A DNA stretch of 36,270 nucleotides. Origin: Thermoleophilia bacterium. GTDB lineage: Bacteria > Actinomycetota > Thermoleophilia > Gaiellales > SKUG01. Location: NCBI GenBank assembly GCA_025964405.1, contig JAOPYW010000247.1, positions 1-36,270 of the forward strand. Direction: 5' to 3'. The notes under the pieces are model-generated. The model had not been told where the DNA came from, did not search any database, and was given only the letters and a program-made list of their open reading frames with translations. Made by a program: the position numbers and the translations under genes. Positions 1 to 36,270 of the stretch are shown piece after piece; within the stretch, counting starts at the first letter, position 1; the number at the start of each line of letters is the position of its first letter.

Positions 1-1
1 C

Positions 2-499
2 GCGCCCGTACCCGACGAGCCTGCCCCCGCGCCGGCCCCGGCTCCCGCACCGGCACCTGCCCCCGGCCAGCACGCCCCCGCCGGGCTCGTGCAGGACCTG
101 ACCGAGGCCGTGCGCCTCGCCCAGAAGTCGGCCGACATCATCACGAAGCTGCCGCAGGACGACACCGGCACGGATGCCACGAAGGAGCAGCGCATCCAGG
201 CCTACAAGACGAACCTGGCGTCGCAGTCGCGCCTCGAGCGCCAGTTCAACAACGGCCTCGAGTCGGCGATCGTGTCGACGATGCGCACCGCCGATGCCTC
301 ACTCGAGGACGCCAACTGGCAGCTCGCCAAGAAGCCGAGCCCCGACGGGCGCTTCAACGGCGTCGACATCCCGGGTGCGCTGAGCGACACCAACAAGGCC
401 GTCGACATCCTCAAGCAGCTGCTCGACGACCAGCTCAAGGGCGGTCAGGGCGACGGTGCAGCTGCAGGTGCAGCCGGCATCCAGCAGCTCGCCGCCTAG
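2..499 (+). CDS. hypothetical protein, 5' end outside the window (Pro/Ala-rich linker followed by a ~135-aa charged helical region)
   Basis: The frame of ORF 89..499 stays open back to base 2. It reads APVPDEPAPAPAPAPAPAPAPGQHAPAG with G/C-biased third positions. TAG stop at 497-499. No family recognised by eye. Confidence 0.45.
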   Translation, partial: APVPDEPAPAPAPAPAPAPAPGQHAPAGLVQDLTEAVRLAQKSADIITKLPQDDTGTDATKEQRIQAYKTNLASQSRLERQFNNGLESAIVSTMRTADASLEDANWQLAKKPSPDGRFNGVDIPGALSDTNKAVDILKQLLDDQLKGGQGDGAAAGAAGIQQLAA

Positions 500-622
500 C
501 TCGACGACGCTCCTGCAACGTTCGAACGACCAACTCCGATGACCGGGTAGGGACCTGGGTCATCTCATCACCTGCGCCGGGACGCGCACGAGGTGACCCG
601 TCACATTCGGGACGGAGTTGGA

Positions 623-1402
623 ATGACGAATTCAGTTGGAGCAGCGGGCGCACGCCCGACCCTGCCCACGCCCACCGCGCTCGTCGCGCAGCCCACGGCT
701 GCAGCTGCCACCGGCACGCGACCGCGCTACGGCCTCATCGCAGCCGGCGGCGTGCTCGGCGCCGGCGGCATCGCGCTCGGCGCTGCCGCGCTCGTGAACG
801 CCGGACGCGGAGGCGGCGCCATCAGCCGCCTGCACGCAGGGCCCCTGCTCATCGCAGGAGCCGTGGCCCTGGCCGGCGCCGCCCTCATCGGCACGGCGAT
901 CGCGCTCGGACCGGTGGCACGCCACGTGCCGAGTACGTATCCGTCGGATGGCGGGTACTACGATCCGGGCCCCTACTACCCGTCCGATCCCTACGGTGAC
1001 GGTGGCTACTACGACCCCGACCCGTACTACCCGACCGACCCGTGGGGCGGCGGTTACACGAGCCCCGGCGACGACTACGGCTACGACGGCGGCTACTCGG
1101 GTGGCTACACCGGCGGCTCGACGAGCCCGGGCGACGACTACGGCTACGACGGCGGCTACTCCGGCGGCTCGAGCTCGGGCGACGACTACGGGTCCGACTA
1201 CAGCGGCGGCTACTCCGGCGGCTCGAGCTCGGGCAGTTCCAGCTCCGGCGACGACTACGGCTCGAGCTACGACTCCGGGTCCAGCTACGACTCCGGGTCC
1301 AGCTACGACAGCGGTTCCAGTTACGACAGCGGTTCCAGTTACGACTCCGGGTCCAGCTACGACTCCTCGGACAACGGCAACCCGTCCGACAGCGACTTCT
1401 AG
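623..1402 (+). CDS. membrane protein with two predicted TM helices and a ~155-aa Tyr/Gly/Asp/Ser low-complexity tail
   Basis: ORF 593..1402. The ATG at 623 is preceded by GGAG with a 5-nt spacer; GTG 593 is the longest alternative start. Hydrophobic segments YGLIAAGGVLGAGGIALGAAALV and PLLIAGAVALAGAALIGTAIALG. These are followed by repeats GGYYDPxPYYPxDP, SPGDDYGYDGGYSGG and (SSYDSG)x6. Confidence 0.6.
   Translation: MTNSVGAAGARPTLPTPTALVAQPTAAAATGTRPRYGLIAAGGVLGAGGIALGAAALVNAGRGGGAISRLHAGPLLIAGAVALAGAALIGTAIALGPVARHVPSTYPSDGGYYDPGPYYPSDPYGDGGYYDPDPYYPTDPWGGGYTSPGDDYGYDGGYSGGYTGGSTSPGDDYGYDGGYSGGSSSGDDYGSDYSGGYSGGSSSGSSSSGDDYGSSYDSGSSYDSGSSYDSGSSYDSGSSYDSGSSYDSSDNGNPSDSDF
1262..1366 (+). repeat. 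in-frame 18-bp tandem repeat, about 5.8 copies, encoding SSYDSG
   Basis: Direct reading shows tccagctacgactccggg-type units repeated head to tail, with a few synonymous variants (gacagcggttccagttac). It lies inside CDS 623..1402. Confidence 0.9.
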
Positions 1403-1417
1403 GTCGCAGCAGACACC

Positions 1418-1462
1418 GAGGGCCCCGGCGCCGCCACACACGTGGCAGGCACCGGGGCCCTC
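1418..1462. terminator. GC-rich hairpin between convergent genes (candidate bidirectional terminator)
   Basis: Perfect 11-bp inverted repeat GAGGGCCCCGG (1418-1428) / CCGGGGCCCTC (1452-1462), with an inner GCCAC..GTGGC stem. It sits between stop 1402 (+) and stop 1497 (-). There is no clear U-tract. Confidence 0.45.
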
Positions 1463-1496
1463 GTCAATTCGTACGGTCGGGCCGAGGCCCTCCGCG

Positions 1497-1847
1497 TCAC
1501 GCGCCGATGATCTCCGAGAACGAGACGCCGGTCACGACGTCGTCGAGGGAGATCTCGCGGTTGTAGAGCTGCGACAGGAACTGCTGCGTGTCCTCCACGC
1601 GGCGGAACTCCGGGTTGTCGTGCTCGATGTCGCGCGGCGACAGCTCACCCAGCTTGCAGACGTGCACCTTGTCGATGACGGCGTGGAAGAGCAGCTCACG
1701 CGGTCCGAAGCGGTGGCCGATGAGCACCATCACGACCTCGCCCTTCGTGTACTTGTCCGACTTGTCGCCGAGGCGGATCGTCGCGGTCTTGCGACGATGG
1801 CGCAGCTGGTCGGCGAAGACGGGTGAGTAGAAGTTGAGTGCGAGCAC
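1497..1847 (-). CDS. ASCH domain-containing protein
   Basis: This is the C-terminal 116 codons of ORF 1497..2627. The GTG at 1847 is preceded by GGAG with a 9-nt spacer. Sequence VLALNFYSPVFADQLRHRRKTATIRLGDKSDKYTKGEVVMV matches the ASCH beta-barrel signature (KTATxR). ORF sequence upstream of 1847 is Arg-rich off-frame-type sequence overlapping the EamA gene. Confidence 0.7.
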   Translation of the reverse strand: MLALNFYSPVFADQLRHRRKTATIRLGDKSDKYTKGEVVMVLIGHRFGPRELLFHAVIDKVHVCKLGELSPRDIEHDNPEFRRVEDTQQFLSQLYNREISLDDVVTGVSFSEIIGA

Positions 1848-1921
1848 CGGTGGCAGCTCCTGTTGCAGGTTGGACTCACGCGAATCTACCAGACCCGGCG
1901 CGCGATCCCCTCGCGTGCGCG

Positions 1922-2839
1922 TCACTGGATGGATGGACCACCGAAGACGGTCGGAGCATCCGGTCGGGAGCGCGCTGCGAACACCGCTCCCCCGCTGGCA
2001 CCGCACACCAGCAGGATCGCGCACCACTGCGCGACGCCGAGGCGCTGGCCGAGCACGACCGAACCGGCCGCGGCGGCGAGCGCGGGCCCGAGGCTGGCGA
2101 GCACGCCGAACACGGCCGGTGGAAGCCGTCGAAGCGCGCGGTACTCGCATGCGTAGGGGAGCGCACAGGTGAAGACGGCGATGAGCACGAACGCTCCCAG
2201 GAGCTGCGGGTGCTCCCGCACCGCCGCGAGGGCGTCGCCTGCGCCGACGGGAACCACGCACATCGCGGCTGCTGCGATGGCCACCGCGATGCCGTCGAGG
2301 GAGGAGACCACACGCGCGAGGTGGCGCGTGAGCAGGATGTAGAGCGCCCAGCAGGCGGCTGCGGCCAATGCGAACGCGACACCGATCGGCGGGAGGTCGC
2401 CGATCGAACGGAGCCCGAGGAGCGCGACACCGGCACAGGCCGCGAGCACGCAGGCGACTTCGAGCGCTCGGCGCGCGCTGGCGAGTGCGACCACGAGCGG
2501 GCCGAGGAACTCGATCGTCACGGCCACCCCGAAGTCGAGGTGCGCGATCGCGACGTAGATGCACGAGTTCATGCCGCCGAGCGCCGCGCCGAGCAGGAGC
2601 GCCCCCCGCCAGTGCGCCCACCTCCACCGCTGCACGCGCGGCCGCACCACCAGCAGCAGGAGGAGCGCGCCGAGCGACAGGCGCAGCGCCGCCGCGCCCA
2701 TGGGTCCGGTCTCGTCGAACCAGGTGCGCGCGACCGCACTCCCGAACTGCAGCGAGGCGATCGCTCCGACGACCAGGAGCGCGTCACTCGGATGCGGCGC
2801 ACCTGCACCGGGCGACCGAGCTACGGCGCGCCGCGTCAT
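1922..2839 (-). CDS. EamA/DMT-superfamily transporter (RhtA-like)
   Basis: 305-aa protein, about 10 hydrophobic helices, two-EamA-repeat organisation. N-terminus LLVVGAIASLQFGSAVARTWF is typical of RhtA-type exporters. Confidence 0.85.
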   Translation of the reverse strand: MTRRAVARSPGAGAPHPSDALLVVGAIASLQFGSAVARTWFDETGPMGAAALRLSLGALLLLLVVRPRVQRWRWAHWRGALLLGAALGGMNSCIYVAIAHLDFGVAVTIEFLGPLVVALASARRALEVACVLAACAGVALLGLRSIGDLPPIGVAFALAAAACWALYILLTRHLARVVSSLDGIAVAIAAAAMCVVPVGAGDALAAVREHPQLLGAFVLIAVFTCALPYACEYRALRRLPPAVFGVLASLGPALAAAAGSVVLGQRLGVAQWCAILLVCGASGGAVFAARSRPDAPTVFGGPSIQ

Positions 2840-2842
2840 GCG

Positions 2843-3283
2843 TCAGCTCGCGGCAGGGGGCATGGCCCGGTTCGCGAGCAGCTCCGCCGCCTTGATGACG
2901 AGCTGCTGTTCGCCGGGATACGTGAGCACGTCGGCGACCCGCTCGACGTCGACCCACTTCACCTCCTCGACCTCACCACGCTGCGGCATGGGCGAGCCCG
3001 ACTGCCAGTGGAGGAGGAAGAAGGTCACCGTCTTGTGGATGCGCTGGCCGTCGGCGCGGAACCAGTAGTCGACCTCGCCGAGGAGCTCGTCGAGTTGGGT
3101 GCGCAGGCCCGTCTCCTCGCGCACCTCGCGGAGGGCGGCCTGCTCGGGCGTCTCGCGCCCGTCGAGGTGCCCCTTGGGGAGCGCCCAGACGTCGCTGCGC
3201 TGCCACGGGCGGATGGCGACGAATTGCCACGCACCGTTGAAACGGCGTACGACGACTCCCCCGGCTGATCGCTCCTTGCGCAT
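2843..3283 (-). CDS. NUDIX hydrolase
   Basis: Nudix box GHLDGRETPEQAALREVREETGL. Start chosen at ATG 3283 (MRKERSAGGVV); GTG 3322 is the longest alternative. The stop lies 3 nt from the EamA start, suggesting an operon. Confidence 0.85.
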   Translation of the reverse strand: MRKERSAGGVVVRRFNGAWQFVAIRPWQRSDVWALPKGHLDGRETPEQAALREVREETGLRTQLDELLGEVDYWFRADGQRIHKTVTFFLLHWQSGSPMPQRGEVEEVKWVDVERVADVLTYPGEQQLVIKAAELLANRAMPPAAS

Positions 3284-3410
3284 CACCGTCGAGTATCCAC
3301 CACGAGCCGCGAGGCAAAACACCGGGGAACGAGGTCATCCGTCGAGCGAAGGAATGCGCTGCCGGCAGGCACGTGTCGCAACGACGTGGCAGAGGGTGTA
3401 GCATTCCGAG

Positions 3411-3437
3411 TTGGCACTCGCCCCTTGTGAGTGCCAA
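3411..3437 (+). promoter_or_regulatory. CIRCE operator (HrcA binding site) upstream of groES
   Basis: TTGGCACTC-N9-GAGTGCCAA, a perfect 9-N9-9 inverted repeat. It matches the CIRCE consensus TTAGCACTC-N9-GAGTGCTAA at 16 of 18 arm positions. It lies 46 nt upstream of the groES ATG. A -10-like TAGCAT sits at 3399-3404. Confidence 0.9.
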
Positions 3438-3482
3438 TACGAAATCATTACGTACTGCCAACTACGACAGAAGGACATCAGG

Positions 3483-3785
3483 ATGAGCCTGAAGCCGCTG
3501 GGCGATCGCGTGATCGTCGAAGTCATCGAGGAGGACGTCGTCACTGCAAGTGGCATCGTGCTGCCCGACTCCGCCAAGGAAAAGCCGCAGCGCGGCAAGG
3601 TCATCGCCGTCGGCGAAGGCGTCTGGGAAGACGGCGCACGTCGCCCCGTCGAGGTCCAGGTCGGCGAAGAGGTGCTGTACAGCAAGTACGGCGGCACCGA
3701 GGTCAAGGTCGACGGCGAAGAGCTGCTGATCCTGCGCGAGAGCGACATCCTCGCGGTCTGGGCGAAGGTTCCGGCCAACGCCTGA
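3483..3785 (+). CDS. groES: co-chaperonin GroES
   Basis: [46 protein letters not shown] is a canonical Cpn10 sequence. It sits directly upstream of groEL. Confidence 0.97.
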
Positions 3786-3790
3786 GCTGA

Positions 3791-5503
<1,713 letters not shown>

Positions 5504-5547
5504 TCAAGTGAGGCGCATGGGTCGGGCGTAGCCCGACACCTGACGGA

Positions 5548-5589
5548 ATGGGGATCGAACCGAGCTTGCTCGGGGCGGTCCCCATTTTC
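5548..5589 (+). terminator. intrinsic terminator after groEL
   Basis: Outer stem ATGGGGA (5548-5554) / TCCCCAT (5579-5585) with an inner stem CCGAGC-TTG-CTCGG, followed by TTTCG. A smaller hairpin GTCGGGC-GTA-GCCCGAC sits at 5521-5537. Confidence 0.7.
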
Positions 5590-5744
5590 GTTGGGTGGTA
5601 CGACGCGCAGCGGCGGACCCATGCAGCCGAACGGCTCTGCAGCAGTGGCGCGAGCGCAGCGAGCGACACCTGATGTCAATGACTGTTCCTGGTGGACCAT
5701 TCCTGCCGGACCAGCCTGATGGACCGTCTCTCGCGGGCGCGGAG

Positions 5745-6179
5745 CTAGCTCACCATGCCGTTGAGCACTTCGGTGATCATCTGCTTCTGCGAATCGAAGA
5801 GCGACGACTGCAGCTCCTTGAGCGTGTTGATCGTCGTCTCGTTCACGCCCGGCGATGCCATCGCCCGCGTGATGCTCACGAGCACGTCCTGCGTGGTCGG
5901 CTCATCTGGCAGGTCGAGCACGGGTGCGTTGTAGGCCTCCGCCTTCGGCTGCGTCGCGGCAGGCTGCGCCGCCGCGGCTGCGGTTCCCGTCGTCGCGGCG
6001 GCGCCCTGCGCAGCAGTCGCGGCTCCGGCCGTTCCGGTGGGGGCGACCTGGACCGCGGCGCCCAGCAGTGGGTTGGTCGCGATCGACGACGCCACGGGGG
6101 TGGGCGCCACCGTCGACGACGTCGCGGCGGCAACCGCGGCGTCGACTCGCAGGTTCCCGACTGAATTGAGTGCGGTCAT
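5745..6179 (-). CDS. hypothetical Ala/Thr-rich protein (144 aa)
   Basis: The ATG at 6179 is preceded by GGAGGAAGC. The N-terminal two thirds are Ala/Thr/Gly-rich; the C-terminus is helical (INTLKELQSSLFDSQKQMITEVLNGMVS). No family recognised. Confidence 0.55.
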   Translation of the reverse strand: MTALNSVGNLRVDAAVAAATSSTVAPTPVASSIATNPLLGAAVQVAPTGTAGAATAAQGAAATTGTAAAAAQPAATQPKAEAYNAPVLDLPDEPTTQDVLVSITRAMASPGVNETTINTLKELQSSLFDSQKQMITEVLNGMVS

Positions 6180-6372
6180 GCTTCCTCCAGACGATCGGCG
6201 TCCCGTCCCCTCCCGGGACTGGTCGCACGTCGTTCGCCTGTTCGTCGGGCACAAGAGGCCGGCTGTTGCAGGCGTTGTGCCACGAAGCGGCCGATCGATG
6301 GCCGCGCCGTCGATGCTCGAGTACCGTGCTCGAACATCGCGTCAACCGCGTGGATCCTTCAGGAGTCGTGAC

Positions 6373-6690
6373 ATGCAGCTGGTAGCCCCGACAACGTTCC
6401 CCTCCCCGTCTCCGTCGCCGTCCCCGGCGTCGCCGCGGCCCGTTCCAGGCGACATCGGCCACGGTTCCGTGCTCTGGTACAACGCGGAGAAGGGCTTCGG
6501 CTTCCTGTCACCCGATGACGGTGCGTCGCCCGTGTTCGCGCACTACTCCCAGGTGGAGGCGCCGAAGGGTGCGCAGCTCCACGAGGGCGACACGGTCTCC
6601 TGGACCTACGCGCTCGGAGCGAAGGGATTCGCCGCGACCCACATCAGCATCGAATCCGCGGCCACCGGGGCCGCCCTGCTCGACGCCTGA
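6373..6690 (+). CDS. cold-shock domain protein with a Pro/Ser-rich N-terminal extension
   Basis: The ATG at 6373 is preceded by AGGAG with a 7-nt spacer. CSD core GSVLWYNAEKGFGFLSPDDGASPVFAHYSQV carries an RNP1-like KGFGFL and an RNP2-like VFAHY. It is preceded by MQLVAPTTFPSPSPSPSPASPRPVPGDIGH. Confidence 0.8.
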   Translation: MQLVAPTTFPSPSPSPSPASPRPVPGDIGHGSVLWYNAEKGFGFLSPDDGASPVFAHYSQVEAPKGAQLHEGDTVSWTYALGAKGFAATHISIESAATGAALLDA

Positions 6691-6696
6691 CCGCCG

Positions 6697-7377
6697 TCAG
6701 TCGACGGCGGTGTCCTCGCGCGCGCGCTCGATGTTGTGCGTGTCGAGCACCGGATCGGGCTCACCGCGGCCGAACACGCCCACCGTCTGGAACACGAGCT
6801 TCACGTCGTTCCAGAGGTTCCACGTGTCGATGTAGTGCGCGTCCTGGCGGATCCGCTCGGGCCATTCGATCTCGTCGCGGCCGTGCACCTGTGAGTAGCC
6901 CGTGACCCCGGGCAACACCTCGAGCCGGCGCCGGTCGGCCGCCGAGTAGTGCACGCTCTGCTCCGGGATGTCAGGGCGAGGGCCGACCAGGCTCATCTGC
7001 CCGACCAGTACGTTGAAGAGCTGCGGCAGTTCGTCGAGGCTCGTGCGCCGGAAGAAGCGACCACTCCGCGTGATGCGCGGGTCGTCCTTCACCACGCCGT
7101 GCGGATCGTCGGTGACACCGAGTTCCTGTCCGACGCGCACGGCGTCGTTGACCATCGAACGGAACTTGAGCATCGGGAACTCGCGGCCGCCCTTGCCGGT
7201 GCGGCGCTGCACGAACAGCACGGGCCGCCCGGCGTCGATGAGCACCCAGGCCGCGAGCGCGAGCAGTACGGGCGACAACACCACGAGGAGCACCGCGGCC
7301 ACGACCCGGTCGCCGAGCCACTTGAGCACGCGCTGCGCGGGATGGCGCTGCACGCCTGATCGGTCGCTCGTCGCCAT
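6697..7377 (-). CDS. small bacterial sugar transferase (monotopic phosphoglycosyl transferase, PglC/WbaP-C-like)
   Basis: One N-terminal hydrophobic helix, then RPVLFVQRRTGKGGREFPMLKFRSM...DELPQLFNVLVGQMSLVGPRP, the signature of the Bac_transf family. Confidence 0.9.
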   Translation of the reverse strand: MATSDRSGVQRHPAQRVLKWLGDRVVAAVLLVVLSPVLLALAAWVLIDAGRPVLFVQRRTGKGGREFPMLKFRSMVNDAVRVGQELGVTDDPHGVVKDDPRITRSGRFFRRTSLDELPQLFNVLVGQMSLVGPRPDIPEQSVHYSAADRRRLEVLPGVTGYSQVHGRDEIEWPERIRQDAHYIDTWNLWNDVKLVFQTVGVFGRGEPDPVLDTHNIERAREDTAVD

Positions 7378-7381
7378 CGCC

Positions 7382-8437
7382 TCAGCGCCCCCGCCAGGGC
7401 GGGAAGAACCCAGCCGTCGAATCGCTTCCCGCAAGCGCACGGTACCGCTCCGCGTCATGCACGAGCTTGGCGATGTGGAACGGGTGCGGCTCGCTCGTCG
7501 GGTCGTAGCGGTGCTTGAACACGAACAGCGGCGACTCCGTGCCCGCACCAACGCCCCCACCGAGGTGGAACACCTCGAGCCCGCGCGACTGCGCCCACTC
7601 GGCCGCCGACAGGAAGCACCGGTTCGACGCGCCGATGTTGCGCGCCTCGGGGCCGGAGGCGCCGAGGTGGTAGTGCAGCGCCTGTGCATCGGCGAAACAC
7701 AGCAGCGACGCCACGAGTTCGCCGCCGAGCCGACCGTTGACGAGCACCAGCCCGAGCCCGGGCTCGGAGACCAACGACTGCCAGTAGGCGTCGTCGAAGA
7801 AGTAGAACGGGTCTGCCTGCTGTCGCTGCATGGTCAGGTCGTAGAGGCTGCGGAACTCCGCGAGGTCGGCCGGATGGGTGAGCACCTCGACCTCGAGCTC
7901 CGCACGCTCGGCCTTGCGCACCACGCGGCGATGGTGGCTGTGCATGTCAGCCATCAGGTCGCGGCCGGCCGCGACGTTCCAGGCGACCGTGGCTCCGAGC
8001 TCGATCACGTCGGCCGTCGGCGGCGCGAAGCGCGCATTCCCGAGCAGGGGGTGGAAGCGCAGGAAGGAGCTGACGACACCATTGGCGACGGCCCACGCAT
8101 CGAACGCAGCGGCGAACGCCGTCAGGTCGGGGCGGCCCTGCGCCACCGGCCCGCCGTAGCCGTACGCGCTCGAGGCATCCCAACCCGTGCCGTCGGGGAG
8201 CGGTCGCAGCAGGAGCGGCAGCGCCAGCTCCCCACCCTGGTCGCGCACGTGCAGCAGCACCGGCGTCGTGCCCGGCGCCTCGAGCGCGACCGACGCGCGG
8301 TGGTAGGCGATCCGCAGGTACGTGTCGTCGCGGCCGAGCCGCGTGACCAGGTCGTCCCACGCGTCGTGTGCGACGACGTGCACGACGCCCACGTCGACGA
8401 GGGGTGCGGCGGGAACTGTCTGCTCGGCGGGCGTCAT
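7382..8437 (-). CDS. FemAB/CelD-like GNAT-fold protein (Acetyltransf_6-type)
   Basis: 351 aa. C-terminal half LHYHLGASGPEARNIGASNRCFLSAAEWAQSRGLEVFHLGGGVG...FVFKHRYDP resembles FemAB/BioF2-like acyl- or aminoacyl-transferases. The stop is 4 nt from the start of the sugar transferase. Start taken at ATG 8437. Confidence 0.7.
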   Translation of the reverse strand: MTPAEQTVPAAPLVDVGVVHVVAHDAWDDLVTRLGRDDTYLRIAYHRASVALEAPGTTPVLLHVRDQGGELALPLLLRPLPDGTGWDASSAYGYGGPVAQGRPDLTAFAAAFDAWAVANGVVSSFLRFHPLLGNARFAPPTADVIELGATVAWNVAAGRDLMADMHSHHRRVVRKAERAELEVEVLTHPADLAEFRSLYDLTMQRQQADPFYFFDDAYWQSLVSEPGLGLVLVNGRLGGELVASLLCFADAQALHYHLGASGPEARNIGASNRCFLSAAEWAQSRGLEVFHLGGGVGAGTESPLFVFKHRYDPTSEPHPFHIAKLVHDAERYRALAGSDSTAGFFPPWRGR

Positions 8438-8532
8438 CGCTGCAAGTCTACCGGCGCCGGTCGGTGGCCCGCCGGGGCCAAGCGCACGCGTGGGGTGCAC
8501 GCTGGCGCCCACGGAGCTGCGATGATGGGTGC

Positions 8533-9705
8533 ATGTTCGAAGGAAGTTCCATCGCCGTCGTGGTCCCCTGTTACAACGAGGAGACCCAGATCCGCACGGT
8601 CATCGAGACGATGCCGGCCTTCGTCGACCGCATCATCGTGGTCGACGACCGCTCGCCCGACTCGACCGCCGACGTCGTGCGTGACTGCATGCGTACGCAC
8701 CCCAATGTCGAGCTCCTCGTACACGAGGAGAACCGCGGCGTGGGCGCCGGCATCGCGACCGGCTACAAGCGCGCCCTCGAACTGGGCATGGACATCGCCG
8801 TCGTCATGGCCGGCGACGCGCAGATGCCGCCCGGCGAGCTGCCCGACATCATACGCCCCGTGAGCTCCGGCCAGGCCGACTACTCCAAGGCGAACCGCCT
8901 CGTCACGCAGGACGCATGGACCACCATCCCGCGCCAGCGCTTCCTCGGCAACGCCGTGCTCAGCCTCCTCACGAAGATCGCGTCGGGCTACTACCAGGTC
9001 GCCGACTCGCAGACCGGCTACACGGCGATCACCGCCGCGATGCTGCGGCGCCTCGACCTCGACGCGATGTACCCGCGCTACGGCTACCCCAACGACATGC
9101 TCGTGCGCCTCAACGTGCTGCGCGCGCGGGTCGTCGACGTGGCGAGCGTGCCGGTCTACGACGTCGGCGAGGTCTCCGGCATCAAGATCCACCGCGTGCT
9201 GTTCACGATGAGCTGGCTGCTCCTCAAGCGGTTCTTCTGGCGCCTCTGGAAGCTCTACGTCGTGCGCGACTTCCATCCGCTCATCATGTTCTACGCGCTC
9301 GGCATGGTCGCGCTCGTGCTCGGCACGCTGTCGAGCCTGGCGCTCGTCATCATCTCGATCGGGCCGCAGACGATCTCCGGGTCGACCGCCGTCGGTGCCT
9401 CGATCCTCCTGCAGAGCGGGCTGCTGCTCACGCTGTTCGGCATGCTCTTCGACTTCGAGCACAACCGCCCGCTCGTGAGCGAGAGCCGGCCCGTCGGCCT
9501 CGCCGCCGACGCGGTCACGCATGCGCCGATCGCGGCCAGCATCGAGTCGGCTCCCCTCGATCGTGACGGGGGCTCGCGCCCGAGCACCGCCACGACGTTC
9601 GGGCAGGAGCTCGGCACGGGCGGTTCGGGCAGTGTCGACGGCATCACCGGCGACGGCGGCATCGTCTCCGAGATGCGCGCGTTCGCCGCCGACCCGCGTG
9701 ACTGA
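8533..9705 (+). CDS. family 2 glycosyltransferase with C-terminal TM helices (GtrB/DPM1-like polyprenyl-phosphate glycosyltransferase type)
   Basis: IAVVVPCYNEE...VVDDRSPDST...MAGDAQMPP motifs (DxD-like) form a GT-A domain. Two hydrophobic helices follow (HPLIMFYALGMVALVLGTLSSLALVII and GASILLQSGLLLTLFGMLF), then a ~70-aa disordered tail. Confidence 0.88.
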   Translation: MFEGSSIAVVVPCYNEETQIRTVIETMPAFVDRIIVVDDRSPDSTADVVRDCMRTHPNVELLVHEENRGVGAGIATGYKRALELGMDIAVVMAGDAQMPPGELPDIIRPVSSGQADYSKANRLVTQDAWTTIPRQRFLGNAVLSLLTKIASGYYQVADSQTGYTAITAAMLRRLDLDAMYPRYGYPNDMLVRLNVLRARVVDVASVPVYDVGEVSGIKIHRVLFTMSWLLLKRFFWRLWKLYVVRDFHPLIMFYALGMVALVLGTLSSLALVIISIGPQTISGSTAVGASILLQSGLLLTLFGMLFDFEHNRPLVSESRPVGLAADAVTHAPIAASIESAPLDRDGGSRPSTATTFGQELGTGGSGSVDGITGDGGIVSEMRAFAADPRD

Positions 9706-10470
9706 CTAGACCTCGCCACCCCGCGCCATGAAGGCCTGCGGATCCTCGAGGTTCTTGGTGCGATCGTCACCACGGAACAGGCCGAAGTGGAGATGCGGCC
9801 CGGTCGCGAGACCGGTCGATCCGACCTTGCCGATGTGCTGGCCCTGGGTGACGACGTCGCCCACCTTGACGTCCTGCGCCGAGAGGTGCCCGTAGTAGGT
9901 CTGCAGGCCGTCGCCGTGGTCGACGATGATCCAGTTGCCACCGATGCTGTCGGAGCTGACCTGCTTGACCACGCCGCCTGCGGCCGCGTCGACCGACGTG
10001 CCTGCGGGCACGGCATAGTCGGTGCCGGTGTGCGGGATGCTGTTGCGGATCGCCGACACCTCGCCGAAGTGCGACGTGACCGTCGCGTTCTTCACGGGGA
10101 GCTGGAGCTTCTGCTTGCCCGGGTTCCCAGCCGGTGCGGCCGGTGCGGCAGGTGCAACGGGTGCGACAGGTGCGGTCGCGGCGGGCACCGGCGTGGCTGG
10201 CACGTTCGCGTCGGCCAGCGGCGCGCCGGAGGCGCCACCCGAAACGACGTTCGTCGTCGGCCCGGCAGGGCTCCCCAACGCTCCAGCACCCTGCAACGAC
10301 TGCACGACCGCAGCCAGCTGTTCGACGGCCGCAGTCAGGCCGGCGATGGCGCTCGCGAGATCGCCCGGGACGGGCGCCGGCACCTCGCCGCCGCCGGTCG
10401 TCGTCGGTGCCACGTCCGGTGTCGGGGCCGTCGGGAGTGTCGCGGTGTGGGATGTGACGCACATGCTCAT
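9706..10470 (-). CDS. M23 (LytM-type) peptidoglycan metalloendopeptidase with a non-catalytic N-terminal module
   Basis: Catalytic motifs HTGTD (HxxxD) and GPHLHF (HxH), plus GNWIIVDHGDGLQTYYGHL. A PA-rich linker separates this from an N-terminal region homologous to that of the CHAP protein at 27403. ATG at 10470; a second ATG at 10464. Confidence 0.9.
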   Translation of the reverse strand: MSMCVTSHTATLPTAPTPDVAPTTTGGGEVPAPVPGDLASAIAGLTAAVEQLAAVVQSLQGAGALGSPAGPTTNVVSGGASGAPLADANVPATPVPAATAPVAPVAPAAPAAPAGNPGKQKLQLPVKNATVTSHFGEVSAIRNSIPHTGTDYAVPAGTSVDAAAGGVVKQVSSDSIGGNWIIVDHGDGLQTYYGHLSAQDVKVGDVVTQGQHIGKVGSTGLATGPHLHFGLFRGDDRTKNLEDPQAFMARGGEV

Positions 10471-10531
10471 GGCATCAGCATGCGCCCTGATGCGTCAATC
10501 GCGACTAGGAAGCTCTACCTAGGCTAAGCCC

Positions 10532-11977
10532 CTAGACGTCGGCCGGTTCGCTCGCGGCGCGGCGGGCATCGATGAGGCCGAGCCGCAGCACGAGGCCGAC
10601 CCAGGCGAGCCCGCACACCACTGCGACGAGCATCCGCGCACCGTCAGCCGCTACGAACAGGGGCGGAATCGCCACTCCGAGACCGAGTGCGACGCCCCGC
10701 GCCGCCCGGCCGACCTCGACCCGCGCGCCGTGCCTGCGGGTCGCGTGCCACTGCAGTGCGAGCAGCACGACGATGCTCACTGCCAGCACCGCCCAGGCGA
10801 CGTCGCGCTCCGGGTGGCCCACCGACTCGCGCGCCGCGATCCACGCCGCGCACGCGGTCGCCGCCACACCCGCCCCGCCGATCGCCAGCGCGCCGCGCAC
10901 ACGACCGATGGCGACGTCGACCGCAAGCAGCCCCGACACCACGGTGATCACGGCCGTCGCGAGCGCGAGCGGCGCGACGACGAGGTCGTCGATGCGGTAC
11001 GCGTGCCCGAACACGACGCGCGCAGCCGCGTCGCCCGCAGCGACGAGGATGCAGGTCGGACCCGCCAGCAGCACCAGGGTGTCGGTCAGCGTGCGACGGA
11101 TCGCCTGCGCTCGAGCCGCAGCGCCGCGTGCGGCGACGATGGCCGGCACCATGGCGATGCTCGTCGCCTGCAGCAGGAAGAACGGCACGTGCGCCAGCGT
11201 TCCGTACGCCACGTACACGCCCACCGGATGTGACGCGCCGCCGAGCACGCCCGACATCGCGAAGACGTCGACCACGAAGAACCCCGTCACCGCCACCGAG
11301 GCGAGGGCCACCGGCACGACGTGCGCGAGCATGCGACGACGCACCGGCGCCACCGGCACCGCGGCCGCAGGGTGGCGTGCGAGCAGGGGAGCCGACGCGA
11401 CGAGCGGCGCGAGCACGTAGCCCACGATCGCCCCGTCGATGCCCCAGGCCGCCGCTCCACCCACGGTCAGCACGAGGCGCGCGACCGCGTAGGCCGCCTG
11501 CGTGAGCGACTGCCGCGCGTAGTCGCGCACGCCGGTCGGCCAGGCCAACAGCACCGCGTTGACGCCGAACGACAGCGCGCCGAGGGAGCCGATCGCGAAC
11601 TGCACCGCGAGGTCACCTGACCCGAACCACCGGGAGGCGAAGGGCGACGCGGCGACGCCGAGCACGGCGAGGCCGATCGCGAGACGCATGCCGAGCCCGG
11701 CCCCGGCGCGCCATGCGGTCGCGGTGTCGACATCGCTCCCCGCCATCTCGCGCGCCGTGCTCGTGGCGATGCCCTTGACCAGGAGCGCGGTCAGGATGGT
11801 GATCCAGGAGAGCACGACCCCGTATCCGCCGAAGTCGTCGGGGTCGAGCATGCGGGCGAGGATCGTGGTCGATCCGTACCCGAGCACCACGTAGAGGCCG
11901 TTGGCGAGGGCGAGCAGGAGCACCCCGCGGCCGAAGCCGCTCGTGGTGTCCTCGCGATGTGGCTCAGTGACTGACAT
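10532..11977 (-). CDS. polysaccharide/oligosaccharide flippase (Wzx-like, MOP superfamily)
   Basis: 481 aa with about 14 hydrophobic helices. The N-terminus LLALANGLYVVLGYGSTTILARMLDPDDFGGYGVV is typical of polysaccharide biosynthesis (Wzx) proteins. Confidence 0.8.
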   Translation of the reverse strand: MSVTEPHREDTTSGFGRGVLLLALANGLYVVLGYGSTTILARMLDPDDFGGYGVVLSWITILTALLVKGIATSTAREMAGSDVDTATAWRAGAGLGMRLAIGLAVLGVAASPFASRWFGSGDLAVQFAIGSLGALSFGVNAVLLAWPTGVRDYARQSLTQAAYAVARLVLTVGGAAAWGIDGAIVGYVLAPLVASAPLLARHPAAAVPVAPVRRRMLAHVVPVALASVAVTGFFVVDVFAMSGVLGGASHPVGVYVAYGTLAHVPFFLLQATSIAMVPAIVAARGAAARAQAIRRTLTDTLVLLAGPTCILVAAGDAAARVVFGHAYRIDDLVVAPLALATAVITVVSGLLAVDVAIGRVRGALAIGGAGVAATACAAWIAARESVGHPERDVAWAVLAVSIVVLLALQWHATRRHGARVEVGRAARGVALGLGVAIPPLFVAADGARMLVAVVCGLAWVGLVLRLGLIDARRAASEPADV

Positions 11978-12026
11978 GTCGTCAGGCGCAGCCTACGCTG
12001 CTCGCGCGATGGAGGCTCGCTGGTGG

Positions 12027-12710
12027 TTACTCGCTCGCGAGGCGCTTGCGCGTCGCGGCGGCGACGTCGGCGAGCGTGCTGCCCTCCGCATCGAGGCGCG
12101 AGATGAGGGAGCGGATGTCTGCTTCCTCGCTCGCGTCCACGACACCGTCGTCGTCGATCGAACCGCGGAGCGAGCCAGCCTCGCCGGCGACGCGGCGGAA
12201 CGTCTCCTGCGCATGCTGGATGCCGGCGTTCTCCGCCTTCGGGAACGCGACGTGGTGACCGGCGAGGCCCGCTTCACCCGGTACCCAGGCGCCGTTGGTC
12301 GGGTAGGCGCCGTGATGCATGTCGCTCGCGTAGAGCTCGACGTCGCGAAGGGCAGCCTGGAGGATGTCGACGCGCGACGCGTCGGGGTGGGCTGCGTCGA
12401 TCTTCTTCGCACGCAGCGCCTCGTGGCCGTAGTCGTTGACCTTGACCGTCGTGCCGGCCTTCGCGTCGAGCACGCCCAGGGCCACGGTGAGCGCGTGGCT
12501 CGAGGCGCCGGCGACGGCGCGGAGCGAGGGCCCGTAGTAGATGTCGTAGATATCGCCACCGGCATCGGCGATGCGAACCGACTCGAGCTTGCCGCGCTCG
12601 GAGTCGTCGGCCGACGTGCCCAGGATGAGCACGGCGTTCGTGCGAACCTGGCGTCCTTCCGCCGAGAGCGACTTGGGCTGCGGTGCGCTGGATCCAATGC
12701 TGTTCGACAT
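12027..12710 (-). CDS. hypothetical soluble protein (227 aa)
   Basis: The ATG at 12710 is preceded by GGGGGGAACGC. Third positions are G/C-biased throughout. No TM segment, signal or recognisable motif. Confidence 0.6.
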   Translation of the reverse strand: MSNSIGSSAPQPKSLSAEGRQVRTNAVLILGTSADDSERGKLESVRIADAGGDIYDIYYGPSLRAVAGASSHALTVALGVLDAKAGTTVKVNDYGHEALRAKKIDAAHPDASRVDILQAALRDVELYASDMHHGAYPTNGAWVPGEAGLAGHHVAFPKAENAGIQHAQETFRRVAGEAGSLRGSIDDDGVVDASEEADIRSLISRLDAEGSTLADVAAATRKRLASE

Positions 12711-12804
12711 GCGTTCCCCCCGGATGCTGTGGCCCCCACGACCCACTGCCTGATCGTCGAGGACCGAACGAAATTCGTTGCACCATCACGCAGCCAAACC
12801 AACG

Positions 12805-12836
12805 ACGAGGGGCGCGCCGGATGGCACGCCCCTCGT
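12805..12836 (-). terminator. hairpin downstream of the histidine phosphatase gene
   Basis: Perfect 10-bp stem ACGAGGGGCG (12805-12814) / CGCCCCTCGT (12827-12836) with a 12-nt loop, 23 nt past the stop at 12859. Confidence 0.5.
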
Positions 12837-12858
12837 ATCCATCAGGTCGCCCGGTCGA

Positions 12859-13512
12859 TCAGGTCGAGCTGCGCGCGAGGTCGGCGTCGCTGCGGACGTC
12901 GCCCTCGAGCTTCGAGGCGAACGTGACGACGCCGTCGGTCACCTCGAACACGAGCGAGCCGCCGGTCGAGATCGGGAACGACCAGTCGGTCGTGATCTGG
13001 CCCGCGGTCCCGAGCACGGCGAGCCGGAGCATGACGCCGTGCGACACGGCGGCGACGGTCTCGCCCGGATGGCGCTCGCCGATGGTCTTGAGGGCGCGCA
13101 CGACGCGGTCCTCGGCAGCGATGAGCGACTCACCGCCGGGGCAGTGGGCACCCCGCGGGTCGGTCTTGTACGCCTTCCACGCGGCGGGGTCGACGGCTTC
13201 CGACTCCTCGTTCGTCAGGCCTTCCCAGCGGCCGTAGTCGAGGTTGACGAGGTCGTCGAGCGGCACGACGTCGTCGAGCTTGGAGCCCGTCGCGATGGCG
13301 GTGCCGACCTCGAAGGCGCGGCCGAGCGGGCTGGAGTAGACGATGGAGATGCCCTCGCTCGCGAGCTTGAGGCCGGCGGCGATGGCCTGCTTGCGGCCGG
13401 TGCGGTTGAGCGGCACGTCGCGACGTCCGCGGAAGCGGATCGGGGTGGTGTTGAGCAGGGTCTGGCCGTGGCGCACCAGGTGGATCGTGGTCGTCTGGCT
13501 GGAAGCCGACAT
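12859..13512 (-). CDS. histidine phosphatase family protein (phosphoglycerate mutase-like)
   Basis: RHG motif IHLVRHGQT, distal catalytic-His region VAAVSHGVMLR, and GRWEGLT. Strong AAGGAG RBS. Confidence 0.9.
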   Translation of the reverse strand: MSASSQTTTIHLVRHGQTLLNTTPIRFRGRRDVPLNRTGRKQAIAAGLKLASEGISIVYSSPLGRAFEVGTAIATGSKLDDVVPLDDLVNLDYGRWEGLTNEESEAVDPAAWKAYKTDPRGAHCPGGESLIAAEDRVVRALKTIGERHPGETVAAVSHGVMLRLAVLGTAGQITTDWSFPISTGGSLVFEVTDGVVTFASKLEGDVRSDADLARSST

Positions 13513-13615
13513 ATCAGTAACTCCTTTTTGGGGTATACAAGAAATCTATTACTCTGCTACAGTCTACCGCATCGGGCGTTCGTGCGCGCCGGCATGAATC
13601 CACGCAGGAGTAGCA

Positions 13616-15019
13616 ATGAGCCTCGCCTCACTCGACATCTTCCACGTCCTCGCAGCCATCGCGGCACTGCTCGTCTTCGCGCACGCCTTCGGCTTCCTCG
13701 CCCAGAAGCTCGGGCTCCCCGCGATCATCGGCGAGATCGCCGGTGGCCTCGTGCTCGGGGCCACCGTGCTCAAGCGCGTCTGGCCCGACGGCTCGGCCTG
13801 GCTCTTCCAGCCGGCGCCCGCCGACGCACTGACCCAGCCCACTCCCGCGATGCTGCCCATCCTCGGCATCTGCAGCCAGCTGGGCCTGCTGCTCCTCATG
13901 TTCCTCGGCGGGCTCCAGATGAAGCGGCTCGTCACCAAGCGCGACGCCAAGGCGGTGGGGTGGATCTCCAGCCTCGGCGTACTCATCCCGGTGGGCATCG
14001 GCCTGGTTCTGCTGCAGTTCATCGACGTCGATCGGTACGTCGGCGTCGCGCACTCCAGGACCGCCCTCGACATCGTGCTGCTGACGGCGCTCGCCGTGAC
14101 CAGCATCCCGGTCATCACGCGCATCTTCATGGACCTCGGGCTCATGAAGACCCGCCTCGCACGCATCGTGCTCTCGGTCGCGGTCATCGAGGACGTGCTG
14201 CTCTACATCGCCGTGTCGATCGCGGTCGGCATGGCCGATGCCTCGAGCAAGGCCGACGCGTCGATCCCCGCGTTCCTCGACATGGATCCGAACTCGACCG
14301 CGTTCATCCTGTGGCACATCGCCGCGAGCCTGACGCTCCTCGCCGTCGCATCGTGGGGCTTCCGCTCGCTCGGCAACTCGACGAGCGCACGCCTCAACCT
14401 GATCGCGCGCCGCAGCCCGGTCGGTTGGCAGCTCGCACTGGTCTTCGTCACCACGATCGTGGCCATGCTGCTCGGGCTCGCCCCGCTCTACGGCGCCCTC
14501 GTCGCAGGCATCGCGGCGTCGAACGACGTGCGCCCCGACTTCGTCGCGGCGCGCCTGCAGATCGAGAAGTTCGCCACCGGCTTCTTCATCCCGCTCTACT
14601 TCGCGCTCATCGGCGTGTCACTCGACCTCGTGGCCAACTTCGACTGGAAGTTCACGGTCGGCATGCTCATGGTGGGCACCGCGGTGAAGTACTTCGGGTC
14701 GCTGCTCGGTGCACGGATCGCCGGTGAACCCGCTGCGATGGCGAACGCCCTCGCGATCAGCGTGAACGCGCGCGGCGGCCCCGGCATCGTGCTCGCCACG
14801 ACCGCCTTCGCGGCCGGCATCATCGACTCACGCGCCTACACCGGGCTGATCATCCTCGCCCTCGCGACGTCGGTCATCGCCGGCACGTGGCTGGCCCGCA
14901 TCCTGCGCACGAACCCCGCGACCACGAAGCTCATCACCGGCGACGGCGAGAGCGACGTGGCGGCGACGAGCTCACCGAACCTGCCCGCGGAGGCCGGCGT
15001 ACCGGCCGGCGCGCGCTGA
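13616..15019 (+). CDS. cation:proton antiporter (Na+/H+ exchanger family, CPA-type)
   Basis: 467 aa, 12-13 helices. The N-terminus FGFLAQKLGLPAIIGEIAGGLVLG is characteristic of KefB/NapA-type antiporters. AGGAG RBS. Confidence 0.9.
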   Translation: MSLASLDIFHVLAAIAALLVFAHAFGFLAQKLGLPAIIGEIAGGLVLGATVLKRVWPDGSAWLFQPAPADALTQPTPAMLPILGICSQLGLLLLMFLGGLQMKRLVTKRDAKAVGWISSLGVLIPVGIGLVLLQFIDVDRYVGVAHSRTALDIVLLTALAVTSIPVITRIFMDLGLMKTRLARIVLSVAVIEDVLLYIAVSIAVGMADASSKADASIPAFLDMDPNSTAFILWHIAASLTLLAVASWGFRSLGNSTSARLNLIARRSPVGWQLALVFVTTIVAMLLGLAPLYGALVAGIAASNDVRPDFVAARLQIEKFATGFFIPLYFALIGVSLDLVANFDWKFTVGMLMVGTAVKYFGSLLGARIAGEPAAMANALAISVNARGGPGIVLATTAFAAGIIDSRAYTGLIILALATSVIAGTWLARILRTNPATTKLITGDGESDVAATSSPNLPAEAGVPAGAR

Positions 15020-15066
15020 CGACTTCCGCGCGCGGCCGAGCACGAGCGGCGTGCGCACGGAACACG

Positions 15067-15112
15067 GGAACGCCCCCGCGGTCGACATGCTCGATGACCA
15101 CGGGGGCGTTCC
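15067..15112. terminator. hairpin between the convergent antiporter and amt genes (candidate bidirectional terminator)
   Basis: Perfect 12-bp inverted repeat GGAACGCCCCCG (15067-15078) / CGGGGGCGTTCC (15101-15112), followed by TGTTCGT. Confidence 0.6.
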
Positions 15113-15153
15113 TGTTCGTCCATGTGTCGCAGGGGGTACGACGTGTACGGGTG

Positions 15154-16536
15154 CTAGACCTGGGTGGTGACCTGGGTCTCGCGCACCTCGATGCCGGTTG
15201 CTGCATCGATCACGGCAACTTCCGTGAACTCGTAGCCGGCGACGCCGTGCTCGGAGAGGTCGAGACCCTCGGCCTCGACCTCCGCCTCGACGCGGATGCC
15301 GACGGTCTTCTTCATGATCCACAGCGCCGCGAACGACAAGGTGAAGCTGAAGGCGCCGACCGCGAGGAGCCCGAGCGCCTGCGTGCCGAGCTGGTGGAAG
15401 CTGCCGGTGTAGAGCAGGCCGCCCTCGCCGGTGTCGAGGCGTCGCGCGAGCGACGGCAGCGCGAAGATGCCGAGGCTGAGCGTGCCCCACACGCCGGCGA
15501 TGCCGTGCACGGCGACGGCGCCGATCGGGTCATCGATGCCGGCCTTGGCGATCACCGGGATCAGCAGGTTCGCGCCGAGGCCCGCCACGAAGCCGATGAC
15601 GATGGCGGCCCACGGCGACACGAACGCGCAGGCTGCCGTGATCGCGACGAGCGCGGCGATGATGCCGTTGAGCCAGGTACCGATGTCGGCCTTGCGGTGG
15701 AGGATCCTCGAGGCGACGCCGCCGCCGACGAGGCCCGCGGCAGCGCCGAGGTTGGTGGTCAGCGCGACGTACCCCGCGAAGCCGAGGCCACCGAACTCCA
15801 CCCCGAGCGTCGATCCGGCGTTGAAGCCCATCCAGCCGACCCAGAGGATGATGGTGCCGATCACGGCGTACGGCAGGTTGTGGCTGTTGATGGGGAGGGC
15901 GCCCACGCCGCCCTTGCGCTCGGCGAAGCGACCGATGCGCGGCCCGAGGAGGATCGCGCCGGCCAGGGCCGCGAGCGCTCCCTGGTAGTGCACGACGGTC
16001 GAGCCGGCGAAGTCCTGCATGCCCCGCGCGAACAGCCAGCCGTCGGCCGACCAGATCCAGTGCGAGACGACCGAATAGATGAGCGTGAAGGCGACGCCGA
16101 AGACCCCGTAGACCCACAGCTTGGTGCGTTCGGCCATCGCGCCCCAGACGATCGCCAGCGACACGCCGGCGAACACGACCTCGAAGAACCAGCCGGCCGC
16201 TGCCGGGATGCCGGAGAAGAACGCGAACGGTCCCGATCCGATCGCCGTCAGGTCGGCTGCGCTCGGCCAGAACCCGGACGTGCCGATGAGCTGGCCCCAG
16301 AAGTGGGAGGTGCCCTCCGCCTTCGCGCCGAAGGCGAGGCCGAAACCGACCGCGTAGTAGACCAGTGCACACACCGCGAAGATGAGCACGTTCTTGCCCG
16401 CCGTGTGGGCGGCGTTCTTCATGCGGGTGAGGCCCGCTTCGAGCAGCGCGAAGCCTGCCTGCATGAAGAGCACGAGGGTGGCTGCGACCAGCACCCACAC
16501 GGTGCTGATGGCGATGGTCAGTTCGGCTTCGCTCAC
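15154..16536 (-). CDS. amt: ammonium transporter
   Basis: The GTG at 16536 is preceded by GAGG with a 5-nt spacer. Sequence FMQAGFALLEAGLTRMKNAAH...AGSTVVHYQGALAALAGAILLGPRIGRF...GIAGVWGTL is a classical Amt/MEP signature. Confidence 0.93.
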   Translation of the reverse strand: MSEAELTIAISTVWVLVAATLVLFMQAGFALLEAGLTRMKNAAHTAGKNVLIFAVCALVYYAVGFGLAFGAKAEGTSHFWGQLIGTSGFWPSAADLTAIGSGPFAFFSGIPAAAGWFFEVVFAGVSLAIVWGAMAERTKLWVYGVFGVAFTLIYSVVSHWIWSADGWLFARGMQDFAGSTVVHYQGALAALAGAILLGPRIGRFAERKGGVGALPINSHNLPYAVIGTIILWVGWMGFNAGSTLGVEFGGLGFAGYVALTTNLGAAAGLVGGGVASRILHRKADIGTWLNGIIAALVAITAACAFVSPWAAIVIGFVAGLGANLLIPVIAKAGIDDPIGAVAVHGIAGVWGTLSLGIFALPSLARRLDTGEGGLLYTGSFHQLGTQALGLLAVGAFSFTLSFAALWIMKKTVGIRVEAEVEAEGLDLSEHGVAGYEFTEVAVIDAATGIEVRETQVTTQV

Positions 16537-16542
16537 GGATAC

Positions 16543-16572
16543 CTCGATGGATCGGATACGGGTTCCATCGAG
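16543..16572 (-). promoter_or_regulatory. leader hairpin whose 3' arm covers the amt Shine-Dalgarno
   Basis: In mRNA sense: CTCGATGGA-N12-TCCATCGAG, then G, then 5 nt, then GTG. This is a perfect 9-bp stem. The GAGG used as the RBS lies within and abutting the 3' arm. Confidence 0.4.
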
Positions 16573-16686
16573 TGTTGCCCCCGGGATACGCCATGCCAAG
16601 CGCGTTCTGGTACCCCGATGCGCGATCTTTGGACACGTGCACAAGCCCACGGCCCATTTTGGCGCAAGCGAGTTCCAGAATGGAAC

Positions 16687-17280
16687 CTACAAGCAGGGGG
16701 CAAGCACGGATCGCACACGTGCCGTGAGCCGATCCACGTCGAGCTGATGGTCCCACGCGACCTCGCGCACCGCATGCGCGATCGAGGGCTCGTCGAGGGG
16801 CTCTCCGAGGCGCGCCTGCAGCGTCGTTCGCAGGTGCTGCGCGAGTTCCCAGGCCGCATCCGGCTCGAGGCCCGCCTGGAGCGTGAACTCGATCGCGATG
16901 GGGCGCCCGGCCGGGAGCGTCAGGTGCTCGGGCATGAGGGCGAGCAGCGGGGGGTGGCCCGCGATGAACGATTCGGCCAGGTCGCCTCGCGTCCGCGTGC
17001 GCGCGCGGAACTCCTCCACGAGGCTCCGCGGGCGCACGCCCGCCGGGAGCAGGCCGAACCCCCACGCGAGGGGGTCCTCGGCCACCTCGGCCACCAGCGC
17101 CGTACGTTGCTGCACGAGCCGCACCAGCACGTCGGGCTGCACGCCGAGCTCCGAGGCCCAGCCGCGCAGCTGCTCATCCGTCGCCCCTGCAGGGATGAGC
17201 GCCGGCTCCGCGGGCGGGGTGTGCCCCCACATCGCGGTCGCCGTCCTCAGTCCGCGCCGGAGGCGGCGGCCCAACGTCAT
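16687..17280 (-). CDS. hypothetical protein (197 aa), translationally coupled to the M16 peptidase gene
   Basis: ATG 17280-17278 overlaps the TGA stop (17279-17277) of the upstream gene as ATGA. An alternative ATG gives MWGHT at 17232. No motif recognised. Confidence 0.55.
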   Translation of the reverse strand: MTLGRRLRRGLRTATAMWGHTPPAEPALIPAGATDEQLRGWASELGVQPDVLVRLVQQRTALVAEVAEDPLAWGFGLLPAGVRPRSLVEEFRARTRTRGDLAESFIAGHPPLLALMPEHLTLPAGRPIAIEFTLQAGLEPDAAWELAQHLRTTLQARLGEPLDEPSIAHAVREVAWDHQLDVDRLTARVRSVLAPCL

Positions 17281-18563
17281 GCGGTGGCGGTCGCCGGGCT
17301 CAGGAGCTTCTCGAACCGCTCGGCGTCCTCGTACGGACCCACGACGGCGAGGTTGCGCTGCTCGGTGTTGAACAGCTCCTTCGCCACGCGCTGCACGTCG
17401 GCGATGCTCACCGCGTCGATCGCGGCCAGCGCCTGGGCGGGTTCCCAGAAGCCGCCCTCCACGACCTCGCGGCGCGCGCCGAACATGATGAGGCCGCGAG
17501 GATCCTCGACGCCCAGCACGAACTTGCCCTTGAGGTAGTTCTTCGCCTTGGTGAACTCGGCCTGGTCGGGGCCGTCGTCGGCGAGCTTCGCGAGCTCCTC
17601 GAGGATGGTGGTGATCGCCAGGTCGATGCGGTTCGTGTCGACACCGGCGGCCACGACCAGCGATCCGGCGTCGACGTACGCGTCGTGGTGCGAGTACACG
17701 TAGTAGCAGAGGCCGCGGCGTTCGCGCACCTCGGTGAACAGCCGGCTCGACATACCGCCACCGAGGATGGCGTTCATCACGCCGATCGCGTAGCGGTCGG
17801 GGCTGTCGAGGCCCGGCGCGCGCACGCCCAGCAGGAGGTGGGCCTGCTCGCTCTCCTTGTAGTGCACCTGCACCTTCGGTCCGTCCTGCGACCACTCGGC
17901 CGCCGCGCGGGTGCCCTCGTTGGCGGCGGGAATGGCGCTGAACGCCTCGGCGACCTTCGCCTTCGCGCTCTCCGAGACGTTGCCGGCGAGGCCGACGACG
18001 ACGCGGTTGGCGGTGTACCAGCGGTCGATGAACGAATGGAACAGCTCGGGCGTCGCGCCGCGGATGACGTCCTCGGTTCCGACGATGTCCCAGCCCAGCG
18101 GCGTGTCGCCGTAGAGCAGGTGGTCGTAGACGTTGCCGACGTAGCGCTGCGGGAGGTCGCGGTACATCGCCATCTCCTCGAGGATGACGCCCTTCTCGCG
18201 CTCGATCTCCTCACCGTCGAACTTGGAGTGGAGCAGCATGTCGCCGAGCACGTCGACCGCGAGGTCGAGGTGCTCCGCCGCGCTCTTCACGTAGTAGCCG
18301 GTGTACTCCTTGCCCGTGAAGGCGTTGAAGTCGCCGCCGATGCCGTCGATCTCGACCGAGATGTCACGCGCGGTGGGGCGTCGCTCCGTGCCCTTGAAGA
18401 ACATGTGCTCCGCGAAGTGGGCGATGCCGCACTGCTGCGCCTGCTCGAAGCGCGAACCCACGCCGAACATGACGAGGGCGGTGGCGCTGGGCGCATCGCC
18501 GTTGTGGGAGACGAGCGTACGGACGCCGTTCTCGAGGTGGTCGAGTTCGAACATGGAGGGCAT
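17277..18563 (-). CDS. M16 family (pitrilysin/insulinase-like) zinc peptidase
   Basis: Inverted zinc motif HFAEH (HxxEH) in GIAHFAEHMFFKGT, with a downstream EE in REKGVILEEM. The ATG at 18563 is preceded by GAAAGGAA. 428 aa. Confidence 0.9.
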   Translation of the reverse strand: MPSMFELDHLENGVRTLVSHNGDAPSATALVMFGVGSRFEQAQQCGIAHFAEHMFFKGTERRPTARDISVEIDGIGGDFNAFTGKEYTGYYVKSAAEHLDLAVDVLGDMLLHSKFDGEEIEREKGVILEEMAMYRDLPQRYVGNVYDHLLYGDTPLGWDIVGTEDVIRGATPELFHSFIDRWYTANRVVVGLAGNVSESAKAKVAEAFSAIPAANEGTRAAAEWSQDGPKVQVHYKESEQAHLLLGVRAPGLDSPDRYAIGVMNAILGGGMSSRLFTEVRERRGLCYYVYSHHDAYVDAGSLVVAAGVDTNRIDLAITTILEELAKLADDGPDQAEFTKAKNYLKGKFVLGVEDPRGLIMFGARREVVEGGFWEPAQALAAIDAVSIADVQRVAKELFNTEQRNLAVVGPYEDAERFEKLLSPATATA

Positions 18564-18731
18564 TTCCTTTCGGGGGCGTTCGTGCAGTGGGGAATCCATA
18601 CCACCTCGCCCCGCCCCACGAACCTCCGGCGTGCGGTGAAGGCACGCGCGCACCGACCGCGAACCTAGTGGAGGGCCCGCACGCGCACGCCAGATACACT
18701 CTCGCGCGCGCCCGCGGCGCCCCCGCACCAC

Positions 18732-21146
18732 ATGGAAACCATCCTCACCATCATCGCCACGCTGCTGGCCACGACCCTCGTCACCTGCGTGCCCGGCGCG
18801 GCGCTGCTGAGCGTGCTCCACCTCGATCGCGTCGTGCCGCCCCCGCTCGTTCCCGGTGCGGCGCTCGTGGTCGGGCTCGTGCCCATGGGCACCGCGCTCG
18901 GGCTCACGCTCTGGTGGTCACTCCCCATCGCCTACGTCGCCGGCGCGCTCGCGTTCCTCACGCTCGCCTGCTGGGCGACCCTCGCCGGACGCGTCAGGGC
19001 CGACGCCCGCCGAACCACGCCGCGCGACCGCTACCGCATGTCGCATGCGCGCGCGTGGGGCAGTCCGGCCCTGCGGCTCGTCGCCGGTGACTGGGCGCGC
19101 GCGATTCCGCTGGCCGCGTGGATCGTCGCGATCGCGACCCTCGCGATCGCCCTCACCGTCGGCTTCAACACCTGGAACGATTCGCTGTACCACATCGGCC
19201 AGGCCCAGAAGCTGCTGGCGCTCGACCACCCCGACTTCAACAACACCCTCCAGTTCCCCGACGGAACCGCGCACCCGGGCTACGTGCTCCCGATCTGGCA
19301 GGAGCTGATCGCGCTCGTCGCGTGGGTCACCCACGCCAACCCCGTCACCGTCGCGTGGATCATCCCCGGGGTCACCGTCACCATCGGGGCCCTGTCGATG
19401 GGCGGGCTCGGCTGGGCGCTCGCGCGCACCCCCAGGGCCACGGCGCTCGTCATGGTCGCGTGGCTGACCTCGGTCGTGATCGCCACGATGCCGTTCTCGG
19501 AGGCCGTGTTCGACGCGCTCCAGCCGGGCGAGGTCGCGCTCGACGTGATCATCCCGCTGGTGCTCGCGCTGCTCTTCACCGCGCTCTGGCCGACGACCGA
19601 CCTCGACGCCGGGCCCGGCACCCTGACCCCGCGCCAGTCGACGTGGGCCGCGACGCTGCTCATGAGCATCGGCGTGGCCGAGATCGCGCTCCTGCACGTG
19701 AGCTACAACATGGTGCTCGCGCTCGGCATCATCGGCTACCTCGCATTCTGGGCCCTGCGCTCGCCGTGGCCGCGCGAGGTCGTCTGGCGACACGCCCGTG
19801 TGCTCGTACCGATCGCGATGTCAGCGGCGGTGACCACGGCCATCCTCGTGCCCGGCCTGAGCAAGCTGCAGAGCTTCGGCAAGACGGCGCAGGAGGAGCT
19901 CAAGCTCAACAGCACCGACCTGTACAAGGGCAAGCTCGGCGCGCCGCTCGAGGCGCTCCTGCGCGGGGGCACCGAGCACTTCCACCTGCGTCCCGACTAC
20001 CTCGTGCTCGGTGGCGGGCTCGCGCTCGTCGGCCTGCTCGCCCTGCCGCTCGCGCTGCTCGCGCCGCGCTGGCCCGCGGGCTGGTACCTCTCGGGTTCCG
20101 CGCTGCTCGTGCTCGGCATCGCCCTCTCCGATCGTCTCTTCCCGGCATTCGTGACGGCGGTGTCACTCGACCAGGCCCGACGCATCGAGACGGTACTGCC
20201 CCTGTCAGCCGGGCTCGCGCTCGGGGCGGCGGCCACCGGTATCGTCGGCACGCGCCTGTGGGCGCACGGCACCATCCCGGCGCGCACGCTCGCCGCGTTC
20301 ACCATCGCTGCGGTGGTAGGCGCCGCAGCGCACGCCGCCGACACGATCGGGCAGCTCGGCGGCTACGGCGGCGACACCATCGTGAGTGGACGCTGGATCC
20401 TCGCGCCGCTCGGCGTGCTGCTGCTGGGCGCGGCCCTCTACGTCATCTCCCTCGCCGTGCGCGTCGTGGTCGCGCCGATCGAGCGGCGCACGGCGCCACG
20501 CGAGGGCGACGTCGAACGCACCCGCTCGCGCCTGCGTCGACTGCTCCCCATCGCCACCTGGGAGTGGCCGAGCGCGCAGCTCACGAACTCGGCGTCGCTC
20601 GTCGCACTGCTCGTGCTGCTCGTCGGGGCGGCGCCGCTGTGGGGGCGCATCGACGACACGACGCAGCCGATCCGTCGTCACGGTATCCCGCTCGACCAGC
20701 GTGAGGCCGAACTGCGGCTCTTCGCGCCCGAGGTCGCGGCCGAGCTGCGCACGCTCCCCACCGACACCGTGCTGCTCGCCGACCCGACGGGCCGCAACCC
20801 GTACTACGCGATGGCGCTCGCGCCGATCTACGTCGTCTCGAGCGTGCCGCGCCACACGGCGACGACCCCGAAGAACCGGGTGCCCGAGCGCTTCGAGGAT
20901 GCCACCGAGTTCTTCGACCCGAAGACGTCGAACACGCGCCGCCTCGAGCTGCTCACGAAGTACGACGTGACGGCCATCGTGATCCACCCGAATGCGAACC
21001 CGTCGATCATGGAGTTCCTCACGTCGATGCCCGGCATCACGCCGGGTGCGATCGGCAAGAACCAACGGCTCTTCCACGTCAGCCCGCAGCGCCTGCTCAC
21101 CGCTCCTCCGCTCGACGGCGCGGGTGGGTTCGTCAAGCTGCGCTGA
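18732..21146 (+). CDS. large polytopic membrane protein with a C-terminal soluble domain (candidate GT-C-type glycosyltransferase)
   Basis: 804 aa. More than 12 hydrophobic helices over the first ~600 aa, then a ~190-aa hydrophilic C-terminal domain. The architecture resembles polyprenyl-phosphate-sugar-dependent GT-C enzymes. The family was not identified by motif. Confidence 0.7.
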   Translation: METILTIIATLLATTLVTCVPGAALLSVLHLDRVVPPPLVPGAALVVGLVPMGTALGLTLWWSLPIAYVAGALAFLTLACWATLAGRVRADARRTTPRDRYRMSHARAWGSPALRLVAGDWARAIPLAAWIVAIATLAIALTVGFNTWNDSLYHIGQAQKLLALDHPDFNNTLQFPDGTAHPGYVLPIWQELIALVAWVTHANPVTVAWIIPGVTVTIGALSMGGLGWALARTPRATALVMVAWLTSVVIATMPFSEAVFDALQPGEVALDVIIPLVLALLFTALWPTTDLDAGPGTLTPRQSTWAATLLMSIGVAEIALLHVSYNMVLALGIIGYLAFWALRSPWPREVVWRHARVLVPIAMSAAVTTAILVPGLSKLQSFGKTAQEELKLNSTDLYKGKLGAPLEALLRGGTEHFHLRPDYLVLGGGLALVGLLALPLALLAPRWPAGWYLSGSALLVLGIALSDRLFPAFVTAVSLDQARRIETVLPLSAGLALGAAATGIVGTRLWAHGTIPARTLAAFTIAAVVGAAAHAADTIGQLGGYGGDTIVSGRWILAPLGVLLLGAALYVISLAVRVVVAPIERRTAPREGDVERTRSRLRRLLPIATWEWPSAQLTNSASLVALLVLLVGAAPLWGRIDDTTQPIRRHGIPLDQREAELRLFAPEVAAELRTLPTDTVLLADPTGRNPYYAMALAPIYVVSSVPRHTATTPKNRVPERFEDATEFFDPKTSNTRRLELLTKYDVTAIVIHPNANPSIMEFLTSMPGITPGAIGKNQRLFHVSPQRLLTAPPLDGAGGFVKLR

Positions 21147-21323
21147 CCCCCACCCGCCGGTCGCGGAGCGCGCGGTGTCATGGTCGCGCACATGCACCGT
21201 GACCCCGCGAAAAGCGCCGCTAACAAAAGCATTACTCAAGTCGTGCAGCGCGCGAACCGACCTGCAGGGGTACTGCGGTCGTTCGAGGTACCACCTGGCC
21301 TCACCGCAGTGGAGGCACGCACC

Positions 21324-22016
21324 ATGAGCGACACCAAGGGACAGCACATCCTGATCGTGGAGGACGAGGAGAACATCTCGTCGTTCGTGAAGCTCTACCT
21401 CGAGCGCGAGGGCTTCAACGTCACGATCGCCCCCACCGGCGCGGAGGCCATCGGCGCCTTCGAGGAGAAGGTCGACCTGGTCACCCTCGACCTCATGCTC
21501 CCTGACATGGACGGCCTCGAGATCTGCCGCCAGATCCGCGCCAAGAGCACCGTGCCGATCATCATGCTCACGGCCCGCGACGAGGACATCGACAAGATCG
21601 TCGGGCTCGAGGTCGGTGCCGACGACTACGTCACCAAGCCGTTCAACGCGCGCGAGCTCGTGGCGCGCATCAAGTCGATCCTGCGCCGCGCCAGCGCGCC
21701 CGTGAAGACGTCGAAGCGACTCGAGAGCGGCCGCATCCAGATCGACGCCGCCCGGCGCGAATGCCTGGTCGACGGCGAGCAGGTGATGCTGGCCCCCAAG
21801 GAGTTCGACCTTCTCTGGGAGCTGCTCGAGCGCAACGGTGACGTGCTCGATCGCGAGCACCTGCTCGAGAAGGTGTGGGGCTACACGTTCGCCGGCGACA
21901 CCCGCACCGTCGACGTGCACGTGCGCCAGCTGCGCAAGAAGCTCGGCGACGACTGTCCGATCGTGACCGTCTGGGGCTCCGGCTACAAGGTCGGCACCGA
22001 GGTGCACGCCGCGTGA
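21324..22016 (+). CDS. OmpR-family response regulator
   Basis: Receiver domain ILIVEDEE...DLVTLDLMLPDMDG...DDYVTKPF and a winged-helix C-terminus DTRTVDVHVRQLRKKLG. GGAGG RBS at 21311. Confidence 0.95.
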   Translation: MSDTKGQHILIVEDEENISSFVKLYLEREGFNVTIAPTGAEAIGAFEEKVDLVTLDLMLPDMDGLEICRQIRAKSTVPIIMLTARDEDIDKIVGLEVGADDYVTKPFNARELVARIKSILRRASAPVKTSKRLESGRIQIDAARRECLVDGEQVMLAPKEFDLLWELLERNGDVLDREHLLEKVWGYTFAGDTRTVDVHVRQLRKKLGDDCPIVTVWGSGYKVGTEVHAA

Positions 22017-22056
22017 CGGTGCCCGTCCGCCTGGCCGCAGCGCGGAGCCAGACGCC

Positions 22057-23097
22057 ATGATCATGTCGCTCCGCGCACGCCTCGGCGCCCTGGCGGCGCT
22101 GCTCGTGCTCGGCGGCCTCGCGGTCGGCGGCATCGCTGCGTGGGTCATCGTCAGCGACGTCACCCACCGCGACGCGCGGGCGGCCGTGGTCGTCGGCACC
22201 GCAACCGTCGCCGTGCTGCTGGTGATCGGCGGCGTGCTGCTCGTGCACCGCCAGCTCGCGCCGTTCCTTCACCTCGTGCGCGCGTCGCGCGAGATCACCC
22301 AGGGCCGCCATCCCGACGAGGCCCTCGGGAGCATCCGCCTCGACGGCGAGCTCGCGGAGATCGCCGACGGCATGCGCACCCTCGCGCTGCGCCTGCGCGA
22401 GATCGACGCGACCGATCGCCGGTTCCTCATGTCGATCTCCCACGAGCTGCGCACGCCGCTCACCGCGATCACCGGGCACGCCCAGGCGATCGAGGACTTC
22501 GCCGACGAACCCGAGATGCGCGGCCAGTCGGTGCAGGTCATCCGCAAGGAGGCCGAGCGACTCGAGCGACTCGTCGAGGACATCGTCGACCTCGCGCGCC
22601 TGCGCTCCAACCGGTTCACGACCGTCACGGAGAGCGTCTACCTCGACGAACTCGGCGAACACCTGCTCGCGATCTTCGACGGCTCCTCGCCGGGTGCCGA
22701 GCCCGCGCCCGGCGCGGCGCGCGTCGACGTCGCGGGTGACTTCGAGCACGTGATGCTCCACTCCGACGGCCAACGCATCCTCCAGATCCTCCGCAACCTC
22801 GTCGGCAACGGGCTGCGGTACGCAGACACCACGGTCACGGTGACGGGTGAGCGAACGTCGGGCGGCCACGTGAAGCTGGCCGTCTTCAACGATGGGGAGC
22901 CGATCTCGGAGCTGCAGCGCGAGCGCATCTTCGAGCCGTTCGTCGGTACGAAGCGCGAGGGTGGCCTCGGCCTCGGGCTCGCGATCGGCCGCGAACTCGC
23001 CTGGGCCCTGGGCGGCAACCTGCGCTGCGTCGACCGCGTCGACGGCGCGGAGTTCGAGCTGCTGCTGCCGCTCGAGCCGCCGGATTTCGATCGCTGA
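22057..23097 (+). CDS. sensor histidine kinase, intramembrane-sensing type (two TM helices separated by ~11 residues)
   Basis: TM1 ALAALLVLGGLAVGGIAAWVIV, loop SDVTHRDARAA, TM2 VVVGTATVAVLLVIGGVLLV. A HAMP-like segment follows. H-box SISHELRTPLTAI, N-box RNLVGNGLRYA, G-box REGGLGLGLAI. Confidence 0.9.
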   Translation: MIMSLRARLGALAALLVLGGLAVGGIAAWVIVSDVTHRDARAAVVVGTATVAVLLVIGGVLLVHRQLAPFLHLVRASREITQGRHPDEALGSIRLDGELAEIADGMRTLALRLREIDATDRRFLMSISHELRTPLTAITGHAQAIEDFADEPEMRGQSVQVIRKEAERLERLVEDIVDLARLRSNRFTTVTESVYLDELGEHLLAIFDGSSPGAEPAPGAARVDVAGDFEHVMLHSDGQRILQILRNLVGNGLRYADTTVTVTGERTSGGHVKLAVFNDGEPISELQRERIFEPFVGTKREGGLGLGLAIGRELAWALGGNLRCVDRVDGAEFELLLPLEPPDFDR

Positions 23098-23117
23098 AAT
23101 CGACGTTGCTGCGTCAA

Positions 23118-23136
23118 GCGGCCGTTCCCTGGCCGC
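23118..23136 (+). terminator. weak hairpin after the kinase gene
   Basis: GCGGCC-GTTCCCT-GGCCGC, 21 nt past the stop. No U-tract. Confidence 0.3.
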
Positions 23137-23250
23137 AATTCTCGTCAAATCGCTTCACATCGCTGCGTCCCCGTCGTACGCTCGGGGAACACTGTAGTGG
23201 CTGCACCGTGCTCTGGTGCGCCCCCCCTGAAGTCGACCGAGGAGACGGAC

Positions 23251-23763
23251 TTGCCCGCACCGCTGCGCATCGCACGCCGCTCCGCCCTGCTCGCACTCGT
23301 CGTGGCCGTGGCCGCGCTCACGGCCCTCACCGGTTCGGCCTCGGCAGCCGCACCGGCACCCGACACGTCGGTGCTGACGATCTGTCCGGCCCTCGGCACG
23401 GCCCCGGTCACCACGCTGGCCGGCGAACGTGCGTGCGTGTCGAACGACTGCGCATCGATCGCCTTCGCCGCGACCGGCAGCACCAACGGCTGCACCGCCG
23501 ACACCGTGCAGCAGCAGTGGATCATGTCGTCGACGACCCACGACACGACACCCGCGACGCCCGGCCCGATCACCGGCTCGTTCGCGCGGGTGCTCCCTGC
23601 CGAGGCGACGACATCGGTGACGACGCTTGCCATCCGCGCACTGATCGGCGTGGGCGTGGGCGCCCTGCTCCTTGCCGCGGCACTCGCCTTCCGCACCCAG
23701 CGCACGCCGCGCACGGTCGGAACCGAACGCGCAGCGACACGTCAGCCAGCCGAAGTCACCTGA
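23251..23763 (+). CDS. small secreted, C-terminally membrane-anchored protein with four Cys
   Basis: The TTG at 23251 is preceded by GGAGA with a 5-nt spacer; the longest ORF starts at 23197. Signal-like RIARRSALLALVVAVAALTALTGSASA. C-terminal helix LIGVGVGALLLAAALAF followed by RTQRTPR. Confidence 0.5.
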   Translation: MPAPLRIARRSALLALVVAVAALTALTGSASAAAPAPDTSVLTICPALGTAPVTTLAGERACVSNDCASIAFAATGSTNGCTADTVQQQWIMSSTTHDTTPATPGPITGSFARVLPAEATTSVTTLAIRALIGVGVGALLLAAALAFRTQRTPRTVGTERAATRQPAEVT

Positions 23764-23819
23764 GCCTGAGGTCCACCGAGCCACGCCTCGGCCTGCGTGG
23801 TGTGTGCCGAGCGCGTGGC

Positions 23820-24302
23820 CTAGCGTGTGGAGACGTCGCGCGGAGCGACGGGACCGCAGTCGGCACAGTGCCACGCGACCATGACGCCCGTGCCGCACTC
23901 GTCGTGCACGAGCCCCGGCATGCCATCACCGAGGTGACGTGAACCCCAGTCGGCGAGCACGCCGGCGACGCGCGCCAGCTCGGCGCCCGCGACCGACAGC
24001 CGGTAGTTCCACCGCACGGGTGCGTCGGAGTACTGGCTGCGCGTGATGATGCCGGCATCCTCGAGACGACGGAGGCGCTCGCTCAGCACCGTGCGCGCGA
24101 TCGGCTTGAGGGCCAGCGCCAGGTCGTTGAAGCGCTGCGCGCCCGTGGTGAGCTGCGCCACGACGGCGAGCGACCAGCGATCGCCGACGACCGCGAGGGC
24201 CTTGGCGAGCGGCAGCTCGGCGAACCCACGGATCGCGTCTGCAGCGGGTGCAGGTGCGTCGCTCGTGAGCGGTGCGGAGCCGGGTGCGGGAAGGGTCACC
24301 AT
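23820..24302 (-). CDS. HxlR-family winged-helix transcriptional regulator with a Cys/His-containing C-terminal extension
   Basis: VVGDRWSLAVVAQLTTGAQRFNDLALALKPIARTVLSERLRRLEDAGII is a typical HxlR core. The tail is HDECGTGVMVAWHCADCG. Confidence 0.85.
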   Translation of the reverse strand: MVTLPAPGSAPLTSDAPAPAADAIRGFAELPLAKALAVVGDRWSLAVVAQLTTGAQRFNDLALALKPIARTVLSERLRRLEDAGIITRSQYSDAPVRWNYRLSVAGAELARVAGVLADWGSRHLGDGMPGLVHDECGTGVMVAWHCADCGPVAPRDVSTR

Positions 24303-24333
24303 GGGAGTAACCCTAGAACGGTCGTCGGACGCG

Positions 24334-25326
24334 TCAGGCCGACCGCAGCTCGCGACTACGGCGGATGAACTCGAGCAGCGCCTGCCCGCGCCGCGAGAGC
24401 CGCCGGTTCGTGCGATGCACGGCGTAGTAGCTCGACTCCGGCGCGAAGCCCGCGATGTCGAGCACCACGAGCGAACCGACCTCCAGCTGCACCCCGATCG
24501 ACTGCTGCCACACGCACCCGATGCCCCAGCCTGAGGCCACCGCGCTCTTCACGCTCTCCTGGTTGCCGAGCTCGGCCTGCACGTCGAAGTGGTTGAGCGT
24601 GAGCCCCCGCTGCGCGAGCTCGGTCTCGAACGTCGCGCGCAGGTTCGCGCCGGGCGACTGGGCCACGAATGCCTCGCCGCGCAGGTCGTCGAAGGCGAGG
24701 CCGACGCTCCCCGCCAGCGGATGCGTCGGTGCCGCCACGAGCACGAATCGGTCCTCCCACACCGGGTCGAACTGCAGCCCCGCGCGCGCCCAGGTGCCGC
24801 CGACGAACCCCAGTTCGAGGTCGTGCGCGAACACCTCGTCGACGATCGTCGCGGCACCCGACAGCCGCAGCTCCATGTGCACGTCGGGGTACTCCACGCG
24901 AAACCCGTGCAGGAGCGGCGGCAGCCAGTGCTCACCGAGACCCGGCGTCGCGCCGATGCGCAGGCGCCCCCCGACGTTCACGTTCATCTGTTCGAGATCG
25001 GCGTACAGCGCCGACTGCAGCCCGACGATCGAGCGCGCATAGCGTTCGAACACGGTTCCGGCGCGCGTGAGCTTGGCGCTCCGGCCGCGTCCGCGGTCGA
25101 GCAGGCGCGTGCCCAGGCGTTTCTCCAGCTCGTTGAGCTGGTGGGTGATGCCCGGCTGGCTCAGGCCGAGCGTGCGCGCCGCGGTCGAGAGCCGCCCGCC
25201 CGCGTCGACCACCGCGAGGAACGTGCCGAAGTGCTGCGGGTTGAGGGGGAGCTGCGCCTGCTGCGGCGCCGACTCCGGGCCCGGTGCGGGCAGCTCGGGC
25301 GAGGTCGCGTCGTCGGGCGTGCTCAT
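24334..25326 (-). CDS. LysR-family transcriptional regulator
   Basis: The HTH region FLAVVDAGGRLSTAARTLGLSQPGITHQLNELEKRLGTRLLDR is followed by a LysR substrate-binding domain. Confidence 0.93.
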   Translation of the reverse strand: MSTPDDATSPELPAPGPESAPQQAQLPLNPQHFGTFLAVVDAGGRLSTAARTLGLSQPGITHQLNELEKRLGTRLLDRGRGRSAKLTRAGTVFERYARSIVGLQSALYADLEQMNVNVGGRLRIGATPGLGEHWLPPLLHGFRVEYPDVHMELRLSGAATIVDEVFAHDLELGFVGGTWARAGLQFDPVWEDRFVLVAAPTHPLAGSVGLAFDDLRGEAFVAQSPGANLRATFETELAQRGLTLNHFDVQAELGNQESVKSAVASGWGIGCVWQQSIGVQLEVGSLVVLDIAGFAPESSYYAVHRTNRRLSRRGQALLEFIRRSRELRSA

Positions 25327-25365
25327 GCTGCCAGCATAGTCGAGGTATCAACGACTCGCATACCT

Positions 25366-25632
25366 TCAGGGGCGTGGCACCACGAGGTCGACGCTCACCG
25401 GGGCCAGCGACGCGATGAGCCCGCCGTCGTCGACGCACGCGGTCAGGCGCAGGGTCTGGCAGGCGTAGTCGTCCCAGTGCGCCGTCAGCTCCACCTCGAA
25501 CGACGCACCCGACGGGCCGATGGCGCCGACCCGCTGCGGGGTGAGGTAGTGCGCGACCAGCGAGTCGAACGGTTCGCGCGCGATGCCGTCGAGGATGCGC
25601 TCGGCGACGCTGCGGGCTTCGGCTCGGTGCAC
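25366..25632 (-). CDS. small hypothetical protein (88 aa); start uncertain
   Basis: Strong G/C third-position bias across 25366-25632. The first in-frame plausible start is GTG 25632, which has no good RBS. Sequence upstream in the same ORF is Arg-rich and looks non-coding. It ends 39 nt before the LysR start. Confidence 0.4.
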   Translation of the reverse strand: MHRAEARSVAERILDGIAREPFDSLVAHYLTPQRVGAIGPSGASFEVELTAHWDDYACQTLRLTACVDDGGLIASLAPVSVDLVVPRP

Positions 25633-25773
25633 GGGTGGATCCAGTCGTCGGGCAGCGCCGGGGCGGCAGCCAAACCGACCATGTGCCCGTCGTCTGCGGG
25701 AGTAGGCCCGGGGGCCGTGTGCGGTCGTTGCAAATGCGAAGTAATGGGACGACGCGGGAACAGTTTGGAGGGA

Positions 25774-27303
25774 ATGCACGTCGGGCAAACGAGCCGCATG
25801 CCTTCTGCTGCGCGCCGCTTCCCCCATGCCCTGCTCCTGCTCGTGATCGTGGGGTCGGCACTGCTGCTGACGCTCGCGCAGGCGCCGAGTGCGCCGGCCG
25901 CGACGGGCCGCGTCACGAACGGCGCGACCGTGACCGCCGAGGCCTACGCCGCGCGCTGGACGGCGATCGCAGCCCTCGTGGGATCGAGCGAGAAGGACGC
26001 GCGGCTCGGCCAGTTCTGCGGTGGCACGTTCGTGTCGGCGACCGAGGTCGTGACCGCAGCGCACTGCGTCTTCGACGACGAGGACGTGATCATCTTCCAG
26101 GACGGCGACCACGTCTCGTACTTCAACTTCACGTCGACCGGCGACCCGAAGGAGCTGCAGGTGCTCGGCGGCCGCCGCGTGCTGAGCGACGCCGACGGCG
26201 TGCGCCTCAACGTCTCGCACGTGCTCATCAATCCGCGCTACGACCCGCGCACGAGCCGCTACGACAGCGCCGTGATCGTGCTCAAGGATCCGGTGCCGAC
26301 CGGCAGCGGCATCACGTTCATGCCGCCGATCGAGGCGGGCAGCGACGCGGCGTGGGGCGCGGGCGGCGGCATCGCGGCCGGCGCGAACGGTCCGTTCATC
26401 GCGGGCTGGGGCTACCGTTGGCTGCCCAACCAGTCGTTCCTCTTCACGGGCGCGAACCACACGCCGACCCACCGCCCCAAGAACCCGAAGGTGCCGGCGT
26501 CATCGTCGAACGCACGCTCGGGCACTGCGGCCAAGGCCGCCCCGGCCGGCAAGTCGTCACGGAGCGTCGCCAACGGCCTCGAGGAAGCAGCGCTCCCCAT
26601 CGTCAGCGACCGCGCGTGTGACGTCGGCGGTGCCGGAGCGGGACTCGGCTACGGCCGCGACTTCGATCCGAGCACGATGGTCTGCGCGGGCACGCTCGAC
26701 ACGAGCGACGCGAACGACGAGGGCGCCGTCACCAACGGGGTCGACTCCTGCTACGGCGACAGCGGTGGTCCGCTGATGGTCACCACGGCCGCAGGCCCGC
26801 GGCTCGTCGGCATCGTCAGCTTCGGCGAGGGATGCGCGACGCGCGACACGTACGGGGTCTACACGCGCGTGGCGGCGATGCGCCCCTTCCTGGCCGGCAA
26901 CCACGGCATGCCGGTCGCGAACAAGAAGGCCCCGAAGGTGCTCGGCACGCCGTCGACGGGCTCGACGCTCCACTGCGCCAAGGGCACGTGGACGGGTGCG
27001 GGACCGATCCGCTACAGCTACCGCTGGGTGCGCTCGTTCGAGAACGACTCGAGCAACGACGAGTACGGCATCTACGAGCGTGTGCCCGGGAGCTACCTCG
27101 GCGGCAAGTACAAGGTGAAGTACGCCGATCGCGGTTCGCTCATCCGCTGCATCGTCATCGCGAAGGGCGCGTCGTCGACGAAGGCCGTCGTCTCCGCGTT
27201 CGCGAAGGTGCCGGGCCGCGTGCCCGGCGCGCCGGTGCCCTCCTCCAGCGAGGGAAGCGACGAGGGTGGCGAGGACTTCTCGCTCTCGACCTTCGGTCAC
27301 TGA
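25774..27303 (+). CDS. secreted trypsin-like (S1 family) serine protease with a C-terminal extra domain
   Basis: Signal peptide RRFPHALLLLVIVGSALLLTLAQAPSAPA. Catalytic His in TAAHCV, Asp in RYDSAVIVL, Ser in GDSGGPL. A C-terminal ~110 aa follows (TLHCAKGTWTGAGPIRYSYRWVR). Alternative starts at 25744 and 25798. Confidence 0.85.
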   Translation: MHVGQTSRMPSAARRFPHALLLLVIVGSALLLTLAQAPSAPAATGRVTNGATVTAEAYAARWTAIAALVGSSEKDARLGQFCGGTFVSATEVVTAAHCVFDDEDVIIFQDGDHVSYFNFTSTGDPKELQVLGGRRVLSDADGVRLNVSHVLINPRYDPRTSRYDSAVIVLKDPVPTGSGITFMPPIEAGSDAAWGAGGGIAAGANGPFIAGWGYRWLPNQSFLFTGANHTPTHRPKNPKVPASSSNARSGTAAKAAPAGKSSRSVANGLEEAALPIVSDRACDVGGAGAGLGYGRDFDPSTMVCAGTLDTSDANDEGAVTNGVDSCYGDSGGPLMVTTAAGPRLVGIVSFGEGCATRDTYGVYTRVAAMRPFLAGNHGMPVANKKAPKVLGTPSTGSTLHCAKGTWTGAGPIRYSYRWVRSFENDSSNDEYGIYERVPGSYLGGKYKVKYADRGSLIRCIVIAKGASSTKAVVSAFAKVPGRVPGAPVPSSSEGSDEGGEDFSLSTFGH

Positions 27304-27309
27304 GGGCAC

Positions 27310-27331
27310 GTGCGCGCCTGCGAGCGCGCAC
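27310..27331 (+). terminator. hairpin after the S1 protease gene
   Basis: GTGCGCGC-CTGCGA-GCGCGCAC begins 7 nt after the stop. No U-tract. Confidence 0.4.
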
Positions 27332-27402
27332 ATGAGGGTGTCGGGTTGAACTAGGCAATTCGTCGTGTTCGCGCGGTCGGCGGTGGGTCCCACACTGGGC
27401 CC

Positions 27403-28308
27403 ATGACCACCTCGATCACACCCGGCAGCGCAGCCAGCACGCCGAGCCTGACGCCGCTCGCCACTGCCGCGAACACGGGCGGCGGCGCGACCGCGCCTCC
27501 GTCGCTGGCGACCGCGATCGCCGACCTGACGCAGGCGGTCTCCGCGCTCAGCGCCGCCGTGCAGGCGCTCGCCGGCGCGTCGCAGGTCGCAGGTGGCGGA
27601 CCGACCACGAACGCCGCAGGCGGGTGCAGTTGCGGATCTGGTGCGGCCGAGGGTGCCGCCGCCGGTGCAGCGAACGGTGTCACGGGTGGCGGCGCGACAG
27701 GTGCGCCATCCACCGTCCCCACGCAGGGATCGCCGAGCATCCCGGGAAGCACGACGCCGACGTCGCCCGCGACGCCCGCCCCGCCGGCAGCGGGCGCGCC
27801 GTCGTCGTCAGTGCGCGACAAGATCCTCGCCGCCGCGCGCGGCGAACTCGCCAAGAACGTGACCGAGGACGCCGGTGCCAACGAGGACCGCGCCGGCAAC
27901 ATCAAGAAGTACCGGGCCGCGGTGACCGGCGGCATCTGGGCCGACGGCCGCGGGCCCGAGGAGTGGTGCGCCGACTTCGCGTCGTGGGTCTGGAAGGACG
28001 CCGGCGCGGCCTTCGGGCCGAAGGGAACCGGCGAGGCCAACACCTCCAACATGATCCAGCAGGCCAAGGAGCTGGGGTCGTGGAAGACGAATGACCCGAA
28101 GCCCGGCGACATGGTGCTGTTCGACTGGGGCGGCGCACGCGGCACGCCCGACGAGGCGAGCGTGGTCGACCACGTCGCGATCGTCGACCGCGTCGAGAAC
28201 GGCACGGTGTACGTCATCGGCGGCAACCAGTCGGATGCGCTCACGGCGGTCGACTACGGCATCGACGACAAGCACATCCTCGGCTACGTGAACCCGCCGG
28301 GCGCCTGA
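27403..28308 (+). CDS. CHAP domain peptidoglycan hydrolase with a non-catalytic N-terminal module
   Basis: Catalytic Cys in EEWCADFASWVW and His in VVDHVAIVDRV, followed by VIGGNQS. The N-terminal ~70 aa are homologous to the N-terminus of the M23 protein at 9706..10470. Confidence 0.88.
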   Translation: MTTSITPGSAASTPSLTPLATAANTGGGATAPPSLATAIADLTQAVSALSAAVQALAGASQVAGGGPTTNAAGGCSCGSGAAEGAAAGAANGVTGGGATGAPSTVPTQGSPSIPGSTTPTSPATPAPPAAGAPSSSVRDKILAAARGELAKNVTEDAGANEDRAGNIKKYRAAVTGGIWADGRGPEEWCADFASWVWKDAGAAFGPKGTGEANTSNMIQQAKELGSWKTNDPKPGDMVLFDWGGARGTPDEASVVDHVAIVDRVENGTVYVIGGNQSDALTAVDYGIDDKHILGYVNPPGA

Positions 28309-28330
28309 TGCGTCGACGCCGTCGAGCAGG

Positions 28331-28402
28331 TGTCCCAGGCAGGAGTCGAACCTGCGCGCACCGCTTAGGAGGCGGATGCTCTATCCACTGAGCTACTGGG
28401 AC
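28331..28402 (-). tRNA. tRNA-Arg (anticodon CCT)
   Basis: The reverse complement folds as a cloverleaf. Acceptor GTCCCAG/CTGGGAC. D-arm GCTC-AGTGGATA-GAGC. Anticodon arm CCGC-CTCCTAA-GCGG (with a flanking T-T mismatch). T-arm GCAGG-TTCGACT-CCTGC. Discriminator A. CCA is not encoded. Confidence 0.9.
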
Positions 28403-28456
28403 CTGGGGCGATTGTACGCGGCGACGCGCGGAGCGGGCCACCTGTAGGATTGCCGG

Positions 28457-29635
28457 GTGGACTTCGTGATGCTCGATTCATCTGCGGCACTGGCCGAACT
28501 GTGCGACGAAGCACGTGCTTCCGGACGCCTCGGCCTCGACACGGAATTCCTCTGGGAACGCACGTACTCGCCGCAGATCTGCCTCGCGCAGGTGAACGTC
28601 AACGATCGCGTGTACCTCGCCGATCCGCTCGACGGAGTCGACCTGCAGCCGATCTCCGACCTCATCTCCGACCCCGACGTCGAAGTCGTGATGCACGCCC
28701 CGCACGCCGACCTCGTTGCGTTCGCGCTGCGCCACGGTGCGGAGCCGGTCAACACGTTCGACACGCAGGTCACCGCGGGCTTCACCGGCCTGAGTGCGGG
28801 CCTCGCCTACGAGAAGCTCGTCTACGAGGTCACCCGCCAGAAGGTGCAGCCGAGCGAGAGCTTCAGCGACTGGAGCCGGCGCCCGCTGCAGGACAAGCAG
28901 CTGCAGTACGCCGGCGAGGACGTCGAGCACCTCTTCAACATGCGCGACACGCTCGTCGCGAAGCTCCGCGACCTCGGTCGCGAGGAGTGGGCACGCGAGG
29001 AGCTGATGCGCCGGTTCGACGGCGTCGAGCACTTCATGACCGCGCCCGACGAGGCGTGGCGCAAGGTCGGTCGCCGCGGCAAGCTCGGCCCGAGTGACCT
29101 CGCCGTGCTGCGGGAGGTGGCCGCCTGGCGCGAGAACCTCGCACGCTCGCGCGACCTGCCCGTGGGGTGGGTCGCCAAGGATCCGACGATGATCGAGATC
29201 GCGCGCCGCCAGCCGGCGTCGCAGCGCGACCTCGTGCGCGTGCGCGGCGTCGACGGGTCGATGAAGGCCCGCGAACAGTCGGAGCTGCTCGCCGCGATCG
29301 AACGCGGGCGCAGCGCACCGCCGATCGTCGAGGAGGGGGCCCCGCCCGTGCGTGGCGTGCGCCGCCGCGTCGCCGTCGCCAAGGGGCTCGCGACCGCCCT
29401 GCTGCGCGCGCGCTGCGAGGCGGAGGAGATCGCCTCGGAACTCGTCGGCACGTCGAGCGACGTCGAGGAACTCATCGGCTGGATCGCCGGCGGCAAGGCG
29501 GAGGGCGACGCACCGTTCCTGCTGCGCGGGTGGCGGGAGCCGTTCGGGCTCGACCTCGTCGACCTCGTCGACGGACGCATCCAGCTCCAGCTCGTCGACG
29601 ACGACCCGTACCTGGTGATCCACCGGGTCGACTGA
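28457..29635 (+). CDS. rnd: ribonuclease D (DEDD 3'-5' exonuclease plus HRDC domain)
   Basis: ExoI motif LGLDTEF, followed by VMHAPHADL and QLQYAGEDVEHL. An HRDC-like region follows (LREVAAWRENLARSRDLPVGWVAKDPTMIEIARRQP). GTG start at 28457. Confidence 0.85.
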   Translation: MDFVMLDSSAALAELCDEARASGRLGLDTEFLWERTYSPQICLAQVNVNDRVYLADPLDGVDLQPISDLISDPDVEVVMHAPHADLVAFALRHGAEPVNTFDTQVTAGFTGLSAGLAYEKLVYEVTRQKVQPSESFSDWSRRPLQDKQLQYAGEDVEHLFNMRDTLVAKLRDLGREEWAREELMRRFDGVEHFMTAPDEAWRKVGRRGKLGPSDLAVLREVAAWRENLARSRDLPVGWVAKDPTMIEIARRQPASQRDLVRVRGVDGSMKAREQSELLAAIERGRSAPPIVEEGAPPVRGVRRRVAVAKGLATALLRARCEAEEIASELVGTSSDVEELIGWIAGGKAEGDAPFLLRGWREPFGLDLVDLVDGRIQLQLVDDDPYLVIHRVD

Positions 29636-29636
29636 C

Positions 29637-30338
29637 GTGAGCGACGCCGCGCCCGCACCGGATCCCGACCGCCAGGCCCACTCGGCCGCGATCGAAGACT
29701 ACGTCAAGGCCATCTGGCTCATCTCCGAACGGGGGGAGGTCACGAGTGGCCAGGCGATCGCCCACCAGCTCGGGGTCAGCCAGGCGTCGGTCAGCGGCAT
29801 GATCCGCAAGCTCGACGAACTCGAGCTCGTCGAGTACGAGGCCTATCGGCCGGTGCAGCTCACGGAGAAGGGGCGACTCGTGGCGCTGGAGGTCGTACGC
29901 CACCACCGCCTGCTCGAGCTCTTCCTGTCGGAGGCCCTCGGCATGAGCTGGGATCGCATCCATGCAGAGGCCGAGATCCTCGAGCACCACATCAGCGAGG
30001 AACTCGAGGACCTGATCGCGGCGAAGCTCGGCAACCCGCAGTTCGATCCGCACGGGCATCCCATTCCAGCCCGCGACGGACGCGTGCCGGAGCTGTCGGC
30101 GACGCCCGTGGCGGCGCTGCCGGTCGGCGCCCGCGGCGTGCTGCGCCAGGTGCGCGACGAGACCCCCGAGGTGCTCCGGTTCCTCGCTGAGCGGAGCATC
30201 ACCGTGGGCGCTCAGCTCGAGGTGATCGACCAGTCGCCACACGCCGGCACGACGACCGTGCAGGTCGCGGGCGTGGCCGAGGCGGTCACGATCGGCAATG
30301 CACTCGCACGCCACATCGACATGGCCGTCGACGCCTAG
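29637..30338 (+). CDS. DtxR/MntR-family metal-dependent transcriptional regulator with a C-terminal FeoA/SH3-like domain
   Basis: IEDYVKAIWLISERGEVTSGQAIAHQLGVSQASVSGMIRKLDE...RHHRLLELFL...HAEAEILEHHIS...DPHGHPIP. The GTG start is 1 nt after the rnd stop. Confidence 0.9.
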   Translation: MSDAAPAPDPDRQAHSAAIEDYVKAIWLISERGEVTSGQAIAHQLGVSQASVSGMIRKLDELELVEYEAYRPVQLTEKGRLVALEVVRHHRLLELFLSEALGMSWDRIHAEAEILEHHISEELEDLIAAKLGNPQFDPHGHPIPARDGRVPELSATPVAALPVGARGVLRQVRDETPEVLRFLAERSITVGAQLEVIDQSPHAGTTTVQVAGVAEAVTIGNALARHIDMAVDA

Positions 30339-30359
30339 CGTCAGGCGCTCGGCCGTGGC

Positions 30360-31157
30360 TCAGAGGAAGGGCCCTGAGCTGCCCGGCAGGTCGGGCGGCG
30401 CCGTGGGGGGTCGATAGGCCGGTGCCGCGCCCCCGCCGGGCATCGGCACGGCCATGGTGGGGGGCTCGTGCTGCGCCTGCCGCCGGCGCCGCTTGGCGAC
30501 GCCGCGCCGCACGGCGGTCACGACGATGATCGTCATGCCGAGCAGGAATCCGAGCAGGCTCGGCACGACGATGTCGCGGAACTCCCCGAGCAGGCTGAAC
30601 GAGGTGATCGCCGCGCGCGAAGGCGTGTCGCCCCCACCCTCGGGCGCGTCGAACGCGACGAGCACGCGGTATCGACCTGCCGCCTCCGTGGTGAACTCGC
30701 CCACCTGGAGCCCGTGGCGGTCGTTGATCTCGATCGTCGAGGTGGAGCCGCCGCTCCGCGGACGGAATGCGACGGGATCCCCGTCTGGATCGGTCACGGT
30801 CACCGTGGCCTTCGGGGGCGGCGGCGTGTGCTCCGTGGTCGCGGTCGTGGCCGCCCCCGTTCCGGCTCCGACCGTCGTCGACATGGTCGAGCTGAACTTC
30901 TGCGCGCCGGCGCTGCCGTCGATCCAGATCGCGTAGACGGCGACCGTGCGGGCCGCGGGGAGCTCCACCGACTTCGGGGTGCCTGGCTTGAGCTGGTGGT
31001 AGCCGTCGCGCACGTGGCCGACCGCATGTACCGCGTTGCGCACGGAGACGAAGGCCCCCGTCGCCAGTACCGCGACGGCGACGAGGTACCACCACCAGGC
31101 AGGGCGCAGGGGCCCGAGGCGGGCAGGTCGTTGTGGGGGCACGGCGGAGGACGTCAC
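30360..31157 (-). CDS. hypothetical membrane protein (two TM helices flanking a ~165-aa beta-rich domain, Pro-rich tail)
   Basis: TM1 AWWWYLVAVAVLATGAFVSV and TM2 VVPSLLGFLLGMTIIVVTAV, followed by RRGVAKRRRRQ. No family recognised. Confidence 0.6.
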   Translation of the reverse strand: MTSSAVPPQRPARLGPLRPAWWWYLVAVAVLATGAFVSVRNAVHAVGHVRDGYHQLKPGTPKSVELPAARTVAVYAIWIDGSAGAQKFSSTMSTTVGAGTGAATTATTEHTPPPPKATVTVTDPDGDPVAFRPRSGGSTSTIEINDRHGLQVGEFTTEAAGRYRVLVAFDAPEGGGDTPSRAAITSFSLLGEFRDIVVPSLLGFLLGMTIIVVTAVRRGVAKRRRRQAQHEPPTMAVPMPGGGAAPAYRPPTAPPDLPGSSGPFL

Positions 31158-31180
31158 GGGGCGATCGTGCCCGGGGCAGG

Positions 31181-32068
31181 TCAGTCGCGAACCAGCAGGC
31201 TGGCCTGCCAGTCGCGGAACGCCTCCGCGCGCACGGGCAGCACGAGTGGCGCTCCCACGAGTTCACTGCCGAGCTCGGTCGCGATCGTCGCGGCGAGGTG
31301 GGCCGGGAGCACGTCGTGCTCGGGCGATACCACGCAGCGCAGCCGCAGGCGGGTCGGTTCGTGGTCGGCGCCTCCGAGGTCGACCAGTTCGATCGGCCGC
31401 GTCCAGAGCGAACCATCGTCGGCGGATTCGCGCTCGACGATGCCGAGCACGATGCGTTGCCCGGCCAGGCCGCGCACCGCGAGGTCGATGCGGTATTCGC
31501 GCTGGCCGTAGGACCAGCGCGTGAAGGCGTTGAGTGACCCGTTGAGGAGCACGACCGAATCGCCTCCGAGCGTGCGCAGGCGCGTCGTGCGCAGCGAGAA
31601 CTCCTCCACGACGCCCGTGGCGCCGCCCTCGCCGTGGCGCGTGATCACGTCACCTACCGCGAAGTGCCCCTCGAACAGCAGCAGCGCGCCCGCCACGACG
31701 TCGCCCAGCAGCCGCTGGAACCCGAAGCCGATGAGCACGCCGAGGAGCGTGGCGCTGAAGACGGCGCTCGTCGCGCCCGGGCTGATGATGTTGATCGCGG
31801 CGACGAGCGCCGCGCCGTAGATGCCGTAGCGGACGAGGCTCTCGAACAACGTGGCCAGCGTCTTCTGCCGCTTCACGCGTGTCAGTCGCTCGGGCCCGGC
31901 CTTGGCGGCTGACAGGTCGAGGCGACGCCAGTACGAGCGGCGCACGACGCGGATCGTGATCCGCTGGATGATCACCGCCGCGACGAGCAGTGCGGCGATC
32001 GCGGCCAGCTTCGTCAGCCAGCCCGAGATGTCGCCGAGCTCGTTCCAGGCGTCGCGCACCACGTGCAT
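31181..32068 (-). CDS. mechanosensitive ion channel family protein (MscS-like)
   Basis: Pore helix and beta domain: GVLIGFGFQRLLGDVVAGALLLFEGHFAVGDVITRHGEGGATGVVEEFSLRTTRLRTLGGDSVVLLNGSL. Confidence 0.9.
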   Translation of the reverse strand: MHVVRDAWNELGDISGWLTKLAAIAALLVAAVIIQRITIRVVRRSYWRRLDLSAAKAGPERLTRVKRQKTLATLFESLVRYGIYGAALVAAINIISPGATSAVFSATLLGVLIGFGFQRLLGDVVAGALLLFEGHFAVGDVITRHGEGGATGVVEEFSLRTTRLRTLGGDSVVLLNGSLNAFTRWSYGQREYRIDLAVRGLAGQRIVLGIVERESADDGSLWTRPIELVDLGGADHEPTRLRLRCVVSPEHDVLPAHLAATIATELGSELVGAPLVLPVRAEAFRDWQASLLVRD

Positions 32069-32088
32069 CCGTCAGCCCCCGAGGGATG

Positions 32089-32406
32089 TCACTCGGACGC
32101 GGCGCCCGCGAGGGCTGCGTCGACCGGCGCGACGCGGCGCTCCGGCACGGGGTAGCCGAGCTGGTTGCACAGCGAACCGCGCTCGGATTCGGCGAGCGAA
32201 TCCCAGTACCCGGTCACGTACGCCAGCCGGAGCAGCCATCCGAGGAACTCGGTGTCGAGCTCCTCGCCGCGCTCGAAGAGCATCGACCAGACATCTGTCA
32301 GTCGCATGTCGACTTCGAGCCCGATCTTGTCGAGCGACTCGGTATCAATTGCCAAAGCGCGATCCGTCATGGCGGAGATGGTAGGAGGGCCATCGGACGG
32401 CGCCAC
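32089..32406 (-). CDS. small acidic hypothetical protein
   Basis: The GTG at 32406 is preceded by GGAG with an 8-nt spacer. An alternative ATG at 32370 gives MTDRALAIDT. No motif recognised. Confidence 0.45.
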   Translation of the reverse strand: MAPSDGPPTISAMTDRALAIDTESLDKIGLEVDMRLTDVWSMLFERGEELDTEFLGWLLRLAYVTGYWDSLAESERGSLCNQLGYPVPERRVAPVDAALAGAASE

Positions 32407-32505
32407 AGCGCGGACTCCGAGGAATTGTGGAGGTGCGAAAACGCTACCTGCGTGAATCCGCGCGAAGCTGCGAGTCGGACGCAGCGCGTGCGCCTGCAGC
32501 TCCCC

Positions 32506-33708
32506 CTACTCGACCGTCATCGGGCCGTCGTCGGAGCCCTCGGCGCCCGCTGACCAGGAGTACTTGTATGACGGGTCGTCCCACGCCTCGGCGGCAGCGG
32601 CGAGCTTGAGCGGCCGGAAGGTGTCGACCATCACCGCAGCCTCGTCGGTCCAGTGCTTGCCGAGGGTCGCCTCGTCGAGGCCGGGCTGCGGCCCGTGCGG
32701 CAGGCCCGACGGGTGGAGCGTGACGCTCGACAGGTCGATGCCACGCCGGCTCGCGAAGTTGCCGTTGAAGTAGTACAGCACCTCCTCCGAGTCGAGGTTC
32801 GAGTGGTGGTACGGCACCACGACCGCGTCCTTGTCCCAGTCGAGCATGCGCGGCATGAACGAGCAGACCACGAAGCCCGGCCCGCGGAAGGTGAGGTGCG
32901 CGGGCGGCGGCTGGTGCAGGCGCCCGGCCTTCGGCTCGAAATCCCAGATGTTGAACGCGTACGGGTAGTTGCAGCCGTCCCACCCGATCACGTCGAACGG
33001 GTGGTAGTCGAGCTCGTAGACCTGGAACCCGTGGTTCACCTTGAGCAGCAGCTCGTGCGAGCCCCCGGCCTCCTCGCCGTGGTACTCGAGCGTCTCGGGC
33101 GTGCGGAAATCACGGTGGTAGTAGGGCGCGTGCTCCATGAGCTGCCCGAACGAGTTGCGGTAGTCCTTGGGGATCGTGAAGTGGCCCGGCGTCTCGAGCA
33201 CGAGGTGCCGTTGGGTGGAGCCTTGCGCGAGCTCGAAGCGGTAGATCGTGCCACGCGGGATGATGAGGTAGTCGCCCGGGCCGTAGGTGATCGTGCCGAA
33301 CATGGTGTGCAGCACACCCTCACCCTCGTGCACGAAGATGATCTCGTCGCCCATGCCGTTGCGGTAGAAGCGCACCTGCTCGTCGGTCGGCCGCACGTAC
33401 CACATGGTGATGTCGTTGTTGTAGAGGAACGGCTGGCGCCCGGAGACGGCATCCCCGCCCTCGGGGAAGTCCTTGAGGCGCAGGTGACGGTGCGCCCACT
33501 CCCGCGGCACCCACTCCTGGATGGGGCGCGGCTCGAACGGCTGCGCGTGCTTGATGCGCGCCGGCGAGTGGCGGTGGTAGAGGATCGACTCGGGCCCGTC
33601 GAAGCCCTCCAGCCCGAAGACCTCCTCGACGTAGAGCTTGCCGTCGGGCGCACGGAACTGGGTGTGTCGCTTGCGCGGCACCTCACCCATGGCGTGGTAC
33701 ATCGGCAT
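32506..33708 (-). CDS. hmgA: homogentisate 1,2-dioxygenase
   Basis: 400 aa. MPMYHAMGEVPRKRHTQF...GDEIIFVHEGEGVLHTMFG...GDYLIIPRGTIYRF...VVPYHHSNLDSEEVLYY...LHPSGLPHGPQPG are typical HGD cupin-fold motifs. Confidence 0.9.
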   Translation of the reverse strand: MPMYHAMGEVPRKRHTQFRAPDGKLYVEEVFGLEGFDGPESILYHRHSPARIKHAQPFEPRPIQEWVPREWAHRHLRLKDFPEGGDAVSGRQPFLYNNDITMWYVRPTDEQVRFYRNGMGDEIIFVHEGEGVLHTMFGTITYGPGDYLIIPRGTIYRFELAQGSTQRHLVLETPGHFTIPKDYRNSFGQLMEHAPYYHRDFRTPETLEYHGEEAGGSHELLLKVNHGFQVYELDYHPFDVIGWDGCNYPYAFNIWDFEPKAGRLHQPPPAHLTFRGPGFVVCSFMPRMLDWDKDAVVVPYHHSNLDSEEVLYYFNGNFASRRGIDLSSVTLHPSGLPHGPQPGLDEATLGKHWTDEAAVMVDTFRPLKLAAAAEAWDDPSYKYSWSAGAEGSDDGPMTVE

Positions 33709-33746
33709 GACGGTCCTCCTCGACGCGTGGGCCAGCTGCCGAGAAC

Positions 33747-34457
33747 CTATCGCGCACCGATGGTCGCGTGCAGCGAGCCGAGCCGCTCCACGCGCAGCTC
33801 GACGCGGTCACCCGGCTGCAGCCACGCGCGATCGGGGTGCTCGAGCAGGCACCCCGTGCCGACGGTGCCCGAACCGAGGTAGTCGCCGGCCTGCAGCTCC
33901 ACGTCGGCGCTCGCGACCTCCACGAGCTGCGCGAGGTCGAAGTGGATGTCGGCCAGGTTGCCCCCACCGACGCGCTCGTCGTTGACCAGCAGGTCCATCG
34001 CGAGGTTCCACCGACCACGACCGGTGCGCACGTCGGCAAGGTCTGCCAGGGGAACCAGGTGCGGCCCGAGCGACTGCGCGAAGTCCTTCGCCTTCGCCGG
34101 CCCGAGCCCCACCGCCATCTCCGGGCGCTGCAGGTCGCGCGCCGACCAGTCGCCGTAGATCGTCAGGCCGGCGATGTGGGCCTCGGCGTCGTCGGCGGCG
34201 ATGTCGCGACCGGGCACCCCGATCACGAGCGCGACCTCGAGCTCGACGTCGAGCATGCGACTGGCCGCAGGACCGACGATCGTGGCCCCGTCACCGTGCA
34301 CCACCGAGGGCGTCGAGTTCGTGAAGTAGAAGGTGGGTGCCAGGTACCACTCGGGCGGCACCTCCGCTCCACGCCGCGCCCGGGCGTTGCGCACGTGCTC
34401 CTCGAACGCCATGAAGTCGCGGATGCTGGTGGGCTGCGGAAGTGGGAGCTGGGCCAT
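33747..34457 (-). CDS. fumarylacetoacetate hydrolase (FAH) family protein, short form
   Basis: SIRDFMAFEEHV...DVELEVALVIG...GLTIYGDWSARDLQ...GPAKAKDF...GDYLGSGTVGTG are FAH-fold motifs. It ends 38 nt upstream of hmgA on the same strand. Confidence 0.85.
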   Translation of the reverse strand: MAQLPLPQPTSIRDFMAFEEHVRNARARRGAEVPPEWYLAPTFYFTNSTPSVVHGDGATIVGPAASRMLDVELEVALVIGVPGRDIAADDAEAHIAGLTIYGDWSARDLQRPEMAVGLGPAKAKDFAQSLGPHLVPLADLADVRTGRGRWNLAMDLLVNDERVGGGNLADIHFDLAQLVEVASADVELQAGDYLGSGTVGTGCLLEHPDRAWLQPGDRVELRVERLGSLHATIGAR

Positions 34458-34540
34458 GCCGCGAGGCTACCGGAACCTCGGCGCCCTGCGGGGACGCGCA
34501 GACCGCCCGCCGCCCCTTGCGCACCCTTCCGCGATCGAAC

Positions 34541-36270
34541 ATGATGTGCCCCATGACGACGAATGCACCGGAGGATGCGGGCGCACACGTGGCGGCCGCT
34601 CCCTTCGACGACGTCGCCGGGCTTCGCCGACGCCACGCGGGCGCGTTCGTCGTCTGGGCCCGCCCCCTCGTGCTCGCCGTGATGGCCCTGGTGATCGCGG
34701 CCACGGCGCTCGGCCGCCCCTCCCTCCTGCAGCCCGTCGACTTCGCGGCGCTCGGCACCGCCATCGCCGTCGCGTTCGTCGGCCACGCCCTGTTGACCCG
34801 GGTCGACCGCATCCGCGTCGCGAACTGGACGATCGGCGCCGACGCGATCATCCTCGCCACCTGGGTCGCCTCCTCGCCGCACCCCGAGGAGACGACCACG
34901 ATGCTCCTGTGGCCCGTGATCGCGCTCGCCTACTTCGGGTCGCCTCGCTGGTCGCTCGTGCTGGCGACCCTGACCGCCGCCGCGGCCCTCCTCGGCTCAC
35001 AGCTGCTCGACACCTGGGACAGCAACCAGCTCGTGCCGCCTGCTGCCTACGTGCTCCTGTGTTCGGGCGTGTTCGTCTCGTTCGTGACACGCCAGGGGCG
35101 GCGCATCGAGGCCGTGCTCGTCGCCGGGCGCATGCGCGACCGCAGGGTGCTGGCGATGTCGCGCCGCATCCACCTGTCGGAGGAGCCCACCGAGGCGATC
35201 ACCGAGCTCGCCCAGGAGGTCGGCATCGGTCTCGACGTCGATGCCACTGCGGTCGCACTGCTCGACCCCGACTGCCCCGGCGCCATCTCCGCCGTCGCCG
35301 CCTGGCGCCGCACCGGCGCGGTGCCCGAACTCGCACCGGCCGAGGTCGCCGAGGTGCTGCGCGACGCGCTCCACCCCCACCACGCCGCCATCCACGACAC
35401 CTCCGGTTCCCGGCTCGTCGCAATCGACCCGGGTCGCATCGAGCCGGCCGGCGTCGCGCCACACCTCACGTCCGGTGGCGAGGCCTTCGCGGCGGTCGGG
35501 GAGCTGTTCGGGTGCTCGGGCTGCCTCCTGCTGCCGCTGACCCTGCGCGACGAGGAGATCGCGGTGCTGATCGTCGCCGGTCCCGCCGCGCTGCACTGGG
35601 AGGACGACGTGCTGCCACTGCTTCAGCCGCTCGCGCCGCAGCTCGCCGCGGGCCTCGCGCAGGTGATGCTCGTGCGGGACCAGCGCGCCGCGCTCCAGCA
35701 GCTCGAGGGTGTCGGGCGCATGCGCGACCGCCTCATCGCGAACGTCAGCCACGAACTGCGCACGCCGCTCACCTCGACCCTCGGCTTCATCGAGACCCTG
35801 CTGCGCCCCGACGTCGAGTTCGACGACGCGACCCGCGCCGAGCTCATGGAGCACGCTCGCGCCGGCGGCCACCGGCTCCTCGCACTCGTCGAGGACCTGC
35901 TCGCGCTCGGATCGATCCGCCCCGAGTCGCTGGTGCTCGCGCCGACCCCGATCGGTGCGCGCGGGCTCATCGAGGAGGCGATCGTCGGCATCGAGGTGCC
36001 CGACGGGCGCGAGCTGCGGGGCGACGTGCTGGGTGTCCACGAGCCCGAGCTGATCGTGGACCGCAACCGCATGCTGCAGGTCGTGTCGAACCTCGTGATG
36101 AACGCGGTGCAGCACGGCGCCGGGAGCATCGACGTCGTCTGCGACGCCGACGGCGGATCAGCCGTGATCGAGGTGCTCGACGACGGCGATGGCGTCGAGC
36201 CCGCGCACGTGAACGAGCTGTTCCTCCCGTTCGCGCGCTTCTCGACGCGCACCGATTCGACCGGGCTCGG
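34541..36270 (+). CDS. membrane-bound sensor histidine kinase, 3' end outside the window
   Basis: The frame is open from ATG 34541 (alternatives 34544 and 34553) to the window end. There are four to five N-terminal hydrophobic helices and a central GAF-like region. H-box NVSHELRTPLTSTLGF around 35750. N-box VVSNLVMNAVQHG around 36080. DDGDG around 36180. This ORF is not in the supplied track because it has no stop codon in the window. Confidence 0.8.
   Translation, partial: MMCPMTTNAPEDAGAHVAAAPFDDVAGLRRRHAGAFVVWARPLVLAVMALVIAATALGRPSLLQPVDFAALGTAIAVAFVGHALLTRVDRIRVANWTIGADAIILATWVASSPHPEETTTMLLWPVIALAYFGSPRWSLVLATLTAAAALLGSQLLDTWDSNQLVPPAAYVLLCSGVFVSFVTRQGRRIEAVLVAGRMRDRRVLAMSRRIHLSEEPTEAITELAQEVGIGLDVDATAVALLDPDCPGAISAVAAWRRTGAVPELAPAEVAEVLRDALHPHHAAIHDTSGSRLVAIDPGRIEPAGVAPHLTSGGEAFAAVGELFGCSGCLLLPLTLRDEEIAVLIVAGPAALHWEDDVLPLLQPLAPQLAAGLAQVMLVRDQRAALQQLEGVGRMRDRLIANVSHELRTPLTSTLGFIETLLRPDVEFDDATRAELMEHARAGGHRLLALVEDLLALGSIRPESLVLAPTPIGARGLIEEAIVGIEVPDGRELRGDVLGVHEPELIVDRNRMLQVVSNLVMNAVQHGAGSIDVVCDADGGSAVIEVLDDGDGVEPAHVNELFLPFARFSTRTDSTGL

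Follow-up and report, generated by a model that had tools for sequence, protein, structure and literature searches.

A lineage-restricted N-terminal module shared by M23, CHAP and other putative wall hydrolases of Thermoleophilia

The FtsEX-controlled hydrolases and activators EnvC, PcsB, RipC and CwlO carry an N-terminal helical, non-catalytic part, which serves docking and regulation and not catalysis, ahead of a C-terminal M23, CHAP or NlpC/P60 domain. The two hydrolases analyzed here share this layout; however, the described proteins possess Sec/Tat signal peptides and coiled-coil hairpins of 150-250 residues, whereas ours have no signal and a single helix of ~28 residues. AF2 shows no second helix, so the long antiparallel coiled coil of the FtsEX type is lacking. 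No EnvC/PcsB/RipC-type model was named among the Pfam and NCBIfam matches of the module, and neither the window nor the annotated flanks have an ftsEX gene in their annotation. The comparison with EnvC, PcsB and RipC drawn in a first-pass annotation of this DNA thus holds as an analogy and does not extend further. Dockerins present the same logic as the proteins described here, with one short module, a flexible linker and several unrelated catalytic domains among which the module is exchanged. In contrast, a dockerin is a calcium-binding EF-hand pair found on polysaccharide enzymes and unrelated to our module in sequence and fold, the present enzymes cut peptidoglycan, and no cohesin-like partner is known for the module. 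In the Lpp zipper, the GCN4-pAA variant (2hy6) and the designed CC-Type2 peptide, as in the module, Leu/Val/Ile residues follow a 3-4 spacing, Ala flanks the core and small or polar uncharged residues lie between the core residues. Lpp is nevertheless lipidated and Sec-exported, the module helix is half as long, and the matches of these three to the module are not significant (PDB E ≥ 0.13; LPP 2/28). Double-glycine leaders also begin with an N-terminal amphipathic helix ending in hydrophobic-x-G-G/A, and their export needs no Sec signal, which the module proteins likewise lack; the module differs in its length of 50-115 residues, in its lack of charge and in the long linker and large enzyme behind it. 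Finally, phage and SAR (signal-arrest-release) endolysins resemble our proteins in having lytic domains (CHAP, M23, VanY) without a classical signal, but the genes studied here are chromosomal, in a non-phage context and without a holin, and relative to SAR domains the helix is too polar and the basic N-terminus is missing.

The window, by which we mean the whole stretch of 36,270 nucleotides that was analyzed, comes from an uncultured soil actinobacterium. Both open reading frames exist as they had been annotated, one encoding 254 aa at 9706-10470 on the minus strand and the other 301 aa at 27403-28308 on the plus strand. The catalytic folds were said to be unrelated, and Pfam agrees, assigning Peptidase_M23 (PF01551, E = 8e-30) to residues 146-234 of the first protein and CHAP (PF05257, E = 5e-14) to residues 187-275 of the second, while neither N-terminus gave any match. 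The M23 assignment is accompanied by the HTGTD and HLHF motifs and reaches 103 bits against a gathering cutoff of 28.7. For CHAP the score is 52.9 bits (cutoff 26), all 17 aligned sequences have C189 and H257, and the top Foldseek matches of the predicted structure were the CHAP lysin Ly7917 (5d74) and the CHAP domain of phage phi812.

The M23 protein opens with a Thr/Pro/Ala-rich leader free of Lys and Arg (residues 1-36, 10363..10470, minus strand), which starts with MSMCV, carries TTGGG at residues 24-28 and is predicted to be disordered (AF2 pLDDT <50 for residues 1-35). It is followed by the Asp-capped amphipathic heptad helix LASAIAGLTAAVEQLAAVVQSLQGAGAL (residues 38-65, 10276..10359, minus strand; pLDDT ~80; 59 bits against the module HMM), by a linker, Gly-rich then Pro/Ala/Thr-rich and again Lys/Arg-free (residues 66-118, 10117..10275, minus strand; pLDDT <50 for residues 65-113), and by the catalytic domain with its stop codon (residues 119-254, 9706..10116, minus strand; PF01551; pLDDT 85-97). 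In the CHAP protein, the leader (residues 1-34, 27403..27504, plus strand) starts with MTTSI, has TGGG at residues 25-28, and is likewise Lys/Arg-free and predicted to be disordered (pLDDT <50 for residues 1-3 and 7-29). The heptad helix LATAIADLTQAVSALSAAVQALAGASQV and the AGGG that follows it occupy residues 35-66 (27505..27600, plus strand; AF2 helix 35-62, pLDDT 78-86; 58 bits for the helix against the module HMM), where L42, A45, L49, A55, G58, A59, V62, G65 and G66 are invariant or nearly so in the orthologue alignment. Then come GGCSCGSG, a C-x-C motif found after the helix in most members (residues 73-80, 27619..27642, plus strand), a disordered Gly/Ala/Thr/Pro/Ser-rich linker (residues 81-134, 27643..27804, plus strand; pLDDT <50 for residues 64-134), and the PF05257 catalytic domain with WCADFASWVW, DHVAIV, GGNQ and the stop codon (residues 135-301, 27805..28308, plus strand). 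Searching the six-frame translated window with the module HMM returned nothing above 5 bits beyond these two ORFs.

The resemblance of the two N-termini was then quantified. BLASTP of M23 residues 1-84 against CHAP residues 1-102 gave 38 identities in 106 positions (E = 4e-4, composition-adjusted). The Smith-Waterman score of residues 1-80 against residues 1-80 was 124, compared to 46.5 ± 7.6 for composition-matched shuffles (z = 10), and it was reached by 0/5000 of them, as by 0/5000 block shuffles preserving local composition. The likeness beyond composition claimed in the first-pass annotation, for which it had named the shuffle test, is therefore real. Almost all of it sits in the helix, whose 26 residues by themselves gave z = 9.2. 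The annotation had also presented a position-for-position alignment running from 28-residue leaders that end in TGGG, through the helix, to GPTTN. This description is right for the helix; the alignment as quoted, however, omits EVPAPVPGD (9 residues) and ATAPPS (6 residues) between TGGG and the helix. Both leaders do end in TGGG as described, but their similarity to each other is not significant when taken by themselves (z = 2; 230/5000 shuffles), and GPTTN, which the pair does share, is restricted to these two proteins and is not a family feature. Different codons encode 9 of the 16 identical helix residues, and GC3 is 0.84-0.89 in the annotated frame; the module region is thus translated and conserved as protein. 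The two window modules are identical at 16 of 34 positions, and CHAP is only the fifth-best match for the M23 helix. No special co-variation of the M23 and CHAP modules within a genome was seen, an observation that we counted against the docking handle proposed below.

Beyond this pair, 28 proteins share the module in gap-free register, and judged by its sequence conservation the module is a real unit. It begins with a disordered leader of 20-85 residues bearing one to four GGG motifs, and the whole module contains 0-3 Lys/Arg. The extreme N-terminus is conserved as M-x-x-x-I/V/L, frequently MGGTIAS, with I, V or L at residue 5 in 20 of the 28 members. The amphipathic helix that had been proposed to follow the leader is found throughout the family as an Asp-capped segment of ~26-28 residues with a coiled-coil heptad pattern: helix positions 1, 5, 8, 12, 15 and 19 (a/d) are L, I, V or M in 100% of the 28 sequences. 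Ala is the usual residue at g (positions 4 and 11, 26/28; position 25, 22/28; position 18, 11/28), and b, c, e and f are polar and variable. The helix also has conserved polar and acidic residues in its interior. In both window proteins, AF2 predicted a single isolated helix (pLDDT ~80) flanked by disordered stretches. The helix closes with a hinge, G-A-x-x-V-x-GGG, usually followed by G-C-x-C-G, and C-x-C or CC is present within ~45 residues after the helix in 20/28 members, including the VanY, the fourth-fold and one M23 member. Two motifs are recognized at the hinge, [LM]-x-G-A (G in 24/28, A in 22/28) and V-x-G-G-G (V in 20/28, G in 20-24/28). A disordered Pro/Ala/Thr/Gly-rich linker of ~30-110 residues connects the module to the catalytic domain.

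The module carriers comprise CHAP, M23 and VanY/M15 proteins and proteins with a fourth, lysin-like domain, all of them putative wall hydrolases, and the resemblance between modules is independent of catalytic class. Two proteins, P0153 (CHAP) and P0154 (another fold), are 62% identical, with this identity confined to the first ~150 residues, and one orthologous genomic slot holds different catalytic domains behind a retained module. Module-bearing M23 and CHAP genes lie side by side at one locus, and both occur in the present window. The first-pass suggestion that a shared non-catalytic module implies a common role is strengthened by these four catalytic folds and the exchange among them. Using M23 residues 1-75 as a word-indexed query gave no match, and orthologues were found through the full-length proteins. 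When 1.84 billion representative proteins were searched exhaustively, ~18 true clusters emerged, the named ones all being Thermoleophilia/Gaiellales MAGs. Assemblies with the module include that of the present contig, JAOPYV01, JAOPYR01, JBBQUY01 and JBDHZF01, as well as the 828-kb scaffold YUYA23-1_SAMN37110720_METAG-scaffold_1, and L089:10926-11903 is one of the divergent members. Overall, the module is rare and lineage-restricted. A metagenome pattern scan with the closer subset of the module alignment gave 231 matching stretches, of which 0 were confirmed, and a scan with the CHAP alignment gave 80 loci, with the module in none. A phage origin of the module was considered and rejected, 13 viral contigs with a related CHAP domain being module-free.

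We compared the module with described families. Pfam and NCBIfam searches of the 28 modules at E up to 10 returned scattered weak coiled-coil matches only, namely the DUF7310 coiled coil in 5/28 (best E 0.005) plus, in 2/28, the Lpp leucine zipper. In a PDB profile search no match fell below E = 0.13, the weak neighbours being 2hy6 and the CC-Type2 peptide (E 0.13-0.5). On these profile searches the module, which had not been recognized as a named domain in the first-pass annotation, belongs to no described Pfam, NCBIfam or PDB family and is undescribed. A literature search found DUF7310 mentioned nowhere and nothing relevant on Thermoleophilia wall hydrolases. Among candidate families, the type VII (WXG/LXG) and bacteriocin-leader families were rejected for lack of a profile match; as regards type VII substrates, the module has one helix only, no Trp and no Tyr motif, and no WXG100 or LXG match. 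The nearest M23 relatives outside Thermoleophilia carry the FlgJ Rod_binding domain PF10135, to which the module neither aligns nor gives a match; flagellar export was rejected on this alignment and profile evidence, together with the lack of flagellar genes in the window. PF24568 and PF19425, accessory domains on other M23 relatives, never match the module.

To our two proteins, no known signal could be assigned. Module-free CHAP relatives have a membrane anchor in the same lineage and a Sec signal peptide in other actinomycetes, which indicates that the catalytic domain works outside the membrane. In the window, in-frame stops lie 9 (M23) and 17 (CHAP) codons upstream of the ATGs, so no alternative start yields a signal peptide. 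The first Lys/Arg is residue 119 (M23) or 138 (CHAP), and no Arg occurs before residue 142 or 138, respectively. Summed over 19 residues, the Hessa free energy of insertion comes to +4.7 kcal/mol for the M23 helix and +6.5 kcal/mol for the CHAP helix, whereas a true signal peptide in this DNA, that of the neighbouring protease, gives -0.7 kcal/mol; Kyte-Doolittle 19-residue means of 1.4-1.7 are borderline. The helices are too weakly hydrophobic to span a membrane. A Sec signal peptide is lacking in both proteins (0 Lys/Arg in residues 1-118 and 1-137, insertion of the helix unfavourable), as is a twin-arginine motif. There is no lipobox either: G-C-x-C-G comes behind a polar hinge, has Gly/Ser at -3 and lacks a preceding h-region. 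The unfavourable insertion and absence of basic residues do not fit a SAR endolysin. The absence of a Sec or Tat signal claimed for both N-termini is accordingly established by the upstream stops, the lack of Lys/Arg and the low hydrophobicity, and a classical signal peptide is impossible for either protein with any start codon.

The neighbours of the M23 and CHAP orthologues vary between clades, and a conserved operon partner was rejected on this ground. Two local conservations only were found. In the window's clade, the gene immediately upstream of CHAP encodes a secreted trypsin-like protease, both here and at one further locus (L095). At 7 Gaiellales-like loci, genes for a CapP/IrrE-like protein and a small partner protein are followed directly downstream by a co-oriented module hydrolase. 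CapP and CapH turn on host-killing immune operons following DNA damage (bioRxiv 10.1101/2022.04.27.489752; PMC13228613). The CapP-like protein has HALGH, HGLGH or HGLAH in place of HExxH, the catalytic Glu being gone, and its gene sits inside a long housekeeping syntenic block, so the linkage to the hydrolase may be plain collinearity. The window's M23 and CHAP genes have no CapP-like or partner neighbours. An immunity of the lysostaphin style was also rejected: the FemAB-family gene near the M23 gene is closest to exopolysaccharide-associated FemAB and is not kept beside M23 orthologues. No candidate receptor or exporter was found in the annotated flanks of the module loci examined; this, like the change of neighbourhoods across clades, was counted against a docking handle.

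As at least four wall hydrolase types share this piece among relatives, the module probably tethers, assembles or exports these enzymes. Among export, targeting, docking and autoinhibition, the evidence favours docking or assembly on a tether. We tentatively propose, with a probability of roughly 0.4, that the module is a lineage-restricted, exchangeable N-terminal handle working like a dockerin or leucine-zipper tether. The hydrophobic a-d-g seam would pack as a coiled coil, pairing with its own copies, with the module of another hydrolase (M23 with CHAP) or with a partner in the envelope. The assembly may be clamped at the Cys pair by a disulfide or a metal, and the long linker would give the catalytic domain reach into the wall. 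Since there is no Sec or Tat signal, export information would also reside in the module, or in the partner that it binds. The range of catalytic partners, the independent evolution of the module, the domain swapping, the co-occurrence of M23 and CHAP and the placement of the catalytic domain outside the membrane were counted for such a handle, and a zipper is supported by the conservation of the a/d seam, the single AF2 helix and the coiled coils as weak database neighbours. Typical soluble coiled coils are charged at e and g; the helix here has almost no such residues, which was counted against a zipper. The conserved extreme N-terminus and the [LM]-x-G-A and V-x-G-G motifs are left unexplained by docking alone and would fit a cleaved leader.

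The main rival, possible although rather unlikely, is indeed that the module serves as a leader that is cleaved off at [LM]-x-G-A or V-x-G-G. Its amphipathic helix and extreme N-terminus would be recognised by a dedicated Sec/Tat-independent exporter, either of the double-glycine/peptidase-ABC type or of an undescribed system. There is no Sec/Tat signal although the place of the catalytic domains is outside the membrane, the extreme N-terminus is conserved, and a constant N-terminus ahead of variable lytic C-termini recalls secreted polymorphic effectors or bacteriolysins. Moreover, the two motifs place a hydrophobic residue at -4 and Gly-Gly or Gly-Ala at -2/-1 right after an amphipathic helix, which is the layout of double-glycine leaders. 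The heptad spacing, however, puts the other hydrophobic residues at -7/-11/-14 and not at the canonical -7/-12/-15, and the bacteriocin-leader, NHLP, Nif11, WXG100 and LXG models matched 0/28 modules at E up to 10. No C39-peptidase ABC transporter or secretion-system gene is present in the annotated flanks of module loci, and no immunity-like gene is conserved downstream. The module would also be of unusual length and uncharged for a leader, and a linker of ~30-110 residues with a conserved C-x-C past the cleavage site is unexpected if the leader is discarded; the long linker and the post-helix Cys pair suggest instead a retained tether. A broader formulation, which we consider doubtful as a whole, would make the module the recognition signal of an undescribed Sec/Tat-independent route of hydrolase export in Thermoleophilia/Gaiellales, representing either a new class of leader read by an exporter, ABC-type or otherwise, or export in which the coiled-coil helix itself assists, with the interchangeable lytic domains forming a polymorphic set of secreted wall-degrading enzymes.

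It is improbable, in our view, that these are endolysin-like enzymes kept in the cytoplasm and reaching the wall upon a membrane breach, such as regulated autolysis or lysis induced by stress or phage, with the module serving multimerisation or holding the enzyme at the membrane. Canonical phage endolysins are normally signal-less, all four catalytic domains match endolysin or tape-measure PHROGs of phages, and at 7 loci the hydrolase gene follows one for a CapP-like protein, CapP and CapH being activators of host-killing operons. On the other hand, no family member has a holin-like neighbour, the related CHAP domains of the 13 viral contigs are without the module, PADLOC gave no matches for the hydrolases, the CapP-like protein lacks its catalytic Glu within a housekeeping block, and the two genes of the window have no such neighbours. 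In addition, long Pro/Thr-rich, Lys/Arg-free linkers and Cys pairs, as seen here, are typical of extracellular actinobacterial proteins. An autoinhibitory pro-region, in which the helix or the GGG segments fill the active-site groove until proteolysis or a partner frees them, seems still less probable. Inhibition by an N-terminal segment is common among M23 and CHAP/NlpC-P60 hydrolases, with parallels in the LytM occluding region, the lysostaphin propeptide, PcsB and RipA; the first Lys/Arg falls exactly at the start of the catalytic domain in both proteins, the trypsin-like protease is encoded directly upstream of the CHAP gene, and GGG motifs could mimic the glycine bridges that M23 enzymes cut. 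However, a single sequence would need to block four unrelated active sites, the AF2 helix, judged by pLDDT, is not confidently packed on the catalytic domains and the linkers are disordered, and the conservation resembles a helix-helix seam and not a substrate mimic. We gave the least credence, a very slight one, to the helix being a weak signal-anchor or SAR-type segment inserted via Sec/YidC. The borderline Kyte-Doolittle means and an Ala/Gly/Ser/Thr-rich composition, as in SAR domains, point that way, against which stand the insertion energies far above that of the real signal peptide, the conserved polar and acidic residues inside the helix and the lack of any basic residue upstream of it, so that the positive-inside rule would keep the catalytic domain cytoplasmic. 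Transmembrane, signal-anchor and SAR segments were rejected on hydrophobicity and charge.

How cells export, place and restrain dangerous wall hydrolases is a central question in growth and division. Here, one undescribed handle is found on at least four lytic domains in a deep-branching, almost uncultured actinobacterial lineage, at the position where relatives have a signal peptide or a membrane anchor. A docking zipper would imply a lytic complex of several enzymes or an envelope scaffold not yet described, and an export signal would amount to a new secretion route. Being compact (~60 residues), the module could be a tag for assembling or exporting enzymes in actinobacteria.

On the 36,270-bp contig (70% G+C) of this uncultured 'Thermoleophilia bacterium' MAG, the M23 gene (9706-10470, minus strand; 254 aa) and the CHAP gene (27403-28308, plus strand; 301 aa) are both maximal ORFs, and their starts agree with public gene calls. 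Pfam placed residues 146-234 of the M23 protein in Peptidase_M23 and residues 187-275 of the CHAP protein in CHAP; in the N-termini of both, Pfam and NCBIfam scans returned zero matches. The first-pass annotation had proposed a common N-terminus for the two proteins, and BLASTP, shuffle tests and codon evidence showed it to be real. Using BLASTP with composition adjustment, residues 1-84 of the M23 protein matched residues 1-102 of the CHAP protein at E = 4e-4. Over residues 1-80 of both, we observed a Smith-Waterman score of 124, where shuffled sequences gave 46.5 ± 7.6 (z = 10), and this score was reached by none of 5000 global and none of 5000 block shuffles. The similarity is concentrated in a single helix of 26 residues (z = 9.2); when only the Thr/Pro/Ala leaders were compared, no significant resemblance was seen (z = 2). 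Since 9 of the 16 identical helix residues differ in codon and the region has an in-frame GC3 of 0.84-0.89, it is translated and kept by protein-level selection. Between TGGG and the helix, the alignment first quoted had left out 9 residues of one protein and 6 of the other, and GPTTN, then listed as shared, is not a feature of the module family. AlphaFold2 predicted for both proteins a disordered leader, one helix (residues 38-65 in the M23 protein and 35-62 in the CHAP protein, pLDDT ~80), a disordered linker and a well-folded catalytic domain.

The absence of a classical signal peptide from both proteins, also noted at first reading, was upheld. An in-frame stop precedes the M23 ATG by 9 codons and the CHAP ATG by 17, the first Lys/Arg is residue 119 and residue 138, respectively, and the summed Hessa insertion energies of the helices are +4.7 and +6.5 kcal/mol. 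Ordinary signals are nevertheless in use in this genome, since the trypsin-like serine protease (25744-27303, plus strand) encoded 100 bp upstream of the CHAP gene has a normal RRF-type signal peptide (MPSAARRFPHALLLLVIVGSALLLTLAQAPSAPAA, Hessa score -0.7). The mechanical ORF of this protease (24589-27303) extends much too far, overlapping an opposite-strand LysR gene; the start is likely near 25744-25798. Its adjacency to the CHAP gene is kept in locus L095 (orthologues 52% identical), where a protease gene (3021-4514) lies 53 bp upstream on the same strand. Module-free CHAP relatives carry a classical N-terminal membrane anchor in the Thermoleophilia/Gaiellales paralogues (L045, L046, L061, L063) and a Sec signal peptide in Kitasatospora, Streptomyces and Saccharothrix. 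The CHAP catalytic domain belongs outside the membrane, and the module occupies the position of a signal.

Orthologues of the M23 protein and of the CHAP protein both bear the module. A 50-column profile built on 15 modules scored members at 50-61 bits and was specific: when the window and the first six loci were translated in all six frames, no non-member exceeded 5 bits, and none reached E = 0.01 in ~1.3 Mb of loci searched likewise. Searched exhaustively, a set of 1.84 billion representative proteins yielded 31 matches at E ≤ 1e-3, 13 of which were tandem-repeat or TPR artefacts; in the remaining 18 the module is always N-terminal, in proteins of 190-370 residues. Profile matches, orthologues and two copies read directly from L007 and L089 formed a set of 28 modules, whose helix aligns without a single gap. 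Helix positions 1, 5, 8, 12, 15 and 19 are Leu/Ile/Val/Met in 100% of them, positions 4 and 11 are Ala in 26/28, and an Asp cap is present in 24/28. The helix ends in [LM]-x-G-A-x-x-V-x-G-G-G, followed by C-x-C or CC in 20/28, and a whole module holds 0-3 Lys/Arg. The extreme N-terminus is conserved as M-x-x-x-I/V/L, in many as MGGTIAS; the gene calls of two members apparently lacking it begin too late. The module centers on a single amphipathic helix whose a-d-g seam is strictly conserved. Gly hinges lie on either side of the helix, a Cys pair usually comes next, and a disordered linker of ~30-110 residues joins the module to any of four lytic domains. Its physical nature, a disordered leader, a coiled-coil-type helix and hinges, is well supported.

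In agreement with the first impression of an unnamed domain, the 28 modules had no consistent Pfam or NCBIfam match at E up to 10; the commonest weak matches were a coiled-coil DUF (5/28) and the Lpp leucine zipper (2/28). The top PDB sequence matches, all non-significant, were Ala-rich coiled coils (GCN4-pAA, CC-Type2) and a flagellin-related chain, and no paper in the literature searched describes the module. The shared module is real and new to description. All members bearing an organism name are Thermoleophilia or Gaiellales MAGs, and protein clusters with the module hold just 1-3 sequences apiece. It occurs in 2 of 80 species-representative genome loci with a related CHAP domain (most of them Myxococcota), in 0/13 viral loci and in 0/80 metagenome loci. 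Outside Thermoleophilia, this CHAP catalytic subfamily has its nearest relatives overwhelmingly in Myxococcota MAGs (L009-L057 and other loci), where the domain follows not the module but repeats that by eye resemble peptidoglycan-binding repeats. In Solirubrobacter it ends ~600-aa proteins that also seem to carry a transglycosylase-type region.

Members are mostly CHAP proteins, with six M23 and one VanY/M15 (P0145); the fourth domain, in P0154, has no Pfam match and resembles phage tape-measure and endolysin PHROGs. Catalytic class does not predict how closely two modules resemble each other: the M23 helix of the window is closest to CHAP helices from other genomes, and P0153 (CHAP) and P0154 are 62% identical across the first ~150 residues, then unrelated. 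One orthologous slot in a Gaiellales-like clade, downstream of a CapP/IrrE-like gene and in some loci followed by MFS and Zincin_1 genes, holds CHAP in L007, L008 and L092/L093, VanY in L087, the fourth domain in L088, and M23 then CHAP in L089. Taken together, these results show that the module stays constant and that the lytic domain can be exchanged. In L089 (10001-11903) the two module-bearing genes are separated by 149 bp, and with starts corrected their first 17 residues are nearly identical (MASALSSVAPPMPPSAA vs MGSALTNIAAPMPPSAA). The helix of the CHAP copy (10926-11903) has diverged too far to be caught by the profile, and the family count is therefore too low by at least this copy.

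Upstream of the hydrolase, this clade (L089:7706-12256; L007, L008, L087, L088, L092, L093) keeps a block of MarR, a 30-aa membrane peptide (MRDFDAFFP...), a 129-147-aa protein without family and an overlapping ~330-aa protein matching IrrE/M78 (E 7e-7) and PADLOC CapP (E 3e-15); in some loci a Zincin_1 gene follows. In the ~330-aa protein, the zinc ligands and the Cys of the Cys switch are retained, and the catalytic Glu is missing, since HALGH/HGLGH/HGLAH replaces HExxH. In the window, the M23 gene lies within a glycan or exopolysaccharide cluster (6697-11977) of a priming phosphotransferase (6697-7689, minus), a FemAB-family protein nearest to PEP-CTERM-associated FemAB (7382-8512, minus), an AglJ-like GT2 (8368-9705, plus), whose gene converges on the M23 gene so that the two stop codons touch at 9705/9706, and a Wzx-type flippase (10532-11977, minus). 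Orthologues of the M23 gene elsewhere are not within such a cluster. An ORF with good GC3 (0.85; 5745-6179, minus), overlapping a long upstream extension of an opposite-strand cold-shock-domain ORF, encodes a signal-less ~144-aa protein whose N-terminal half is rich in Ala/Thr/Pro and whose C-terminal part is short and helical (…TINTLKELQSSLFDSQKQMITEVLNGMVS); the protein matched no Pfam or NCBIfam family and not the module HMM. Next to a two-component system (21180-23097), the gene at 18732-21146 (plus) encodes a protein of 804 aa whose N-terminus is hydrophobic and for which neither Pfam nor NCBIfam gave a match; the 5' ends of this gene and of an M16 peptidase gene on the opposite strand overlap.

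Concerning function, we tentatively favor a dockerin- or zipper-like tether for wall hydrolases (probability about 0.4). The a-d-g seam would pack into a coiled coil with the module itself, with the module on other hydrolases or with an envelope partner; M23 and CHAP proteins with the module co-occur in the window and are encoded side by side in L089. The Cys pair would lock the assembly together, and the enzyme would reach into the wall on its linker. Docking alone does not account for export, for the conserved extreme N-terminus or for the hydrophobic-x-G-G/A motifs. The latter two would fit the main alternative, a leader that a dedicated exporter recognizes and that is then cleaved off, which we consider rather unlikely. 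The tether is preferred to a discarded leader on account of the length of the linker and of the Cys motif conserved beyond the helix.

The other explanations are weaker still. Endolysin-like cytoplasmic enzymes for regulated lysis, hinted at by the CapP-like neighbor in one clade (PMC13228613), seem improbable; this neighbor lacks the catalytic Glu, and its surroundings form a long housekeeping synteny. An autoinhibitory pro-region is slightly more doubtful again, and a weak signal anchor, contradicted by the helix insertion energies, is very improbable. Overall, these wall hydrolases without classical signals carry in the module an N-terminal unit that is rare, lineage-restricted and exchangeable.
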